A stretch of DNA of 64,000 nucleotides from Bacteroidales bacterium (GTDB taxonomy: Bacteria; Bacteroidota; Bacteroidia; Bacteroidales; UBA1715), in the NCBI GenBank assembly GCA_031286165.1, contig JAITUU010000018.1, positions 47,934 to 111,933 on the forward strand, given 5' to 3'. Positions 1 through 64,000 of this stretch are shown here, piece after piece. A model generated the notes under the pieces. That model was not told the DNA's origin, did no database searches, and worked only from the letters and a program-made list of their open reading frames with translations. The position numbers and the translations under genes are program-made. Every line of letters begins with the position of its first letter. Positions within the stretch are counted from its first letter, which is position 1.

Positions 1-592
1 CTATAGTACCGTTTTCACCGTCAGTTTTGGAAATAGTAAGTGGATTGACTCCATTGAAAAGCACACTGGTATTTGGAAACGATACGGTAATTCCTCCGGC
101 ATTTAATCCGCTTCCCTTCACTTCAAAATTTTTGCTGGGAAAGGCAGCATCGGTATTGCATTTAATCAGGTTTATTTCCGATTTTCCTATGGTGATTTTT
201 GGTCCGCAGGTGGGAGCGGTGGTAGAAAATACCATGGTATGGGTTGTAGTATTCGCCCTACCATAAATTTTTATATTCTTGTTTGTTCCGTCATTAGTTC
301 CAACTGCGCCAACACCCCAATCCAAATACGAAAACCCAAGTCCTGAAAATGTCCATTGAGTCGCATTTGATATGTTGATAATACAACCGTATTCAGCATC
401 ACTGTCAAACGAAAAAATCCAATCACCGTTACAAGAAGTAACAGAAGAAATATTTGCTACTCCTGTATTTGCTGTTACAGTAAATGGAGCCTGCCCCATC
501 GCAGCAAAGCAGAGCAAAAGTGCTGTAATTAAACTTGTGAGAAATCGGCAACACGTTCGCGCGTTCCGGTTTTTTGTGTAAAAAGTGTTCAT
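1..592 (-). CDS. secreted protein, N-terminal fragment (rest lies beyond the left window edge)
   Basis: Not in the supplied ORF track because there is no stop inside the window. Manual minus-strand translation from ATG 592-590 gives MNTFYTKNRNARTCCRFLTSLITALLLCFAAMGQAPFTVTANTG..., a basic N-region plus hydrophobic core like a signal peptide. I checked every in-phase plus-strand triplet down to position 2 and found no TTA/CTA/TCA, so the frame stays open. Confidence 0.5.
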   Translation of the reverse strand, partial: MNTFYTKNRNARTCCRFLTSLITALLLCFAAMGQAPFTVTANTGVANISSVTSCNGDWIFSFDSDAEYGCIINISNATQWTFSGLGFSYLDWGVGAVGTNDGTNKNIKIYGRANTTTHTMVFSTTAPTCGPKITIGKSEINLIKCNTDAAFPSKNFEVKGSGLNAGGITVSFPNTSVLFNGVNPLTISKTDGENGTI

Positions 593-962
593 ACGTATAG
601 AGTATTTAGTGTGGTTGGAGTGTTCTTTTTTGTTCGCCGCACATTGGTATATAGACTAAAAAATCGGAAAAAAGGTTGCATTCGTTCATACAAATTTTCA
701 CCCTATTTTTATCTTTATCGGTACAACACACCATGCGCAAATAAATTAATTTCGCAAAATACACCTTTTTTAATCACAATGCAATGATTTTGCAACTTTT
801 TTTGCACATTTTGTCAGCATTTCTCATGCGTGAGGTCATATTTCTCTCTTTTTCTATCTCATTTGTAGGTATTTACACCTATTTTACTGCTATTTTACAC
901 ACAGGCACGCTGCGCAGCAAGTAATTTTTTGTAAAACAAAGTATTGTATAAAAAATTTAATG

Positions 963-970
963 TACTTTTG
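963..970 (+). promoter_or_regulatory. candidate Bacteroidetes-type -7 promoter box (TAnnTTTG)
   Basis: tacttttg matches TAnnTTTG and lies 29 nt upstream of the ATG at 1000, inside a ~400-nt divergent intergenic region. Confidence 0.4.
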
Positions 971-999
971 ACACTCAATTTTTTAGACTATTTTGTACT

Positions 1000-3405
1000 A
1001 TGTGGGTAAACATTGCGCGTATTATTTTACGATATAGGGTGGCTCTTTTGTGTATAGTTGCTGCTCTTACTGTTTTTATGGTGTATCACGCGCGTAAAGT
1101 TCATTTGAGTTACGAATACATTGCTCTGCTGCCGCAAGACGACAGTGCTTTTGTGCAATATCAAGCATTTAAAGAAATTTTTGGGCAAGATGCCAATATG
1201 CTCATTATAGGCATTCAGAGCGATTCGTTTTTCAATCTCTCGCAATTCAACGATTTTTTAGACCTCAACGATAGCCTGCGCACCCTTTCCGGCGTGGAAG
1301 GAATTTTATCGGCGGCGCAAGCACTTCGCTTGGAAGGTTCGCGCATAGTGCCCTACTTTGCCGAACGTCCGCAGTCGCAGCACGAATTAGATTCCCTCGC
1401 TGCCGACCTCAAACAGCAGCAGTTGTATCGCGGCTTGCTCTTCAACGACTCCACCCATGTATATACTATGGCTCTCACCATATCGCAGGAAATACTCGAT
1501 GGACCGGCTCGCGAACCACTCATAGATTCTATCAAAAAAATGGTGGATAGATTTGCTCACGCACACAATGCACAAGTGCACTATACCGGTATGCCCTACA
1601 TTCGCACCAAACTTTCGCTCAAACTGCAAACCGAACTGAAATTTTTCATCATTTTTGCCGGACTTGTGTGCGCCCTCATTCTGTATCTTTTCTTCCGCTC
1701 GTGGCGCACCGTATTTTTCTCCATGTTGGTAGTGGGTTTCGGCGTGGTATTCACCGCCGGACTTATGGGGCTTTTCGGCTATTCTATTTCTATACTCAAT
1801 GCCATGTTGCCGCCGCTCATTATAGTAATTACGGTGCCAAACTGTATTTATTTCCTCAACAAATACAATCAGGAATATGCGCACCACGGCAATAAAATAA
1901 AAGCCCTGCAACGAGTGATTATAAAAGTGGGAAATTCTATTTTTATAGCCAACCTCATTACCGCCATTAGTTTTGGTACCTTTATAGTTACCAATAGCCA
2001 TTTGCTCACGCAATTCGGTATTATAGCATCGCTGGGTATTCTTATTTCCATGACCCTATCGCTCATTCTCATACCCATTATATTCAGTTATCTGGCTCCG
2101 CCCAATACCAAAAAACTGCGCTATTTAGATGCGCCGTTTATTCACATTATTATTCGCAATGTTATCAATATAGTTACCAACCATCGCAAAAAAGTGTATT
2201 TGGTGGCAGCCGCCTGCGGTGTGCTTTCGGTGTGGGGCATTAGCCGTCTGCAAACCACCGGCTACATGGTAGATGACCTTCCGCAAAAGGATACGCTCAT
2301 GATAGACCTTAAATTCATGGAATCGCAATTTAAAGGTGCCTTACCGCTTGAATTTAAAATAACATCGCCCGAAAAAATCAATTTTTTGAATAACAAAGAT
2401 TTCATGCAGCGATTAGACGAATTTCAATCGCGACTTGCCGCCCACCCCGAAATTTCAAAACCGCTTTCCATACTCGATGTCATAAAATTCTCGTGGCAGG
2501 CTCACAATCACGGCGACCCCGATTACTACACCCTGCCCAGCAGCATGGATATGTTCTATAAAAATAAAATGAAAAAATTGGTGCACGGCGCAAACATGGG
2601 CGGCGGACTTGCCGGAGCCATGGTAGATAGCACCGGAACCGTTATTCGCGTGAAAGCAAATGTGCAAGACATAGGTACGCAGAAAATGGAAGAATTGGAA
2701 AAACAAATTCTGCGCGATATTCACGATGTGTGGGGCGACAGCAAATACACAGTGCAAATGACCGGCGCAAGTATTACATTTTCAAAAGGAACACAATACA
2801 TTCGTAATTCACTGTTTTTAAGTATCGGCTTGGCATTTATTATTGTTGCCTTCATTATGCTTATTCTTTTCCGTTCCAAACGCATGGTGGGTATAGCACT
2901 GCTGGTAAACGTACTGCCGCTCACCATTACCGCCGCACTCATGGGATTTTTCGGTATTCCCATAAAACCCTCTACGGTGTTGGTATTTTCCATAGCCTTT
3001 GGCAATGCTACCGATGATACCATTCACTTTCTTGCAAAATACCGTCAAGAACTCAAACGCAGCAATTGGAACATTGGCACATCGGTAATTACCACCATTC
3101 GCGAAACCGGCGCAAGCATGATATATACCTCGATTGTTCTTTTCTGCGGATTCAGCGTATTTATATTCTCACAATTCGGCGGCACCCAAGCATTGGGAGC
3201 GTTGGTGGCTATCACCCTCTTTATGGTTATGATTTCCAACAACTTACTCCTTCCCTCTCTCCTTCTTTCACTCGAACGAAAAATTACCAAAAAATCCTTC
3301 GGTGAACCGCTTTTGCAGGTGTTCAACGAAGAAGAAGACATAGAAATTTCGGAATTACAAATCAATTCAAACTCCGCAAACGATGACAGCACCGAAGAAG
3401 CATAA
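1000..3405 (+). CDS. MMPL/RND-superfamily (sterol-sensing-domain type) membrane transporter
   Basis: 801 aa with two clusters of hydrophobic helices separated by large soluble loops, a 12-TM RND/MMPL-like topology. Motif-like stretches PPLIIVITVPNCIYFLNKY and FGNATDDTIHFLAKY. Acidic C-terminal tail. Confidence 0.75.
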   Translation: MWVNIARIILRYRVALLCIVAALTVFMVYHARKVHLSYEYIALLPQDDSAFVQYQAFKEIFGQDANMLIIGIQSDSFFNLSQFNDFLDLNDSLRTLSGVEGILSAAQALRLEGSRIVPYFAERPQSQHELDSLAADLKQQQLYRGLLFNDSTHVYTMALTISQEILDGPAREPLIDSIKKMVDRFAHAHNAQVHYTGMPYIRTKLSLKLQTELKFFIIFAGLVCALILYLFFRSWRTVFFSMLVVGFGVVFTAGLMGLFGYSISILNAMLPPLIIVITVPNCIYFLNKYNQEYAHHGNKIKALQRVIIKVGNSIFIANLITAISFGTFIVTNSHLLTQFGIIASLGILISMTLSLILIPIIFSYLAPPNTKKLRYLDAPFIHIIIRNVINIVTNHRKKVYLVAAACGVLSVWGISRLQTTGYMVDDLPQKDTLMIDLKFMESQFKGALPLEFKITSPEKINFLNNKDFMQRLDEFQSRLAAHPEISKPLSILDVIKFSWQAHNHGDPDYYTLPSSMDMFYKNKMKKLVHGANMGGGLAGAMVDSTGTVIRVKANVQDIGTQKMEELEKQILRDIHDVWGDSKYTVQMTGASITFSKGTQYIRNSLFLSIGLAFIIVAFIMLILFRSKRMVGIALLVNVLPLTITAALMGFFGIPIKPSTVLVFSIAFGNATDDTIHFLAKYRQELKRSNWNIGTSVITTIRETGASMIYTSIVLFCGFSVFIFSQFGGTQALGALVAITLFMVMISNNLLLPSLLLSLERKITKKSFGEPLLQVFNEEEDIEISELQINSNSANDDSTEEA

Positions 3406-4342
3406 TATATTAGTAACCGGAGGTGCCGGTTTTATTGGCAGTTATTTGGTGGAACGCTTGCTGCGCGATGGACGATATTTCATTCTCGTAGCCGATGACC
3501 TCTCTACCGGCGATACCCGCAAACTTCCGCAAGCGAGCGAAGACTGCTTGCAATTTGTGCACTGCAATGTGAATAAGTACGAAGAAATTGCCGCCATTAT
3601 GCACGCTCGCTCCTTCGATTATGTGTTTCACTACGCAGCCATGGTGGGAGTTTTGCGCACGCAGCAGCACCCCTTGCAAGTACTTGAAGATATTGAAGGT
3701 TTCAAGCATGTGTGTTCACTTGCGGTGGAAACCCACGTAAAACGAATTTTCTTTTCGTCATCGAGCGAAATTTACGGCGAACCCTTTGAAATGCCGCAAA
3801 ATGTGCGCACTACGCCGCTCAATTCGCGCGTGCCCTACGCCATTGTAAAAAACGTGGGTGAGGCTTTCCTGCGCTCTTACCATCAGGAATTTGGATTAGA
3901 ATACGCCATTTTTCGATTTTTCAATACCTACGGACCACGCCAAAGTATGGATTTTGTGATGAGTAAATTTATTATAAAAGCACTGCGCGGCGAAAATATA
4001 GAAGTGTATGGCGATGGACTGCAAACCCGCACATTTTGCTACATAGACGATAATATAGATGCCTGCGTAAATGCCTTTGAGCACAATTTGCTGGTAAACG
4101 ATGTGGCAAACATAGGCGGCAATAAAGAAATTACCATACTGCACCTTGCGCAAACAATTATAGAAAAAACCAAGTCGAAATCGAAGATAGTACACGTGGC
4201 ACCACTCAAAGACGGCGATATGAGCCGCCGCTGTCCCGAAAATACCTTTATGCGCGAAGTACTGCTCGGTCGTCCGCCGGTGGAACTCGAACAAGGAATT
4301 GAACGACTGCTCAAAATCGGTTTATTTGATTTGAATGTGTAA
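3383..4342 (+). CDS. NAD-dependent epimerase/dehydratase (extended SDR, UDP-glucuronate decarboxylase-like)
   Basis: Rossmann motif VTGGAGFIGS, catalytic YxxxK (PYAIVK), FRFFNTYGPR block. The start overlaps the upstream transporter gene by 23 nt. Confidence 0.85.
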   Translation: MTAPKKHNILVTGGAGFIGSYLVERLLRDGRYFILVADDLSTGDTRKLPQASEDCLQFVHCNVNKYEEIAAIMHARSFDYVFHYAAMVGVLRTQQHPLQVLEDIEGFKHVCSLAVETHVKRIFFSSSSEIYGEPFEMPQNVRTTPLNSRVPYAIVKNVGEAFLRSYHQEFGLEYAIFRFFNTYGPRQSMDFVMSKFIIKALRGENIEVYGDGLQTRTFCYIDDNIDACVNAFEHNLLVNDVANIGGNKEITILHLAQTIIEKTKSKSKIVHVAPLKDGDMSRRCPENTFMREVLLGRPPVELEQGIERLLKIGLFDLNV

Positions 4343-4353
4343 ACAAAAAAACG

Positions 4354-4980
4354 ATGGCTAAAACAAGTGTATTTGTGTGCGATGCCCAACAATTATTTTG
4401 CGATGGCATACGAAGTATTCTCAGCGAAAACGGCTATGCCATAGTAGGCGATGCACTCACCGGTAAAGATTTAGTAAAAAAAGTGCAAAAAGCACAACCC
4501 GAAATTATTTTGATGGACGTTACCCTGCCCGAACTGAACGGCTACGAAGCAGCAAAGCAAATTCTCGCCCTCTTTCCGCACCAAATTATTGTAGTAATTT
4601 CGGAACGCGACGACGAAAAAATCTACACCGACTGCATGACACTCGGCGTGCGCGGATATATACTGAAAAATGCCACAAAAAACGAACTGCTTTTGGCTCT
4701 GCAAAAAATTACCAATGGCGACATCTATTTTTCGCAAAGTTTGCTCCTCAAAATAATAAAAACCAAAAATACCCTGAAAAGTTCGCGACTTTCTATTCGC
4801 GAAAAAGAAGTGCTCCAATTAATTTGTAACGGCGATTCCAATAACGAAATCAGCGAAAAACTGCACATCAGCCCACGCACGGTGGAACGCCACCGCGCAA
4901 ATTTGCTCCGAAAAACAGATTCTTCCAATTCCATAAAATTGGCTATGCACGCCGTGCAACACGGATTAATAGAGGTTTAA
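4354..4980 (+). CDS. LuxR/NarL-family response regulator (orphan, no kinase in window)
   Basis: Receiver domain with acceptor Asp in IILMDVTLP. C-terminal GerE/LuxR HTH REKEVLQLICNGDSNNEISEKLHISPRTVERHRANLLRK. Confidence 0.85.
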   Translation: MAKTSVFVCDAQQLFCDGIRSILSENGYAIVGDALTGKDLVKKVQKAQPEIILMDVTLPELNGYEAAKQILALFPHQIIVVISERDDEKIYTDCMTLGVRGYILKNATKNELLLALQKITNGDIYFSQSLLLKIIKTKNTLKSSRLSIREKEVLQLICNGDSNNEISEKLHISPRTVERHRANLLRKTDSSNSIKLAMHAVQHGLIEV

Positions 4981-6386
4981 GCCAATAATTCTTTTTTGAA
5001 ATTCACCAAAAACACCTGCTCGGTAGCGCGAGTAACGGCGGTATAGAGCCAACGCAAAAAATCACCGGAAATACTATCTTCGGACAAAAATCCATGGTCT
5101 ATATACACGTGTTTCCACTGTCCGCCCTGCGCTTTATGGCACGTTACGGCGTAGGCAAATTTCACTTGCAGTGCATTGAAATACGGGTGTTTGCGCATTT
5201 GCTCATACACTTTGCGTTTGTTGCCCTCATCGGCATAGTCGGCAAGCACTTCGCGGTAGAGCGATTGCGATTGCTCATAGGTAAGTGCCGGAGCCTCGCT
5301 TTCTAATGTTTCCAAAAGAAGTTTTGCCTCTATTTCTACATTATAATCTATCAAAAGCAGACGAGCATTCACAAAAGAAAATCCGTATAAATTCTCGTAT
5401 TTCCCCAATTTAAGCACTTTTGCACTATCGCCATTGGCTATAAAATCGGTTTCGGGCACTTGACTTGCCCAAAAGTAGTTATTCTTCACTATCATGAGCA
5501 TATCGCCCACCGCAATACGCGATTCCTGCCATAAAATACTGCGGCGCACACCCTCGTTGTAGCGATAGGCTTGTTTATTGGAGCGAGTAATTACTATGCT
5601 TTCCTCATCGCCCACCGTGCCGTAGGAATGTTCCAACTCTTCCAGCAAATCGGCACCCGAAAGAGAGCGCACATCGGCAGTTTGACGGAATTTCGGGAAA
5701 TTTTGCAAGCCTCGAATATGTTCAATACTATTGCGAATAGCCGTAGCATTGCTCAAAATTCCTGAATTTTCGGCTTGGCGAAGCACTTGGGTGAGTTGCA
5801 CCGCGCGAGTAGGTTTCAAAAAAGTTTGAAAAATATAATCCGCCTGCAATGCCGGACTTTGCTGCAAACCCACCGGCGGCAACTGCGCCGAATCGCCTAT
5901 CAAAATCAATTTACAACCATTGTTGCCGGAAAACACAAACGTAAACAAATCGGCGAGCAACATTCCCGTGCCAAACATTGCCTGCTCCGCATATTCGGTG
6001 CTGAGCATAGAAGCCTCATCTACAAAAAAATACGTGCGCGGCTGCGAATTGAAGCCTATCGAAAATTTCGACAGCACATCGGCTTTTTGCTGACGGTATA
6101 TTTTTTTATGAATGGTACTCGCCGGTTTTCCGGTGTAGTGTGCCATTACTTTTGCCGCACGCCCGGTGGGAGCCAGCAGGCACGAAGGCATGTTGTCTTC
6201 GGCGAGTGTTTCTATTATGGTTTTCAATATGGTGGTTTTTCCCGTGCCGGCATAACCGTGAATTATGAAAACCTCATCGGATGAACACACAAAATCGGCA
6301 AACTGCTGCAACAACGTATCTTGGTCCGGCGTAGGTGCAAAAGGAAATTTTCCTAAAAATTTGGTATAGAGAAAGGTTTGTAGCAT
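4977..6386 (-). CDS. RecD/TraA-like superfamily-1 DNA helicase
   Basis: Walker A GYAGTGKTT, Walker B-like FFVDEASML, ILIGDSAQLPPV, C-terminal AVTCHKAQGGQW (SF1 motif VI-like). Start placed at ATG 6386 (MLQTFLY...), because the track start adds 9 aa. The 3' end overlaps the convergent response-regulator stop by 4 nt. Confidence 0.8.
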   Translation of the reverse strand: MLQTFLYTKFLGKFPFAPTPDQDTLLQQFADFVCSSDEVFIIHGYAGTGKTTILKTIIETLAEDNMPSCLLAPTGRAAKVMAHYTGKPASTIHKKIYRQQKADVLSKFSIGFNSQPRTYFFVDEASMLSTEYAEQAMFGTGMLLADLFTFVFSGNNGCKLILIGDSAQLPPVGLQQSPALQADYIFQTFLKPTRAVQLTQVLRQAENSGILSNATAIRNSIEHIRGLQNFPKFRQTADVRSLSGADLLEELEHSYGTVGDEESIVITRSNKQAYRYNEGVRRSILWQESRIAVGDMLMIVKNNYFWASQVPETDFIANGDSAKVLKLGKYENLYGFSFVNARLLLIDYNVEIEAKLLLETLESEAPALTYEQSQSLYREVLADYADEGNKRKVYEQMRKHPYFNALQVKFAYAVTCHKAQGGQWKHVYIDHGFLSEDSISGDFLRWLYTAVTRATEQVFLVNFKKELLA

Positions 6387-6410
6387 TGAATTTCTATTAT
6401 TTTCACCGCA

Positions 6411-6418
6411 CAAATATA
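6411..6418 (-). promoter_or_regulatory. candidate -7 promoter box (TAnnTTTG on minus strand)
   Basis: Plus-strand caaatata is TATATTTG on the minus strand, 24 nt upstream of the helicase ATG (6386). Confidence 0.45.
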
Positions 6419-6469
6419 GAGCAATAAAAAACGAAAAACATTTTTTTGAAAACTTTCACACAATTTTCC

Positions 6470-6477
6470 TATCTTTG
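6470..6477 (+). promoter_or_regulatory. candidate -7 promoter box
   Basis: tatctttg matches TAnnTTTG, 53 nt upstream of ATG 6531, divergent from the helicase promoter. Confidence 0.4.
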
Positions 6478-6530
6478 TATTTTGTTACTTGTACTCACAA
6501 AACTATTGTAGCTACCATAAACCCAACACT

Positions 6531-7373
6531 ATGCGCAATTTTATACTCACCACAAGCGATTACGCTAAAAACACTCCTGAGCAATCGGCGGTAATTGCCC
6601 TTCGCCCCGATGGATTTTCGTTTCTTATTCGCACACAGCCTCATAGCATTGCCGCAGTGGGATATGTTAGCACTGCGGCTGCGCCGCAATCTGCGCAGTA
6701 CGAGCAGGAATTGCGCAGATTTTTACAGCAGGAATTACTCCAACAATCATTTGCGCAGTGTTCTATTCTCTACGCTGCTCAAGCAGTGAGCATGGTTCCG
6801 GGGGAGTTTTACAGTGAGCAACATCGCACAGAAGTTTTTACGCTCACACAAGCACTTGAAAGCGGCGAAACCGTTGCCCAACAAGCCCTACGAGGTGTAG
6901 ATGCCGTAGTTTTATACGCTCTTCCTCAGAATAGTGTAAACACTTGCAATGAAGAATTACACCGCGAATGTCGATTTTTTCCGCAAGCGGCTTCGTTTAT
7001 AGAACGCAGCGTGGCGCACAACACCCTTGTTCGCCGAAAAATGCTCTCTATTTCGGTGGAAAGTTTTTACTTCGATATAGTGCTTGCCGAAAACGGCAAA
7101 CTGCTTTTCTATAACAATTTTTCGTTCACCAATGTGAATGAATTTGTGCACATTGTGCGCATGGTGTGCGAGCAATTGCAACTCGTGCCGCAGGACGTAG
7201 AAATAGAACTTTCGGGAAAAATCAGTGCTGCATCAAATTATTGTAAATCGCTGCAATTATTCTTTCCTCATGCACAGGTGGTGCAGCAGTTGAATAATGA
7301 TATTGATTTTTCCTTCAATCCCCTTCTTTTTTCAGTGTTTACTAATTTGATTTCCTTGCAGTTATGCGAATAA
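6531..7373 (+). CDS. conserved hypothetical protein (DUF3822-like)
   Basis: Start set at ATG 6531 (MRNFILTTSDY...). No catalytic motif recognised. It resembles the Bacteroidetes protein that commonly precedes rsmD; the assignment is from memory only. Confidence 0.45.
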   Translation: MRNFILTTSDYAKNTPEQSAVIALRPDGFSFLIRTQPHSIAAVGYVSTAAAPQSAQYEQELRRFLQQELLQQSFAQCSILYAAQAVSMVPGEFYSEQHRTEVFTLTQALESGETVAQQALRGVDAVVLYALPQNSVNTCNEELHRECRFFPQAASFIERSVAHNTLVRRKMLSISVESFYFDIVLAENGKLLFYNNFSFTNVNEFVHIVRMVCEQLQLVPQDVEIELSGKISAASNYCKSLQLFFPHAQVVQQLNNDIDFSFNPLLFSVFTNLISLQLCE

Positions 7374-7906
7374 TTAGCGGTTCTTTACGAGGGCGCATGG
7401 TAGTGGCTCCCAAGCAGTTCAAACTTCGCCCCACTACCGATATTGCCAAAGAAGCACTGTTCAATATTTTGAACAACGAAATCGACTTTGACGAATCTTC
7501 GCTCCTCGACCTTTTTGCCGGCATCGGCAGTATTTCGCTTGAATGTGCCTCACGCGGCATGACCGACATAGTGTGCGTGGAACGCAATGCGCAGCACGCG
7601 GCATTTATCAAAAAAACAGCAAAGGATTTCAAATTAGAAGGCGTAACGGTGCTGTGCAACGATGTGCGCGATTTTCTCAAAATTGCCTATCGCTCCTTCG
7701 ATATTATTTTTGCCGACCCACCCTACGACCTTCCTTGGATAGCGCAAGTGCCTGATTATATTTTCAGTTCGCAAGCGGTGAATAACGATACTACGGTAAT
7801 TATAGAACACCCCGCCGAAGTTTCTTATGCCGCGCATCCGCAGTTTTCACACACAAAACACTACGGCAAAGTGCATTTTTCGTGGCTAAAAAAATCAATG
7901 TGCTAA
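7364..7906 (+). CDS. rsmD: 16S rRNA (guanine966-N2)-methyltransferase RsmD
   Basis: SAM-binding motif LDLFAGIGSISLE and the DPPY motif (FADPPY). 180 aa. Overlaps the upstream gene by 10 nt. Confidence 0.85.
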   Translation: MRIISGSLRGRMVVAPKQFKLRPTTDIAKEALFNILNNEIDFDESSLLDLFAGIGSISLECASRGMTDIVCVERNAQHAAFIKKTAKDFKLEGVTVLCNDVRDFLKIAYRSFDIIFADPPYDLPWIAQVPDYIFSSQAVNNDTTVIIEHPAEVSYAAHPQFSHTKHYGKVHFSWLKKSMC

Positions 7907-7980
7907 TGTGCTAATATGCCAATATAACAATGAATATCAACTACTATCTACTAATATCTCAATATCTATAACTATCTAAT
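7901..7980 (+). repeat. intergenic spacer made of degenerate tandem 8-mers (TGCTAATG TGCTAATA TGCCAATA TAACAATG ... TACTAATA TCTCAATA ...)
   Basis: Read directly from the sequence. It starts within the rsmD stop and ends at the next ATG. It is colinear with the spacer at 25446-25516 (blocks atgtgcta[a/c]tatgc and tatctactaa). Confidence 0.6.
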
Positions 7981-8698
7981 GTCAAATCTCTCTCTCTATA
8001 AATCCCGTTCATTTCAGGAAATTTTTGCCGACACGGGAGCATTTTTACAACAGGAATGGCGTTCATTTTTTTTGTGCATTGTGTTCTATGCCGCACCGGT
8101 GGCTGCTGTGGCGAATTATTTCAATACGCGCGTGAAAAATCCTTTTGATTTTGAATCAAAGGAAATGCTTACTTTTTTGGTATTTGCCGTAGTGAGTAAT
8201 TTTTTACTGCAAAGCGTGAGTTATTGCTACATGGCGTGTTATGCGCAGAGCGGAAGTTCTCCTTCTCGACACAATGTGTGGGATTATTTCTCGAAAAACA
8301 TTTTCACCTGCCTCAAAGCATTCTTCTTGTCGAATGCTATCATCGGTTTGGGTTTGCTCCTCTTCGTTGTGCCGGGCATGATAGCACTTTTGCCTTTTTC
8401 ACTGTATGCTGTCGATACAATTTTCACCGCATCGCCCAGCCGCGAATCGCTTACGCGCAGTGTAACACTCACACAACATTCTATGGGCATGGGTTACGCC
8501 ACCGTATTGCTGTGCTATGCCATTATTTTTGCGCTGCAAATAACAGCAGGCGTGGCAGTGGGCAAGGCTTCGAGCGGAGTGCAAGTACTTGTAACTACTG
8601 CTCTTTCCATAGTTTCCACCGTCATGTACATCGTTATTGCCATTCTGTATTGTTCACTTTCTTCCAAAACTCAAAAAACGTATGACGATAATCAATAA
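7979..8698 (+). CDS. integral membrane protein, unknown function
   Basis: 239 aa with about 5-6 hydrophobic helices. No family recognised. Confidence 0.5.
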   Translation: MSNLSLYKSRSFQEIFADTGAFLQQEWRSFFLCIVFYAAPVAAVANYFNTRVKNPFDFESKEMLTFLVFAVVSNFLLQSVSYCYMACYAQSGSSPSRHNVWDYFSKNIFTCLKAFFLSNAIIGLGLLLFVVPGMIALLPFSLYAVDTIFTASPSRESLTRSVTLTQHSMGMGYATVLLCYAIIFALQITAGVAVGKASSGVQVLVTTALSIVSTVMYIVIAILYCSLSSKTQKTYDDNQ

Positions 8699-8984
8699 TA
8701 CGCTTTCGTTTGCGCCTCATATTCAAGAAGATGCCATTACATGGCTCAAAACCGTGTATGTACATTTATTTTCCGCCTGTCCTTTGGTGCAGCACGCACG
8801 ATTGCTGCAAATAGAACATCAGGGCGATGCCGAAGATTGCTTTGCACTGCAAATTCACTTTGCTCAAAAAGAGCATTACACACAGTATAAGGAAAAATAC
8901 GCACCCGATTTTGAGCAAATTTTTACCGCAAAATTCCAAAACATGGCAGGGATTTTCAGTACCGTACTGCACGAAGTAGAATGA
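8682..8984 (+). CDS. small conserved hypothetical protein (DUF4286-like)
   Basis: Start set to ATG 8682 (MTIINNT...), overlapping the upstream gene by 17 nt. About 100 aa. Weak similarity by memory only. Confidence 0.4.
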   Translation: MTIINNTLSFAPHIQEDAITWLKTVYVHLFSACPLVQHARLLQIEHQGDAEDCFALQIHFAQKEHYTQYKEKYAPDFEQIFTAKFQNMAGIFSTVLHEVE

Positions 8985-9009
8985 TAAAAAACACGTATTG
9001 CTCCTTTGA

Positions 9010-9034
9010 GATTCCGCATCAAGTGCGGAATGAC
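9010..9034. repeat. REP-like palindromic element GATTCCGCA-loop-TGCGGAATGAC
   Basis: attccgca (9011-9018) pairs with tgcggaat (9024-9031). Same design as gattcctgctttcgcaggaatgac at 39386-39409. It sits between convergent genes and encodes the last six codons (SPSFRT) and the stop of the acyltransferase ORF. Confidence 0.7.
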
Positions 9035-9633
9035 GGTGAATCATTACATTCCACAATTTCGTTGCACAAGCAATATTCCTCGCCTGTTTCGGGGCAATGA
9101 GCGGTATTTTTGTGGTTGAATATCAAGCGATGACCGTATTTACTTACCCAGCCAAGATGTCGTGCAGGATTACCCGCCACAAGTTCAAAATTTTTCACCG
9201 ACTTGGTAACAATCGCTCCGGCAGCAATCATGGCATAGGCACCAATTTCGTTGCCGCACACAATGGTAGCATTGGCACCTATGCTCGCACCGCGCCGCAC
9301 TATGGTTTTTTTAAATTCATGCTTGCGCTCTACAAAACTGCGCGGATTAATTACATTGGTAAACACCACCGAAGGACCTACAAACACATCGTGCTCGCAC
9401 TCCACGCCGGTGTAAAGCGACACATTATTTTGAATTTTCACGCCATTGCCTATGTTCACTCCTTCGCCTATAAACACATTTTGCCCAATGTTGCAATTTT
9501 TTCCAATGCTACACCCTGCCATAATGTGCGAAAAATGCCAAATACGAGTGCCTTCGCCTATGGTGCACGGGTAGTCTATTACCACCGTAGGGTGAATTGA
9601 TGTGCGAGATGTGAGATGCAAAATTTCAGACAT
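9019..9633 (-). CDS. left-handed beta-helix (hexapeptide) N-acetyltransferase, WbpD/FdtC-like sugar-nucleotide acyltransferase
   Basis: Start set at ATG 9633 (MSEILHLTSRTSIHPT...). Hexapeptide repeats (IGKNCNIGQNVFIGEGVNIGNGVKIQNNVS), VFTNVINPRS and the VAGNPARHLGWVS tail typical of WbpD-like enzymes. The track start adds 55 aa of low-complexity upstream sequence. Confidence 0.8.
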   Translation of the reverse strand: MSEILHLTSRTSIHPTVVIDYPCTIGEGTRIWHFSHIMAGCSIGKNCNIGQNVFIGEGVNIGNGVKIQNNVSLYTGVECEHDVFVGPSVVFTNVINPRSFVERKHEFKKTIVRRGASIGANATIVCGNEIGAYAMIAAGAIVTKSVKNFELVAGNPARHLGWVSKYGHRLIFNHKNTAHCPETGEEYCLCNEIVECNDSPSFRT

Positions 9634-9805
9634 GAGAAAACTCTCGTAATTGTTAATTATTAGTTGGAAAAAGACACATAGACACAAGAAGAGTCCTGTA
9701 AATCTTTTAATCTTATAAAAATCATAGTTCAGACAATTCGTAATTGAATATAGCAAATGTAAAATAAAATAATCACAAATAGACTTGTGCTTTTGCAAAA
9801 AGTAT

Positions 9806-9813
9806 TATTTTTG
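9806..9813 (+). promoter_or_regulatory. candidate -7 promoter box for sdhCAB
   Basis: tatttttg matches TAnnTTTG, 49 nt upstream of the sdhC ATG. Confidence 0.4.
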
Positions 9814-9862
9814 CGACAATTTATAATTATTACACAAAAACTTTTAAAAACGTAATTATTTT

Positions 9863-10555
9863 ATGGCAAATTTTTTCAGTTCTTCAATCGGCAAAAAACT
9901 CATAATGAGTCTTTCCGGTCTTTTTCTTATTCTGTTTTTGCTTTTTCACATGAGTATGAATGTTGTGGCACTCATTTCTGAGCATGGCTACGATATGGTG
10001 TGCGAATTTTTAGGTGCAAATTGGTATGCTTTGGTAGGAACCATGATTATAGCAGCCGGCGCAATTTTCCACATGGGTTATGCTTTTGTGCTTTTTGCAA
10101 GCAATAAAAAAGCGCGAGGCAACGATGTCTACGCAGTAACTGCACGCCCCAAACAAGTAGAATGGGCTTCGCAAAATATGCTTGTGCTCGGTGTGGCAAT
10201 AGCAACATTCTTAATTTTGCATTTGTACAATTTTTGGGCAAAAATGCAATTCGTAGAATTACAACACATGATGGGTTTCCACGTGAGCGAAGAGGCTATG
10301 TGCAGAGCAACCAGCGGTGTATTTTGGATTAAACACATATTTGCACAACCAATATATGTAGTATTATATCTTGTTGCACTTGTAGCATTGTGGTTTCACT
10401 TAACTCACGGTTTTTGGAGCGCACTCCACACCATAGGTTGGAACAATTTGAAATGGATTAATCGTTTGCAAAAAATTTCAAACGTAGTGGCAACCATCGT
10501 TTGCTTAGGTTTTGCTGCGGTAGTAGTAGTATATTATATTGTATCAATTTTATAA
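9863..10555 (+). CDS. sdhC: succinate dehydrogenase/fumarate reductase cytochrome b subunit (b558 type)
   Basis: 230 aa, five hydrophobic helices with conserved His positions (FHMSMN, LHLYNF, HLTHGF). Immediately upstream of sdhA and sdhB. Confidence 0.75.
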   Translation: MANFFSSSIGKKLIMSLSGLFLILFLLFHMSMNVVALISEHGYDMVCEFLGANWYALVGTMIIAAGAIFHMGYAFVLFASNKKARGNDVYAVTARPKQVEWASQNMLVLGVAIATFLILHLYNFWAKMQFVELQHMMGFHVSEEAMCRATSGVFWIKHIFAQPIYVVLYLVALVALWFHLTHGFWSALHTIGWNNLKWINRLQKISNVVATIVCLGFAAVVVVYYIVSIL

Positions 10556-10558
10556 ATA

Positions 10559-10640
10559 AGACACAAGATGCACGATTTTAGACACAAGATTTTTTACAAC
10601 GAATAGTCTAAACGTCTTAGGTCTAATAGTCTAAAAACTT
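10559..10640. repeat. degenerate palindromic/tandem element in the sdhC-sdhA spacer (AGACACAAGA x2 ... GTCTTAGGTCTAATAGTCTA)
   Basis: agacacaaga at 10559-10568 and 10580-10589. The right arm gtcttaggtctaatagtcta (10614-10633) is 18/20 identical to gtcttgtgtctaatagtcta at 20835-20854. Confidence 0.6.
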
Positions 10641-10654
10641 TAAAATAAAAAATT

Positions 10655-12592
10655 ATGGCAACATTAGAAAATAAAATTCCCGAAGGTCAATTAGCCCAAA
10701 AGTGGCAACATTATAAAAGTCATCAAAAATTGGTAAACCCTGCCAATAAACGTAAATTAGACGTTATTATAGTAGGTTCGGGTTTGGCAGGAGGTGCGGC
10801 AGCCGCAGCACTTGGTGAACTTGGTTTCAACGTAAAATGTTTTGCATATCAAGATAGTCCGCGCCGTGCACACTCTATTGCGGCACAAGGCGGTATCAAT
10901 GCTGCAAAAAATTATCAAAACGATGGCGATAGCATTTTTCGCTTGTTCTACGACACCGTGAAAGGCGGCGACTACCGCGCTCGCGAGGCAAATGTGTATC
11001 GCTTGGCGGAAGTGAGCAACAGCATTATAGACCAATGCGTGGCACAAGGTGTACCTTTCGCTCGCGATTACGGAGGCTTGCTCGACAACCGTTCATTTGG
11101 CGGTGCGCAAGTTTCGCGTACTTTCTACGCAAAAGGACAAACCGGACAACAATTATTACTCGGCGCGTATTCGGCACTCAGCCGCCAAATCGGTAAAGGC
11201 ACCGTAAAAATGTACACTCGCACCGAAATGATGGATATAGTAGTGGTGGACGGAAAATGTCGCGGTATAGTTTCTCGCGATTTAGTTACCGGAAAACTCG
11301 AAGCGCACTTTGGACACGCAGTGGTAATAGCCACCGGCGGTTACGGAAACGTGTTCTTCCTTTCTACCAACGCTATGGGTTCCAATGGTAGCGCGGCATG
11401 GAAAGCCTACAAAAAAGGCGCGTATTTCGCAAATCCTTGCTATGTGCAAATTCACCCTACATGTATTCCTGTGCACGGAGAATTTCAATCAAAACTAACG
11501 CTTATGAGCGAAAGTTTGCGTAACGATGGTCGTATATGGGCACCAAAACGCAAAGAAGATGCCGAAGCAATTCGTGCCGGAAAACTAAAACCCGAAGATA
11601 TACCCGATGAAAATCGCGATTTCTATTTGGAACGCCGCTATCCTGCTTTCGGAAACTTGGTGCCTCGCGATGTGGCTTCACGCGCCGCAAAAGAACGCTG
11701 CGATGCCGGCTACGGTGTAGAAAGCGGCGAAGCAGTATATTTGGATTTCAAATACGCCATAGAACGACTTGGCAGAGATGTGGTAGAGGCTCGCTACGGT
11801 AACTTATTCCAAATGTATGAAAAAATTACCGACCAAAATCCCTATCAAACGCCAATGATGATTTACCCCGCTATTCACTACACTATGGGTGGAATTTGGG
11901 TAGATTACGAATTGCAAACCACCATTCCCGGACTTTTTGCCGCAGGTGAGGCAAATTTCTCCGACCACGGTGCAAACCGCTTAGGTGCTTCGGCTCTTAT
12001 GCAGGGTTTGGCAGACGGATATTTTGTACTTCCCTACACCTTGCAAAACTATTTAGCAGACGAACTTCACACACCGCGCATGAACGTAAACGAAGGCGAA
12101 TTTGCCAAAACACTCGGCGATGTGAACTCTCATATAGAAAAATTGATGAGCATAAAAGGAACAAAATCGGTAGATTATTTCCACAAAAAACTCGGAAAAG
12201 TAATGTGGGATAAAGTAGGTATGGCTCGCAATGCACAAGGATTGAAAGAAGCGATTGAAGAAATAGCACAAATTCGCAAAGAATTTTGGGCAGACGTGCG
12301 CATACCGGGAGAAGCAAACGAAATGAATCCTGAACTCGAAAAAGCAAACCGTGTAGCCGATTTCTTGGAATTGGGCGAACTTATGGCTCGCGATGCTTTG
12401 GTACGCGAAGAATCGTGCGGCGGACACTTCCGCGAAGAACATCAAACCGAAGAAGGCGAAGCAAAACGCGATGACGTGAATTTTGCTTACGTAGGTGCTT
12501 GGGAATACAAAGGCGACAATGCAACTCCCGAACTTCACAAAGAAGCACTCGTGTTTGAAGAATGTAAATTAGTGCAAAGAAATTACAAATAA
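10655..12592 (+). CDS. sdhA: succinate dehydrogenase/fumarate reductase flavoprotein subunit
   Basis: FAD motif [11 protein letters not shown], covalent-FAD His context [14 protein letters not shown], catalytic HYTMGG and [10 protein letters not shown] blocks. 645 aa. Confidence 0.95.
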
Positions 12593-12636
12593 AATTAGTG
12601 ATAACTTCCCGTTGTGGAATTATAAAATATACAATT

Positions 12637-13398
12637 ATGAGCGAAAAACAAAGTTTGAATTTGACACTCAAAGTGTGGCGTCAAAAAGGTCCAAAAGACA
12701 AAGGACAATTTGAAACCTACAACGTTAGCAATATTTCTCCCGATAGTTCATTTCTTGAAATGATGGACGTGCTCAACGAACAACTCATTAGCGAAGGAAA
12801 AGAACCAATTGCTTTTGACCACGACTGTCGCGAAGGAATTTGCGGAATGTGCAGTTTGTTCATCAATGGTCATGCACACGGACCCGATGAAGATATTACC
12901 ACCTGCCAATTACACATGCGTAAATTCAATACCGGCGATACTATTACCATAGAACCTTGGCGTTCGGCAGGTTTCCCGGTTATCAAAGATTTGATAGTGG
13001 ACCGCCGTGCCTTCGATAAAATTATGGCTGCCGGCGGATTTGTGTCGGTAAATACCGGTGGAGTGCCCGATGGTAACGCTATTCCAATTCCAAAAGACGA
13101 TGCCGATGAAGCAATGGACGCAGCATCGTGCATAGGGTGCGGAGCCTGCGTGGCAAGTTGTAAAAACGGTTCGGCTATGCTTTTTGTGTCGGCAAAAGTT
13201 TCACAACTCGCGCTTCTGCCGCAAGGTCGCGTAGAGGCTGCTCGCCGCGCCAAAAACATGGTGGCAAAAATGGACGAACTTGGGTTCGGAAATTGCACCA
13301 ACACTGCTGCTTGCGAAGCACAATGCCCTAAGAATGTGTCGATAGCAAACATTGCTCGCCTCAACCGTGAGTTTTTGTGCGCTACATTGAAAGACTAA
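12637..13398 (+). CDS. sdhB: succinate dehydrogenase/fumarate reductase iron-sulfur subunit
   Basis: Cys clusters [10 protein letters not shown] (2Fe-2S), [11 protein letters not shown] (4Fe-4S) and [12 protein letters not shown] (3Fe-4S). Start moved to ATG 12637 (MSEKQS...). Confidence 0.95.
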
Positions 13399-13412
13399 TA
13401 CATACATTTTAC

Positions 13413-13465
13413 AAAATGTGAAAATATAATGCACAAAGTTGTATTGTATTTTCACATTTTTTTTA
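13413..13465 (+). terminator. rho-independent terminator candidate after sdhB
   Basis: aaaatgtgaaaata (13413-13426) is perfectly complementary to tattttcacatttt (13447-13460), with a 20-nt loop, followed by a T-run. Confidence 0.55.
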
Positions 13466-13493
13466 TTTTTACGCTACACTAAAAAAACATATC

Positions 13494-14456
13494 ATGATAC
13501 AAACACAGAGCAACATTGCACTTATCACAAAAGAAGAGTGTTTTACTTTTTTCGATGCCATAGGGCAACCGTTACTAAAAACCATGTGGGAAAAACGCGA
13601 AAACGTAGTTTGTAAAGAACTGCACGATTTCACCAAAGGCGATTCGGCATCGTGGGTTGGGGCTATTGGCAATTTACCTTACCGCGCCGTAGTTATTTTG
13701 GGCGGAGTAGCCGATATTTCTACTTCGGGGCAAAAAGTGGATTTCAAAGCGCGTCCGCTGCGAGTAGCCTTCGACACTCCCGTATTGCCCAAAGAATACT
13801 CCAATTTGCAAGTAGGTTCGCGCATTTCGGCACTCGCCGGATTACAGTGCGACCACATAGTGCTCAAATCCTACGGCGACAATCGCTACCGATTGTTCAA
13901 CACCAAAGGTTTGACCTCAGACGGCAAAGAACTCACCGTGAAATACGACAGCAATACCGCCAATGCTCGCTATATAGACCAATACGAACAAGATAGCGAC
14001 ACCGCGTGGTCGAACAATGCCGAAGTGGAAGCCGCCATGCAGGAATTAGACGAATTGATTGCAAAAACAGGATTTGCCATAGAAAGCAAAAAATCGAAAG
14101 CAAAATCAACAACAGCACCACAAGCCGCTCCGGCAAACGATTCGCAACCCAAAGTAGCCGAAGCAAAAGAACTCGTAATTGCAAAATTAAAAACCAATAA
14201 AAATGTATCTTCATTTGAATTGGCTCACGAATTGGTAGAAAAATATCCCTACGAACTCTATTTTGCCGATGCAGTGGAACTTGCAAAAGACCTCTGCGAA
14301 GTGAAACGAATTACCGACAGCGTAAACGACCTTTCGGAAGTAAAAAACGCCACCGATTGGAATACCATTAACGCCCTTTTGGAAAAAAACAAAGAACAAA
14401 CCCAACTCGCTGCCACTATTGAAATGAATGCTGCGCAGTATTTTTCACAACGCTAA
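13494..14456 (+). CDS. hypothetical protein
   Basis: 320-aa ORF with coding-like composition. Central low-complexity linker (KKSKAKSTTAPQAAPANDSQPK). No family recognised. Confidence 0.5.
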   Translation: MIQTQSNIALITKEECFTFFDAIGQPLLKTMWEKRENVVCKELHDFTKGDSASWVGAIGNLPYRAVVILGGVADISTSGQKVDFKARPLRVAFDTPVLPKEYSNLQVGSRISALAGLQCDHIVLKSYGDNRYRLFNTKGLTSDGKELTVKYDSNTANARYIDQYEQDSDTAWSNNAEVEAAMQELDELIAKTGFAIESKKSKAKSTTAPQAAPANDSQPKVAEAKELVIAKLKTNKNVSSFELAHELVEKYPYELYFADAVELAKDLCEVKRITDSVNDLSEVKNATDWNTINALLEKNKEQTQLAATIEMNAAQYFSQR

Positions 14457-14480
14457 CCTTCTTTTTCTTCATAGTTTTCC

Positions 14481-14512
14481 GGGTGTGGCGCACTATGCGT
14501 TACACCCTTTTT
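14481..14512 (+). terminator. rho-independent terminator candidate
   Basis: gggtgt...acaccc stem (14481-14507) followed by ttttt. Confidence 0.5.
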
Positions 14513-14539
14513 ATTCTATGCCGTATCTCATAAATTTAT

Positions 14540-14570
14540 TTCGTAATTCGTAATTTTTAATTCGTAATTA
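14540..14570 (+). repeat. tandem heptamers TTCGTAA TTCGTAA TTTTTAA TTCGTAA
   Basis: Read directly from the sequence, period 7. Located just upstream of the lemA -7 box. Confidence 0.7.
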
Positions 14571-14574
14571 ATGC

Positions 14575-14582
14575 TATCTTTG
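14575..14582 (+). promoter_or_regulatory. candidate -7 promoter box for lemA operon
   Basis: tatctttg matches TAnnTTTG, 28 nt upstream of ATG 14611. Confidence 0.45.
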
Positions 14583-14610
14583 CCATAGTAATTTAAAAAA
14601 ACACAGCATT

Positions 14611-15177
14611 ATGAGCACAACAACCATTATTATTTTAGTAGTCATTATCGTTATCATTCTTTGGATTGTTTCTATATACAATCGTTTAGTGCGCTTGCGC
14701 AATAATCGCGAAAATGCCTTTGCCGATATTGACGTACAACTCAAACAACGCTACGACCTTATTCCCCAATTGGTGGAAACCGTGAAAGGCTACGCAAAAC
14801 ACGAAAAAACCACACTTGAAAATGTAATCAATCTGCGCAATGCCGCCGCAAGTGCCACCACCATTGACGGTAAAATTGCCGCCGAAAATCAACTGAGTTC
14901 CGCACTTGCCGGGCTGAAAGTTACGCTCGAAGCCTACCCCGATTTGAAAGCAAATCAAAACTTTTTGCAGTTGCAAAACGAAATGGGCGATATAGAAAAC
15001 AAACTTTCTGCCGTGCGCCGTTTCTTCAACTCTGCCACCCGCGAATTGAACAATGCAGTACAAGTATTTCCTTCCAATATTTTTGCAGGAATGTTCGGGT
15101 TCAAAAAAGAACTGATGTTTGATTTAGGTACCGAACGCGCCACACTCGAACAAGCACCCAAAATCAGTTTTGAATAA
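14611..15177 (+). CDS. lemA: LemA family protein
   Basis: N-terminal TM helix followed by LemA-type blocks (YNRLVRLRN, AFADIDVQLKQRYDLIP, VRRFFNSATRELN). Confidence 0.9.
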   Translation: MSTTTIIILVVIIVIILWIVSIYNRLVRLRNNRENAFADIDVQLKQRYDLIPQLVETVKGYAKHEKTTLENVINLRNAAASATTIDGKIAAENQLSSALAGLKVTLEAYPDLKANQNFLQLQNEMGDIENKLSAVRRFFNSATRELNNAVQVFPSNIFAGMFGFKKELMFDLGTERATLEQAPKISFE

Positions 15178-15181
15178 CAGA

Positions 15182-15221
15182 TTTTTCAATTTCTCAATTA
15201 TTCAGTCATTCAATCATTATT
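15182..15221 (+). repeat. tandem degenerate 8-mers TTTTTCAA TTTCTCAA TTATTCAG TCATTCAA TCATTATT
   Basis: Read directly from the sequence. It fills the lemA to M48-peptidase spacer up to the ATG. Confidence 0.6.
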
Positions 15222-15222
15222 T

Positions 15223-16158
15223 ATGCGCTATATAGGTTTAGCCACTCAACAACGTCAAAATAACATTCGTTCACTCGTACTCGTTATTCTGTTTCCGGTG
15301 CTTTTACTTGTATTGTGCTATCTTGCCATGTTTATTCTTGTGTATTACACACAAGAAAATCCCTCGCAGAAAATGGTGCTTCACGCCTTTGCCGGTGCTG
15401 CTCCCTATGTGATTATTTTCGTGGCAATTTGGTTTTTTATAGCCTATTTTTCCAACACCATGATTATCAATTACGCCACGCAAGCGCAACCGCTCACGCG
15501 AAAAGATAATATGCGGATTTATAATTTGACAGAGAATTTGTGTATGTCGGTAGGAATGCCCATGCCAAAAATCAATATTATAGAAGACTCTGCACTGAAC
15601 GCTTTTGCCAGCGGACTGAACGACAAAACCTACACCGTAACGCTCACGCGAGGAATTATCAACACGCTGAACGATGAAGAATTAGAGGGTGTAATTGCTC
15701 ACGAACTTTCGCACATTCGCAATCGAGATGTGCGTTTACTCATTATTTCCATAGTATTTGTAGGAATTTTTGCCATGATAGCACAAATCGGTTTCCGCAT
15801 GGCACTTTTCAGCGGCGGCGGCAGACGCGATAGAAACGGCAACAGCAATATCATAATTCTTGTTATTGTAATGGTAGTTGCCATAGTTGGTTACTTTGTG
15901 TCAGTGCTTATGCGCTTTGCCATTAGTCGCAAGCGAGAATATTTAGCCGATGCTTCGGCAGCCGAAATGACCAAAAATCCGCACGCATTGGCATCGGCAC
16001 TACGCAAAATTTCGGGGAATCCCACATTGCAAAACGAAGTGCCCGATAGTGTGTCGCAACTATTTATAGACCACCCCGAACAAAAATCAGCACTTGCCTC
16101 ACTTTTTGCCACTCACCCACCTATTACAAAACGCATACAAATATTGGAGCAGTTTTAA
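15223..16158 (+). CDS. M48-family zinc metallopeptidase (HtpX-like)
   Basis: HExxH in IAHELSHIRNRD, flanking TM helices, C-terminal FATHPPITKRI block typical of HtpX-like proteases. Classic LemA-M48 gene pair. Confidence 0.85.
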   Translation: MRYIGLATQQRQNNIRSLVLVILFPVLLLVLCYLAMFILVYYTQENPSQKMVLHAFAGAAPYVIIFVAIWFFIAYFSNTMIINYATQAQPLTRKDNMRIYNLTENLCMSVGMPMPKINIIEDSALNAFASGLNDKTYTVTLTRGIINTLNDEELEGVIAHELSHIRNRDVRLLIISIVFVGIFAMIAQIGFRMALFSGGGRRDRNGNSNIIILVIVMVVAIVGYFVSVLMRFAISRKREYLADASAAEMTKNPHALASALRKISGNPTLQNEVPDSVSQLFIDHPEQKSALASLFATHPPITKRIQILEQF

Positions 16159-16459
16159 GATACTCACACAACAAATTACCGTGATTGACAGTATGCACAG
16201 TTCTGTTAATCCTGAACCCACAAAAAATACAATCCTATAATATACTAATTATCAGAAAAATAGAAATTTAACATATCATTTATAAAGTTTCTAACGTTAT
16301 TCTCAACCTCTAAAATTGTCCAAAACATTTCAGTACGAGAATAAGTTACGGAGGTTCACGTCTGCAAGGCGTGAACTGTTTGTGCTTATTTGGTATTACG
16401 GTTCTTGGACAAACCATAGAGGTAAAATAAGCAAAATACAAACAGTTTACGCTTTTTTT

Positions 16460-16702
16460 ATGCCTCAGTCCGAAGTAGCACATATAGGAAATAGTATCAA
16501 GCAATCGCTAAAAAACAACGACCGCTCTATGGCATGGCTTGCCAAAAAAGTGCACTGCGACCGAAGTAATTTTGCAAAAAAATTACACAACAATTCCATT
16601 GACATAAGCTTACTACACCGCATTTGCGAAGTATTGCACGAAGATTTTTTTGCCCAATGCTCCACCTCATTGTGCGGCAAAAATACCGCACAAAACGATT
16701 GA
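16460..16702 (+). CDS. small XRE-type helix-turn-helix protein
   Basis: Start set at ATG 16460 (MPQSEVAHIGNSIKQSLKNNDRSMAWLAKKVHCDRSNFAKKL...), an HTH_3-like pattern. The track ORF's 48-aa N-terminal extension looks non-coding. Confidence 0.55.
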   Translation: MPQSEVAHIGNSIKQSLKNNDRSMAWLAKKVHCDRSNFAKKLHNNSIDISLLHRICEVLHEDFFAQCSTSLCGKNTAQND

Positions 16703-16834
16703 AAAAAGTCGCACAATAGCGGCTTCTTCGCCACTGATTTCCATCATATTTTTCTATGATTTCGGCGTTATTTGCAGTATAATTATTAATCTGTAAAAAC
16801 CTCGCGATGATGTAAGGAAAATCGTATGTGTGTT

Positions 16835-17074
16835 ATGAAACAAAAATTTTTATTCGTTGGCGTAATTTGCGCTGTGGGTTTGGGCGCATTTTTAACATCA
16901 TGCGGAAGCGATGACACGACCATTGGTTGTGAATGTTTCGTAGATGGCGATAGAGAAACTTATACATACTCTGAAATGAGCAACGAGTATGGTGTATCAA
17001 GTTGCAGTAGTCTTACCTCTGCCATTTGGTCGGAAGAAGATGGAGAAAGTACCGTGTCGTGCAAACCTTGGTAA
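16835..17074 (+). CDS. small Cys-rich lipoprotein
   Basis: MKQKFLFVGVICAVGLGAFLTSC is a lipobox (LTSC). The mature ~55-aa acidic peptide has four further Cys. ATG 16826 is an alternative start. Confidence 0.5.
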   Translation: MKQKFLFVGVICAVGLGAFLTSCGSDDTTIGCECFVDGDRETYTYSEMSNEYGVSSCSSLTSAIWSEEDGESTVSCKPW

Positions 17075-17091
17075 TCACAATCCTATTTTCT

Positions 17092-17132
17092 AACACGATT
17101 CTATTGAAATTGCTCGATAGAATCGTGTTTTG
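17092..17132 (+). terminator. strong hairpin between lipoprotein gene and MauE/thioredoxin gene
   Basis: aacacgattctat (17092-17104) is perfectly complementary to atagaatcgtgtt (17117-17129), with a 12-nt loop, followed by a short T-run (tttt). Confidence 0.55.
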
Positions 17133-17155
17133 TATATAACAAAACCTATTCAACC

Positions 17156-18031
17156 ATGACAAAACGCATAGAACTTTACGCCCTTGTTTCAGGCTTGCTT
17201 TTTTTACTTTCGGGAATTGCCAAAGCAGTTGATATTTCGGTATTTGCGCGTGCAATTTCGCAGTACGGATTTGGGAATTTACAATTTGTGGCACCGCTTA
17301 TTGTAGTGGTAGAAGTTGCCTTGGGGTTATTACTTTTGTTTCAACTATGGCAAAAAAGAACTGCGTTGTGGGCGGCAATTTTAGTTGCAATGTTCACGCT
17401 GGTATATGCCTACGGCGTTCTGTTTCATGGTGTAGAAGATTGCGGCTGTTTCGGTACTATTAGTTTTCTCAACTCTTCACCGCTTGTAACTTTTGTGCGC
17501 AATGCGGTGTTACTCTATTTACTTATTGCAGTGTGGCGAAAAGGAGAAAACAAAAGCAGTGCAAACGTATGGGCGGTAGCGGCAATAATTCTCGCGCTCA
17601 CAATCACGGCATTTATGACAGGGTACACCTTTCGTAAAATGAGAACATCGCACAATCAAGAAAATTTTAAAGCACAAGCAATAGAACATTCTGAATTACG
17701 AAATTTTGTGCAAACATCGAAAGACAGCACGTATTTCGTGTTTGTATTTTCATATTCGTGTCCACACTGCTTAAATTCTATTGCTAATTTGAAAGAATAC
17801 GAGCGTGCAGGCGTAGTAGATAGAGTGATTGCGTTGGCTCTTGGCGATTCTATTCAAGAAAAAAAGTTTGCCGAAGTTTTTCAACCGAACTTTACCATCA
17901 TCAATCATTCAAAAGAACTTTTGAAACTTACCAATAGTTTTCCAAAATCATTTATCGTGCGCAACGATAGTATTGTGCGCGAAATTGCAGGAGAATTGCC
18001 TTCGGCGTATTTATTGAAATCTGCAAAATAA
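17156..18031 (+). CDS. MauE/DoxX-type membrane protein fused to a thioredoxin-fold domain
   Basis: Four to five N-terminal TM helices with the MauE-like VEDCGCFG motif. The C-terminal soluble domain has CxxC (FSYSCPHCLNS). Confidence 0.7.
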   Translation: MTKRIELYALVSGLLFLLSGIAKAVDISVFARAISQYGFGNLQFVAPLIVVVEVALGLLLLFQLWQKRTALWAAILVAMFTLVYAYGVLFHGVEDCGCFGTISFLNSSPLVTFVRNAVLLYLLIAVWRKGENKSSANVWAVAAIILALTITAFMTGYTFRKMRTSHNQENFKAQAIEHSELRNFVQTSKDSTYFVFVFSYSCPHCLNSIANLKEYERAGVVDRVIALALGDSIQEKKFAEVFQPNFTIINHSKELLKLTNSFPKSFIVRNDSIVREIAGELPSAYLLKSAK

Positions 18032-18040
18032 TAACTCTTT

Positions 18041-19294
18041 CTACGTCAAAAATGCTGCAACGTGCATTGCGGTAATATTTTTGCCGAACTGTTGTCGGCG
18101 CACATCGTTGGAAAGCACAAAAGAATGTATGAGTGGTTTATTCAAAATTTCTTGCAGGTCAAAAAGATGTTTGGCATCGTTGCGCGACACATTTTCGGTT
18201 GATTTTATTTCAATTGCAATAAAACCCTCTTCGCTTTCGAGCAATACATCAATTTCGCGTCCGTCTTGCGTGCGCAAGTGGTAACACATAATAGGCAAAC
18301 GATAGGTTTTTACTTGTTTGTAAATTTCCGCCACAATAGCACTTTCAAATTCTCCGCCGGTAATTGCACCTTTTTTTTGCAATACGCTGCGCAAAATTCC
18401 ACCATCTAAAAAGTGAATTTTTGAAGATTTTACCAATTTTTTCAGTGAATTACTTGCCCACGCAGGCAGTGTTACACTCTGATAACTCATTTCCATATAA
18501 CGCACATATCGTTGCACAGTAGGCACACTCACTCCTGCTTCTTTGGCTATCGACGAAAAATTCACCAAATTCCCCGTAGTGTTTGCCAAATACCGCTGTA
18601 ATTTCACAAAGGGTTCCAAATCGCGAAACGTAACCAAATCGCGAATATCACGTTCGAGAAATGTTTTCACATACATTGTAAGCCATTCTTCGCGGTCGTT
18701 ATCAGTCAAATCTTCGTTCGTCAATGCCGGATACGCTCCAAATTTCAAATAATAATCGTAGGAACTTTTCTTTTCGGCATAATTCTCATCAAGTACAAAC
18801 GATGGCAAAACATCTGTTATACTTTGTTTTTTCAACATAAAATCTACAAAAAAAGAACTCCGTTTTATGCTTTCATCTATCCTTTTCGATAATAATTCGG
18901 GCAGTATCAATGGGTAAATTTCAAAAATAATACAACGTCCTGCCAAACTTTCACGGATTTTTTCCAATAGCAAAAATTGACTTGAACCCAAAAGCACATA
19001 GCGAGTTTCAGGAAATTGGTCAAAGGTGGATTTTATACTATGAAATAACTTCGGCTCACATTGAATTTCGTCCAACACCGCTTTGGGATAGAGTTTTTTC
19101 CATTGTTCTACGGTAAGATTTATCAAATTCCTGCTTTTTACCACATCGTCCACCGCCAAATACGTGTAATCGGTAAAAATCTGTTTCACTATCGTAGTTT
19201 TCCCTGTTTGACGCGCACCGGTAAGCACTATTATTCTCGGCAATTTCGATTGTTGCTTTGCGACAATTTCTTCAAAAATAATTCTTTTTCTCAT
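18041..19294 (-). CDS. AAA ATPase with DUF4143-like C-terminal domain
   Basis: Walker A GARQTGKTT, Walker B-like AVLDEIQ, long C-terminal domain ending in a PD-(D/E)xK-like EIDVLLE...IEIK segment. Start set at ATG 19294. Confidence 0.8.
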   Translation of the reverse strand: MRKRIIFEEIVAKQQSKLPRIIVLTGARQTGKTTIVKQIFTDYTYLAVDDVVKSRNLINLTVEQWKKLYPKAVLDEIQCEPKLFHSIKSTFDQFPETRYVLLGSSQFLLLEKIRESLAGRCIIFEIYPLILPELLSKRIDESIKRSSFFVDFMLKKQSITDVLPSFVLDENYAEKKSSYDYYLKFGAYPALTNEDLTDNDREEWLTMYVKTFLERDIRDLVTFRDLEPFVKLQRYLANTTGNLVNFSSIAKEAGVSVPTVQRYVRYMEMSYQSVTLPAWASNSLKKLVKSSKIHFLDGGILRSVLQKKGAITGGEFESAIVAEIYKQVKTYRLPIMCYHLRTQDGREIDVLLESEEGFIAIEIKSTENVSRNDAKHLFDLQEILNKPLIHSFVLSNDVRRQQFGKNITAMHVAAFLT

Positions 19295-19315
19295 ATCGGT
19301 TCTTGTTTTTCTCTG

Positions 19316-19323
19316 CAAATATA
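19316..19323 (-). promoter_or_regulatory. candidate -7 promoter box (minus strand)
   Basis: Plus-strand caaatata is TATATTTG on the minus strand, 21 nt upstream of ATG 19294. Confidence 0.45.
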
Positions 19324-19407
19324 CTACTTATTTTAAATTTCGCGCCGTTATTTAATATTCAATGTTACATTTCGCGCTATTTTGATTGGTACACTATCGT
19401 AAAAATC

Positions 19408-19439
19408 TTTGCATTTCCTCACAAAAAGTTCTATTTTTG
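19408..19439 (+). promoter_or_regulatory. full Bacteroidetes-type promoter TTTG-N20-TATTTTTG for trxB
   Basis: tttg at 19408-19411, a 20-nt spacer, tatttttg at 19432-19439, then 25 nt to the trxB ATG at 19465. Confidence 0.55.
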
Positions 19440-19464
19440 TAAACCAAAATTTGATTACAAAACA

Positions 19465-20418
19465 ATGACACATTCTTATCACTTACGCTCAAAAGAAATT
19501 GCAGAAATACATACCTGCTTGATTATAGGCAGCGGACCGGCAGGCTACACTGCCGCCATTTACGCCGCTCGCGCAAATTTAAAACCGGTGCTCTACGAAG
19601 GTATGCAACCGGGCGGACAACTCACCACCACCACCGAAGTCGAGAATTTTCCCGGCTACCCCACCGGCGTTACCGGCACCGCACTGATGAACGATATGCG
19701 CTCGCAAGCCGAACGCTTGGGTGCCGACATTCGCAGCGGATACGCCACTGCGGTAGATTTTTCAGACGAATTGAAATTGGTGGAAATTGGCGGAGAAACG
19801 GTAATTGCTGCCAAAGCGGTGATTATAGCCACCGGTGCTACGGCAAAATATTTGGGACTTGCCAGCGAACAAAAATTCAGAGGCATGGGCGTTTCTGCCT
19901 GCGCGGTGTGCGATGGATTTTTCTATCGCAAGCAAACAGTAGCAGTGGTAGGCGGTGGCGACACTGCCGCCGAAGATGCTACCTACTTAGCAGGTTTAGC
20001 ACAGAAAGTGTATTTAATAGTGCGCAAAAAACACCTGCGAGCATCAAAAGCAATGCAGCACAAAGTGGCAAATACGCCGAATATCGAAATTTTATTTGAA
20101 CACGAAGTGCAGGAAGTATTGGGCGATGAACAAGGCGTAAGCGGATTGCGGCTAATAAAAGAAGGAAGGGAAGTTTATACCATAAACGTTACCGGACTGT
20201 TTTTAGCAATAGGACATCACCCGAATACAAAAATTTTTGCCGATGAACTTGATTTAGACGAAACAGGCTATATCATAACCAAACCCGGCTCTTCACACAC
20301 CAACTGCGAGGGCGTATTTGCCTGCGGCGATGTGCAAGACCCTGTGTATCGGCAAGCAATTACCGCAGCGGCTTCGGGTTGCATAGCCGCTCTCGATGTA
20401 GAGAGGTATCTTTGCTAA
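19465..20418 (+). CDS. trxB: thioredoxin-disulfide reductase
   Basis: FAD motif IIGSGPAGYTAAIYAARA, redox-active CAVCDG, NADPH motif VVGGGDTAAEDA, C-terminal ACGDVQDPVYRQAITAA. Start moved to ATG 19465. Confidence 0.95.
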   Translation: MTHSYHLRSKEIAEIHTCLIIGSGPAGYTAAIYAARANLKPVLYEGMQPGGQLTTTTEVENFPGYPTGVTGTALMNDMRSQAERLGADIRSGYATAVDFSDELKLVEIGGETVIAAKAVIIATGATAKYLGLASEQKFRGMGVSACAVCDGFFYRKQTVAVVGGGDTAAEDATYLAGLAQKVYLIVRKKHLRASKAMQHKVANTPNIEILFEHEVQEVLGDEQGVSGLRLIKEGREVYTINVTGLFLAIGHHPNTKIFADELDLDETGYIITKPGSSHTNCEGVFACGDVQDPVYRQAITAAASGCIAALDVERYLC

Positions 20419-20460
20419 TAGACACAAGACCATTAGACAGAAGACCGATAGACAAAAACT
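20419..20460. repeat. left arm of degenerate inverted repeat flanking the four-helix-bundle gene (TAGACACAAGACC / TTAGACAGAAGACC / GATAGACAAAAAC)
   Basis: tagacacaagacc (20419-20431) is the exact reverse complement of ggtcttgtgtcta (20834-20846). Confidence 0.65.
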
Positions 20461-20475
20461 TTTAATCGCAATACA

Positions 20476-20832
20476 ATGAATAATGTTAAGAAATTGATTG
20501 TTTGGCAAAAATCGAGAGAGTTTGTGAAGGATATATACACACGTACCAAACTCTTTCCGCAAGACGAATTGTTTGGTTTAACATCACAAATTCGCAGGGC
20601 GGCAATTTTCATTACATTGAATATTGCCGAAGGTTCCGGTCGGGGAACAAATAAGGAATTTGCTCACTTTCTCGATATTGCATTTGCTTCGGCATACGAA
20701 GTTGAAGCACAAATTATTCTATCGTTGGATTTGGAATTTATTTCCCAAGAAGAATATGATGTGCTGTATGAAAAAATCCAAGAAATTCAAAAAATGATAA
20801 AAAAACTAAACGACACATTACGTAGTAGTTAA
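20476..20832 (+). CDS. four-helix-bundle protein (23S rRNA intervening-sequence protein family)
   Basis: 118 aa with the family pattern LIVWQKSREF...IY..TKLFPQDELFGLTSQIRRAA..I.LNIAEGSGR....EFAHFLDIAFASAYEVEAQI. Confidence 0.85.
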   Translation: MNNVKKLIVWQKSREFVKDIYTRTKLFPQDELFGLTSQIRRAAIFITLNIAEGSGRGTNKEFAHFLDIAFASAYEVEAQIILSLDLEFISQEEYDVLYEKIQEIQKMIKKLNDTLRSS

Positions 20833-20833
20833 A

Positions 20834-20870
20834 GGTCTTGTGTCTAATAGTCTATTGTCTAAAAATCTAA
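20834..20870. repeat. right arm of degenerate inverted repeat (GGTCTTGTGTCTAATAGTCTATTGTCTAAAAATCTAA)
   Basis: See the left arm at 20419-20460. Its period 7-8 GTCT-anchored units run up to the ATG at 20874. Confidence 0.65.
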
Positions 20871-20873
20871 AAA

Positions 20874-21416
20874 ATGAAAATCTACACAAAAACCGGTGAT
20901 TGCGGAAAAACATCACTCGTGGGCGGCAAGCGAGTAGAAAAATATTGCGAACGACTTGAATGTTACGGCACAGTTGATGAACTCAATGCCCACATTGGCG
21001 TGGTACACGATATGTGCGAAACCGAAGACGTGCGTACCATTCTTCTGCGTGTTCAAAACGATCTTTTCTCCATTGGCGGATTGCTCGCCTGCGAAAATGC
21101 CGCACAATTCCAACTTCCCTGCGTTGATTACACACACATAGAACTATTGGAACAAACGATTGACCGCTATAACGAAGCATTGCCGCAACTCAAAAGTTTT
21201 ATACTCCCTTCGGGAAATGTAGTAGCATCGCACTGCCACGTGGCTCGCACCGTGTGCCGCCGTGCCGAACGCGCAGTTGTGAAACTCGCCGAACACGAAA
21301 CAATAGACACACACATTGCCATATACCTCAACCGATTGTCGGATTTTCTTTTTGTGCTTGCGCGTAAAATAATGAATGATAGTGGGTTGCAGGAAATTAC
21401 ATGGAAAAAACCATAA
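20874..21416 (+). CDS. cob(I)yrinic acid a,c-diamide / cob(I)alamin adenosyltransferase, PduO type
   Basis: MKIYTKTGDCGKTSLVGGKRV...ECYGTVDELNAHIG N-terminus and 180-aa size typical of PduO-type ATR. Confidence 0.9.
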   Translation: MKIYTKTGDCGKTSLVGGKRVEKYCERLECYGTVDELNAHIGVVHDMCETEDVRTILLRVQNDLFSIGGLLACENAAQFQLPCVDYTHIELLEQTIDRYNEALPQLKSFILPSGNVVASHCHVARTVCRRAERAVVKLAEHETIDTHIAIYLNRLSDFLFVLARKIMNDSGLQEITWKKP

Positions 21417-21466
21417 TTTTTCTATAAAAAACACGGCAAAAACACGCTGTGTTGCAAAAAATACAC

Positions 21467-21474
21467 TACATTTG
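21467..21474 (+). promoter_or_regulatory. candidate -7 promoter box for the ilv leader
   Basis: tacatttg matches TAnnTTTG, 20 nt upstream of the leader-peptide ATG at 21495. Confidence 0.45.
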
Positions 21475-21494
21475 CTCCAATCAAAATTTATACA

Positions 21495-21545
21495 ATGAAA
21501 TTTTTTCAAACCATAGTAGTCGTGCAAGTCATTTTTCAAATGTGA
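21495..21545 (+). CDS. ilv leader peptide MKFFQTIVVVQVIFQM
   Basis: 16-codon ORF (ATG 21495, TGA 21543-21545) with 4 Val and 2 Ile clustered as IVVVQVI. Directly followed by mutually exclusive hairpins and a terminator. Not in the ORF track because it is under 60 aa. Confidence 0.6.
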   Translation: MKFFQTIVVVQVIFQM

Positions 21546-21617
21546 AATGGTGCAATTCTATTGTAATTTGAGCAAAATATAAAACACCATTCTCACCTGA
21601 GTTTGGTGTTTTTTTTA
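21546..21617 (+). promoter_or_regulatory. attenuator: anti-terminator / terminator alternative structures
   Basis: aatggtg (21546-21552) is complementary to caccatt (21585-21591). aaacacca (21582-21589) is complementary to tggtgttt (21604-21611), with an inner ctc/gag extension, followed by a T-run to 21617. The two pairings share 21585-21589. Confidence 0.6.
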
Positions 21618-21673
21618 TAGTTTTGAACACTGAAAAACAGAATAATACATACAAACGATTTAAACATAGAGAA

Positions 21674-23488
21674 ATGAAATTTCCACTCAAAAGCGAAACA
21701 TCAACACAAGGTCGCCGCATGGCGGGAGCACGCGCTCTTTGGCGTGCCAACGGTATGAAAGAAGAACAAATCGGCAAACCCATTATTGCCATAGTCAATT
21801 CATTTACGCAGTTTGTGCCGGGGCACGTGCATTTGCACGACATAGGGCAACAGGTGAAAGCCGAAATCGAAAAATTGGGCTGCTTTGCCGCCGAGTTCAA
21901 CACCATTGCCATAGACGATGGTATTGCCATGGGGCACGATGGTATGCTCTACTCCCTCCCTTCGCGCGATTTGATTGCCGACAGCGTGGAATATATGGTG
22001 AATGCTCACAAAGCCGATGCAATGGTGTGTATCTCGAATTGCGACAAAATTACGCCCGGTATGCTCATGGCAGCTATGCGATTGAATATTCCTGCCGTGT
22101 TTGTGAGCGGCGGACCTATGGAAGCCGGGAAATTGGACGGCAAACAGATTGACTTTATCGACTCGCTCATACAAAGTGCCGACACCACCGTGAGTGATTC
22201 GCAAGTGGACAAAATAGAACACGCAGCGTGCCCAACGTGTGGAAGTTGCAGCGGTATGTTCACTGCCAACTCTATGAACTGCCTCAACGAGGCTATCGGG
22301 TTGGCTCTGCCGGGCAACGGTACCATTGTGGCTACGCACGCCAACCGCAAACGCCTCTTTATGCAAGCCGCCAAACTGATTGTGGAAAACACCTATACAT
22401 ATTATCGCGATGGCGATGAAAGCGTACTTCCGCGCAGCATTGCCACCCGTCAAGCCTTTTTGAACGCCATGACGCTCGATATTGCCATGGGCGGTTCGTC
22501 CAACACCGTGCTTCACCTTTTGGCAATAGCCAACGAAGCAGGCGTGAACTTTACTATGGACGATATTGACGCGCTTTCGCGCAAAACGCCATGCCTTTGC
22601 AAAGTGGCTCCAAACACGCAAAAATACCATATTCAAGACGTGAATCGTGCCGGCGGTATTCTCGGCATTATGAACGAATTGAACAATGCCGGACTGATTA
22701 ATCCAAACGTGTTGCGCGTGGACGGAACGCTGGCGCAAATGCTCCAAAAAGCCGCCGAATGGCTCGGCGACACGCACTCCGTGTATGGCAGCGCACCGGC
22801 AAATAAATTCAACTTGGTGCTTGGTTCGCAAGAAACCTATTTCGACACGCTCGACACCGACCGCGCCGAAGGCTGTATTCGCAGCGTTGCCCACGCCTAC
22901 ACCAAAGAGGGCGGTTTGGCAATTCTCAAAGGAAACATAGCGCAAGACGGCTGTGTAATCAAAACCGCCGGAGTGGACGAAAGTATCTGGAAATTCAAAG
23001 GTCCGGCAAAAGTATTCACCTCGCAAGAGAGCGCGTGCGAAGGCATTTTGGGCGGAAAAGTACAAAGCGGCGATGTGGTGGTTATTACGCACGAAGGTCC
23101 CAAAGGCGGACCGGGCATGCAAGAAATGCTCTACCCCACCACCTATATTAAATCGCGGCACTTGGGCAAAGAGTGCGCCCTCATTACTGATGGTCGTTTC
23201 AGCGGCGGCACATCGGGGCTTTCTATCGGGCACATTTCGCCGGAGGCGGCTTCGGGCGGAAACATTGGCTTGGTGCAAGACGGCGATATAATCGAAATCG
23301 ACATTCCCAACCGCTCGATGAACGTATTGCTTTCCGAAGAAGAGTTGGCAACACGCCGCGCCGCCGAAGAAGCACGCGGCAAAGAGGCATGGACACCGAA
23401 AGACCGCAATCGCGTAGTGTCAAAATCACTCCGCGCCTACGCAAGTTTGGTAAGTTCGGCAGATAAAGGTGCGGTGCGAGAGATATAA
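21674..23488 (+). CDS. ilvD: dihydroxy-acid dehydratase
   Basis: Start moved to ATG 21674 ([54 protein letters not shown], colinear with the E. coli IlvD N-terminus). CDKITPGM and [16 protein letters not shown] Fe-S ligand blocks. The track start at 21623 is a TTG extension. Confidence 0.95.
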
Positions 23489-23498
23489 CAATACAGCC

Positions 23499-24074
23499 AT
23501 GAAAAAAGAAAAATTAATGCGTTATTTTTTTTCGGCATCGCTGCTGCTTATAGGCGTAGTGGTGGGTATTGCCATTCGGCATTATTACAATTTACCACTT
23601 TCTGAAACCATCAACATTGTAGATGTGGCAATGCTCATTACCACCGTATTTTTGGCAGTGTATGTGCCCAGCGTGCTCGATAAACAAGCACAAATTATGC
23701 GCGATAAGGCTGATTTGATAGAACAACGCATTATTGAATTTCAAACCTTACAGCGCAAACTCAACGAAATGGTGCAAATAGGCGAAGCGAACCACGAAGA
23801 ATGTTTAGCAATGAATAATTTGCTCGATGTAAGCGACCACCGTTTGGAAACGATTTTGACACTCATAGCCTATTACGACAAAGATATTTTGCTCCGCCCG
23901 AATGTGAAAAATTTGAAAGAATTGTGCAAAAATCATCGCGAATTACTGTTTTTGGAGCACATAGCACCCGAAGGAAAAAAATTCGCGAAACCCGACCGCG
24001 ATGCCGAAGAAGAGTTATATAATAAAATAGATAGATTGTCGAGTTTGATACTATTCGACGTAAATAACGTGTAA
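23499..24074 (+). CDS. hypothetical membrane-anchored protein inside the ilv operon
   Basis: Start set at ATG 23499 (MKKEKLMRYFFSASLLLIGVVVGIAI...). Two N-terminal TM helices then a helical soluble part. No family recognised. Confidence 0.45.
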   Translation: MKKEKLMRYFFSASLLLIGVVVGIAIRHYYNLPLSETINIVDVAMLITTVFLAVYVPSVLDKQAQIMRDKADLIEQRIIEFQTLQRKLNEMVQIGEANHEECLAMNNLLDVSDHRLETILTLIAYYDKDILLRPNVKNLKELCKNHRELLFLEHIAPEGKKFAKPDRDAEEELYNKIDRLSSLILFDVNNV

Positions 24075-24223
24075 CACACAAAAAAGAAAAACCTATGAGA
24101 ATGAAAAAAAGACGCGATGCCTTTGTAACATGGTCATCGGGCATAAAAATGCAAATGAATAGCAGAATACTCAAATACATGGCAAAATGGTCGGATAGTA
24201 TTCACAGTGATACACAAAAAACT

Positions 24224-25441
24224 ATGGTGTGGCGCAATTTTGAGCCAAATTCCATGTTTGCCGACCGCATAGCCGATGTGCCAAAATCCTTCATTCGCGA
24301 AATTTTGAAAGTAACTGTGTCGCAAGATATTATTTCCTTTGCCGGCGGCTTGCCCAATCGTGAACTTTTTCCCATTCAGGCACTGAAAGAAGCCGGCAAC
24401 CGTGTATTCGACAACGATTGCCCCGATGCACTGCAATACAGCACCACCGAAGGTTCGCTCCAACTGCGCAAATACATAGCCGAACGCTACAAAAAAGTGA
24501 AGGGACTAAACATAGAACCGAAAAATATTCTCATAACCACCGGTTCGCAGCAGGCTCTTGACCTTTTGGGAAAAACATTTTTGAACGAAAACGATAGAGT
24601 AATCATAGAAAAGCCGGGTTATTTGGGCGCAATTCAATTATTTTCCATTTACAAAGCACGATTTTCGCCGGTAACGCTGGAAAATGACGGTGTGAATTTA
24701 GCAGAATTGGAAAAGGCATCGCGCTTGCGCAACACAAAATTGATGTACACCGTACCGAATTTTCAAAATCCTACGGGTATAACGTACAGCAACGAAAAAC
24801 GCGAACAAATTGCCGAAATTCTACGCGGACTGCCCATGATTTTGATTGAAGACGACCCCTATGGCGATTTGCGCTACGAAGGTACACAACAAAATTCATT
24901 CATGCACTACTTGCCCGAACAAACTATTTTACTCGGTTCTTTTTCTAAAACCGTAGTACCATCGTTCCGCACCGGCTGGGTGGTGGCTCCCGACGAAATT
25001 ATGGAAAAACTCATTGTGGCAAAGCAAGCCTCGGATTTGCATACCAATTTTTTTACGCAAAAATTACTCTTTGAATATTTGAGCAACAACGATTTAGATG
25101 CGCACATTGAAAAAATTCGCGCGGTGTATGGACGTCAATGCGTGGCAATGATAGAAAGTATTAAACGCCATTTTCCTGAAAATGTGCAATATACGCTGCC
25201 CGAAGGCGGAATGTTTCTGTGGGTAACACTGCCCGAAGGCGTATCGTCTATGGATTTGGTGAATTTAGCAATTCAAAAAGATGTGATTTTTGTTCCCGGC
25301 AACCCCTTCTATTCAAGTCAAGACCAAGTGGTGAACACCCTGCGTTTGAATTTCTCGTGTGTGGACGAAGCCACCATAGAAATAGGCATCAAACGTCTTG
25401 GCGAAACTATTAAGGAATATTTGGCTGCGAATAACAAATAA
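24224..25441 (+). CDS. PLP-dependent class I/II aminotransferase (2-aminoadipate/aromatic aminotransferase-like)
   Basis: IREIL...IISFAGGLPNRELFP N-terminal block, PNFQNPTG, PLP-Lys context SFSKTVVPSFRTGWVVAP. The start is ambiguous: ATG 24224 is chosen, while 24254 and the track start 24095 are possible. Confidence 0.75.
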   Translation: MVWRNFEPNSMFADRIADVPKSFIREILKVTVSQDIISFAGGLPNRELFPIQALKEAGNRVFDNDCPDALQYSTTEGSLQLRKYIAERYKKVKGLNIEPKNILITTGSQQALDLLGKTFLNENDRVIIEKPGYLGAIQLFSIYKARFSPVTLENDGVNLAELEKASRLRNTKLMYTVPNFQNPTGITYSNEKREQIAEILRGLPMILIEDDPYGDLRYEGTQQNSFMHYLPEQTILLGSFSKTVVPSFRTGWVVAPDEIMEKLIVAKQASDLHTNFFTQKLLFEYLSNNDLDAHIEKIRAVYGRQCVAMIESIKRHFPENVQYTLPEGGMFLWVTLPEGVSSMDLVNLAIQKDVIFVPGNPFYSSQDQVVNTLRLNFSCVDEATIEIGIKRLGETIKEYLAANNK

Positions 25442-25445
25442 TACG

Positions 25446-25516
25446 ATGTGCTACTATGCTGACAATACAATAATTCTCAATTATCATCAAAAAAATATCT
25501 ACTAAATCTATATAGT
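25446..25516 (+). repeat. low-complexity spacer colinear with 7907-7980
   Basis: atgtgctactatgc versus atgtgctaatatgc (13/14 identical), caatacaataatt versus caatataacaatgaat, and tatctactaa identical in both. Both end at an ATG. Confidence 0.55.
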
Positions 25517-27235
25517 ATGTTACAAAAAACACAAATAACCGGCTCCGAAGCACTTCTGCGCATATTGATAGAAGAGGGCGTTGATACCATTTTTGGCTAT
25601 CCGGGCGGACAAATTATTCCGGTATTCGATACCTTATACGATTTCAAAGACCAACTCAATCACATTCTCACTCGCCACGAGCAGGGCGCGGTACACGCTG
25701 CGCAAGGCTATGCGCGAGTGTCGGGCAAAGTGGGCGTGTGTTTTGCAACTTCGGGTCCGGGTGCTACCAACGTGATTACCGGCATAGGCGATGCCATGCT
25801 CGATAGCACACCGCTCATAGTAATTGCCGGACAGGTAGGCACTAATCTGCTCGGCACCGATGCCTTTCAGGAAATTGACGTGGTGGGCATTACCCAGCCA
25901 ATCACCAAATGGGCGTATCAAATTCGCCGCGCCGAAGACATTGCGTGGGCTTTGGCACGCGCGTTTTACATTGCCCGCAGTGGTCGCCCCGGTCCGGTGG
26001 TGCTCGATTTTACAAAAAATGCACAAGTGCAAAAAACCGATATTACTTACGAAGCCTGCGATTTTATTCGCAGTTATATTCCCGTGCCAAAAATCAGTGC
26101 CGAACAAATAGATGCCGCTGCCGCACTCATCAATGCTGCAAAAAAACCGTTGGCACTCGTGGGGCAAGGGGTAATTTTGAGCGGAGCGGAAGAAGAATTG
26201 AAGGCATTTTTGGAAAAAGCCGATATTCCTGCCGGAAATACCTTGCTCGGACTTTCGGCTCTACCTTCGGATTACAGGCTCAATAAAGGATTTTTGGGAA
26301 TGCACGGAAACATTGCGCTGAACGTAAAAACCAACGAAGCCGATGTCATTGTGGCTATCGGTATGCGATTTGACGACCGCGTTACCGGCGATTTGAGCAG
26401 ATACGCACGACAAGCAAAAATTATTCACATCGACATTGACCCTTCGGAAATCGGGAAAAATGTGCCGGTGGCTGTGCCGGTGCTTGGCGATGCAAAAGAG
26501 GCATTGGCTATTTTAACCCTCAAAGTGAACAATGCGGAACATGCGGAATGGATTTCTTCCTTCGACAAATATGCCGACATAGAATTTGAGCAAGTAATCA
26601 ATAAAGAAATTTACCCGAAAACGGGTGCCATTACTATGGGCGAAGTGGTGCGCAGAGTGTCGGAAGCCACCGAACACAAGGCTGTGCTTGTAACCGATGT
26701 AGGGCAAAATCAAATGATGGCATCGCGCTATTTCAAATTTTCGCAAACGCGCAGTGTAATCACTTCGGGAGGGTTGGGTACTATGGGATTTGGCATTCCT
26801 GCCGGCATGGGGGCAAAAATCGGTGCACCGGAACGCACCGTGTGTCTATTCTGCGGCGATGGCGGATTTCAAATGACCATGCAGGAATTGGGAACAATTA
26901 TGCAGGAAAACATCGGTTTGAAAATGATTGTTATGAATAATCAATATTTAGGTATGGTGCGCCAATGGCAAGAGTTGTTTTACGATGAACGCTATTCATT
27001 TACCGACATGGTAAATCCGCACTTTACCATGATAGCCAAAGCCTACGGCATAGGCACAAGCGAAGTAAGCAAACGCGAGGATTTGGACACTGCCATTGCC
27101 GATATGCTCAAAGACGACAAACCCTACCTGCTGGTAGTAAATGTAGAACAAAAGGGATTGGTGTATCCTATGGTACCTGCCGGCGCGGGCGTTACCGATA
27201 TTATTACGCCACAAGGAAAACTACAAGTACAATAA
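25517..27235 (+). CDS. ilvB: acetolactate synthase (acetohydroxy-acid synthase) large subunit
   Basis: 572 aa. ThDP-enzyme blocks GYPGGQIIPVFD, ATSGPGATNVITG, and the ThDP-binding GDGGFQM...NN motif. Confidence 0.95.
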   Translation: MLQKTQITGSEALLRILIEEGVDTIFGYPGGQIIPVFDTLYDFKDQLNHILTRHEQGAVHAAQGYARVSGKVGVCFATSGPGATNVITGIGDAMLDSTPLIVIAGQVGTNLLGTDAFQEIDVVGITQPITKWAYQIRRAEDIAWALARAFYIARSGRPGPVVLDFTKNAQVQKTDITYEACDFIRSYIPVPKISAEQIDAAAALINAAKKPLALVGQGVILSGAEEELKAFLEKADIPAGNTLLGLSALPSDYRLNKGFLGMHGNIALNVKTNEADVIVAIGMRFDDRVTGDLSRYARQAKIIHIDIDPSEIGKNVPVAVPVLGDAKEALAILTLKVNNAEHAEWISSFDKYADIEFEQVINKEIYPKTGAITMGEVVRRVSEATEHKAVLVTDVGQNQMMASRYFKFSQTRSVITSGGLGTMGFGIPAGMGAKIGAPERTVCLFCGDGGFQMTMQELGTIMQENIGLKMIVMNNQYLGMVRQWQELFYDERYSFTDMVNPHFTMIAKAYGIGTSEVSKREDLDTAIADMLKDDKPYLLVVNVEQKGLVYPMVPAGAGVTDIITPQGKLQVQ

Positions 27236-27249
27236 CAAATAACTGAATT

Positions 27250-27792
27250 ATGCCAACACAACAAAGCACTTTATACACCATTACCGTGTTTTCAGAAAAT
27301 ACGGTGGGATTGCTCAATCAAATTACCGTGATTTTTACCCGCAGGGGTATCAATATTGAAACACTTTCGGTGTCGCCTTCGGCTCTCGAAGGGATTCATA
27401 AATTTACCATTACCGTATTTTGCACCAAAGATATGGTAGAAAAAATTGTACAACAAATAGATAAACGCATCGACATTATCAAAGCCTATTACAATACAGA
27501 CGATGAATTGGTATTCCAAGAAATTGCCATGTACAAAATTGCCAGCGACAAATTGCTGCAATATGGTAATATAGAGGAACTTATACGCCGTTACAATATT
27601 CGCATTCTCGATATTAACGAAACTTTTGCTGTGCTCGAAAAAACCGGTCATTATGCCGAAACACAAGGACTTTTCAACGATTTACAGGAAATTTTCGGTG
27701 TGAGTGTGTTGCAGTTCATTCGTTCGGGGCGCATAGCCATTACCAAATCGAAGGTGGAGCGATTAAACGATATGCTCAAGTCGAGGAATTAA
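27250..27792 (+). CDS. ilvN: acetolactate synthase small (regulatory) subunit
   Basis: ACT-domain start LYTITVFSENTVGLLNQITVIFTRRGINIETLSVS. 180 aa, directly after ilvB. Confidence 0.9.
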   Translation: MPTQQSTLYTITVFSENTVGLLNQITVIFTRRGINIETLSVSPSALEGIHKFTITVFCTKDMVEKIVQQIDKRIDIIKAYYNTDDELVFQEIAMYKIASDKLLQYGNIEELIRRYNIRILDINETFAVLEKTGHYAETQGLFNDLQEIFGVSVLQFIRSGRIAITKSKVERLNDMLKSRN

Positions 27793-27803
27793 AAAATAGG
27801 GCA

Positions 27804-27839
27804 CAAAAAAAGCACTTACGGTTGTAAGTGCTTTTTTTG
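27804..27839. terminator. bidirectional rho-independent terminator (ilvN / tRNA-Asn)
   Basis: agcacttac (27811-27819), ggtt loop, gtaagtgct (27824-27832), flanked by an A-run on the left and a T-run on the right. Confidence 0.8.
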
Positions 27840-27843
27840 TATG

Positions 27844-27917
27844 CTCCCGAAACTGGACTTGAACCAGTGACCCTCTGATTAACAGTCAGATGCTCTAACC
27901 AACTGAGCTATTCGGGA
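27844..27917 (-). tRNA. tRNA-Asn (anticodon GTT)
   Basis: The reverse complement folds as a cloverleaf: acceptor TCCCGAA/TTCGGGA (7 bp), D arm GCTC-AGTTGGTTA-GAGC, anticodon arm TCTGA-CTGTTAA-TCAGA (anticodon GTT), T arm ACTGG-TTCAAGT-CCAGT, discriminator G. No CCA is encoded. Confidence 0.9.
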
Positions 27918-27943
27918 ATAAAGGTTGCTTTTGAAAAGCAGGG

Positions 27944-27951
27944 CAAAGATA
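27944..27951 (-). promoter_or_regulatory. candidate -7 promoter box for tRNA-Asn
   Basis: Plus-strand caaagata is TATCTTTG on the minus strand, 26 nt upstream of the tRNA 5' end. Confidence 0.4.
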
Positions 27952-28059
27952 GATATTTTTTTAAAACTTCATAGTGATTTCACGCTTTTTTTGTGTTTTT
28001 TGTTACAATTTTTTGCAAAATATTGATTTTCAATACGTGGAAAATAGCGCACGCAGACA

Positions 28060-28617
28060 TTATTTCACTATTTTGTAACTCAAACCAAAACTTATGGCAT
28101 TGTTGTGGAATTGATTGTTCAACCGCGCCATGCTATACATAAACCGTGCATCGGCAGCCAAGCGACCGCCTATACGCACTTCGGCACCTGCTATAATAGG
28201 AAAATCCCATGTGCCGTAGTCGTCTGATTCTTGTTTTACGTTGTAGGTGGTGGTGTTTTCAAAAACTTTCACCGCCGCTGCCATGCCCAACTGCGCATAC
28301 AATGGCAAAAAGAATAACTTTTGTGAAAAAATCAGCGGAATTTCAGCGTAGCCAATGGAAGAGCGAACGTTGCCATCGCTACTGCGAGCACCGCGCCCGG
28401 TGTAATTGATTTCGAGTTGCGCCGCCCATCTGCCCGAATCGAAGGCTCGCTGCACAAACAATCCGCCGTAGGGACTAAATTTGTTGTAACCACCCATGCC
28501 ATCGCCGTCTATTTGCGAAGTTACGCCGCCGCCGCGTATGCCGCCGCTGAAATTTTGCGCCCAGAGCGCGGAAGTGCAAAATACTGTTGCACAAAGAAGT
28601 GTTGTAATTGTTTTCAT
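28060..28617 (-). CDS. small outer-membrane beta-barrel (porin-family) protein
   Basis: Signal peptide MKTITTLLCATVFCTSALWAQ, then alternating hydrophobic beta-strand pattern with aromatic girdle residues. 185 aa. Confidence 0.6.
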   Translation of the reverse strand: MKTITTLLCATVFCTSALWAQNFSGGIRGGGVTSQIDGDGMGGYNKFSPYGGLFVQRAFDSGRWAAQLEINYTGRGARSSDGNVRSSIGYAEIPLIFSQKLFFLPLYAQLGMAAAVKVFENTTTYNVKQESDDYGTWDFPIIAGAEVRIGGRLAADARFMYSMARLNNQFHNNAISFGLSYKIVK

Positions 28618-28639
28618 ATTGATACGTGTTTAGTAATTA

Positions 28640-29062
28640 TCATTCCCAAATTAATTTTGTTCCAAATCCGAGCGTGTTGTCGGTCAATTTTGCGTAATCA
28701 ATGTGCACACGCCACAGCGAAGTGTTCATGAGTGCGGCATAAGGAAATTTTTTGAGGTAGATTTTTTGCGCATCGTTCAAATCATTGCCTTCGCACAAAA
28801 TCATAGTGCCGGTAATTTGCAATCCTTGAATTTTGCCCACTATGCGCGTTTCGAGCACTATACTTACTGCCACGCGGCTATTGTGCAATGCGTGTTGGGC
28901 GTGCGTTGTGCCGGTATCGCTCGAAAACACGAGTGAATGTGTTGCCGTATCGAAGGCGTAAAAACAGTTGGCACACCATGCTTTATTTTCGGCAGAAGTA
29001 GCCAATGTGAGCACGTGATGTTTTCGTATAAAATCTGCTATTTTTTTCGGAAATTCAGTCAT
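28640..29062 (-). CDS. pyridoxamine 5'-phosphate oxidase-fold protein (YhbP/UPF0306-like)
   Basis: 140 aa. HHVLTLATS...WCANCFYAF...LVF.S...T.H and a GLQITG block reminiscent of the YhbP family. Confidence 0.65.
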   Translation of the reverse strand: MTEFPKKIADFIRKHHVLTLATSAENKAWCANCFYAFDTATHSLVFSSDTGTTHAQHALHNSRVAVSIVLETRIVGKIQGLQITGTMILCEGNDLNDAQKIYLKKFPYAALMNTSLWRVHIDYAKLTDNTLGFGTKLIWE

Positions 29063-29066
29063 ACAT

Positions 29067-29098
29067 TTAGTGGTTAGTTGTTAGTGATTAGTTATTAA
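29067..29098. repeat. tandem heptamer array TTAGTGG TTAGTTG TTAGTGA TTAGTTA TTAA
   Basis: Period-7 units read directly. It starts 4 nt upstream of the minus-strand start codon (29060-29062). 25/28 identical to 37886-37913. Confidence 0.75.
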
Positions 29099-29167
29099 TG
29101 CTGAGCAATAAAACGCTTCGTTGATACATGCCTGCGGCGATACATTCTTTTTGTATCCATGTTTACT

Positions 29168-29216
29168 GTGTCTTGTATCTTGTGCCTCAATTCTCATCTT
29201 TCAATTTTCAACTATT
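29168..29216. repeat. tandem degenerate heptamers GTGTCTT GTATCTT GTGCCTC AATTCTC ATCTTTC AATTTTC AACTATT
   Basis: Read directly from the sequence, period 7. It abuts the stop codon of the BamA-like gene. Confidence 0.6.
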
Positions 29217-31533
29217 AAAATGGGTAGCCTATGGCAAAGGTGAGGTTCCAATCGTTGCCGGTGAGTGGGCGGCTGCCCCAAATAAACGATGTGTGGGCAC
29301 CCGGCACAGTGAATGGTTCTTTTACTTTCAAGCCCAAATCGAAACGCAGCAGCAAGAACGATAAATCCATGCGCAAGCCGAATCCGGTACCTATGGCTAT
29401 TTGTTTAAAAAACGATTTTGCAAAAAATTCCGCCCCGTCCATGCTGCTATTGTGCCAACTCCAAATGTTTCCTGCATCTACAAAAAATGCGCCATTGAAA
29501 ATCCAAAACATGGGAAATCGGGTTTCAAAATTTGCTTCCAATTTTACATCGCCCAAGTAGTATTTGAGCGTTTCGGTGGTGTCGTTAAATGCTCCCGGAC
29601 CAAGCGTGCGGCTTGCCCATGCACGCATACTGCTTGCTCCACCGGCATAGAATTTTTTCACACTTGGTAAACCTTCGGAATTTCCGTAGGGAATGGCAAC
29701 GCCGGCATACATACGATACACGTTCATTACCGTTTGCGAAAAGGGTTGAAAAAAGCGGTAATCGCCTTCAAATTTCACGTATTGTGCGAATTTTGTTCCA
29801 AACATTTCGTAACTGCCGCTTTCGTTGGTGGGAGCATTGGCGAGTTTGAAGATTGTCGCCATAATATTTCCGGCAGGTTCCACATAGAATTTAAAATATT
29901 TGTAATTGCGCACGCTGTTGCCCAGTGGTTTATTGAAATAGGTGTAGGAATAGTTGGAATTGTAAATCAAATAATCCTCGAAACTGTATTTGTAGTAACT
30001 TTTATTATTCAAAAAATCCAAAAATCGCTGCGATTCGTTGGAGTAATTAATGTAACTAATGTCGATGGGATTGAGAAGATGCTGCGTGTAGCGGTCGGCG
30101 TTCCATTTGTAGCCGAAACTAATTTGCGAAGTGGGGCGGGTAAAATCCACTGTTTTATTAATATTATAGGCTGCACGAATGGTGGTAAACGGCGTGTAGC
30201 GCGTGTCCATTTTGGGTTTTATGGGCGAAAGAAAATTCGGAATTTCAAGTCCTACCTCAAGTCCCAATTCGTAGGTGTTGAAGAAGGGATTTCGTCCGTC
30301 AGGATTGCGCAGTGCGCGATTGTTTCCACCCATGGTGCGAGTACGAATGTAGAAATTTTCGGCACCGCGAAAAATATTCTTATGTCCGTAATTGAGAGTA
30401 ATGCCTGCACCCCAATCGCCGCTGGTGGTGGTTCCCTCTATTTCCATACCCAGCGACTGCACGGCAAACGGCGAAAGTTGTATGCGGCAATCCACTTCGC
30501 CATAGCGAGTGCTATCGGGCTTTTGCGTTTCAGCAAAGGTTATGGTGCTGAGTTTGAAAAGTTTAAATTGACTTAATTGCCGTTGCATGCGGTCCACTGT
30601 CATGCTGCTGTACCAATCACCGGGGTGAATGGTATTAATTCTATCTATCACCACCGGACGCAAAAAACGCGGATTGTGCGAAAGAAAATACACCGAATCG
30701 CGCAGGCGCAGGGTGTCGTAGTGCGGCGTGGCAAAGGCATCACTCGGATTGAAATCGGGGAATACAAACACATTGCCTATGCGGTATTTGCGGTACAGCC
30801 CTTGCGCATCGGCAGAATTGGGGCGTATGCTCACTTCCAAATGCACATCATTGTAACCTCGCGAAGTATCGGCAGCAAAAAACACATTGTCGGCAGTGAA
30901 ACCAAAATAACCGGCGGAAGTTATGCGGCGTGCTATGCGCTGCTGCTCGTTTTGCAACAGTTGCATATCTAACACCATAGGCGCAGTCAATGCCGCCGGT
31001 GCATTGGCGCGGCGTTGTTTTATGAGCGCGAGCAAATTACTGTCGGGCACGGCGTAATTAATGTAGCGAATCATGTATTGATTGCCTGTGCTAATGGTAT
31101 AGCGCACGCGCACTTTATTGTTGCGCCGTCCGCGCGTGTGCGTGTGCGATGTTATGGTAGGAGAATAAAATCCCCTGTCGTTCAAGTAAATGCGAAATTG
31201 CTCGCGGCTGCCTTCGGTAGCAAGTGAATCGTAATACACGGGTGCTTCACCGAAGGTTTCGCGCAACCATGAAGGAAATCGCCGCTGCGAATTTTCTGTT
31301 TTTAAATATATCCACGCACCGGTGCGGAAAAATAAGGTGCGGCGATTGGGTTTTTGCACCACATAACTGCTCAGTTCGTCTTTATTCACTCGGCGATTAT
31401 CTATGGTGAAAGAATTTTTTACAAGTAATTTTTTGTCGGCAGGAATTTTACCGGTAATCACACACTGCGAAAAACAAAGCAAGCACAGACTTACATAGAA
31501 TAGGGGTTGAAAAAAAAGAAACGCCTTGTGCAT
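29215..31533 (-). CDS. BamA/TamA (Omp85) family outer-membrane protein
   Basis: 772 aa. N-terminal signal-like segment, POTRA-like N-terminal half, C-terminal surface-antigen (D15) barrel ending in ...NLTFAIGYPF (aromatic C-terminal beta-signal). Confidence 0.75.
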   Translation of the reverse strand: MHKAFLFFQPLFYVSLCLLCFSQCVITGKIPADKKLLVKNSFTIDNRRVNKDELSSYVVQKPNRRTLFFRTGAWIYLKTENSQRRFPSWLRETFGEAPVYYDSLATEGSREQFRIYLNDRGFYSPTITSHTHTRGRRNNKVRVRYTISTGNQYMIRYINYAVPDSNLLALIKQRRANAPAALTAPMVLDMQLLQNEQQRIARRITSAGYFGFTADNVFFAADTSRGYNDVHLEVSIRPNSADAQGLYRKYRIGNVFVFPDFNPSDAFATPHYDTLRLRDSVYFLSHNPRFLRPVVIDRINTIHPGDWYSSMTVDRMQRQLSQFKLFKLSTITFAETQKPDSTRYGEVDCRIQLSPFAVQSLGMEIEGTTTSGDWGAGITLNYGHKNIFRGAENFYIRTRTMGGNNRALRNPDGRNPFFNTYELGLEVGLEIPNFLSPIKPKMDTRYTPFTTIRAAYNINKTVDFTRPTSQISFGYKWNADRYTQHLLNPIDISYINYSNESQRFLDFLNNKSYYKYSFEDYLIYNSNYSYTYFNKPLGNSVRNYKYFKFYVEPAGNIMATIFKLANAPTNESGSYEMFGTKFAQYVKFEGDYRFFQPFSQTVMNVYRMYAGVAIPYGNSEGLPSVKKFYAGGASSMRAWASRTLGPGAFNDTTETLKYYLGDVKLEANFETRFPMFWIFNGAFFVDAGNIWSWHNSSMDGAEFFAKSFFKQIAIGTGFGLRMDLSFLLLRFDLGLKVKEPFTVPGAHTSFIWGSRPLTGNDWNLTFAIGYPF

Positions 31534-31555
31534 AAAATATCGTAAATTTACACCA

Positions 31556-31563
31556 CAAAAGTA
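31556..31563 (-). promoter_or_regulatory. candidate -7 promoter box (minus strand)
   Basis: Plus-strand caaaagta is TACTTTTG on the minus strand, 22 nt upstream of ATG 31533. Confidence 0.45.
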
Positions 31564-31631
31564 AAAAAATAAATGGCATATATTACAAAAATTACGATAT
31601 TTGCAGTTGAAACTCTCGTGCTCAAATTTCT

Positions 31632-32204
31632 ATGGTACAAAAAAAGAAAGACCTTGTAATAATTGGCGGACCAAACGGTTCGGGCAAAACTACCTTTACC
31701 CGTAGTTTTTTGGATAAACACCCCATGCCCTGCTTGAATGCCGATGAAATTGCAAAAAAACTCAACCCCGAAGATATGAGCAAAGTGAGCATTAGTGCCG
31801 GAAAAGTTTTTTTCAAAAATTTGCGCAAATACAAAGAATCGGGCGAAAGTTTACTCATAGAAAGCACGCTTTCGGGTGCGTATTTGAATAAATTAATACC
31901 CGAATTTAAAGCCGAAGGCTACGATATTATGATGGTGTATGTGTTTTTATATTCACCGGTGGTGTGCATAGAACGCATTAAAGAGCGCGTGCTCAAAGGT
32001 GGACATTTTGTGCCCGATAAAGACGTTATTCGCCGCTATTACCGCAGTAAAGAGAATTTTTGGAATGTGTATAAAAACGAGTGCGATAAATGGTTTTTGA
32101 TGTACAACTCCGAAAATAAATTTATAGAAGTGGCGTTTGGAATAAAAGAACAATTTTCTGTGAAAAATCAAGAATATTTTAATAAATTTGTAGAACAATT
32201 TTAA
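31632..32204 (+). CDS. zeta-toxin-like P-loop kinase (COG4185-type)
   Basis: Walker A IIGGPNGSGKTT, Asp in CLNADEIAKKL, LIESTLSG, and the ERIKERVLKGGHFVPDKDVIRRYYRS block typical of zeta-toxin/AAA_33-like kinases. 190 aa. Confidence 0.7.
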   Translation: MVQKKKDLVIIGGPNGSGKTTFTRSFLDKHPMPCLNADEIAKKLNPEDMSKVSISAGKVFFKNLRKYKESGESLLIESTLSGAYLNKLIPEFKAEGYDIMMVYVFLYSPVVCIERIKERVLKGGHFVPDKDVIRRYYRSKENFWNVYKNECDKWFLMYNSENKFIEVAFGIKEQFSVKNQEYFNKFVEQF

Positions 32205-32221
32205 AACGATAGTGTGTAGTT

Positions 32222-32428
32222 ATGGAAGTAAAACAATTTGCTGATTTGAACTTATATTTGAAAGGATTTGAAATAGAATCCATTGGAAATCAAGCAGTAC
32301 GCAAAGCACAAGAAGAAAGTCGCGAAAAAGGTATTCCCTTAGTATATTCGGTGGACGGAAAAATTTATTACGAACTTGCCGATGGCACCGTAACTACCAA
32401 TAGCCCTTTTAAAAATGATAAAGGGTGA
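32222..32428 (+). CDS. small hypothetical protein, possible cognate partner of the zeta-like kinase
   Basis: 68-aa ORF 17 nt downstream of the kinase gene (MEVKQFADLNLYLKGFEIESIGNQAVRKAQEESREKGIPLVYSVDGKIYYELADGTV...). No family recognised. Confidence 0.4.
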   Translation: MEVKQFADLNLYLKGFEIESIGNQAVRKAQEESREKGIPLVYSVDGKIYYELADGTVTTNSPFKNDKG

Positions 32429-32503
32429 GGCGCAGAAAAAATGTCGTACACATACGATATTAACAAAAAATCCGTTTCAATAAAAATATTTAGAATTATA
32501 TCA

Positions 32504-35500
32504 ATGAAAAAACTCACACTTATAGCAAGTGCGCTGGCAGGTGCGCTATGTGTAAGCGCACAGCAAGCAATACAAATTACGGTAGATATAAAATCCGATG
32601 TGCACGCAATTAGCCCGTATATTTATGGTGCAAACGATGCTACCAATGTAGCCACAGCCATTCGCTGGGGTGGAAATCGCACGAGTGCATATAATTGGGA
32701 AACCAACGCATCGAATGCGGGAAAAGATTGGGGTCCACACAAGTCCGATAATTTTTTCGGAACCGAAGCGCAAGGACCGGCAGCACCTATTTTGAATATG
32801 GTGCAAACTGCAAAATCAAGAGGACAATACGCTTTGGTTACACTGCAAGCCTTGGGTTATGTGGCTGCCGATTTTAACGGAAATGTTTCAAGCACAGAAA
32901 AAGCACCAAGCAACCGCTGGAATGAGGTAAAATTCCGAAAAGTTGATGAAAATGGGAATCAACTACCACTGAGCCTCACTCCCGACAAAACTGACGGCGT
33001 GGTATATACCGATGAAGAAATTAATTTTTTAATCAACAAACTCGGCACGGTGGGCAGAGGTGGCATTGATGCCTTTGCCATTGACAATGAACCGGCACTG
33101 TGGAGTACTACTCATCCGTATGCACACTCTACAGCGTTGAAACCCGAAGAATTGTTTGCAAAAACCGAAGGTGTAGCATCGGTAGTAAAAGAATTTGCGC
33201 CTCATGCAGAAATCTTTGGTCCTATGTATTATGGATTTCGCGATGCATATTTAACACCGTCTTATGGTGTCGATACATATTTGCAAAACGCAAAAGCACT
33301 TGAAGAAAAATATGGCAAACGATTGGTAGATGTTCTTGCTATTCATTGGTATCCCGAAGATAGAGCAAATGGCAATCGTATTGTAAACATTGAAGGAGGT
33401 AGTTACAACCTTAGCACCCCCGAAATGATAAAAGCCCGCTTGCACGCTCCGCGCGAGATGTGGGACCCTACTGCTACACAAAATGCAAGCGCATATCCCA
33501 GAGCCGGTGATATGCGACCGGTTTTAGTACGATTGAAAAATTCTGTAAACACCTACTACCCCGGAACAAAAATAGCATTTACCGAATTTAAGTTCGATGC
33601 CGAAAATCACTTTTCGGGTGGATTAGCACTTGTAGATGTACTCGGCGTTTTTGGGCGTGAAGGAGTGTATATGGCGTGCAAATGGGACGAAATTCGTGAT
33701 AATTATGCCACGGCAGCCTACAATTTATACCGCAACTACGATGGCAATGGTTCTACCTTCGGCGAAACTTCGGTGCGTGCACTTACAACACACAACGACA
33801 CTATTTCTACTGTGGCATCGCTCGATGAACAGGGAAATTTGCACATTATGGTGGTAAATAAGCAAGATGCTCCGCAAACGATTACCTATAATCTGCCTCA
33901 TGGACTTTTTGTGAGCGGTAGGTCCTTTGGTTTCGATGCCACAAGCAGTACAATTACAGAACGTGAGGCAATTACTGCGATTAAAAACAATGCGTTTCCC
34001 TACACTGTTTCTGCATATTCGGCTACACACATTGTGTTGCAAGCCGCTGAACAAACCAAACTTGTTCACGCCGTAATTCCTGCCGACAATGCACAGACAG
34101 TGGTGCTTACTTTCGATTCGGGAATTACCGAAACTACCGAAACCCTACTGCCAAATTTTACTATTCTGCGCGAAGACGGTACTCCTGTTGAGTTTTCTTC
34201 AGTTTTGCAAACTGCCGCAAATCAACTCACAATAAGCGTTGATTATACCTTCCTTGCCGAAGATACGTTGTGTACCATTGGCTACGAAGGATTTAATTTT
34301 TTAGGAAAATCCGATTCCCCGATACATGATTTCGATAATGTGTTTATCAAAAATCTATTAGTTGGGGCTCCTGCATTTTTGTATGATGCTTCGGTCAATT
34401 ACAACGGAAAAATAATTACTGTAAATGCTTCAAAAACTGTTACTCCACAAGAATTAGAATTTATCAAAAATAACGAAATTTTTGAACCACTCTCTATTCA
34501 ACAAAACCCGAACAACGAATACCAATATTTTGTATCGGTAAACCCACGCATTACTCGATTCGACACCGTGCAAGTGAATTATGGTAGTAATTCGGCACTC
34601 ATTATCAAGCAAGGACCTTACGATTCACCGATATTCGATTCCATTGTAATTCGCGATAATTTTACCATATATGCCTATCCCAGTGCCGAATTAGTTGCTG
34701 TGGATTTCAATACAGCAGGATTCCGTGTGCAAGAATACGAAAAAGAATTAGAAATTTCTTCGGTTACATATCTTAGTAATAAACTTGCAATAACACTTAC
34801 CGACACACTATGGAGTAGCAAAAATTACACGCTCCACTATACCGATACCGACATAATACAAAGTCGCAAAGGTGGGTATATGAACGATATTATGGGGCAA
34901 GAGATTGTAAATAATCTAAAAATAGAACCTTCGCCGGTAATTATTGGTACACAAAAAGTAAAAATAGAAATAGAAGATTATTCTTTTATACGAAGTACCA
35001 CCGCAAAATTGGAAAAATGTAATGACAAAGATGATGCTGGTTTCCAATTCGGGTTCGTAGGGCGCGGCAATATGTTTGCCTACATGGTTGATGTAGCACA
35101 AGCAGGTAAATACACTCTGTTGCTCCGACACAGCAACACCGGAGGTTATATGCAAATTTCCACCGGTGAAAACGACTACGAACTATATGTTCCTTCGGGA
35201 AGTTGGTCAAACTCTGCACTAACCATTGATTTACAAACAGGAAAACAATGGATTGTTTTCACCACAATTACCGCAACGCCAAATCTCAACTATTTTGAAA
35301 TAAGCAAAGGCGATGCACCAAGTAGTGCAATAGTAACAAAAACACAAATTCAGCGTGCCGATAAAAGCAAGGTGATACTATCATACAATCGCTTGATAGA
35401 AACACTCCCTCTTCCAAGTGAATTTACTGCAACAATCAATGGCACGCCCATAGAAATTCTCTCTATTGACTATGTGCTACCTTCCGACAAAACACAACTA

Positions 35501-35866
35501 TTACTGCAATTTCCTGTTGCAATAAGTGGTAACTTTCAACTATCGCACACCGAAACTTCGGGACGCACAAGCAATGGCGGAATATTGGAACCCTACTACT
35601 ATGAAAATACCACCACCGCCATAGACGAAACTCACGAAACAACAATAACCATATATCCGAATCCAAGCCTTGTGGGGCAGCAAATAACAATTACCGGCGA
35701 TGCCGCAACAACGTACACATACACTATTTACAGCATAACCGGTGCACGTGTGGCACAACAGCAATTTATCGGCTCTGCAACAATAACAAAGCTACCCACC
35801 GGATTATATACCATAACGCTTACAGCCGAAAATTACTCGAAAATCACAAAACTTTTGGTTCAATAA
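32504..35866 (+). CDS. secreted clan GH-A glycoside hydrolase (GH44-like) with Ig-like modules, CBM6-like module and T9SS C-terminal sorting domain
   Basis: Start set at ATG 32504 (MKKLTLIASALAGALCVSAQQ signal). RWGGNRTSAYNWETNASNAGKDW block, acid/base IDNEPALW, nucleophile context IAFTEFK. CBM6/35-like IEIEDYSF...AGKYTLLLRHSN. C-terminus ITIYPNPS...LPTGLYTITL...KLLVQ is a T9SS type-A CTD. Confidence 0.65.
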   Translation: MKKLTLIASALAGALCVSAQQAIQITVDIKSDVHAISPYIYGANDATNVATAIRWGGNRTSAYNWETNASNAGKDWGPHKSDNFFGTEAQGPAAPILNMVQTAKSRGQYALVTLQALGYVAADFNGNVSSTEKAPSNRWNEVKFRKVDENGNQLPLSLTPDKTDGVVYTDEEINFLINKLGTVGRGGIDAFAIDNEPALWSTTHPYAHSTALKPEELFAKTEGVASVVKEFAPHAEIFGPMYYGFRDAYLTPSYGVDTYLQNAKALEEKYGKRLVDVLAIHWYPEDRANGNRIVNIEGGSYNLSTPEMIKARLHAPREMWDPTATQNASAYPRAGDMRPVLVRLKNSVNTYYPGTKIAFTEFKFDAENHFSGGLALVDVLGVFGREGVYMACKWDEIRDNYATAAYNLYRNYDGNGSTFGETSVRALTTHNDTISTVASLDEQGNLHIMVVNKQDAPQTITYNLPHGLFVSGRSFGFDATSSTITEREAITAIKNNAFPYTVSAYSATHIVLQAAEQTKLVHAVIPADNAQTVVLTFDSGITETTETLLPNFTILREDGTPVEFSSVLQTAANQLTISVDYTFLAEDTLCTIGYEGFNFLGKSDSPIHDFDNVFIKNLLVGAPAFLYDASVNYNGKIITVNASKTVTPQELEFIKNNEIFEPLSIQQNPNNEYQYFVSVNPRITRFDTVQVNYGSNSALIIKQGPYDSPIFDSIVIRDNFTIYAYPSAELVAVDFNTAGFRVQEYEKELEISSVTYLSNKLAITLTDTLWSSKNYTLHYTDTDIIQSRKGGYMNDIMGQEIVNNLKIEPSPVIIGTQKVKIEIEDYSFIRSTTAKLEKCNDKDDAGFQFGFVGRGNMFAYMVDVAQAGKYTLLLRHSNTGGYMQISTGENDYELYVPSGSWSNSALTIDLQTGKQWIVFTTITATPNLNYFEISKGDAPSSAIVTKTQIQRADKSKVILSYNRLIETLPLPSEFTATINGTPIEILSIDYVLPSDKTQLLLQFPVAISGNFQLSHTETSGRTSNGGILEPYYYENTTTAIDETHETTITIYPNPSLVGQQITITGDAATTYTYTIYSITGARVAQQQFIGSATITKLPTGLYTITLTAENYSKITKLLVQ

Positions 35867-35893
35867 ACATTTTACACTAAAACAACAAAACAA

Positions 35894-36853
35894 ATGACAC
35901 AAATAACAATAGGAATAGACATAGGCGGCACCAATACCGTGATGGGTTTTGTAGATAGAGCAGGAAATTGCCTTGCCGAAACTTCGGTGCCCACGCGCGA
36001 ATATTTGGAAATAGACCCCTACATACAAAACCTGAGCCGTGTGCTCAAACAAGAACTTTCGGCGCACGCCGATTGGCAACTTATGGGTATAGGCATAGGT
36101 GCGCCCAATGCCAATTATCACACCGGCACCATAGAAGAAGCACCGAATTTGGCGTGGAAGGGCACGGTGCATTTTTGCGATAAACTCGCGGAGCAGTTTC
36201 CCAACCTTCCCATAGCCATTACCAACGATGCCAACGCAGCCGCCATAGGCGAAATGATGTTCGGTGCGGCAAAAGGCTTGCGCGATTTTGTGGTTATCAC
36301 ACTGGGCACGGGGCTTGGCAGCGGCATTGTGGTAGGTGGCGATTTGGTGTACGGGCACGATGGATTTGCCGGCGAAGTGGGGCACACTACCGTGTTTTTA
36401 GATGGCAGACAGTGCGGCTGCGGCAAACGCGGATGCTTAGAAACCTACGCTTCGGCTACGGGCATGGTGCGCTCTATGACCGAAATTTTATGCAACTCGC
36501 AAAAAGATTCGGAACTGCGCTCTATTCCCAACAATACACTTACCGCCCTCGATATTGAAATAGCCCTCAAAAAAGGCGACACGCTGGCGCAAGAATGTTT
36601 CGACTACACCGGAAAAATTCTGGGACTGAAACTCGCCGATGTGGTGCATCACACCAGCCCTTCACACATATTTATTTTTGGCGGTGTGGCAAAAGCAGGC
36701 GATTTACTGCTCAACCCTATTCGCAAGTACATGGAAGAATACCTATTGCCGGTGTTTCGCAATAAAATTACCATACAGCAAAGCGGATTGCAAAACGTGA
36801 ACGCTGCCGTGCTTGGCGCAAGTGCGCTGGCGTGGAAAGAATTAGAAAAATAA
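35894..36853 (+). CDS. ROK-family glucokinase
   Basis: IGIDIGGTN phosphate-1 motif, ROK signature with the zinc motif GHTTVFLDGRQCGCGKRGCLETYAS. Confidence 0.9.
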   Translation: MTQITIGIDIGGTNTVMGFVDRAGNCLAETSVPTREYLEIDPYIQNLSRVLKQELSAHADWQLMGIGIGAPNANYHTGTIEEAPNLAWKGTVHFCDKLAEQFPNLPIAITNDANAAAIGEMMFGAAKGLRDFVVITLGTGLGSGIVVGGDLVYGHDGFAGEVGHTTVFLDGRQCGCGKRGCLETYASATGMVRSMTEILCNSQKDSELRSIPNNTLTALDIEIALKKGDTLAQECFDYTGKILGLKLADVVHHTSPSHIFIFGGVAKAGDLLLNPIRKYMEEYLLPVFRNKITIQQSGLQNVNAAVLGASALAWKELEK

Positions 36854-36880
36854 AAAAATCCCCTTATGGGGATTTTTTTT
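36853..36880. terminator. bidirectional terminator between ROK kinase and lgt
   Basis: aaaaatcccc ttat ggggattttt perfect hairpin, flanked by A-run and T-run. Confidence 0.8.
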
Positions 36881-37883
36881 ATTCCTTCGCCGTAAAAAAC
36901 TTATACCAACACCACACGCCGAATACAATAAAGGGAAGGCTCAGTAATTGCCCCATATTGAGCGGCATGCTTTGTTCAAAATCCACTTGATTGTTTTTGA
37001 TAAATTCCACCACAAAGCGGAAGCCGAACACCACCACAAGTATAAATCCCAGAATGAAGTATTGCGACACGTGCGCTACCGTTTTTCGAGAAAAATAGTA
37101 GTACATAAGCACTGCAAAGGTGGCAAAATACACCAACGCCTCATACATTTGCGTAGGATGATGTGCCTGCAAAAGTCCATGATTTACAAGAGCCTGTACC
37201 AGTACATTCGAGCGGTCGGCTATCATAAAATGATTTTCTACAAGTATGGCTTTGAGTGAAGAATACGGCAGCCCATGAGCAAATACCTGCGCATGAGTAG
37301 TGAAAAAATCGAGTAATTGATTATATGCAGTGGCGGAAACCACACCCGATTGGGTGAGAATATCGGTTAATTGCTGCGGACTTGCCTGAATAACCGAATC
37401 ACGAAGAAATACAAACGCCCACGGAAGATTGGTAGCAACGCCGTAAATTTCGCTATTCATTAAATTGCCCAAACGCACACAACCTGCCGTGAAGGGAATC
37501 ACAATAGCCGCACGCGAAGTTATCCACAAAAACGACCGACCCGAACGGCGCGAAAAAAGAAAAAATGCCAGCAATAACCCAATTGCTCCGCCATGACTTG
37601 CAAGTCCGCCTTCCCATATATAGAGTATGCGCAGCGGATTTTGCGAATAAAAATCCCATTCGTAGAACAAGGTGTGCCCCAAGCGCAAACCTACTATGAG
37701 TAATACAAAGGTAAGAAAGGTAAACCTATCTAATTCTTTTTGCGACAAACCTTCGCGATTGAAAATTTTACTCAAACACGAGTAAGATACAAAAAAACCA
37801 ATGGCAAAAAACAATCCGTACCAGCGCACGCGAAATCCTTCAATAATTTCGGGTTGCATATTCCATACAATATAATCAAGCAT
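36879..37883 (-). CDS. lgt: prolipoprotein diacylglyceryl transferase
   Basis: RWYGLFFAIGF, GGLASHGGAIG (compare E. coli GGMSFHGGLIG), PWAFVF ... HPTQMYEAL. 334 aa with an enlarged periplasmic insertion. Confidence 0.85.
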   Translation of the reverse strand: MLDYIVWNMQPEIIEGFRVRWYGLFFAIGFFVSYSCLSKIFNREGLSQKELDRFTFLTFVLLIVGLRLGHTLFYEWDFYSQNPLRILYIWEGGLASHGGAIGLLLAFFLFSRRSGRSFLWITSRAAIVIPFTAGCVRLGNLMNSEIYGVATNLPWAFVFLRDSVIQASPQQLTDILTQSGVVSATAYNQLLDFFTTHAQVFAHGLPYSSLKAILVENHFMIADRSNVLVQALVNHGLLQAHHPTQMYEALVYFATFAVLMYYYFSRKTVAHVSQYFILGFILVVVFGFRFVVEFIKNNQVDFEQSMPLNMGQLLSLPFIVFGVWCWYKFFTAKE

Positions 37884-37885
37884 AA

Positions 37886-37913
37886 TTAGTGGTTAGTTAT
37901 TAGTGTTTAGTTG
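37886..37913. repeat. tandem heptamer array TTAGTGG TTAGTTA TTAGTGT TTAGTTG
   Basis: It starts 2 nt upstream of the lgt start codon (37881-37883, minus strand). 25/28 identical to 29067-29094. Confidence 0.75.
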
Positions 37914-37943
37914 AAAACTAAGGATTGAGAACTGAAAATTCTC

Positions 37944-38684
37944 TTAATTCTTAATTGGATTTCTCTTGATTGAATGTGCCAAAATATCCACAATGTGTAT
38001 TGCTGTAATAGGGCAGTTGTTTTTTTCTATATAAGCGGCTATATTCATAAGGCACGATGCTTCGGTGGAGGTAATGTATTGGGCACCGCTTTCTATGGCG
38101 TACTGCACTTTTTGCTCCACCATAGCCTGCGAAATTGCCTTTTGCTTTACCGAAAACGTGCCGCCAAAGCCGCAGCAGGTGTCGCTTTCGGGCATTTCCA
38201 CTATTTCCAAACCTTTCACCTGCGAAAGCAGTTCCCGCGGCTCGCCGCGCAAGCCGTATTCGCGCATGGCAGCACAGGAATCGTGCACACACACTTTTGC
38301 CGAAAATTCCGCACCCACATCGGTAATTTTGAGATAATTCACCAAAAAATCGCAAATTTCATACATACGCGCAGCCACTTGTTGCGCCTGCTGTTTTTCC
38401 TGTTCATTTTCAAAAAGCGATGCGTAGTGGCGTTTTACAAACCCTGTGCAGGAACCGCCCGGACTTACAATTATGTCATTGCCCACAAAATCCTGCAAAA
38501 ACTTACGAGCCATTGCCTGCGTTTGGGCAGTGTAGCCGCTATTATACGAAGGCTGCCCACAGCAACTTTGATTCGGGTTGTACTGCACTTCGCAGCCTAC
38601 TTTTTGCAGCAGTGTTATAAAATTTTCGCCCGTGCGAGGAAACAGTTGGTCTATAAAACAAGGAATGAATACTGAAACGTTCAT
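37944..38684 (-). CDS. (Fe-S)-binding cysteine-rich (CCG-domain) protein, LutA/GlcF-like
   Basis: Two CCG-type motifs (NQSCCGQPSYNSG and SDTCCGFGGTFS). 246 aa, LutA-like. No lutB or lutC adjacent. Confidence 0.8.
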   Translation of the reverse strand: MNVSVFIPCFIDQLFPRTGENFITLLQKVGCEVQYNPNQSCCGQPSYNSGYTAQTQAMARKFLQDFVGNDIIVSPGGSCTGFVKRHYASLFENEQEKQQAQQVAARMYEICDFLVNYLKITDVGAEFSAKVCVHDSCAAMREYGLRGEPRELLSQVKGLEIVEMPESDTCCGFGGTFSVKQKAISQAMVEQKVQYAIESGAQYITSTEASCLMNIAAYIEKNNCPITAIHIVDILAHSIKRNPIKN

Positions 38685-38764
38685 GAAAATTGAAAGTTGA
38701 GAGTTAAAATTGCGAGATAAAAATACAGTTTAATTGTTAATTGTTAAGTATTAATTGTAAATTT
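38684..38764. repeat. two heptamer arrays (TGAAAAT TGAAAGT TGAGAGT TAAAATT ... TTAATTG TTAATTG TTAAGTA TTAATTG TAAATTT)
   Basis: Read directly from the sequence, period 7. It begins at the lutA-like start codon. Confidence 0.6.
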
Positions 38765-38842
38765 TTTACAAAGCAGCCCTCTCTAACTCCCCCAAAGGTT
38801 AATCCGAATACTACTTGAAATCATGTTCAACAAAAAAACATA

Positions 38843-38867
38843 GATTGCTTCACTGCGTTCGCAATGA
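38843..38867. repeat. left copy of perfect 25-bp inverted repeat
   Basis: The reverse complement of gattgcttcactgcgttcgcaatga is identical to 39495-39519. The sequence also belongs to the widespread 'DCFxxxAMT'-translating REP-like family. Confidence 0.9.
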
Positions 38868-38910
38868 TGAAGGAATGGAGGGAGTTCGCAATAACGCTCC
38901 ATATATATTA

Positions 38911-38950
38911 CACTAACCCCTAACAACTAATAACTAACAACTAACTCCTA
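38911..38950. repeat. heptamer array in CAACTAA orientation (CACTAAC CCCTAAC AACTAAT AACTAAC AACTAAC TCCTAA)
   Basis: The reverse complement reads TTAGGAG TTAGTTG TTAGTTA TTAGTTG TTAGGGG TTAGTG. Followed 4 nt later by ATG 38955 of a 29-codon ORF. Confidence 0.7.
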
Positions 38951-39385
38951 AAAAATGCTCAATATCATAAAAAAATATGCCTGCGATACATTTTTTTACA
39001 CAAAACGTGAACAAGTTATGGTTTTTTGTATATTTTTGTACTAACACCCTTTTTGTAAAACTATTAACACTAATAAAAACGTTCGCAAATGCACAAAAAA
39101 TGGATTGTTTGCACCAGCAAAAACGCCATTTTTGAAAAAAACAAAAAAAATTGCATTTTTTTTCATGACCCATGCAACCTTTTTGATAGTTTATTAGTCT
39201 TATAGAAAGACACCCAAAATAGCACCATATTCCGGCACAACCGGAAATTTATATATAGAGACCCTTTTTTATTGACTTATTGGAGGTATTTTTTAGAAAA
39301 TCCACCATTGTGTTGCACTTGCTTGCACTTCTTTGTTTGAAGTGGCGTTTCGTACTGTATGCGAAATCTCTTATTGCAATGTGGA

Positions 39386-39409
39386 GATTCCTGCTTTCGC
39401 AGGAATGAC
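39386..39409. repeat. REP-like palindromic element GATTCCTGC-tttc-GCAGGAATGAC
   Basis: attcctgc/gcaggaat 8-bp stem. Paralogous in design to 9010-9034. Confidence 0.7.
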
Positions 39410-39494
39410 TGCAAAATTGATAAGAGAATACCGGCAAAAACAAGAATAACACATTGGTAGTGTAGGATAGTTCTAAAAAAAATCGCGCTTTCCG

Positions 39495-39519
39495 TCATTG
39501 CGAACGCAGTGAAGCAATC
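39495..39519. repeat. right copy of perfect 25-bp inverted repeat
   Basis: tcattgcgaacgcagtgaagcaatc, 627 bp from the left copy, 163 nt upstream of the giant-gene ATG. Confidence 0.9.
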
Positions 39520-39682
39520 CATACAATGGATTACTTCGGTGTGTCAATGGTGCAGTGATGCCGTGAGCGAATGGTTAGAAATATTCGTATAAAACATACC
39601 GCAACAGCATACACACCCAAAGCCATGAACACAAACAATACAATATATATACCCATTACAAGAACAATTAACACTTATACAC

Positions 39683-42600
39683 ATGAAATCACTTTTACGC
39701 AGTATTCTTTGCACTTTGAGTGCAGTGGTACTATTTGGCACAGGGGCTTTTGCCCAAGCAAACCTCCTTATTTCGGGAGGTAATGCCGTTGCTTCCTACG
39801 TATGCTCCAATTCGCGAGTAGCCGTGTGGGGGAAAAACGAAAGCGGAGGACTCGGATTGGGGCACTCAACTTCTCCGGTAACTACACCGCAATTAATGCC
39901 GCAAAACTCCTTTGGACCTATCACGGTAAAAATACAGCAGGTGAACTCCGGTTCGGGTAGCCACTTTGTGGCTCTTACCTGCGCCACTACCACAGGCGGG
40001 AAAAGCCAAGTGTGGTGCTGGGGAAGCAACGACCGCGGGCAAATAGGCAACGGCGTGAAAGGCGGCACGGTAACTGCTCCGGTGCGCGTGCGGGCAAGTA
40101 GCGGCATTGACGCTGCCTACAAAGAAACAGTAAGTGGCGTTACCTACTTAGTAAATGCCAAAGTGGTATATGCCGGCAACTCCTCTACCTATGCTATTTT
40201 GGAAAATGGCGACTTGGTTTCGTGGGGAGGTAATGGTACCGGAGCTAATCAATACACCCACACCTACGGTATATTGGGTAACGGCACACAAACCGATAGT
40301 TACGAAGCCGTATATGTGCTCACTGCTGCCGGACAACGCTTGAAAAACGTAGTGGCAGTGTGTGCCGGCGATAACTCCGCCTACGCGCTCGATGCCAACG
40401 GACAAGTATGGAGTTGGGGCTGGAGCCAAGGTGCGAATACGAACGGTTCCGATGCAGGTAATGGTTCTTTGGGTCGTCCTTCCGGACAAACAAACTACGC
40501 TACCAAAGTGAACTATGCCAACGGCAGCCCCATGAACAACATTAAATACATATCCTGCTCCGATGGTGCAGCCTTTGTGATAGACAATAACAACTACGTA
40601 TGGGCATGGGGTAATGGTTCTTGGAATTCGCAACTCGGTGTGCCGCAGAATGCAACCGGTTGGGAACCTCGCCAAACAGTAGGCGTGGGCGGCACCGGAT
40701 TTTTGCAGGCACTGCAAGTAGCAGGCGGTCAGGGCTTTGGTATGGGTATCACGCTCGATGGACGCGCCGTAGTATGGGGCGGTGGTGGCTGCCAAGATGG
40801 TGGTGGTGGTACTTCCATACCCGGTGGTACTGCCGATGGTATTCCTCGCTACATTACCAGCGCAGCAAATACTGCCGGAAACGTAACTCTTATCAACCGC
40901 GCCGACCACGGCGGCTGGTTTGTTGATGTCAATAATAACGTGTATGCTTTTGGCTGTAACGAAAATAAGGACGCCGGCTCCACCGGTATATTGGGAACCG
41001 GCGGTTCGAGCGGTTCTCTGAGTGCTGTTACGCAAGTTACTTTACCCACCGGCTGCGACAAGCGCGACCAAGAACCCTTTGCCGACATTTCGCCAAAATT
41101 GGTGGAAGTGTGTAAAACAGGATTTACCGGGCAGGAACTCAAATCGGGATTTACACTCGGCGGTACTACTGCTGCAAATTACACCATTACTTGGGATTAT
41201 TCTGCAACGGGTGCTGCCGGTTCGTGGACACAAATAAAAACCGGCGGAGCAAATACCACTACCAATAAAAGCCTTGCAGCCACCTCTACCACCAACGAAG
41301 GCTGGTATCGCGTAACGGTAAAATACATTGGCGGTAACGCTCCGTGCGATGGCTTCCCTCCTGCGGTAGATAGTATGCGCATAAAATTCTATACTCAAGA
41401 ATTTCAAGACCCCGGCACGCTCAAAGTAACCGATTGTGCTTCTTCGCCCAAAAAAGCAAAAGTATATGTGGCTCCCAAATCACCTGCTACGGCACCTACC
41501 ATAGCCAACCGCGTGTATAATTGGTACACCGCAAGCACCGGCGGCACTCTGCTTGCCACCACCGTAGGTTCAGCCACTGCAAGTACAACAACAGGCACAG
41601 GTTTTGCCGAAATAGAAATAGACAACTTACCCGAACTTACACCTGTAACCGACCCTCCGAAACGGATAGTGTATGTGGAAGAAACCGCCGCTGCTGCCGG
41701 TATGTTTATGAAACGAAGTAGTAACACATGCCAAACATGGACCAAAGAAAATTATTTGAATGCCGGAAATATTTCAAATCAATCGTGGACAGGCTTTACC
41801 CTCACCGAAGAGGCTACTATTAGCGAACTAAGTTTTCTTGTGCGCTTGTGGTTGTACAATGCCGGCACCGTAAGTACTACCATTCGATTTGATATTTATG
41901 CAGGTAATAAAATTCCTTCGGGAACGGCAATAGGTTCTTTAACTGCAACCGTTACTTCTTCTTCTACAAACGAAACAGCAAGTACACAAGTAGCAACTGC
42001 TATCGGAAGCGTGAAATTATCGCCAGGAAATTATGTGATAGGAGCTGCCTACACGACGGGTGTAAACAATGCCGGATTAAAAATAGGCACTACCTCGTGC
42101 ACTCTTGCTTCAAGCGGCAATGACGATGTAACAGGAAGTATTATAAAACACACCGGCATAGGCGAAGGCACTAATGCCAATCCTACTCCTGCTGCATATA
42201 CAAACGTATTTGATATTAAATTCAAAACCTCTCAGCGTTTTTGCGACCGCGTGCCTATGTACATAGTAGTAGATTGCCCCACCTGTACCAAACCAAAACA
42301 AATAGCACTTTCTGCTACCGGTAGTAATATTACCTCCGGAACACCGAAAACCGTGAATTTGTGTGCCGGTGAATCCACCACCCTTTCCACCAATAGCATT
42401 ACTCAAACCGGCTACACCGATTACACTATTCGCTGGTTCAATACCGTGAATGTACAAACCTACAATGCTTCTACCGGAGCAAATGGTACTGCACTCAGTA
42501 GTGTAAATACTTCGGCTACTGTTTCAAGTGCTTCTCTCGCAGTTCCGTACTCCGATGCTACTGCCGCAGGTAAAAAATTCTATGTGTTGGTATTCGACCG

Positions 42601-45600
42601 CAACCAACCTTTGGAAAAATCGTGCTACATGTGGGATAGTATTGTAGTAAAACAATTACCTACTCCTACCGCCACAGTTTCCGGCGGCGGCACCGTGTGT
42701 GAAGGCAATGCGGCTTCGCCGGTAATCGTAACCTTTGCCAATGGTACTACTCCTTATACCTTTACTTCTACGTATTCAGGAGGTAGCGGATTTTCTGACC
42801 AAAGCACCGGTAGCAGCAGTACCTACCAACTCAGCACTCCGCTACCTAACACACCGGGTACGTACACCTACCAACTCACGGCATTTAAAGATGCCAACGG
42901 GTGCGCAGGTACCATACCTACTCCGGCAAAACAAACCATTACCATCAATCCTACGCCTGTGGCAGAAATTAGTGCCACAAAATTGGACTATTGCGCAGAA
43001 ACTACCAGCGGTATCACGCTTTCACTCACACCTGCATCGGGAATTTCGCTCACAGGAGCAACATACGCATGGAAAAACGGCAACACAGCAGCAGGTAGCG
43101 GTGCAACTATTACCAATGCTACCAAAGGTTCGTACACCTGCACCATTACCTTAAACGGCTGTACGCACCTCACTCAGGCTATTTCTATTACCGAAAATCC
43201 GCTGCCAACATATACCATTACGGGCGATGGAGAATATTGCCCTAACGCAACTTCGCGCACTCCTGTGGTGATAACCTTTACCGGCACAGCACCTATTTCG
43301 TTCAATATTGCCAATAAAAGCGATTTCACTGCCAATAGTAGCGGACTTGTGTGGACTTCTACCACTGCCAGCGGCAGTACTTCGCCCGGAACTGTGTATC
43401 AACCTACCAATATAGAAGATGGGAACGGTTGCGTGGCAAAATCGAGCACCAATAAGGTTACGGTAATCAACAAAACCATACCCGGATTGACGGCAAGCAC
43501 TGTTCCCGACATTTGCGTAGGCACGCAATCGACCCTCAATGTGGCACAGTACGTAACCGCTGCGGGCACACCTACCTATACCATGAAATCGGGAAGTACC
43601 GGACCCGTTACTTCCGCCGGTGTACTCACTCTACCAAGCAATACTGCCATGACTTCGCCGCTCACCGTATATGTGGTGGCTACCATGCCGGCACAAGCGG
43701 GCGCAAGTTGCGAAGCATCTATTGAAATACCGGTAACTATCAATCCGCTTCCTTCGGCTACACTTGCCACTTCGCCGGTGTGTAAAGGTATTCAGGCAGA
43801 ACTCACCGCCACTCCTACCGGAGGCACCGCACCCTACACCAACTTTGCATGGACTATTAGCGGCTCAGCGCAATTAGACGCCGCTACCACCACCGCTCCT
43901 ACCAATGTTGTGCGCAGTAGTGCCGATGCCGGCACCTATACAGTGGGAGTAACCGTAACCGATAGTAAGGGTTGCGTGGCTGCCGCAGCGGCTACCACCA
44001 CCGTAACCGTAAAATCTATTCCTACCGTAGCACAGGTTACAGCACAAGAAAAATGTGTATGCCAACCAAGTGATGCTATTTCCTTTACTTCTACGCCTTC
44101 GGGAGCCACCTTTACGTGGACAAACACCAATCCTGTGATAGGACTTGCAGCGAGCGGCACCGGCAGCAGTATTTCTTCGTTTCCCACAGCCAATGGCACT
44201 CCTGCTGCCACCGGTCCTATTAGCGGCGAAATTTGGGCAACACCTTCACTCAATGGCTGCGATGGTATATCTACTAAGGTAACAAGCATTACAGTAAATC
44301 CGCTCCCTACATTTACCATAGCAAGCAATCCTACCAATGCCTGTCAAGTAGATGCAAACAACGCTGCGGCAAATGTAAGCACAAGTGCATCGGGGCTTAA
44401 TGGCGGTACTTTTGTATATAGCAGTAGCGATATTAGCACTATCAATGCCTCTACCGGCGCATTTACCACCGCCGGACTTACACCCGGCGTAAAAACTATC
44501 AAACTCGACTATACCGATGGAAACGGCTGTAAAAATTCCAACACTACCACCTTTACCATAAACACTCCGCCTACCGTAACGCTTACCGCACCGGCAAATG
44601 TATGCTGGAACGACAATCCGGTGCAATTAACCGTAACGGTGAACGGCTCTACCGTGAATTCACCAAACGGCATATTTACCGGCACCCAAGGCGGCACCAA
44701 TATGGCTAACCCCATAGCAGCAGGCGGTACAAGTAATTTTACTTATACTCACACCGATGCCAATAGTTGCGTGGGTACTGCAAGTGCAAGCATGGTTACT
44801 ACCTTTGTAGATAGACCTACATCTGCCGGAAAAACTATTCAAATACAAAGTGATAACCTCTTTACTCCGGGCGAAAATACCAACATAGATGCAGCCTTCC
44901 CTGCAAGCGGAGCCGATGCCATTCAGTGGTTTTCGGGTACTACCTGCGGCACAAATCTTGTGGGAGTGGGCGTGCAAAATAACGGACAAACCCTTGTAAC
45001 CGGCAAAACCGAAGCCGATGGCGTGGGCAACTATCCTTACCAAATTCGCGCAACAAAAACAGTGGGCGGAGTAAGCTGTTACAGTGAATGTAATCCTACT
45101 GCATTGGTAATCACTTCGTGCCCGGCACAAACACCCGGCACACAAAATGCACACTACTGCTTGGGCGAAACTGCAAGCCTTACCGCTACTCCATGGCAAA
45201 ATGCAAGCAACGTGGCATGGTTCGATAAAAACCCTGTAGGACTTACCGGCACCACCTTCCCGCAAGGCGGCGTAAACCAACTCGGTACCGGCACTACCTA
45301 CACTCCTGCCAATCAAGCAGCAGGAGAGCAAATAGTGTATGTAGCCGAATACGACCCTACCAATCATTGCTGGAGCGGCGGCGGTATTGTAAGCCTTTCT
45401 ATTCACAATAAACCTGCTCCTACTGTTACCACCGCAGGCGGTTCAAATTTCTGTGCCACCGGTAAAACTCCTTCGGAAAATCCGAAAATATTTACCCTCA
45501 CTCCTGCTCCCGACCAATTACAAACAGGAAGTACATGGAGTTTTGCACAACGCCAACCTGCCGGAACCCCTACACGAGGAGGATTTACCAATAGTTCTTC

Positions 45601-48600
45601 GCTTCCTGTAAACGATAGATGGGACGCCACTGCCGACCCATGGACGAACGGCGATACACAACGAAATCTTACCGTAACTTATACGATTAATGAAGAACAT
45701 GGTGCTTCTACTGAAAAACAAGCAACTTGTACCGATAGTAGTAAACTTACCGTTACAGCACAATTTACTCCGGCACCTCCCGCAGTGGCAGATAAATACT
45801 GGCTCATTAGCGATATTGACGGCATCCCCGCCGATTTTATAAAGGCTGCCGTGCAAGCACCGGGTGTAGAAATGAATTGGTACAGCAATGCAGATGGAAG
45901 CGGAAGTTTACAAAGCAATAGCGAAATATTTACTAATATTGGAAACATTAAGCAACAACTGAAAAAAGATGTGGGTTCTGCCGAATCGTTTACCAAAACC
46001 TTCTACATTACCCAACTCAATGGTCGCGATTGCGAAAGTACCACCACTCCGGTAAATCTTATATTGGTAAACTGTCCTTTCACCGCGCCCGACACCACCG
46101 GCAATCAAGCCTGCCGAAAAAATCTTGGCACCGGCTTAGCACTCACTGCCGTAATACCGGCAACTACTGCCACCGGCGATGCCACTCCTACTCCTTCGCT
46201 ATGGAATTGGTATGCCGACAATGGCGGCGTAGCAGGCTCCATAGTACCGAATGCACCTACCGCCGGAGGCAATACTTCTACCTACTCTTCGCCTGCGCAA
46301 ACTACTACCCGCTATTGGGTAAGTTATGTAGCCACCGAAGCAAATAGCGGTCAAGCCTGCGAAAGCCAAAAAGCACAAGTTACCCTTACCGTGTATGACG
46401 ACCCGGTAATAGGCGATATTACCTACAATGCACAAAGCGGCGTAAACATTCACCAACAGGCGAAAAACGGCGTATTGTGTAATACCGACCCTGTGGAGTC
46501 TCTTACTGCTGCGGTAAATAGAAACAATACCAACGGCACTACCACCGAAGTAAATTCATGGACTGTGGTAGGACAATCGAGCGGTGTAATTTCCGACAGC
46601 GATGGACCAAGCAATAGTTACGCACTCTTCGACCCAAGTACTTGGGGTGCTAACACTGCCGACTACGTAGTGAAATACGAAGTAACCAACAACAACGGCT
46701 GTAAAGACAGTAAAACGATTACAATTCCGGTGCAATACACCCCTGCTCCTACTACGGTGGACTACAAAGCCGCACCAAGCCCTACTGCCACGGTGCAAAT
46801 ATCAGCTACCGGCTTGCAAAGCGTGGCAAACGGATTCTCGAACGTGAATTGGTACGCCACACCTACTTCTGTTCCGGTACTTTCTACCCTCAATCCCTTC
46901 CCTACGGGCGACAATCCGAATGTGGAAATTCCCACTCCGGGTAAAAACTACTATGCAACCCAAGTAGCGCGTGCCTGCGAAAGTGAGCGCACACCGGCTA
47001 CGGTAATTATTCAATGCCCTGTGCCTGCTCCGCTTACCACCGACCGCATTATTTGCGACTACTATGCCAATCCGGAACTCACCGTACAAGGCGGCACTTG
47101 GCTCAGCGGCGCACGACCCACTACGCACGCACCGGTATTTACCTTCTACTCTGCGCAAACAGGTGGCACCGTAGTAGGTACTGCCACTGCAAGTAGTACT
47201 ACATCTACCACTGTTACATGGACTCCAACTCTGAGCACAGCCGACAAAACCCAACAACAAATTACCTATTGGGTGAGCGAAAGCAATGACGGCGCACAAC
47301 CTACTGCCTGCGAAGGTCCTCGCACTGCGGTTACTATTCAAATCCGCCGCAGCAATTCCATTACTATCAATACTCCGCCTGCTATTTGCGAAATCACTCC
47401 GCCTGCTACCACAGCAACTCCGGTGCCTGCATTCAGCGTGAGTGGCAACGACCCTGCGGGAGTAATTCAATGGTACTACGTAGCAAACACCGCTCCGGTG
47501 CAAGACCAAACAAACCCAACTCCTGCCGATGGCGTAGGTTCGGGCACAAACGGTTCTTTCAATCCATTGCGCACGGTGTGGGCAAATGCCGGAACTTACA
47601 ATATTTGGGCTACGCAAAGTCAAACTTTCTCTATTCCAACTCCGGAAAGTGTAACCTGCGTAAGCATAGCAGCACCGGCTACCTATACTATTAAACCACA
47701 ACCTGCGGCTCCTACACTCTCGCCAAACAATAGTTGCTTTGGAAGCACCAATACTCTCCTTTCGGCTGTGGGTAGCGATATTACATGGTTTCGAGCAGGT
47801 AATACTACTGCGGTGGGTAGCAATAATAGTTACCAACCAACAGACGTAAACGTGGGAACATACACCTACGAGGCTACACAAACCGTAAACGGCTGCCAAA
47901 GTACGCGAGCAAATACTACCTTCCGCATTAAAGCAATTCCTGCGGCTCCGCAAGTAAGTATTTCAAAACAAAAAATGTGCTCCTACGATGATGAACCTAC
48001 CATTACAGCGGTGCTTACTCCTGTAACAACCGCCGAAGACCAAACTGCTACTATTGCGTGGTATTCATCGGCAAATGGCGTGAATCCGCTGCCTGCGCAG
48101 TTCTCCGGCTTATCCTTCCCAGCCGATAGAACAGTGAATACCTTCCTTGCCTATCATGCTATTCAAACAGTAGAAAGTTGCAGCAGTCCTTCGGCAGGTG
48201 TAAATTACACCGTAGTAGCCCCTGTGCCGGCACCTACCAATACCAATGCTACTATGTGCGAAGGTGCTGCCACTATTCCGCCGCTCCGCACGTCATCAAA
48301 CCGTGCAAGTTGGTTTACTCAGGAATCTACTACTCCGCCGTACAACACTGCCGGAACATCGTTCTACACCGGAAATCAATACACAGCAACTTCGGGTGCT
48401 GCTGTTCCTCCGGGAATTACCTACTATGTACAAGATAGTTTCGATGGTTGCGTAAGTCCTACAAGCCCTATTACCCTTACCGTGATAGCAAAACCAACAA
48501 TCGACATAGGTTCCGATGTGAACTTCTGTATCTATGCTTCGGGCAGAGTAAATGTGGTAGAACTCACTCCTGCCGCTGCTCCTGTGGCTGCTTCGGCAGG

Positions 48601-49993
48601 CAGTATTGCATGGCGGGCTACTATGCCGGGCACTCCCTTCAATCGCTCAATTAACACACAAACCGATACAGACGGTAGTTTCTTTATAACCTTAGATAAT
48701 ACGATACTGCCAACTGCCGGCGATTACACACTTACTGCAATTTACACCGTAGCAAGTGGTAATATTACTTGTCCGAGCGACCCCGACACTATTACGGTAA
48801 CTATGAACGACCGCCCGAATGCACCGATTGTGTCATCGAAAATTATTTGTCAAGGCACCACGCTCGAACCTATTCAAGCCTTTGGTTCGCCAAATATTGA
48901 GTGGAATTTCGTGAGCGGTGCGCAAACTTTGCCCAATTGGACAGGCGACACCTACGATTTCAATCGCTTCAATTTACCAAGCATTGCCGTAGGTCAATAC
49001 TTCTTCACGCTCTTCGATACCGATGCCAGCACCGGCTGCGTAAGTAACCGCACCAATTTGAGTTTCGAGGTGGCTCCCGAAGCAAAAACAAAAATTGTGG
49101 GTCGCACCGAACTTTGTGCCACTACTTCACTTGAAGAACCCTACCACATTGCAGTAGTTCCTACCGAACGCAGCAACTATTTCTGGAGCACTTCGGGCAA
49201 TGTGTATAACTTCTCCAAAGACGGCAATGCCTATTCTCCAATGCGCTATGTGGATTGGCACGAAGCCGGAATCGACACCGTATATGTATATGAACGCACA
49301 TGGGCTGGTTGCGAAGGTTTTGATACCTTACTAGTGAAAATTGCCGAATACCCACAAGCATACTTCACATGGAGTTTGCCCGGTTCAAGCACTACCATAC
49401 AGTACTTAGACAGTTCCTACCAAGCACCGATTGTGAGCAAATACGACCCTACGGTGGCTCCTATTCCACTCTCGTACAACATGGCATGGAATTTCGACCG
49501 CTTGCCAAATATGCCTGCCGACCACATAGATATGGTGGTGGAATTTGAAGACCGATTTAATCCGATTTTGGTACACGACTACACCTACGGCTACAAAAAT
49601 CCGAAATTGATAGTTACCAACGAATTTGGCTGCTCCAGCAGTTACAGCACCGAAATCTTTGTGGATATTCGCGCCGGAGTATTTATTCCGAACGCATTCA
49701 GTCCTACCAACGCGGCAGCCGGAGTGCGAGTATTCAAACCACTTGCCTTTAACTTAGAATATGCAAAATTCTGGGTATATGACAAATGGGGTAACTTACT
49801 CTTCTACTCCGAAGACGTGCAAAATGGCTTGTTCATAGGCGCGTGGGACGGTACCTACAACGGTGAATTGCTCCAAAGCGATGTGTATATTTGGAAATTG
49901 GAAGCCAAATTCTTAGACGGCACTTCGTGGCCCGGTCAGAAAAGAGCCACCGGCGGCTACACCAACTTTGGTAATGTTACCTTAATACGATAA
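39683..49993 (+). CDS. giant (3436 aa) cell-surface protein: signal peptide, RCC1-like beta-propeller, >20 Cys-containing Ig-like modules, PKD-like module, T9SS type-B (gliding-motility) C-terminal domain
   Basis: Signal VLFGTGAFAQA. RCC1-like blades (VWGKNESGGLGLG, CWGSNDRGQIGNG, SWGGNGTGANQY, SWGWSQGANTNG, AWGNGSWNSQLG, VWGGGG). Recurrent module W[YF]..(A/S).GG..L..G..YTP....Y[YW]V.Q...GCES.R..VT(V/I). C-terminus IPNAFSPTN...WDGTYNG...DVYIWKLEAKF...GNVTLIR matches the CHU_C/T9SS type-B sorting domain pattern. Confidence 0.9.
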   Translation: MKSLLRSILCTLSAVVLFGTGAFAQANLLISGGNAVASYVCSNSRVAVWGKNESGGLGLGHSTSPVTTPQLMPQNSFGPITVKIQQVNSGSGSHFVALTCATTTGGKSQVWCWGSNDRGQIGNGVKGGTVTAPVRVRASSGIDAAYKETVSGVTYLVNAKVVYAGNSSTYAILENGDLVSWGGNGTGANQYTHTYGILGNGTQTDSYEAVYVLTAAGQRLKNVVAVCAGDNSAYALDANGQVWSWGWSQGANTNGSDAGNGSLGRPSGQTNYATKVNYANGSPMNNIKYISCSDGAAFVIDNNNYVWAWGNGSWNSQLGVPQNATGWEPRQTVGVGGTGFLQALQVAGGQGFGMGITLDGRAVVWGGGGCQDGGGGTSIPGGTADGIPRYITSAANTAGNVTLINRADHGGWFVDVNNNVYAFGCNENKDAGSTGILGTGGSSGSLSAVTQVTLPTGCDKRDQEPFADISPKLVEVCKTGFTGQELKSGFTLGGTTAANYTITWDYSATGAAGSWTQIKTGGANTTTNKSLAATSTTNEGWYRVTVKYIGGNAPCDGFPPAVDSMRIKFYTQEFQDPGTLKVTDCASSPKKAKVYVAPKSPATAPTIANRVYNWYTASTGGTLLATTVGSATASTTTGTGFAEIEIDNLPELTPVTDPPKRIVYVEETAAAAGMFMKRSSNTCQTWTKENYLNAGNISNQSWTGFTLTEEATISELSFLVRLWLYNAGTVSTTIRFDIYAGNKIPSGTAIGSLTATVTSSSTNETASTQVATAIGSVKLSPGNYVIGAAYTTGVNNAGLKIGTTSCTLASSGNDDVTGSIIKHTGIGEGTNANPTPAAYTNVFDIKFKTSQRFCDRVPMYIVVDCPTCTKPKQIALSATGSNITSGTPKTVNLCAGESTTLSTNSITQTGYTDYTIRWFNTVNVQTYNASTGANGTALSSVNTSATVSSASLAVPYSDATAAGKKFYVLVFDRNQPLEKSCYMWDSIVVKQLPTPTATVSGGGTVCEGNAASPVIVTFANGTTPYTFTSTYSGGSGFSDQSTGSSSTYQLSTPLPNTPGTYTYQLTAFKDANGCAGTIPTPAKQTITINPTPVAEISATKLDYCAETTSGITLSLTPASGISLTGATYAWKNGNTAAGSGATITNATKGSYTCTITLNGCTHLTQAISITENPLPTYTITGDGEYCPNATSRTPVVITFTGTAPISFNIANKSDFTANSSGLVWTSTTASGSTSPGTVYQPTNIEDGNGCVAKSSTNKVTVINKTIPGLTASTVPDICVGTQSTLNVAQYVTAAGTPTYTMKSGSTGPVTSAGVLTLPSNTAMTSPLTVYVVATMPAQAGASCEASIEIPVTINPLPSATLATSPVCKGIQAELTATPTGGTAPYTNFAWTISGSAQLDAATTTAPTNVVRSSADAGTYTVGVTVTDSKGCVAAAAATTTVTVKSIPTVAQVTAQEKCVCQPSDAISFTSTPSGATFTWTNTNPVIGLAASGTGSSISSFPTANGTPAATGPISGEIWATPSLNGCDGISTKVTSITVNPLPTFTIASNPTNACQVDANNAAANVSTSASGLNGGTFVYSSSDISTINASTGAFTTAGLTPGVKTIKLDYTDGNGCKNSNTTTFTINTPPTVTLTAPANVCWNDNPVQLTVTVNGSTVNSPNGIFTGTQGGTNMANPIAAGGTSNFTYTHTDANSCVGTASASMVTTFVDRPTSAGKTIQIQSDNLFTPGENTNIDAAFPASGADAIQWFSGTTCGTNLVGVGVQNNGQTLVTGKTEADGVGNYPYQIRATKTVGGVSCYSECNPTALVITSCPAQTPGTQNAHYCLGETASLTATPWQNASNVAWFDKNPVGLTGTTFPQGGVNQLGTGTTYTPANQAAGEQIVYVAEYDPTNHCWSGGGIVSLSIHNKPAPTVTTAGGSNFCATGKTPSENPKIFTLTPAPDQLQTGSTWSFAQRQPAGTPTRGGFTNSSSLPVNDRWDATADPWTNGDTQRNLTVTYTINEEHGASTEKQATCTDSSKLTVTAQFTPAPPAVADKYWLISDIDGIPADFIKAAVQAPGVEMNWYSNADGSGSLQSNSEIFTNIGNIKQQLKKDVGSAESFTKTFYITQLNGRDCESTTTPVNLILVNCPFTAPDTTGNQACRKNLGTGLALTAVIPATTATGDATPTPSLWNWYADNGGVAGSIVPNAPTAGGNTSTYSSPAQTTTRYWVSYVATEANSGQACESQKAQVTLTVYDDPVIGDITYNAQSGVNIHQQAKNGVLCNTDPVESLTAAVNRNNTNGTTTEVNSWTVVGQSSGVISDSDGPSNSYALFDPSTWGANTADYVVKYEVTNNNGCKDSKTITIPVQYTPAPTTVDYKAAPSPTATVQISATGLQSVANGFSNVNWYATPTSVPVLSTLNPFPTGDNPNVEIPTPGKNYYATQVARACESERTPATVIIQCPVPAPLTTDRIICDYYANPELTVQGGTWLSGARPTTHAPVFTFYSAQTGGTVVGTATASSTTSTTVTWTPTLSTADKTQQQITYWVSESNDGAQPTACEGPRTAVTIQIRRSNSITINTPPAICEITPPATTATPVPAFSVSGNDPAGVIQWYYVANTAPVQDQTNPTPADGVGSGTNGSFNPLRTVWANAGTYNIWATQSQTFSIPTPESVTCVSIAAPATYTIKPQPAAPTLSPNNSCFGSTNTLLSAVGSDITWFRAGNTTAVGSNNSYQPTDVNVGTYTYEATQTVNGCQSTRANTTFRIKAIPAAPQVSISKQKMCSYDDEPTITAVLTPVTTAEDQTATIAWYSSANGVNPLPAQFSGLSFPADRTVNTFLAYHAIQTVESCSSPSAGVNYTVVAPVPAPTNTNATMCEGAATIPPLRTSSNRASWFTQESTTPPYNTAGTSFYTGNQYTATSGAAVPPGITYYVQDSFDGCVSPTSPITLTVIAKPTIDIGSDVNFCIYASGRVNVVELTPAAAPVAASAGSIAWRATMPGTPFNRSINTQTDTDGSFFITLDNTILPTAGDYTLTAIYTVASGNITCPSDPDTITVTMNDRPNAPIVSSKIICQGTTLEPIQAFGSPNIEWNFVSGAQTLPNWTGDTYDFNRFNLPSIAVGQYFFTLFDTDASTGCVSNRTNLSFEVAPEAKTKIVGRTELCATTSLEEPYHIAVVPTERSNYFWSTSGNVYNFSKDGNAYSPMRYVDWHEAGIDTVYVYERTWAGCEGFDTLLVKIAEYPQAYFTWSLPGSSTTIQYLDSSYQAPIVSKYDPTVAPIPLSYNMAWNFDRLPNMPADHIDMVVEFEDRFNPILVHDYTYGYKNPKLIVTNEFGCSSSYSTEIFVDIRAGVFIPNAFSPTNAAAGVRVFKPLAFNLEYAKFWVYDKWGNLLFYSEDVQNGLFIGAWDGTYNGELLQSDVYIWKLEAKFLDGTSWPGQKRATGGYTNFGNVTLIR

Positions 49994-49994
49994 A

Positions 49995-50036
49995 AGAAAA
50001 GCCCACAACCAAAGGTTGTGGGCTTTTCTTTTTTTC
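49995..50036 (+). terminator. strong rho-independent terminator of the giant gene
   Basis: agaaaagcccacaacc (49995-50010), aaa loop, ggttgtgggcttttct (50014-50029), then a T-run. Confidence 0.9.
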
Positions 50037-50044
50037 TATCTTTG
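50037..50044 (+). promoter_or_regulatory. candidate -7 promoter box
   Basis: tatctttg matches TAnnTTTG, 17 nt upstream of ATG 50062. Confidence 0.45.
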
Positions 50045-50061
50045 CACAAAATGAAAATCCT

Positions 50062-50634
50062 ATGAAAAAAATCCTTCTTCCTCTATTCTGTATTATTCTA
50101 TGTTTTGGCTGTAAATCAGTGCGGCAGGCGCGAAATCTCAAAGATTGTTCCTACAACATTGTAGGAATTTCCGACATTCAAGCCGGCTCGGTGGAACTCG
50201 ATGGCAAAACAAGTTACAAAGATTTCAGTGTGAACGATGTAGCCGGACTTTCACACCTGCTCATGAAAAAACAACTGCCTATTTCGTTCACGGCACACAT
50301 AGCCATTCACAATCCCAACGCCGAAACCGCCGCCCTGCAAAGCCTCGATTGGATTTTGGTGATGCGCGATAAAGAAATAGCACGCGGATTTTTGCCTCAC
50401 ACGGTGCACATACAGGCAAAAGAAAAAGTAGTACTCGAACTCCCTGTGCAAACCGATTTGAGCGCACTGCTTTCTACCTTTTCCATGCAGGAATTATCAG
50501 CCATGATTTTCAATTTTTCGAGTAAAAAGGTATTTAAAGACGATGTGAAACTCAAAATTCGCCCGGCAGTGCAAGTGGGCAAAAAATACATTAAAACACC
50601 AAATTATTTTACAATCGACATTCCTGTACAGTAA
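50062..50634 (+). CDS. lipoprotein with LEA_2 (late-embryogenesis-abundant type 2 / NDR1-HIN1-like) fold
   Basis: Lipobox LCFGC. IAIHNPNAETAALQSLDWILVMRDKEIARGFLP...HIQAKEKVVLELPV follows the NPN...L.Y.L...G..ia.G pattern of LEA_2 domains. Confidence 0.55.
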   Translation: MKKILLPLFCIILCFGCKSVRQARNLKDCSYNIVGISDIQAGSVELDGKTSYKDFSVNDVAGLSHLLMKKQLPISFTAHIAIHNPNAETAALQSLDWILVMRDKEIARGFLPHTVHIQAKEKVVLELPVQTDLSALLSTFSMQELSAMIFNFSSKKVFKDDVKLKIRPAVQVGKKYIKTPNYFTIDIPVQ

Positions 50635-50641
50635 AAAAAAC

Positions 50642-50649
50642 TATTTTTG
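50642..50649 (+). promoter_or_regulatory. candidate -7 promoter box (near-leaderless transcript)
   Basis: tatttttg matches TAnnTTTG, only 8 nt upstream of ATG 50658. Confidence 0.4.
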
Positions 50650-50657
50650 CAACCGCT

Positions 50658-53600
50658 ATGAATATAGGAATAGATATAGGTTCAACCACCGCCAAAGCCG
50701 TAGTAACAAACGATACCGGCGACATAATTTTTTCTGTTTATAAACGTCATAAGGCTCTCATTGTAGAGAGTTTACTCGATATTTTACGCAGTATCCGCGC
50801 GGAATTTCCCCAAACACAGGATTTTCGTATCTGCTTTACGGGTAGTGCCGGCATGGGGGTAGCAGAGCAACACGCCTTTCCGTTTGTGCAGGAAGTAATA
50901 GCCGCCAGCGAGGTTATTCAAACCTACTATCCTGCCACCAAAACCTTGATAGACATAGGTGGCGAAGATGCCAAAATAATTTTCTACGAGGCAGATAAAG
51001 CCCCCGATATTCGCATGAACGGCAGTTGTGCCGGCGGTACCGGTGCGTTTATAGACCAAATTGCCTCGCTGCTCAATATAGAAACTTCGGAATTGCACGA
51101 ATTGGCGGCACAAAGCACACAACTCTACACCATAGCAAGCCGCTGCGGAGTATTTGCCAAAACCGATGTGCAAAACCTTATAGCCCGCAAAGTGCCCATA
51201 GCCGATATTGCCGCAAGTGCGTTTTACGCCGTGTCGCTGCAAGTAATCAACGCACTTTCGCGCGGGGTGGATATTCAGCCGCAAGTGTTATTTATAGGCG
51301 GACCTTTGACCTACATTCCGGCACTGCGCCATACTTTACAAAAACAACTGCACTGCTCGAACGAAGAAGCAATTCTACCCAAAAATTCACACGTATTTCC
51401 GGCATGGGGAGCGGCTATTGAAGCACAAAAACACTCGGCATTTTCGCTGGAACACATACTAGCCTGTGTGCAAAAAAGCAGCAACAGCATAGCAAAAAAT
51501 CGCCTCGCGCCGCTTTTTCAAAGTGCCGAAGATTTTGCGCAGTGGAAACGCACGCAGAATATTCTGCCCGTGCCGGCGCACGCGGAACCGGCAAAACAAG
51601 AACATATAAACGTATTCTTAGGAATAGACAGCGGAAGTACCACCACCAAAGTAGTGTTGCTCAATGCCAAAGGCGAACTCATAGCCTCGCACTACGATAC
51701 CAACAAAGGAAATCCTATACAAGCAGCAATTACCGGACTTGAACAATGCGTTACTTCGCTGAACTGCACCAAAATAACCATTCTGCGTTCGGCAGTTACC
51801 GGCTACGGCGAGGATTTACTCAAAGCCGCCTTTTCCATAGACGAAAGCATAGTAGAAACCATAGCACACACCACCGCCGCGCAAAAAATTGCCCCCAATG
51901 TGAGCTTTATAATGGATATTGGCGGACAAGATATGAAGGCAATTTACATAAAAAACGGCGCAATTCAATCCATAGAAATCAACGAAGCCTGTTCTTCGGG
52001 TTGCGGTTCGTTTATTCAAAATTTTGCGCACACACTTTCGCACACCGCCGCCGAATTTGGCGAATTAGCCTGCACCGCCAAAAATCCCTGCGATTTGGGT
52101 TCGCGCTGCACGGTGTTTATGAATAGCCAAGTGAAGCAAGCCCTGCGCGAAGGTGCCGAAGTTTCGGAAATTTCCGCAGGATTGGCATATTCGGTTATCA
52201 AAAACGCACTCTTCAAAGTGTTGCAAATCAAGAATATGGACGTGCTTGGCGATACAATTATAGTACAAGGCGGTACCTTCAAAAATCCGGCAATTTTCCG
52301 CGCTATGGAAATTCTTACCGGAAAAACCATAGCCCGCTCCGATAAACCAGAATTGATGGGTGCTTTGGGCGCAGCCTACTATGCACACATGCGCTACGAA
52401 CAAAATCCACAAGCAAGCCGCACCCTGCCCTACGAAGAACGCCACAAAGCAGCGCAATACAGCAGCAAACAAATTACCTGCAAGGGTTGCTCCAATAATT
52501 GTATTATTACACGCTGTACTTTTTCGGGCAATGCCACCCACTATTCGGGCAATAAATGCGAAAAAATATTTTCCTCGAAAGGGCAAACCGTGGAACGCGG
52601 CGAAAACCTTTTTGAATACAAATACGACATTCTTTTCAATCGCGTGCAAAAACCCTACGTACCCAGCATAGGCGTTACCATTGGTATTCCGCGTATTTTG
52701 GGAATGTATGCCAACTATCCATTTTGGAACACACTCCTCACCCACTGCGGCATTCGCATAGTGCTTTCAGACGAAAGTACCACCGAAACCTTTGAAAAAG
52801 GGCAGGGAACCATTATGGCTGATAATATTTGCTTTCCGGCAAAAATTGCCCACGGACACATACTCAATCTTGCTGAAAAAGAGATAGATAGAATATTCTA
52901 TCCCCTTGTAATTTACGAAGAAAACGAACACGCCGAAGCGAAAAATTCCTTCAACTGCCCCATAGTGTCGAGTTACAGCGAAGTGTTGCAAAGTGCTATT
53001 CCCGCCGAAAAACGTAACAATATTCCACTCGACAAACCGGTGATTTCCTTTCGCGATGAAGCCCTGCTCAAACGCGGTTGCTGGCGATACCTAAAATCGC
53101 TCGGCGTGCGCAAAGACGATTTTCGCACAGCATTCAAAGCCGCCCTTGCCGAGCAAAAAAATTACCGCGAGCAATATCGCTTAAAAGGATTTCGCATAAT
53201 GGAACGCGCGAAATTAGACGGTAAACCAATTATTATGCTGGCAAGCCGCCCCTATCATATAGACCCTTTGGTACATCAAAAAACTTCGGATATATTGTGC
53301 GAACTTGGCGCAAGTGTGGTTTCGGAAGAAGTAATGACACAAATACCCGGCATTTCGCTCACCAATTATCTGCACGTGGCGCAGTGGAACTACCCCAACC
53401 GCATACTCAAAGCGGCGCAGTGGGCGTTGCACAACCAAGATTACAACATCAGTTTTGTGCAACTCAATTCCTTTGGCTGCGGTCCCGATAGTTTTATTTC
53501 CGATGAATTGAAAGAACTTTTTGATGCCTCGCAAGCATCATACACCTTTATTCGTGTTGATGAAATCAATAGCACCGGTTCGGTGCGCCTACGCTTGCGT

Positions 53601-54908
53601 TCGCTCATAGAAACACTCAAACTGCAAAACGAAAAACACAGCACGCCGGCTACCATTCAGCGCACGCCGGTATTTACCAAAAACGATACCAAACGACACA
53701 TTATAGGTCCTTTCTTTACGCGCTTTCATTCGCCGTTTATAGCCCCTGCCTTTGAATTGATGGGATACAGCATGGAAAGTTTACCACCGAGCAATAAAGA
53801 ATCGGTGGAATTGGGCTTGCAGTATGCCAACAACGAAGTGTGCTACCCTGCTACCCTTGTGGTGGGCGATATTATTAAATATTTGCAACAAACCGATAGG
53901 AATTTAGACGATGTAGCAGTGGTAATGACCCAAACTGGCGGACAATGCCGCGCCTCAAATTATCTTTCGCTCATTCGCAAAGCAATATTACACGCCGGCA
54001 TTACCAATGTACCCGTAATTTCGCTTGCTACGGCAGGCGATAAAGCACTGAACGAACAGCCGGGTTTTGAATTAGAATACAAAAAAATTATCAATATTAT
54101 ACTCGCCGGCATGATTTTCGGCGATATAATTTCGCGAATGCACCACGCCACCATAGTGCGCGAAAAAGAAGCGGGAGCCACCGAAAAACTCACGCAATCG
54201 TACATAGATACCGCTGTGGAACTCGCACGGCACAATAATCACAAAGAAATTCTCGAACTGCTCCGCCGCGCTGTGAACGACTACAACGCGCTGGCAATGG
54301 ACAACTGCCCGCGTCCGCAAATAGGCATAGTGGGTGAAATTTTCTTGAAATTCAACCCATACGCCAATATGTACGTAGGCGATTGGTTGATTTCGCAAGG
54401 AGTGGAACCGCGCTTTCCCGATTTGACGGACTTTTTTACCCAAGAATTTGTGAACCTGAAAACCAATGTGGAAAATAATTTGAGCACCATGGGCTGGGGC
54501 ACGCAGTTTATTATCAATCTATTTGAACAAAAAATTGGGAAATTCGCACAAAAAGCCGAAAAAATCGCTGCGAATTTCAAATACTATCGCCCCAAACACT
54601 CTATTTACGATGAGGCGAAAAATGCCGAACAAGTCATAGATTTGGTAAATCAATTCGGCGAAGGCTGGCTTATTCCTGCCGAAATTATCAGTTTTGCCAA
54701 AGAAGGCGTGAACAATGTGGTGAGCCTGCAACCCTTCGGCTGCATAGCCAATCACATAGTGAGCAAAGGTATAGAGAAAAACATTAAAACGCTGTACCCA
54801 AACACCAACCTGCTCTTCCTCGATTTTGACGGCGGCACCAGCGAAGTAAACATTTTCAACCGCCTGCACTTTTTGGTGCAAAATGCTAAAAACGAGGTTA
54901 GTTGTTAG
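50658..54908 (+). CDS. CoA-substrate-specific enzyme activase fusion (two BcrAD/BadFG-type ATPase domains plus a large DUF2229-like C-terminal region)
   Basis: MNIGIDIGSTTAKAVV and FLGIDSGSTTTKVVLL phosphate-1 motifs start two acetate/sugar-kinase-fold ATPase domains (HgdC/YjiL-like). This is followed by a Cys motif CKGCSNNCIITRC and the ICFPAKIAHGHI block typical of the uncharacterised activase-associated domain. 1416 aa. Confidence 0.8.
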   Translation: MNIGIDIGSTTAKAVVTNDTGDIIFSVYKRHKALIVESLLDILRSIRAEFPQTQDFRICFTGSAGMGVAEQHAFPFVQEVIAASEVIQTYYPATKTLIDIGGEDAKIIFYEADKAPDIRMNGSCAGGTGAFIDQIASLLNIETSELHELAAQSTQLYTIASRCGVFAKTDVQNLIARKVPIADIAASAFYAVSLQVINALSRGVDIQPQVLFIGGPLTYIPALRHTLQKQLHCSNEEAILPKNSHVFPAWGAAIEAQKHSAFSLEHILACVQKSSNSIAKNRLAPLFQSAEDFAQWKRTQNILPVPAHAEPAKQEHINVFLGIDSGSTTTKVVLLNAKGELIASHYDTNKGNPIQAAITGLEQCVTSLNCTKITILRSAVTGYGEDLLKAAFSIDESIVETIAHTTAAQKIAPNVSFIMDIGGQDMKAIYIKNGAIQSIEINEACSSGCGSFIQNFAHTLSHTAAEFGELACTAKNPCDLGSRCTVFMNSQVKQALREGAEVSEISAGLAYSVIKNALFKVLQIKNMDVLGDTIIVQGGTFKNPAIFRAMEILTGKTIARSDKPELMGALGAAYYAHMRYEQNPQASRTLPYEERHKAAQYSSKQITCKGCSNNCIITRCTFSGNATHYSGNKCEKIFSSKGQTVERGENLFEYKYDILFNRVQKPYVPSIGVTIGIPRILGMYANYPFWNTLLTHCGIRIVLSDESTTETFEKGQGTIMADNICFPAKIAHGHILNLAEKEIDRIFYPLVIYEENEHAEAKNSFNCPIVSSYSEVLQSAIPAEKRNNIPLDKPVISFRDEALLKRGCWRYLKSLGVRKDDFRTAFKAALAEQKNYREQYRLKGFRIMERAKLDGKPIIMLASRPYHIDPLVHQKTSDILCELGASVVSEEVMTQIPGISLTNYLHVAQWNYPNRILKAAQWALHNQDYNISFVQLNSFGCGPDSFISDELKELFDASQASYTFIRVDEINSTGSVRLRLRSLIETLKLQNEKHSTPATIQRTPVFTKNDTKRHIIGPFFTRFHSPFIAPAFELMGYSMESLPPSNKESVELGLQYANNEVCYPATLVVGDIIKYLQQTDRNLDDVAVVMTQTGGQCRASNYLSLIRKAILHAGITNVPVISLATAGDKALNEQPGFELEYKKIINIILAGMIFGDIISRMHHATIVREKEAGATEKLTQSYIDTAVELARHNNHKEILELLRRAVNDYNALAMDNCPRPQIGIVGEIFLKFNPYANMYVGDWLISQGVEPRFPDLTDFFTQEFVNLKTNVENNLSTMGWGTQFIINLFEQKIGKFAQKAEKIAANFKYYRPKHSIYDEAKNAEQVIDLVNQFGEGWLIPAEIISFAKEGVNNVVSLQPFGCIANHIVSKGIEKNIKTLYPNTNLLFLDFDGGTSEVNIFNRLHFLVQNAKNEVSC

Positions 54909-54929
54909 TTGTTAGGGATTAGTTATTAG
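54898..54929. repeat. tandem heptamer array TTAGTTG TTAGTTG TTAGGGA TTAGTTA TTAG
   Basis: Read directly from the sequence. The array overlaps the last codons (V-S-C) and supplies the TAG stop (54906-54908) of the activase gene. It lies between convergent genes. Confidence 0.75.
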
Positions 54930-54934
54930 AACAT

Positions 54935-55261
54935 TCACTTGATAGTGATGTGGTTGCTCATGATTCGTTTTATGAGAATAGAACCGTTGCTGCGAAGATT
55001 GTATATAATATACCACGTAGTTCGTTTATTCCGCTTATACGCTTTTACATAGTGCCCATATTTTTTGTGTACTTCGTACACGGGTTGTTTGTGTGTGGTA
55101 GCCGTAGCAAGCAGTGCGCACTCATTTTGCAAGGAGTAAAAATACTGTAACACTTCGTCATACGTAAGCGTGGGTTCGTTTGCGTGCGTTGCCGACCATT
55201 GCAATAATGCCTTGAATAGCATACGCAGGTCTATGAGTGCTCGTTTACTGTAATATACCAT
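54935..55261 (-). CDS. RelE/ParE-superfamily toxin-like protein
   Basis: Start set at ATG 55261 (MVYYSKRALIDLRMLFKAL...). N-terminal Y.S..A..DL and C-terminal TTWYIIYNL..NGSILIKRIMSNH follow the ParE pattern. The track start is a GTG 9 nt upstream. Confidence 0.5.
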   Translation of the reverse strand: MVYYSKRALIDLRMLFKALLQWSATHANEPTLTYDEVLQYFYSLQNECALLATATTHKQPVYEVHKKYGHYVKAYKRNKRTTWYIIYNLRSNGSILIKRIMSNHITIK

Positions 55262-55400
55262 ATTCCGCACATAGTTTATCTATATCGTGCTTTGCGGCAG
55301 TCCAAAATTCACTATGAGAAAGATAGCCGCGCTGACTTTTATTGTTTGTGCGCACCGTTGTTTTCTTAATCGGTTGCACTTTTTTTATCGCTACTGCCAT
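55245..55400 (-). CDS. 51-aa candidate antitoxin (not in ORF track)
   Basis: Manual translation: MAVAIKKVQPIKKTTVRTNNKSQRGYLSHSEFWTAAKHDIDKLCAEYGILQ*. It overlaps the toxin-like ORF start by 17 nt and is preceded by a -7 box 23 nt upstream. Confidence 0.4.
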   Translation of the reverse strand: MAVAIKKVQPIKKTTVRTNNKSQRGYLSHSEFWTAAKHDIDKLCAEYGILQ

Positions 55401-55423
55401 GTATATCATATTTTAGGTTCATG

Positions 55424-55431
55424 CAAATATA
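55424..55431 (-). promoter_or_regulatory. candidate -7 promoter box for the TA-like pair
   Basis: Plus-strand caaatata is TATATTTG on the minus strand, 23 nt upstream of ATG 55400. Confidence 0.45.
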
Positions 55432-55463
55432 ACGGTTTTTACTGCAAAAAATGTATTTTCTAC

Positions 55464-55506
55464 AAAAAAAAAGAGGCTGTTCTCGGTGAGAACAGCCTCT
55501 TTTTTA
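55464..55506 (-). terminator. rho-independent terminator of the FIVAR-repeat giant gene
   Basis: agaggctgttctc (55472-55484) is complementary to gagaacagcctct (55488-55500), flanked by an A-run (a T-run on the minus strand) and a T-run. Confidence 0.85.
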
Positions 55507-55519
55507 CATTACTTCTTTT

Positions 55520-58500
55520 TTATTGTTTGATAATAGATTGTGTTTCCACAGTTCCATCTTCAAAGGTTACACGTACTACGTAAGTGCCTTGTGCAAGCGT
55601 TGCTACATTGATAACCGCTTGGTTGCTATTTGGTGTTTCCACCGCTACCACTGCGCCGCGAGTAGATACTACGGTAATCGTGCGGATTGCTTTACCTGCG
55701 CTCACGGTTACTTGCGAAGTTGCAAGCGTTGGATACACGCGGAGTGCTGCTGCATCTACTTCATCTATATCGGTACATTCGCCGGTATATGAACCTAAGA
55801 AGGTATCGAATTTTGCTTGCAAACTATTGAATATATTATCTATATCAGTTTGGTTTTTCGCTTTGTTGTGGTCGGCTTTCGCTGATTCAAGTGCATTTAC
55901 AATGGCTGTTCTCGCTGAATATGGATAGCCTGGACCAATGCTGCAATTTACAAATACTGCGCCATTATTAATTTCACTTTGTACTTGTGCAAAGAGCATG
56001 CGAAGCATTTGGTCGTTTCCTGCTGAAATTTTCGCATTGTTATATGCTTGAATTGCATCTTGCAACACATCATAAGCATTGGTAAGTTGGCTTTGCTCGG
56101 TTGCGCTTGCAAGTACCGCTTCTGCTGCTTTAATAGCATTGGTAAGTGCAGTAACAGCCTCTTGCGGATAGTTACCATTGCTTGTTCCAATGTTGTTGTT
56201 CGATAGTTTCAATGCTTTGTTTGCATTGGCTATTGCTGCTTCAAGCGGACCTTTTTCAAGGCTTACCGTAGAGTTCAAGAATAGGTCGCGAGCATCTTTC
56301 AGGTCTATCACTGCTTGGTCAACTTCTTCTTGGGTAGCATCTTCGTTATTTTTCACAAGGGTAGCATCGAGCATTGCAGTTAGCAAAATTGCTTTTGAAC
56401 CGTTTTTATAGTTGCCACCTTGATTTTGCTCTTTCGCGCTACCATATAGTGCGGTAACTTGGTCTATGAGCAGATACAAATCGGTTTTGATAACGTTTGA
56501 GCCGGGTATTTGCGCTGCACTGAAAGCATCGACTGCATCTTGCAATGCTTTGGTAGCATTATCCACTATTTCTTGCGTAAGTTGCGGATGTCCTTTTGCT
56601 GTTTGTGCAGCACCTATGGCATCACGAAGAGCATCTTTTGCTTCTTGCGGATATTGGAAAGGTTTATCACCGGGTTGAGCAATACTGTGTATGTCATTGG
56701 CTTGTTTTATCAAGTTTTCAAGCGCAGTGCTGTTTACAAGTATTTGTTTTGCTTGGAAGTCTTTCACTGCTTGGTCTAAGTCGGCTTTCGCTTTGTTTAT
56801 ATCTGCTTGGCTTGAACCTGCTGCATTAAGTACTATTTCTGCTATACGAATGGCATCTCTCAAATCCGATTTTGAACCATAGGGGTAGCGTTCGTGGTGT
56901 TCGCCTTCTATTGCATTGTCATAAGCATCGTTTGCCGCATTGATAGATGCTTGGAGGGCACCGGTAGAAACACTTTGTTTCGATTGCTCGAAAGTGCTTA
57001 TAGCAGAGAGCAACGCCTGAGTTCTTGCAGTTACATTCGCAGCCGTAGAATTTGATTTATCGTATTCTGCTTGTGCTGCATCTACCGCATCTTTCAATGC
57101 CAAGAATGCCGATTCGGGGTATTGGTTGTTACCATTTCCTTGCGGAGAGTTGAGCAACAAAGCGTTTGCCGTGTTCAATGCTGCAAGAAGAGCGTCTTTG
57201 TTCACCACTATTTTTGCATTATTTACGTCTGTTATAGCCTTCGCCAAATCAATAACCGCTTGGTCTATTTGTGCTTGGGTAGCAGTAGTGCTTGCAAGCG
57301 TTCCTTGTGCAGAGGTTATTGCATTGTTGAAAATAGTAACAGCCGATTGTGGGTATTCTCCGTTTCCGCTGCCCACTTTCACGTCATCTTTCAAAGCAAG
57401 TGCTTCGGCAATTTTATCGCGGAGTGCTTTGCGGTCTATGGTTACTTTTCTGCTGTTGAAGAGAGCAATAGCATTGTTGAGAGCAGTAACTTCGGCATCA
57501 ATAGCAGCTTGAAGCGCAGAAGGATTATTCAAAGTAGTAGTAGCATAACCCACTGCATTTTGCAATGCTTGTATAGCACCGGCAGCGTATTGACCGAAGT
57601 CTTCGCCTTCTTGCGGATTGCTTGCAAGAAGTCCGTTTGCAATGTTAATAGCGGCTTGCAATTCACTTCTGTCTATGCTGTTGGTGCTTGCATTTACCCA
57701 ATTAGTAACTGCTTGATTCAGTGCTGCAAGGGCGGCATTTACTTCGGCTGTGGTTGCTTGCGGATTGGTATTTACCACAGTAGCATCTTCAATTGCTTTT
57801 GCAAGTGCTGTACCTATTGCTACCGGTTTTTGACCGTCAAGTTCTCCGTAAGTAACAGAATTGTATTTCTCGTTTGCTCCGGTAAGTGCATCGGCTAAGG
57901 CAGTTTTGTCCACCACTTCGGGAGTAAAGGCGTCCATTACCGATTGAAGGGTCAATCCTGCTGCTACCAAATCGCTTTGTGTAGAAGCAGCGGCATCGGC
58001 TACTGCTTGTGCATCGGCTATGGCATTGGTAAGAGCGGTAATTTTGCTTTGCAAATAGAATCCGTTTCCGGTACCCGGTTTCACAGCAGGGTCGGTAAGT
58101 TTGGCTTGTGCTTGGGCAATTTTTGCGAGTAAGGCATCTATTGCGGCTTGCAAGTCAATTTTTTTACCGTTGAAAATACCGATAGCACTTTCCAAATTGC
58201 TTATGGCAGTTGCTATGTCATCGCCATCGGCACCTGCATTATCTACCACTGCTTGTGCAGTGTTGATTGCGGTTTTGAAGGTTGATTTTGAACCACTTTC
58301 GTAGCAACCGTTGGCAGAGCATTGGTCGTTTGCTGCATCGTGAAGTCCGTTTGCTTGTGCAATTAAGTCTATCAAGGCTGTTTTGCTTACCACATTGGGT
58401 ACAAAGGCTTCAATTGCGGCATTGATGGCTGCCGTGCGGGCATCTACTTGTGCTTGGGTAGCAAGGTCATCGGCATTGGTGGTTTTACCATTGCTTATGG

Positions 58501-61500
58501 CACTTGCAAGTGCATCGTACACAGCGGCTTTGTATTGACCATCGCCATTACCTTTCACTTTTCCTGCTATGGCTGCTTCGCCGGCAGTAATTGCTGCTGC
58601 AAGGGCATCTTTGTCTATCACCACTACGTTCACAGTTTTGTTGAAATCGCTCACTGCTTTATCAAGATTGTTGATAGCGGTGGTAATTTCGCTTTGCGAG
58701 GTAGCGTTGTCGAGTGCATTTTGTGCTGCATTGATTGCTGCTTGTAAGTCATCGGCTGCTTGTTGCGGGTGTTGTCCGCCTTCGGCGCCTACTTCACCTG
58801 CTGCTTTGGCATCGTCGAGCACTTTTTGTGCTGCTGTTATGGCATCGTCAAGTGGTTGGGCGTTCATACCGTTCACTGCGTTCATGTACAAAGTACGAGC
58901 GGCGTCAAGTGCTGCGGCTGCGCTAAGAACATCGGCATTTTTGCTAACGGTAGTAAGTACTGCTTTGGCAGTATTGATAGCAGTTTGGAAATCAGCGCGT
59001 GCTTGGGCAGGGTAGCTTCCTGTTTCTGTACCTTCGGTAGTAGAAGCATAGAGTGCTTCGGCAGTGCTAATTGCGTTTTCAAGTGCCGTTTTCACAAGTG
59101 CATTTGCGCGAGTTTTGAAGAGGTCGATTGCTTCGTTCAAATCTGCGGCTGCGGCAGTTGCTTGGTCGCTTGTAAGCGTTGCGCTATTTTTCACTCCTTG
59201 TGCGCTTGCAAGTGCTCCTTCGAGTGCTGTTTTTGCAGATGCGGGGTATTCGCCTGCTTCATCACCATAGGTAGATGCTGCTATGAGTGCAGTAGCATCA
59301 CTGATTGCTTTGTCTAAGGCTTGAGTATCTACCGAAATTACGCTTGCTTTGAAGTCGCTCACGGCTTTGTTCAAGGCTGCAACTGCATCGGCTACGTCTT
59401 GTGCCGAAAGGTTGTTTTCAGTTGATTTGGTAACTGCTGCTTGTATTGCAGTGTTCAATTTCGATTTTTCGGCAGCAGGGTAAGAACCGTTGGTTCCGTC
59501 TGTTATTGCAGCGCTGTAAACCGCTTCTGCTGCTTTAATGGCATCGGTAAGTGGAGTTATGCTCACGCTTACTTTTGCATCGTTGAAGGTTTGCGTAGCA
59601 GTGGCAAGTGCTGCTGCGGCTGCATCTACTTCGCTTTGTAGAGCACATTTATTGCTGCTTACTGCTTGCGCATCGGCTATTTTTGCAGAGTAGATTGCTT
59701 TTGAACCTGCGGCATATTGTCCGTTTGCCGAACCTTCTACTGCATTGCCATGCGCTACTATTGCACTTGCAATGTCAGCGTTCAGTACAGTTTTAGTTAC
59801 GCTTGCAAGCGATGCTGCTTCAAAATCAGCAAGAGCGGCAGTGAGCGCATTGCTTGCTGCTGTTACGGCTGCTTGGGTAGTTGCAGTTTTTGCTGTATTC
59901 GCGGCAGTGTAGGCTGCTACAAGTGCCATTGTTTCGGCATCTTTATATGTACCGCCTTGTGCACACGAATTAGTTGCTACGGCTTTGTTTGCAGCAAGTG
60001 CTATGGCGGCATTCAAGGCTGAGTAATCCACATCGGCTACTTTTGCATCGTCAAAGCTTTGCGTAGCAGTAGCGAGGTCGGCTATGGCAGTAGTAATGTC
60101 GGCTTTTGTTTTACATTTGTTGCTTACAAATGTTTGTGCCGTAGTAATTGCTGCCAAGTAATTTGCTTTTGCCGGTGCAGGGTATTGACCTGCATTGCTT
60201 CCCTCTACGGCAGCACCATGTTTTGTAGTGGCAGTAGCAATAGCGGCAGTCAATAAACTTTCGTTGCTGCGGTCTATTTTAGTGCCTTCAAATGTTGTAA
60301 GTGCGGTATTGAGAGCCGTAGTGGCAGCACCGGTAAGTGCTGCAGTGGCGGCATCTACTTCGGCTTGAGTAGCGGCAGTGCGTGCTGCTTTTGCAGTAGT
60401 AATAGCAGTATTGAATTGACTTACTGCACTCGCAAGGGCTGCTACACCTGCTTCGGTGTATTGTCCGCCGTTTGCGCACGAGTTAGTACCTGCTGCTTTG
60501 GTAAGTGCACTACCATAGGCATTTTCTGCGGTAGATATGGCAGCATTGAGCGCGGCAATATCCGGTGCGGGAGCACCCTGCACTTCGGCAGTGAAGGTGG
60601 TAAGGTGTAAGTGAGTTACATTACCGCTTGGGTTCATATCTATCAAATAAATTGCTTGCGAGCACGCGCCGGTGCCTATTTTAGAGGCTATTACTTCTAC
60701 ATCGAATTCATAACTGAATGGCACGCCGGCTGTAATAGGTCCGAGTACTACGTCCCAATCACTTAGTTCGTTCCAATACCCACCGGCAGCAGTAGCATCT
60801 ATGAGCACTACAAAAAGGTCGCTTATGTTTTCTTCCGCAGTTCCTTCTATTACAAAGTGTACTTTATCGCCTTCTTTTACCTCAGGGGTATCGGCAAGCA
60901 CATCGCAAATTTTCTTTTGAAGTCCGTTTTCGCTTACTTCGTCGAGTTTCAGTACACCTTCTTCGTTTTTCTCATACGCCACAGTATATTGGTCAAAATT
61001 TGTACCGTCTGTGAGTTTAAGATACACGCTGTTCACACCGGCACCTACTATGCTACCGTCGAAGAATACTTTGAAGGCTCCTGCCGGAGCGGCTTCGCTT
61101 ATGGTAAGTGTTTTGGTGAAACTAAATGGAACATTGGCAGCAATATTACCAAATATTTGGTAGTCTGATTTTTCCACATAGCCATCGTTTCTGTCATCGG
61201 CTATTACTGCTTGGAAATTGCTAATGGCATATTTCGATGTTCCTGCTATGGTTATGGTTACTTTATCGCCTTTGCCAAGCGATAAGCCGTTCAAACCATT
61301 CGGCACGTTTTTGTTTTGATATACATTCGGGTCGTTCCAAGCGTTGTGAGTAAGTTCCAAACCTACTTCTTTGAATTGGAAACATACGCCGTCTATTTGT
61401 ACTTCATCTATGGCAAAACTACCAACATCGCCTACGGCACCTTCTTTTTGCCATTGGAATTCTATCAAAAGACTTGGGTCGAAACCACCGGCAAGCGGTG

Positions 61501-64000
61501 TGCCCCAGCCTGTTGCTTGGGTAAATTTATCCCAGGTAACAGTTACTTTTGTCCATGCAGTGTGAGCCGGTACATTGAAACCATAGGAATTGAAACCCAA
61601 AAGTACATCGGCACCGGCACCGCCCATGGCTCCTTTTAAGCGCACGGCATCGCCTTTGTGCCAGAAAGTAATACCATCGGCATCGGCAAGCGTTTTACCA
61701 TTTAAACTTGTGAAGAATCCTTTTGGTTCGGCAAAGGCAAAGCCCAAACCTACACCTATAAAACCATCGGTATTACCTGTTTTCAGTGTGTAGCCTACAT
61801 TTGCACCTTTTGCAGTACCATTGGCACCGCCGTTTGTCATGGAAAAATCACCGCTTGGTGTAGTGGTAGAGAAACCATCGGTATAGGTGTACCAGTAGGT
61901 TCCGAATTTGGTCATACTTCCATCTTCACCATCGGCTACCATAGTTTCAGTGCAACCACCGGGTATTTTTGCTGCATCAAATAGGTCTATTGCTGCTTGC
62001 AGTGCTGCTACGGCGGCATCTATATCGTCTTGTTTGGTAGCAGTAAGTGCAGTAGTGGCAGTTGCCACCGCGCTTGTAAGTGCAGTTTTTGCACTTTGCG
62101 GATAGTTACCCGGCTCGGTACCCACCGTTGCTTTGCTCAATTTACTGTTTGCAGAGGCTATCAAGGCTTCGAGTTCGGCGGTGCTTACACTGTTTTTACA
62201 GTTGTCGAGCACCACACCCATAATTTGAATTTCGTCTAAGGCAAAACTTCCTGTTTTCGCAGTTCCTTCGGCTTTTACTTGGAATTGAATAGCACATACT
62301 TTTTGAATGTCTGCCGCAGTCATAGGTGCAAGTGGTGTTTCTGTTCCGGCATATTGGTCGAAAGCAAAATCAGTTAAGGCAACATCTACCTTTGTCCACG
62401 CAGTGTGTGCAGCAATCGGATAACAAAATTCATCTGCTCGTCCTTGTACTTTCAACTGAATCACACCGGCACCTCCTTTATGGTAGAACTGAATAGATTC
62501 TGCTCCCGTTAAATCCACCGGAACAAGAGATGTTTCCGTAGATTTAGGACTTAAATTAAATCCAAATCCCGCTCCCCATATAGAGTACGATGGAGGATTT
62601 TGCGCTTTTATATCGTAAGACAAATTCAAGTATCCATCTTTTTGTCCACCGGTAGCGGTAACTTTGTAATTACCAAAAGTATCATTTCCTGCAACTGATG
62701 TAATTTTAGAACTTCCATCGTTATACGAGAACCATTGTGTACATACATCGGTTTCGTCGGCATCGCAACTTGCTACCATAGTATTGGTATTCAATGGTAC
62801 TCTTGCTGCTTTAAACGCAGTGATAGCAGCATCAAGCGCAGCAATTGCATTTTTTTTGGTATCTTTTGTAGCCGTAGAAGGTACTGCTTTTGCGGTATTA
62901 ATGGCGGTTAAGAAGTTTGGTTTTGCAGGGTTGGGGTATTCTCCCGGATTGCTACCTACTATCGCCGGTGTGTAGAGTGCTTCCGCTTCGGCTATTTTTA
63001 TAGCGAGCAATTCATCGTAATCCACATCTCCACAGGCTTCTAAGGCTATGCCTTCAAAAGTTATTTCGTCTATGGCTATGCTGCCGTTGTTCACTGCCGA
63101 AGCGGTAGTACCCACTTGGAATTGTACGGCACATATATTTTGTATATTCGCGGCAGTAAGTTTCACACCGGCTGCTATGCCTTGATTGGCAACAGTAACC
63201 CATGTAGGGGTTACAAAGGTTTCTATATCAATAGTACGGGTAACCCATGCACTTGTAGATGCTGCAATATCAGCCTCAAAGTTACAATTTACTCCTTTTA
63301 CTTTCAGTTGCAATTTGGCAGCAGGACCTTTGTATTGGAATTTAATGGCAGTAATACCGGTTAAATCCACAGGAACATCAAGAGTAGCGGTAGTTTCTTT
63401 ACTCAAATTGAAACCAAAACCAATACCCCATGAATCAGCAATACTACTTGCTACTGTTTTATAGGCAAGAGCCAAACCCGGTCCGCCGGAAGCACCGCCG
63501 GTAGTAGAAATAGGAAGATTTCCTTTGGTATTGGCAGCGGTAGTAATTTCAGAACCTTTACCGTCATTGAAACCAAACCATGTAGTACATAAGTAGGTTG
63601 CTTCGTCTTGGTCGCGAGTACCATCGAACACCAAAGTTGGTCCGGCACCTACTTCCCATTGTGCATAAAGGCTTATGTTACCGGTAAGGTTGGCGGTAAA
63701 CGGATAGTAGGAAGTACCTGTTTGAGTGGTAGTCCAGCCTAAGAATTTATAGCCGGCACGTTTTGGGTCGGGTATTTTCACGGCAGCAGCACCTTTACAC
63801 GCAGGGTCGGCAAGTGCCGCAGGTGCACCTGAATAGTTATAGTTATAGGTTACTGTTACAGGGTCGCACGCAGCACAACCACCTGTTTTTCGCCACGGTG
63901 CATTGCTCGACCATGAAGAGAGTTGGTCCCACACATACTGTCCGCTTTCGTTGAAATCAGAGCGAGCAAAACTTGTTTGATTCGAGCGATTTGTGCCGTT
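55520..64000 (-). CDS. giant surface protein (>2826 aa, N-terminus outside window): Listeria-Bacteroides-repeat-like module, CBM-like beta-sandwich modules, 22 FIVAR-like helical repeats, T9SS type-A C-terminal sorting domain
   Basis: The frame stays open upstream of the track's GTG (63934) to the window edge (...NGTNRSNQTSFARSDFNESGQYVWDQL...). VTVTYNYNYSG...KRAGYKFLGWTT...ISLYAQW looks like a Listeria-Bacteroides repeat. Three modules carry DLTG..AI(K/Q)F.(Y/H)KG...LQLKV. About 78-aa repeats have the form L..AI..A......G...G.YP..AK.AL..AI..AQ.......TQ..VD.A...L..A...F. The C-terminus LRVYPTLATSQVTV...LAQGTYVVRVTFEDGTVETQSIIKQ is a T9SS CTD. Confidence 0.9.
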   Translation of the reverse strand, partial: NGTNRSNQTSFARSDFNESGQYVWDQLSSWSSNAPWRKTGGCAACDPVTVTYNYNYSGAPAALADPACKGAAAVKIPDPKRAGYKFLGWTTTQTGTSYYPFTANLTGNISLYAQWEVGAGPTLVFDGTRDQDEATYLCTTWFGFNDGKGSEITTAANTKGNLPISTTGGASGGPGLALAYKTVASSIADSWGIGFGFNLSKETTATLDVPVDLTGITAIKFQYKGPAAKLQLKVKGVNCNFEADIAASTSAWVTRTIDIETFVTPTWVTVANQGIAAGVKLTAANIQNICAVQFQVGTTASAVNNGSIAIDEITFEGIALEACGDVDYDELLAIKIAEAEALYTPAIVGSNPGEYPNPAKPNFLTAINTAKAVPSTATKDTKKNAIAALDAAITAFKAARVPLNTNTMVASCDADETDVCTQWFSYNDGSSKITSVAGNDTFGNYKVTATGGQKDGYLNLSYDIKAQNPPSYSIWGAGFGFNLSPKSTETSLVPVDLTGAESIQFYHKGGAGVIQLKVQGRADEFCYPIAAHTAWTKVDVALTDFAFDQYAGTETPLAPMTAADIQKVCAIQFQVKAEGTAKTGSFALDEIQIMGVVLDNCKNSVSTAELEALIASANSKLSKATVGTEPGNYPQSAKTALTSAVATATTALTATKQDDIDAAVAALQAAIDLFDAAKIPGGCTETMVADGEDGSMTKFGTYWYTYTDGFSTTTPSGDFSMTNGGANGTAKGANVGYTLKTGNTDGFIGVGLGFAFAEPKGFFTSLNGKTLADADGITFWHKGDAVRLKGAMGGAGADVLLGFNSYGFNVPAHTAWTKVTVTWDKFTQATGWGTPLAGGFDPSLLIEFQWQKEGAVGDVGSFAIDEVQIDGVCFQFKEVGLELTHNAWNDPNVYQNKNVPNGLNGLSLGKGDKVTITIAGTSKYAISNFQAVIADDRNDGYVEKSDYQIFGNIAANVPFSFTKTLTISEAAPAGAFKVFFDGSIVGAGVNSVYLKLTDGTNFDQYTVAYEKNEEGVLKLDEVSENGLQKKICDVLADTPEVKEGDKVHFVIEGTAEENISDLFVVLIDATAAGGYWNELSDWDVVLGPITAGVPFSYEFDVEVIASKIGTGACSQAIYLIDMNPSGNVTHLHLTTFTAEVQGAPAPDIAALNAAISTAENAYGSALTKAAGTNSCANGGQYTEAGVAALASAVSQFNTAITTAKAARTAATQAEVDAATAALTGAATTALNTALTTFEGTKIDRSNESLLTAAIATATTKHGAAVEGSNAGQYPAPAKANYLAAITTAQTFVSNKCKTKADITTAIADLATATQSFDDAKVADVDYSALNAAIALAANKAVATNSCAQGGTYKDAETMALVAAYTAANTAKTATTQAAVTAASNALTAALADFEAASLASVTKTVLNADIASAIVAHGNAVEGSANGQYAAGSKAIYSAKIADAQAVSSNKCALQSEVDAAAAALATATQTFNDAKVSVSITPLTDAIKAAEAVYSAAITDGTNGSYPAAEKSKLNTAIQAAVTKSTENNLSAQDVADAVAALNKAVSDFKASVISVDTQALDKAISDATALIAASTYGDEAGEYPASAKTALEGALASAQGVKNSATLTSDQATAAAADLNEAIDLFKTRANALVKTALENAISTAEALYASTTEGTETGSYPAQARADFQTAINTAKAVLTTVSKNADVLSAAAALDAARTLYMNAVNGMNAQPLDDAITAAQKVLDDAKAAGEVGAEGGQHPQQAADDLQAAINAAQNALDNATSQSEITTAINNLDKAVSDFNKTVNVVVIDKDALAAAITAGEAAIAGKVKGNGDGQYKAAVYDALASAISNGKTTNADDLATQAQVDARTAAINAAIEAFVPNVVSKTALIDLIAQANGLHDAANDQCSANGCYESGSKSTFKTAINTAQAVVDNAGADGDDIATAISNLESAIGIFNGKKIDLQAAIDALLAKIAQAQAKLTDPAVKPGTGNGFYLQSKITALTNAIADAQAVADAAASTQSDLVAAGLTLQSVMDAFTPEVVDKTALADALTGANEKYNSVTYGELDGQKPVAIGTALAKAIEDATVVNTNPQATTAEVNAALAALNQAVTNWVNASTNSIDRSELQAAINIANGLLASNPQEGEDFGQYAAGAIQALQNAVGYATTTLNNPSALQAAIDAEVTALNNAIALFNSRKVTIDRKALRDKIAEALALKDDVKVGSGNGEYPQSAVTIFNNAITSAQGTLASTTATQAQIDQAVIDLAKAITDVNNAKIVVNKDALLAALNTANALLLNSPQGNGNNQYPESAFLALKDAVDAAQAEYDKSNSTAANVTARTQALLSAISTFEQSKQSVSTGALQASINAANDAYDNAIEGEHHERYPYGSKSDLRDAIRIAEIVLNAAGSSQADINKAKADLDQAVKDFQAKQILVNSTALENLIKQANDIHSIAQPGDKPFQYPQEAKDALRDAIGAAQTAKGHPQLTQEIVDNATKALQDAVDAFSAAQIPGSNVIKTDLYLLIDQVTALYGSAKEQNQGGNYKNGSKAILLTAMLDATLVKNNEDATQEEVDQAVIDLKDARDLFLNSTVSLEKGPLEAAIANANKALKLSNNNIGTSNGNYPQEAVTALTNAIKAAEAVLASATEQSQLTNAYDVLQDAIQAYNNAKISAGNDQMLRMLFAQVQSEINNGAVFVNCSIGPGYPYSARTAIVNALESAKADHNKAKNQTDIDNIFNSLQAKFDTFLGSYTGECTDIDEVDAAALRVYPTLATSQVTVSAGKAIRTITVVSTRGAVVAVETPNSNQAVINVATLAQGTYVVRVTFEDGTVETQSIIKQ
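55790..60566 (-). repeat. 20 uninterrupted tandem ~234-nt (78-codon) degenerate repeats encoding FIVAR-like units
   Basis: Repeat boundaries were read from the translated protein, from PDIAALNAAISTAENAY... to ...IFNSLQAKFDTFLGS. They are divergent at the DNA level, with no long identical copies noticed. Confidence 0.7.

Follow-up and report, generated by a model that had tools for sequence, protein, structure and literature searches.

Upstream of ilvD in an uncultured Bacteroidales lineage lies an element that, on computational evidence, is very probably (we would put it at about 0.85) a ribosome-mediated leader-peptide transcription attenuator of the ilvD-x-aminotransferase-ilvB-ilvN operon. 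It was analysed within a stretch of 64,000 nt, here called the window, and is a candidate cis-regulator of branched-chain amino-acid (BCAA) synthesis in this lineage. Comparison with relatives indicates that the element occurs well beyond this genome, and the copy studied here is probably a diverged version of a design spread through the phylum. The mechanism is classical and not new, and a BCAA leader-peptide attenuator with the same terminator motif has already been published for Flavobacterium psychrophilum. The picture of how attenuation works is unchanged by these results.

The genes around the element were assigned by family searches, which agreed with the flanking order ilvD-x-aminotransferase-ilvB-ilvN proposed in the initial annotation (Table 1). 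A gap of 257 nt separates the end of the upstream gene at 21416 from the ATG of ilvD, and the short same-strand gaps further downstream suggest that the genes from ilvD to ilvN (to 27792) form one operon. The mechanical ORF list does contain the two reading frames that were initially said to mask the leader, a TTG-extended ilvD (21623 onwards) and a 131-aa antisense ORF (21144-21539). Relatives align from residue 1 of an ilvD that starts at the ATG 21674 and not at the TTG 21623; the TTG extension and the antisense ORFs are therefore artefacts. The annotation is corrected accordingly, with ATG 21674 as the ilvD start and the 131-aa antisense ORF across the leader dismissed as a product of mechanical ORF calling.

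Table 1. Features of the ilvD leader and its surroundings (positions in the window)
Feature	Position	Strand	Basis
Cobalamin adenosyltransferase gene, upstream neighbour	20874-21416		
Promoter box, Bacteroidota-type -7, TAcaTTTG (TACATTTG)	21467-21474	+	sequence; consensus TAnnTTTG
Leader ORF, 16 codons + UGA, product MKFFQTIVVVQVIFQM	21495-21545	+	sequence; ATG 21495, stop TGA 21543-21545
Segment 1, 5' arm of the long 1:2 hairpin, inside the leader ORF	21500-21540	+	MFE structures
Presumed regulatory codons Ile7 AUA, Val8 GUA, Val9 GUC, Val10 GUG, (Gln11), Val12 GUC, Ile13 AUU	21513-21533	+	
Segment 2, antiterminator 5' arm GUGAAAUGGUG, includes the leader stop UGA	21542-21552	+	folding
Segment 3, terminator 5' arm (AAACACCA 21582-89 + CUC 21592-94)	21582-21596	+	folding
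Segment 4, terminator 3' arm (GAG 21599-601, UGGUGUUU 21604-11)	21599-21611	+	folding
U8 tract of the intrinsic terminator	21609-21616	+	sequence
ilvD, dihydroxy-acid dehydratase, first structural gene	21674-23488	+	Pfam/NCBIfam; PRK12448 1051 bits vs equivalog cut-off 710
ORF of ~191 aa, predicted membrane-anchored, N-terminal hydrophobic helix, no family	23499-24074	+	
Class I/II aminotransferase	24095-25441	+	
ilvB	25517-27235	+	
ilvN	27250-27792	+	
Strong palindromic terminator closing the operon, common to the convergent tRNA-Asn gene	27802-27841	.	
tRNA-Asn gene, convergent	27843-27917	minus	

The leader ORF starts 20 nt downstream of the TAcaTTTG box and is not preceded by a Shine-Dalgarno sequence. 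The -33 element is poor, as no good TTTG was found at the canonical spacing from the box at 21467-21474. The peptide contains 4 Val, 2 Ile, 3 Phe and no Leu. Ile and Val account for six of eight consecutive residues, a score that by itself arises in about 10% of shuffles (10.6%), and there are only six regulatory residues with a longest tandem run of three. From the classical model, codons 7-13 would be the regulatory ones. Re-reading of the sequence confirmed the box, the 16-codon ORF and its four Val and two Ile at the positions first assigned to them, and a 5' ORF with 6/8 Ile/Val at this distance from a -7 box is what the class of classical attenuators, with an ORF rich in codons for the end products, would show.

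The secondary structure of the leader was then predicted, and helices were compared with dinucleotide shuffles. The entire leader (21480-21625) folds at -35.1 kcal/mol (z = -4.3) into two modules, a long hairpin and a terminator. Mutually exclusive 1:2, 2:3 and 3:4 helices were predicted, in line with the alternative structures proposed initially, and all three beat the shuffles. The 1:2 hairpin (21500-21578) has -18.7 kcal/mol with z = -3.5, reached by 1 of 200 shuffles; its 5' arm is formed by the leader ORF, and its 3' arm begins within the stop codon. The core of this hairpin pairs UCAUUUU 21529-21535 (codons 12-14) with GAAAUGG 21544-21550, in place of the accat at 21510-21514 that had been suggested as the partner of segment 2. 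The antiterminator pairs GUGAAAUGGUG with CACCAUU(C)UCAC in 11 bp with one bulged C (-11.9 kcal/mol, z = -2.4, 1/200 shuffles). Its 3' arm (CACCAUU 21585-91 and UCAC 21593-96) overlaps the terminator 5' arm in segment 3, and only 0.5% of random 19-mers from the window equalled the stop-codon segment in the quality of their pairing with segment 3. The complementarity of segments 2 and 3 in the initial annotation thus held, but its extent did not: the antiterminator is longer, 11 bp, and includes the stop codon.

The terminator hairpin (21582-21611) reaches -13.6 to -15.0 kcal/mol, the latter with an A/U extension, with z = -5.7 and none of 200 shuffles as good. It differs from the terminators of the related leaders described below in a 2x2 U.U internal loop and two additional outer pairs, and with the U8 tract that follows it lies 57 nt ahead of the ilvD ATG. 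As in the classical attenuators, the leader ORF is thus separated from ilvD by an intrinsic terminator, 21582-21611 plus U8. A generic promoter and terminator scanner did not list the attenuator hairpin because the stem has an internal loop. The motifs on which the first description was built (aatggtg 21546-21552, caccatt 21585-21591, aaacacca 21582-21589 and tggtgttt 21604-21611) were all found in the sequence. The T-run is also there, with 8 T at 21609-21616, but it does not extend to 21617, which is an A. Two other roles of the region were considered and rejected. Translational reinitiation or coupling from the leader is ruled out by the position of the leader stop, 128 nt ahead of the ilvD ATG. 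A role of the hairpin as the terminator of the upstream cobalamin adenosyltransferase gene is contradicted by the promoter box that intervenes and by the upstream gene being unrelated or divergent in relatives.

The effect of a ribosome on the leader was modelled by mask folding, where the bases covered by the ribosome were blocked and only the RNA that had emerged before segment 4 (to about 21599) was folded. The footprint sizes used were those generally known for bacterial ribosomes. Free RNA folded as 1:2 plus terminator. With the footprint ending at 21530-21540, corresponding to an A site at Val8 to Val12, the nascent RNA formed the 2:3 antiterminator at -11.9 kcal/mol. When the footprint covered the stop codon (to about 21557), the terminator was the only helix formed. 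Without a ribosome the 1:2 helix formed, segment 3 was free and the terminator formed. The position-dependent switch between terminator and antiterminator that had been proposed was thereby reproduced in silico by constrained folding. At equilibrium the terminator was more stable in every case, and the regulation must therefore be kinetic, as in the classical systems.

In the proposed mechanism, transcription would start a few nucleotides past the TAcaTTTG box and the 16 codons of the leader would be translated while the RNA polymerase advances. When Val- and Ile-tRNA are abundant, the ribosome would reach the UGA and cover segment 2 (21542-52), and when the ribosome is absent segment 2 would be trapped in the long 1:2 hairpin. 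In both situations segment 3 would be free for segment 4, and the terminator (21582-21611 plus U8) would form and end the transcript near 21616. When charged Val- or Ile-tRNA is scarce, the ribosome would stall on codons 7-13 with segment 1 melted and segment 2 free. Segments 2 and 3 would then pair (11 bp) before segment 4 is synthesised, and the resulting antiterminator would block the terminator and let the polymerase read through into ilvD. For the window copy, we infer that the ORF is translated, that ribosomes stall on it, that transcripts end prematurely and that the response is specific to these amino acids.

Regulatory codons in a short ORF, exclusive 1:2, 2:3 and 3:4 helices and a terminator before the BCAA biosynthesis genes are the hallmarks of the E. 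coli type of attenuation. The window follows the same logic as the four-segment model of the E. coli ilvGMEDA (ilvL), ilvBN (ivbL) and trp leaders. The ilvGMEDA/ilvBN logic had been claimed from the outset; all of its structural elements are present and behave as required in folding. The ilvL and ivbL leader peptides of E. coli have 32 aa each, whereas the window peptide with its 16 aa is much shorter. The window leader also differs from the E. coli ilv leaders in having no sequence or Rfam relationship to them, a Bacteroidota promoter, no Shine-Dalgarno sequence and a stop codon that lies inside the antiterminator arm.

The conservation of the element was surveyed with the ilvD protein against one genome per species. 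This yielded 80 Bacteroidales loci (L001-L080) with 73-84% identity, of which 79 were usable. A locus counted as having a leader when the 400 nt upstream of ilvD held a mini-ORF that starts with ATG and has 6 or more I/L/V in 8 residues. Such a mini-ORF was present in 65 of the 79 loci on the sense strand, compared to 9/79 on the reverse complement and 10.6% of shuffles, and a score of at least 7 was reached in 34/79 on the sense strand, in 0/79 on the reverse complement and in 1.8% of shuffles. Examples of the peptides are MNNVLHIILVVVLLVISR (Parabacteroides), MNLHTSINLAVLHIIRVVVVASRA (Bacteroides) and MTFQRIYTILVLVVVLLVQNQR (Paludibacter). About 58 of these 65 loci share the whole layout with the window: promoter, leader, an antiterminator in which the stop codon is embedded, and terminator. 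The leader ORF and hairpins that were expected upstream of ilvD in relatives are therefore conserved, and the BCAA-rich mini-ORF, whose absence from relatives would have spoken against the attenuator, is common among them. In a look-up of family peptides, four of five were absent from the protein collection, and one of 31 aa was deposited as an 'uncharacterised protein' on hundreds of contigs.

In 55 of 58 such loci a TAnnTTTG box precedes the leader ATG by 12-58 nt, compared to 4% of random 80-nt windows, and in the family the terminator follows 23-61 nt past the leader stop. The terminator sequence is remarkably constant with AA(G)CCUUUCUC-loop-GAGAAAGG(C)UU and a U run. The leader stop, mostly UGA, lies within GUGAGAAAGGUU, which is the perfect complement of the terminator 5' arm. 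When a stall was simulated, an antiterminator of at least 7 bp formed in 58/58 family loci, and its 5' arm overlapped or abutted the stop codon (-3 to +20) in 50 of them. Pair counts were taken from an alignment of 56 sequences. In the terminator 91.9% of the cells were paired, compared to 35-69% in slid registers; six pairs showed double changes, and this score was attained by 0/500 shuffles. In the antiterminator 90.5% of the cells were paired, compared to 43-59% in slid registers, with one covarying pair, UA to GC, in 10 sequences. By eye, the Barnesiella-type loci had changed CUC/GAG to CC/GG jointly in segments 2, 3 and 4. The upstream genes fell into 32 clusters in 44 loci and were on the opposite strand in 18. 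Because the upstream genes vary in this way, the element belongs to ilvD and not to the upstream gene.

The window copy shares with the family the order of TAnnTTTG box, leader ORF, stop-overlapping antiterminator arm and terminator, and the MAFFT alignment placed it in register. It sits directly ahead of ilvD, which opens the presumed ilv operon, just as the family members do whatever their upstream neighbour, and its antiterminator arm (21542-52) overlaps the leader stop (21543-45). A covariance model built from 50 family members, with the window excluded, gave 21513-21616 as the top match in the window with 35.2 bits and a rough E of ~7e-5. The same model gave 28.2 bits for an unrelated generic terminator at 55402-55505, and because of this part of the score is generic. 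With a sequence-only HMM of the family (nhmmer) the copy was the best match in the window, but at 5.8 bits and E 0.78 this was not significant; the homology therefore rests on the structure-aware model and on the position. The window copy is probably a much diverged homologue of the family, the alternative being an independent origin at the same site.

The family sequence GUGAGAAAGG / AA(G)CCUUUCUC / GAGAAAGG(C)UU is not kept in the window, which has GUGAAAUGGUG / AACACCAUUCUC / GAGUUUGGUGUU. Segment 3 has CCAUU compared to CCUUU in the family, segment 2 has AAUGG compared to GAAAGG, and segment 1 of the window has UCAUUUU. An extra AC in segment 3 of the window is matched by a GU in segment 4 and by the terminal G of segment 2. 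From their sequences, these segment differences look compensatory. Among 60 leaders the window copy is the sole one with no Leu codon, the other 59 having 1-7; it ties for the shortest with its 16 codons and has the most Phe. The combination of Leu, Val and Ile that is a trait of the family leaders is thus not found in the window copy. A search for closer relatives reached at best 84% ilvD identity in genomes and 82% in metagenomes, and window-type segments were found in none of the loci.

A published counterpart exists in F. psychrophilum, where a SigA-type TSS was mapped for ilvE-ilvD-ilvB-ilvH-ilvC and the 437-nt 5' region carries the annotation of a leader-peptide attenuation element (PMC9723704, SI D9, Table S7). 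In the expression values that are shown there, the 5' region exceeds ilvE in most conditions (PMC9723704), which fits premature termination. Three tandem units can be recognised in the deposited sequence. Two of them encode MTTNTIIII(I)SIIIRSFE with the UGA stop inside GAGUGAGUCAGGCUGG, and AAGCCUUUCUCAUUCACUUGAGAAAGGCUU and a U run come next. The terminator AAGCCUUUCUCA-loop-UGAGAAAGGCUU plus U run equals the Bacteroidales family consensus (nhmmer 25 bits, E 7e-7). This system is similar to the window in that it belongs to the same phylum and the same pathway and has a short BCAA-rich leader ORF, which in F. psychrophilum lies past the mapped TSS. It has three tandem attenuators with Ile-dominated peptides before ilvE, in contrast to the single unit of the window, whose peptide is of the Val/Ile type. 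The primary sequence of the window has also diverged from it, with CACCAUUCUCAC as segment 3 and the 5.8 bits given above.

Other systems are more distant. The Bacteroid-trp leader, 'Bacteroidetes tryptophan peptide leader RNA', is an Rfam motif cited in the same supplement (PMC9723704); with it, leader-peptide attenuation already had a precedent in Bacteroidota, but its amino acid, operon and sequence are unlike those of the window, and no match to it was found. A three-hairpin attenuation model is reported for ilvBNC of Corynebacterium glutamicum (PMC11857589) and a Leu-rich leader for Staphylococcus aureus (PMC5794164). Both reportedly resemble the window in having a BCAA-rich leader peptide and alternative hairpins upstream of ilv genes, but neither their lineages nor their sequences are related to it. 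The Rfam leader families (Leu, Thr, His, Trp, Bacteroid-trp and others) gave no match in 20800-28500 even at E up to 10, and in the whole window no leader family reached the gathering score. Likewise, no leader family of Rfam 15 matched at four canonical Bacteroidales ilvD loci. BCAA attenuators are said to occur 'in some cases' in Bacteroidetes/Chlorobi, as the abstract of Vitreschak et al. from 2004 reportedly puts it. The RegPrecise survey of 2013 has two RNA regulogs only for the Bacteroidaceae, and it notes that Ile/Val attenuators are absent from Rfam. The B. thetaiotaomicron transcriptome paper treats leader-like sORFs in general terms only, and ilvD/BT_2078 is not in those of its supplements that were examined.

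We considered whether a genuine terminator and antiterminator could be under the control of an RNA-binding protein, a tRNA or a metabolite instead of a translating ribosome, with the small ORF being incidental. The unusual conservation of CCUUUCUC/GAGAAAGG from Bacteroides to Flavobacterium could hint at a sequence-specific partner, and the 1:2 pairing, which is strong in the window, is predicted in just 20 of the 58 family members. However, no feature of the family is conserved more consistently than the ORF and its BCAA run, whereas conservation is lacking in the spacer that separates segment 2 from segment 3. The stop codon lies in or beside segment 2 in 50/58 loci, and no riboswitch or T-box of Rfam was matched. 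The window copy, moreover, dropped the conserved primary sequence and kept the pairings and the ORF. A switch without the ribosome is accordingly improbable.

The specificity of the arrangement was tested with a composite detector that demands a BCAA mini-ORF, a terminator no more than 65 nt away and, near the stop, an antiterminator of 8 bp or more. Run over the window and 30 loci on both strands (804 kb), it matched ilvD leaders only, one of them in the window. This argues against a chance neighbourhood in which a commonplace terminator, perhaps a leaky one, or a structured 5' UTR stands beside a fortuitous ORF and senses no amino acid. AT-rich sequence does readily give hydrophobic mini-ORFs, as the 10.6% of shuffles and the 9/79 reverse complements show, and with 16 codons and no Leu the window leader is the weakest of the family. 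On the other hand, the hairpin is set apart from the upstream gene by the promoter box, and it is hard to see why a biosynthetic operon should be cut off from its promoter by a constitutive terminator. The layout also recurs ahead of ilvD in dozens of genera whose upstream genes are unrelated, and we regard a chance arrangement as highly improbable. Least probable of all is that the short transcript or the hydrophobic peptide is functional itself, as a trans-acting sRNA or a small membrane peptide, with attenuation secondary or absent: termination would leave an RNA of ~135 nt that is structured and stable, and the 31-aa family member is deposited as a protein, but the peptides, of 16-37 aa, vary widely between genera outside the I/L/V run and the element is always cis-linked to ilvD.

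With ribosome-mediated attenuation as the preferred reading, one attenuator design precedes ilvD in Bacteroides, Parabacteroides, Paludibacter, Dysgonomonas, Barnesiella and relatives and reaches to Flavobacterium. The design is phylum-wide and its sequence is unusually constant, yet it has no Rfam model and its peptides are unannotated. Since ribosome-mediated attenuation needs the coupling of transcription and translation, these leaders offer a handle on coupling in a phylum largely without Shine-Dalgarno-led initiation. The window copy stands out in that the four-way pairing and the ORF are kept while the conserved sequence and all Leu codons are gone. Tentatively, and with the odds rather against it, it could be a naturally re-engineered version of the phylum-wide ilv attenuator, with compensated segments, lost Leu codons and a sensing retuned from Leu + Val + Ile to Val/Ile. 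If this were true, the near-invariant CCUUUCUC/GAGAAAGG would not be required for function. This motif resembles the 3' end of the 16S rRNA and its complement.

The presence of the attenuator was compared in 79 usable Bacteroidales ilvD loci. The leader score, which asks for an ATG mini-ORF with at least six Ile, Leu or Val in eight residues within 400 nt upstream of ilvD, failed in about 14 of them. In eight loci (L002, L018, L038, L046, L066, L067, L076 and L079), neither leader nor terminator was visible in the approximately 330 nt upstream of ilvD, and a TAnnTTTG box was found about 40 nt before the gene. The attenuator is therefore repeatedly lost or gained within the Bacteroidales. Leaders were present despite a sub-threshold score in L008, L024 and L031. 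The last of these has the canonical leader frame without an ATG and is possibly TTG-initiated.

A terminator without a leader was observed in L003, a locus among the closest relatives of the window with an ilvD identity of 83%. Here, a terminator of the family type, ACCUUUCUC-loop-GAGAAAGGU with U7, lies almost directly downstream of the promoter box. This element contains no branched-chain amino acid leader; its sole ORF has 4 codons (MTFL) and overlaps the 5' arm of the terminator. Decay of an attenuator could account for it, or the terminator may be under different control.

The leaders also varied in sequence and layout. L008 and L024 have the Val-dominated leaders MKLFVVVMNNNLVSVVVKTNR and MKQTVVILHSKRLSVVFITTGKG, about 60-170 nt upstream of ilvD, and a terminator, CUUCCCCCAAAAAGGGAAG plus a U run, that differs from that of the family. 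This is a second sequence type with unchanged logic. In five Bacteroides/Phocaeicola-like loci (L057, L059, L071, L077 and L080), the leader ORF (...RGEKG...) continues through the antiterminator arm and stops about 19 nt beyond it. The stop codon is therefore outside segment 2, whereas it lies inside this segment in most of the family. In L014, the canonical leader and terminator were found about 700 nt upstream of ilvD, compared with the usual 100-250 nt, and an insertion appears to separate the attenuator from the gene. The 437-nt 5' region of F. psychrophilum ilvE holds three tandem leader-peptide/terminator units, of which the first peptide alone is named in the published annotation (PMC9723704 Table S7).

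Features in the window and in the compared ilvD loci
Sequence	Feature	Position	Strand	Remark
L003	TAccTTTG box and terminator	5915-5985		ilvD at 6001
L014	canonical leader MNNSILLVNVVVLLVKS with terminator	5254-5307
window	23S rRNA intervening-sequence protein gene (PF05635)	20476-20832	+	two genes upstream
window	ORF of ~191 aa	23499-24074	+	between ilvD and aminotransferase
window	operon aminotransferase	24095-25441	+	448 aa
window	strong palindromic terminator GAGGCUGUUCUC...GAGAACAGCCUC	55402-55585	both	U runs on both strands

In segment 3, the bases CCUUUCU are near-invariant in the family consensus (A1/A2) and absent from the window copy. The 16S rRNA of Bacteroidota is expected to end in exactly these bases at its 3' terminus; in that case, the (G)GAGAAAGG of segments 2 and 4 would form Shine-Dalgarno-like complements. 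The likeness may be a coincidence or may reflect a sequence-specific role.

The family covariance model also scored the palindromic terminator of the window with 28 and 23 bits; this is a generic bidirectional terminator. The PF05635 gene has no relation to the ilvD attenuator. Within the operon, the ~191-aa ORF is an odd passenger for branched-chain amino acid synthesis, since it matches nothing in Pfam or NCBIfam and carries a predicted hydrophobic helix at its N-terminus. Its place is occupied in L001 by an ORF of 557 aa. The best match of the aminotransferase was the aminotransferase domain of MocR/PdxR-type regulators (249 bits, below the cut-off), and valine-pyruvate transaminase models matched more weakly.

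Follow-up and report, generated by a model that had tools for sequence, protein, structure and literature searches.

Inverted 25-bp repeats upstream of a giant surface-protein gene in a Bacteroidales bacterium as probable copies of a dispersed CGTC-tagged hairpin repeat

Described systems and the locus

CGTC-tagged REPs, which include dRS3 of Neisseria and RPE-4/6 of Rickettsia, have been described by Di Nocera, De Gregorio & Rocco (2013, BMC Genomics 14:522, PMC3733652). They are reported there from several phyla including Bacteroidetes as dispersed, mostly intergenic units, and the four families published there have an 8-9-bp stem and a 4-5-nt loop. NTS, or Ssn-related motifs (SRM), and the Ssn GIY-YIG ssDNA nucleases are the subject of Chenal et al. 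(2025, Nat Commun 16:2388, PMC11893778). The association between Ssn genes and these repeats was published in that work, binding and cutting of SRM as ssDNA by Ssn was reported for the Neisseria and Wolbachia homologues only, and the arrangement NTS-ssnA-NTS was said to resemble an IS.

Two further systems invite comparison. REPINs and the RAYT-associated GTAG REPs (Bertels & Rainey 2011; Nunvar et al. 2010) share with the repeats described below the short hairpins, the inverted doublets as replicative or structural unit, and the tie to a single-copy nuclease gene with repeats on its own flanks. They differ in the tag (GTAG there, CGTC here), in the enzyme (an IS200/IS605-type tyrosine (HUH) transposase there, a GIY-YIG nuclease here) and in the spacer, the 627 nt at our locus being far larger than that of a REPIN. 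The invertons of Bacteroides (Mpi/Tsr; PhaseFinder-type) resemble our locus in having inverted repeats (IRs) of ~20-30 bp that enclose a segment of a few hundred bp in front of a gene for a surface structure. Here, unlike in those invertons, the arms are generic and dispersed, no recombinase lies nearby, no convincing outward promoter is present at a functional distance, and a single orientation is seen in two assemblies.

The repeats in question were found in a 64-kb window (the whole stretch of DNA that was analysed), in a gap of 998 nt (38685-39682) between a lutA/lldE-like gene and a divergently transcribed gene for a 3436-aa protein (Table 1). The gap is AT-rich, with a GC content of 34% versus 44% for the window, and the arms lie 158 nt (left) and 163 nt (right) from the start codons of the lutA/lldE-like and the giant gene, respectively. 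The nearest homologues of the 3436-aa protein are just 41-43% identical, and an exact-sequence look-up returned no database record of it. Its C-terminal match to CHU_C (T9SS type-B) scores 21.6 bits, below the cut-off of 27; on this sequence match, 'T9SS' is a plausible label for the protein, though one with weak support. When lutA and lgt were looked up by exact protein sequence, one more assembly only was found, Logan SRR14710891. The best lutA relative is 85% identical but not syntenic upstream, and in relatives with a ROK identity of ≥90% homology ends 18 nt upstream of lutA; among the relatives compared, no orthologous locus with an empty site or a flipped copy was found.

Table 1. Genes, repeat units and other elements in and beside the gap, in window coordinates
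Feature	Position	Strand	Details
lutA/lldE-like (Fe-S) CCG-domain gene	37944-38684	-	Pfam CCG 1.8e-33; NCBI MDR2962657.1
Left arm (unit U1)	38843-38867	- (tag strand)	+ strand = GATTGCTTCACTGCGTTCGCAATGA; exact 25-mer
AT-rich interior, 627 nt	38868-39494	.	No credible gene, no RNA family match
Partial 3'-half unit GTTCGCAATAACG	38884-38896	-	17 nt after U1; matches the right arm's tag end at 92% over 13 nt
TATTTTTG, sole exact TAnnTTTG box of the gap (both strands)	39031-39038	+	Inside the bracketed segment
Small GC-rich hairpin TTCCGGCACAACCGGAA	39230-39246	.	Terminator-like match, both strands; weak; between the -7 box and the 3436-aa gene
Canonical CGTC-1 / NTS-like hairpin	39384-39410	-	AGTC-ATTCCTGC-GAAA-GCAGGAAT-CTC; found by tagged-hairpin scan
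Right arm (unit U2)	39493-39522	+ (tag strand)	CGTC-ATTGCGAACGCAGTGAAGCAAT-CCA-T; tag and tail intact
Degenerate partner of U2, GGATTACTTCGGTGTGTCAATGG	39528-39550	-	8 nt from U2; forms a tags-outward dimer
3436-aa RCC1/PKD/Ig surface-protein gene	39683-49993	+	Pfam matches RCC1, PKD, Ig_7

The two arms and the units around them

Perfect 25-bp inverted repeats bracketing 627 nt, as announced in the earlier note, are indeed present: positions 39495-39519 of the right arm are the exact reverse complement of U1 (25/25 nt), and the match widens to 28 nt at 96% (38840-38867 / 39495-39522). The two arms are the only matches to the 25-mer in the window, even when up to 3 mismatches are allowed, and of all inverted pairs in it that lie within 1.5 kb, none is longer or better; no match was obtained in 100 dinucleotide shuffles. 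The pair is thus far above chance for random sequence, but it is not above expectation given a widespread repeat family.

Both arms come with companions. The left arm, whose tag is mutated to CATC in place of the family's CGTC/TGTC, is followed by a half unit, an arrangement that recurs with full units at four other loci (L083, L084, L114 and L154). The 30-mer that makes up the right arm recurs verbatim in several unrelated contigs, and together with its degenerate partner this unit folds into a single 61-nt hairpin (39492-39552; dG -14.1, z -4.2) that none of 200 shuffles equals. By itself, the 25-mer is a poor hairpin, with an outer stem of 5 bp (7 bp with G-T), a dG of -2.8 and a z of -0.5.

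The gap holds a further member of the family, which the earlier note had placed at 39386-39409; it is real and corresponds to the hairpin at 39384-39410, with an 8-bp stem, a 4-nt loop, a dG of -7.8 kcal/mol and a z of -5.7. Another member proposed at 39352-39377 was not confirmed as a family unit. A perfect inverted dimer of the 39384-type unit is present in the closest relatives (L216 2195-2272; dG -34.6). The second CGTC hairpin of the window, also with an 8-bp stem, lies at 9008-9035, and units are otherwise confined to the gap in the 64 kb.

The repeat family and Ssn-type nuclease genes

Exact copies of the 25-mer were found in 2 IMG/VR contigs and at least 120 metagenome contigs, in unrelated contexts throughout and in host contigs with a GC content of 0.29-0.67. 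Near-identical units are carried by plasmids of Novosphingobium (pSA1, at least 40 places), Methylobacterium, Methylosinus, Legionella, Nostoc, Fischerella and Aulosira. With this spread, and with the hairpin at 39384-39410, the proposal that the arms belong to a dispersed REP-like family with more members in the gap is borne out. Literature searches with DNA or peptide strings of the repeat gave no match. Among the matches listed, which comprise 151 copies at 122 loci, the 25-mer stands alone at 106 loci and occurs in direct copies only at the other 16; all 29 adjacent same-locus pairs are direct, and no second locus with two exact 25-mers in inverted orientation is found among the 122.

On the tag strand, the family consensus reads (C/T)GTC-ATTGCGAA-CGCAGT-GAAGCAAT-CCA, with a unit length of 27-30 nt; the ATTGC-type unit is CGTCATTGCGAACGCAGTGAAGCAATCCA. 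Among the matches listed, 147 of the 149 copies elsewhere have a C after ...GCAATGA (+1), which supplies the GTC part of the tag; the other 2 have the rare T that is also found in U1. At the position before the unit (-1), 148 of the 149 have G or A. Because +1 and -1 are conserved in nearly all copies, the 25 nt shared by the arms are the unit's invariant core, and the identity of the two arms breaks off precisely where the family unit ends. The commonest arrangement is a tags-outward dimer with a median spacer of 27 nt (71 adjacent pairs); another 34 adjacent pairs are tags-inward, at a median distance of 37 nt.

These properties were compared with the CGTC-tagged REPs as described in PMC3733652. 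Shared are a (C/T)GTC tag left unpaired at one end, a palindrome starting with AT and a CCA-type tail, as well as dispersed units that often form opposite-orientation dimers folding into one long hairpin. Such REPs have CGTC, TGTC or CCTC as their tag; it is CGTC in the right arm, AGTC in the 39384 unit and mutated in the left arm, and the CCA tail is found in the right arm. The units at 39384-39410 and 9008-9035 fit the description of CGTC-1 and have the stem expected of such REPs (8-9 bp, A-T then T-A, 4-5-nt loop), whereas the 25-mer fails on this point, its perfect outer stem being only 5 bp long (ATTGC/GCAAT) around a 12-nt centre. Judged by sequence and by the published description, the arms are placed at the level of the CGTC-tagged REP superfamily, not in a numbered family.

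With NTS/SRM, the family shares a tag strand that starts with CGTCAT, a C after the palindrome, and units that flank GIY-YIG genes of 91-99 aa on both sides in metagenome contigs (SRM-ssn-SRM). From the Neisseria NTS, the hairpin at 39384-39410 differs only in the first tag base, a compensatory change from a C-G to a T-A pair, and the tail. Nevertheless, the published SRM search pattern, HGTCWYN(0-2)YYVSBRHN(0-5)WNVSBRGN(0-2)RNCYNB, has 0 matches in the 64-kb window, so that neither the arms nor the 39384 hairpin are recovered by it, and it matches 0 of 336 ATTGC-type units; it does find units beside Ssn-like genes of Neisseria, Azospirillum, Rhizobium, Aeromonas, Photobacterium and Sphingobium. 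The window also differs in having no Ssn gene or remnant; units flanking cd10448-type GIY-YIG genes of ~94 aa are seen at other loci but not in it. Furthermore, the role of NTS in natural transformation of Neisseria is not transferable to an uncultured Bacteroidales bacterium.

In the 764 kb of sequence seeded by the 25-mer, 12 GIY-YIG (PF01541) genes of 91-99 aa were found, at 11 of the 122 loci, versus 0 in 819 kb of control Bacteroidota loci. Nine of them have pattern-matching units within ~100 nt or less on both sides. The other three, which are Bacteroides-type genes (two in L110 and one in L088), are bracketed by ATCCT.../ATTCT... variant units that were seen by eye. Conversely, when the search started from Ssn-like genes of named isolates, tagged hairpins were found to flank all 10 of them. 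The association of units with GIY-YIG genes was hence found again independently here; as a new finding it was dropped, since it is already contained in PMC11893778.

Readings of the bracketed segment

Our conclusion is that the arms are very probably two separate copies of a dispersed hairpin repeat of 27-30 nt (CGTC-tagged REP / SRM/NTS) within an ordinary cluster. Since they are copies of a repeat found across many phyla, the bracketed pair is probably not a phase-variation switch. Such a switch had been proposed in the earlier note as an invertible promoter of Mpi/Tsr type. In a programmed inverton of this kind, a trans-acting tyrosine or serine invertase would flip 38868-39494 and thereby switch the promoter of the giant adhesin gene. 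It is true that the length of the arms, their spacing (25-nt arms 627 nt apart, where invertons have IRs flanking ~100-800 bp) and their place in front of a very large gene for a surface protein agree with the general architecture, and that one exact -7 box lies within the segment and is directed at the gene. Recombinases of known Bacteroides invertons can moreover be encoded far away. However, generic units are not recombinase-specific sites, the perfect identity of the arms is explained without recombination, and none of the 29 multi-copy cases among the matches listed is inverted. Mostly isolated copies had been named in the earlier note as evidence against inversion, and this is the distribution reported above. 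A recombinase, stated in that note to be absent from the window, was not found in our search either, no ORF of at least 150 aa in the 64-kb window having a Phage_integrase, Resolvase or transposase domain. A scan of both strands confirms that the gap contains a single TAnnTTTG pointing to the giant gene, but the window holds 94 such boxes against 73 expected (~1.1 per kb), and one box in the gap is the chance expectation. This box has no TTG/TTTG (-33 element) 17-23 nt upstream and lies 652 nt from the ATG of the 3436-aa gene, whereas the boxes of 8 other genes of the window are 16-92 nt from their start codons; in either orientation of the segment it would be ~650 nt from either flanking gene. 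Orientation is also identical in the two assemblies known, this contig and Logan SRR14710891. The Logan contig, built at k=31, crosses the junction of left arm and interior unbroken; were both orientations abundant, a branch would be expected where the left arm meets the interior. Flipped junctions would read ...GCGTTCGCAATGA joined to CGGAAAGCGCGATTTT... and ...CCTCCATTCCTTCA joined to TCATTGCGAACGC... (in short form, GCGTTCGCAATGA to CGGAAAGCGCGATTTTTTTTAG and CCCTCCATTCCTTCA to TCATTGCGAACGCAGTG). That the same contig ends exactly at 39522 was considered as a sign of inversion and rejected: an inversion polymorphism should break it at 38867 and near 39524, whereas position 39522 is the last base of a 30-mer (k-1) found verbatim in other contigs. 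With generic arms, a box at chance density and no recombinase in the 64 kb, the programmed inverton is extremely unlikely. A rare, unprogrammed inversion of RecA type between the two perfect 25-bp copies, at low frequency and of no regulatory role, deserves hardly any credence either. REP-mediated rearrangements are known in enterobacteria, but repeats usually have to be 25 bp or longer for homologous recombination to be efficient, and neither assembly bears any sign of the event.

A different possibility is that the 677-bp segment (arm, 627 nt, arm) is one non-autonomous, MITE-like mobile unit with SRM units as its TIRs, which could have entered a divergent promoter region of ~317 nt and duplicated the 4 nt CATA on insertion. 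CATA directly abuts both outer ends (38839-38842 and 39520-39523), and without the segment an intergenic region of ordinary size would remain (~154 + 159 nt). Ssn-like genes at three other loci (L190, L191 and L176; 325-366 nt between units) are bracketed in this tags-inward geometry too, and the comparison of NTS-ssnA-NTS to an IS by Chenal et al. (PMC11893778) points in the same direction. In addition, the window has another small-gene cassette bracketed by IRs (20415-20850) that is missing in a relative, so such insertions do occur in this genome. The TIRs of a MITE are present. A second copy of the interior was not found in the window, in the 200+ fetched loci, or in plasmids or phages, and the 52-aa ORF of the interior is a singleton cluster on one contig among 15 billion proteins. 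An HMM search with filters off found no GIY-YIG remnant in the 627 nt, and Rfam gave chance-level matches only in the gap (one tRNA, outside the gap, in the whole window). Furthermore, the Logan contig is unbranched at the left outer junction and breaks only at the common 30-mer of the right arm; CATA at both ends has a probability of ~1-2% by chance given the flank preferences (A/T at -3/-2, G/A at -1) and is suggestive only; 7 of the 10 other convergent pairs spaced 150-1500 nt also lack an Ssn gene; and each arm sits in its own family context, the half unit on the left and the partner unit on the right. We therefore consider a single mobile unit very unlikely, and the specific proposal of a gene-less derivative of SRM-ssn-SRM that transposed into the promoter of the giant gene and left CATA behind would be highly unlikely.

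With two separate copies, the units belong to a small cluster that has accrued in a long, AT-rich, divergent intergenic region and that consists of the left arm with its half unit, the NTS-like hairpin, and the right arm with its degenerate partner. By analogy with published work, the units would be bound as ssDNA hairpins by a cognate Ssn, cut a few nt 5' of the tag, and spread or maintained through this association, with no part for a site-specific invertase. That the arms face in opposite directions would then be an accident of two placements and no programmed switch, and between them may lie 627 nt of ordinary promoter or leader DNA. The giant gene would be affected only indirectly, if at all, for example through hairpins in the leader or, as might be supposed from Neisseria, through restriction of incoming ssDNA nearby by Ssn.

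Some observations weigh against two separate copies. The genome looks poor in such units over the 64 kb, and two perfect copies 627 nt apart in a unit-poor genome amount to a local coincidence that needs either a local duplication or two insertions. The 25-mer folds weakly and fails the SRM pattern, and the window is without an Ssn gene. The CATA at both outer ends would also fit a transposition footprint.

The locus carries a caution, in that inverton finders rely on perfect IRs separated by a few hundred bp in front of a surface-protein gene, and here this signature very probably arises from two copies of a widespread hairpin repeat. Mobility of Ssn/SRM elements has so far been hypothesised only; a MITE-like derivative, if true, would be direct evidence for it and for non-autonomous offspring, as with RAYT/REPIN. 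The ATTGC-type unit is abundant across phyla and flanks genes for Ssn-type GIY-YIG nucleases. Because this unit is invisible to the SRM pattern, censuses of Ssn-related motifs by that pattern are underestimates, particularly in Bacteroidota and Cyanobacteria.

The inverted pair and its repeat family

We consider it very probable that the feature, real yet ordinary, consists of two CGTC-tagged REP / Ssn-related motif (SRM) units lying by chance in opposite orientation, within a small unit cluster in a long divergent intergenic region. As the earlier note had described, GATTGCTTCACTGCGTTCGCAATGA lies at 38843-38867 and its exact reverse complement at 39495-39519, with a spacing of 627 nt; the complementarity of the arms stretches to 28 nt at 96%. 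These are the only copies of the 25-mer in the 64-kb window (≤3 mismatches allowed), and it is absent from 100 dinucleotide shuffles of the window. The arms are also the top-ranking inverted pair of the whole window among pairs ≤1.5 kb apart.

The exact 25-mer was found in at least 120 public metagenome contig stretches, with 2 further matches in IMG/VR. The GC content of the host contigs ranges from 0.29 to 0.67, the flanks are unrelated among the loci and to the window, and matching never exceeds ~30 nt around the 25-mer. Near-identical units are carried on plasmids or chromids of Novosphingobium resinovorum (at least 40 places), N. aromaticivorans, Methylobacterium, Methylosinus, Legionella lytica, Nostoc punctiforme, Fischerella and Aulosira. 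Among the matches listed, 147 of 149 copies have C directly after ...GCAATGA, and in 148 of 149 GATTGC... is preceded by G or A. Given these near-invariant bordering bases, the conserved unit is RGATTGCTTCACTGCGTTCGCAATGAC. The 25-nt "perfect inverted repeat" is this unit's invariant core and nothing more. The right arm is intact (CGTC...CCA), while the left arm's tag is damaged: its +1 base is the rare T.

Read on the opposite strand, the unit is (C/T)GTC-ATTGCGAA-CGCAGT-GAAGCAAT-CCA. It thereby carries an unpaired CGTC tag, an AT-initial palindrome and a CCA tail, the three marks by which the CGTC-tagged REP superfamily is defined in Di Nocera et al. (2013, PMC3733652); the same authors describe opposite-orientation dimers as frequent and include Bacteroidetes among the hosts. 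Among 336 ATTGC...GCAATGA units in the loci collected, neighbours are typically inverted with short spacers: 71 adjacent pairs have their tags outward (median gap 27 nt) and 34 inward (median gap 37 nt). The 25-mer alone folds poorly.

Units and genes in the window and its relatives

The dispersed REP-like family with further members in the gap, which the earlier note had offered as an alternative, is supported, for example by the hairpin at 39384-39410; a perfect dimer of this unit type is found in the closest relatives (termite-gut MAGs). The right arm and its degenerate partner form one 61-nt hairpin (dG -14.1, z -4.2), and the hairpin at 9008-9035 lies just downstream of a hexapeptide-transferase gene, at the edge of a gap between two convergent genes. 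The window's units thus show the family's habits.

Features in and around the unit cluster and elsewhere in the window
Feature	Position	Strand	Details
Intergenic gap	38685-39682		998 nt, 34% GC
CCG-domain lutA/lldE-like gene	left of gap	-	
3436-aa ORF (giant gene)	right of gap		domains RCC1, PKD, Ig_7
Half-unit	38884-38896		after left arm
Canonical hairpin	39384-39410		8-bp stem, 4-nt loop, dG -7.8, z -5.7
Degenerate partner of right arm	39528-39550		8 nt from right arm
Canonical CGTC-tagged hairpin CGTCATTCCGCACTTGATGCGGAATCTC	9008-9035	-	8-bp stem, dG -9.0, z -3.5
Stretch of ~1 kb	16159-17155		no ORF ≥150 aa
Possible 128-aa ORF	16316-16702		within 16159-17155
82-aa lipoprotein-like ORF	16826-17074		within 16159-17155
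Gap downstream of 2804-aa gene	54909-55519		611 nt, before convergent neighbour
Second giant surface protein, 2804 aa	55520-63934	-	FIVAR, DUF4972, Listeria-Bacteroides repeats

The closest relatives (termite-gut Bacteroidales) are syntenic with the window (ROK-lgt-PDDEXK_3-lutA-NusG-like) up to a point 18 nt upstream of lutA (window 38702; 9477 in relative L216) and lack the giant gene and everything rightward; no close homologue of the giant gene was found. Between lgt and lutA, these relatives have an additional PDDEXK_3 gene. The giant gene's earlier label, "T9SS surface protein", is plausible with weak support: the tabulated domains were found, and a T9SS CHU_C domain scored sub-threshold. 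The 2804-aa protein has a clear Por_Secre_tail T9SS signal. The giant gene's intrinsic terminator is most likely the hairpin (26 nt, 88%, 3-nt loop) that directly follows its stop codon and leads into a T-run (49985-50039). A 25-nt, 88% complementary, TTAGT/CTAAC-rich low-complexity inverted pair (37886-37910 / 38920-38944) encloses the entire lutA, its right arm falling within the 627-nt interior; this is probably a simple-sequence coincidence. No Rfam match was found in 16159-17155.

Improbable readings: inversion or joint mobility of the two arms

An arrangement in which the arms let the interior flip as a programmed inverton is highly improbable, and the invertible promoter proposed in the earlier note is not supported, given that the arms are a widespread repeat. 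As that note had said of recombinase genes, none came to light: a domain search of window ORFs ≥150 aa returned no integrase, resolvase or transposase domain. The proposed -7 box, TAnnTTTG, is present at 39031. The window holds 94 such motifs against 73 expected, and at ~1.1 per kb a single one in the 1-kb gap is the chance expectation. Furthermore, the box has no TTG/TTTG 17-23 nt upstream and lies ~650 nt from the ATG, versus 16-92 nt for the boxes of eight other window genes having one. That it is the only box carries little weight, since lutA too lacks a perfect one. Nor do copies of the 25-mer come in inverted pairs elsewhere: among the matches listed (151 exact copies), 106 of 122 loci hold a single copy, and in the 16 multi-copy loci all 29 adjacent exact pairs are direct. 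The same orientation, at 100% identity, is seen in a second assembly (Logan SRR14710891), which runs continuously from lutA across the left arm and the entire interior. An unprogrammed, rare inversion between the arms likewise deserves scarcely any credence.

The Logan contig (SRR14710891_6303), from an independent assembly, terminates at precisely 39522, where the 30-mer CGTCATTGCGAACGCAGTGAAGCAATCCAT also ends. Other contigs contain this 30-mer verbatim, and the break is repeat-induced, at k-1 (k=31). Reading the break as a sign of two orientations was rejected, as the pattern differs from that expected. Its position at the right arm's outer end shows 30-nt units fragmenting short-read assemblies.

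It is also very unlikely that arms and interior form one mobile, MITE-like unit, although the tags-inward geometry is that of several SRM-ssn-SRM cassettes and CATA adjoins both outer ends. Given the family's flank preferences, the chance expectation for CATA is roughly 1-2%; the interior has no second copy in any collection searched, and among 15 billion proteins its one called ORF forms a cluster of its own; the k=31 assembly does not branch at the left junction, and each arm has a separate family context.

Elsewhere, at 20415-20850, 21-nt inverted repeats (90% complementary) surround 394 nt carrying an unannotated ~118-aa ORF (MNNVKKLIVWQKSREF...), which we take to resemble four-helix-bundle / 23S-rRNA-IVS proteins. 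As the two flanking genes are only 59 nt apart in relative L222, the segment has the appearance of a small-gene cassette inserted here.

Ssn-type nucleases and the published motif

When all ORFs of the 122 25-mer-seeded loci were clustered, just one family recurred strongly, a GIY-YIG protein (PF01541) of 91-99 aa with 12 genes in 11 loci; control Bacteroidota loci totalling 819 kb contained no such gene. Pattern-matching units lie within ~100 nt on both sides of all 12 genes except three of Bacteroides type (L110, L088), which, judged by eye, are enclosed by variant units. In the reverse test, all ten such genes from named isolates, picked by protein similarity, are flanked by their own species' tagged hairpins. 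This association is already known from Chenal et al. (2025, PMC11893778): Ssn proteins are site-specific ssDNA nucleases that bind single-stranded NTS/SRM hairpins and cleave a few nucleotides 5' of the tag, the Neisseria enzyme lowers integration of NTS-bearing transforming DNA, and the authors see a resemblance between NTS-ssnA-NTS and an insertion sequence. The window itself yielded neither an Ssn gene nor a remnant of one.

ATTGC...GCAAT-type tagged units flank Ssn-like GIY-YIG genes in the 25-mer-seeded loci (L079-L200), and related forms surround the Planktothrix and Spirosoma Ssn-like genes (L211, L212). In five loci of widely different contig GC (L190, L079, L144, L096, L115), the adjoining unit is the identical 25-mer, while the Ssn-like proteins beside it are each just 48-51% identical to the L110 query protein; across these loci, the repeat is much more conserved than the neighbouring nuclease.

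The degenerate SRM pattern of Chenal et al. (2025) matches units beside six of the ten isolate genes, yet it has no hit in the window or among the 336 ATTGC-type units; therefore, this unit is a variant that would go unnoticed in their census. What is new here is a unit type, in an uncultured Bacteroidales bacterium, that escapes the published pattern, although the kind itself is known. Hence, the published pattern under-counts Ssn-related motifs.
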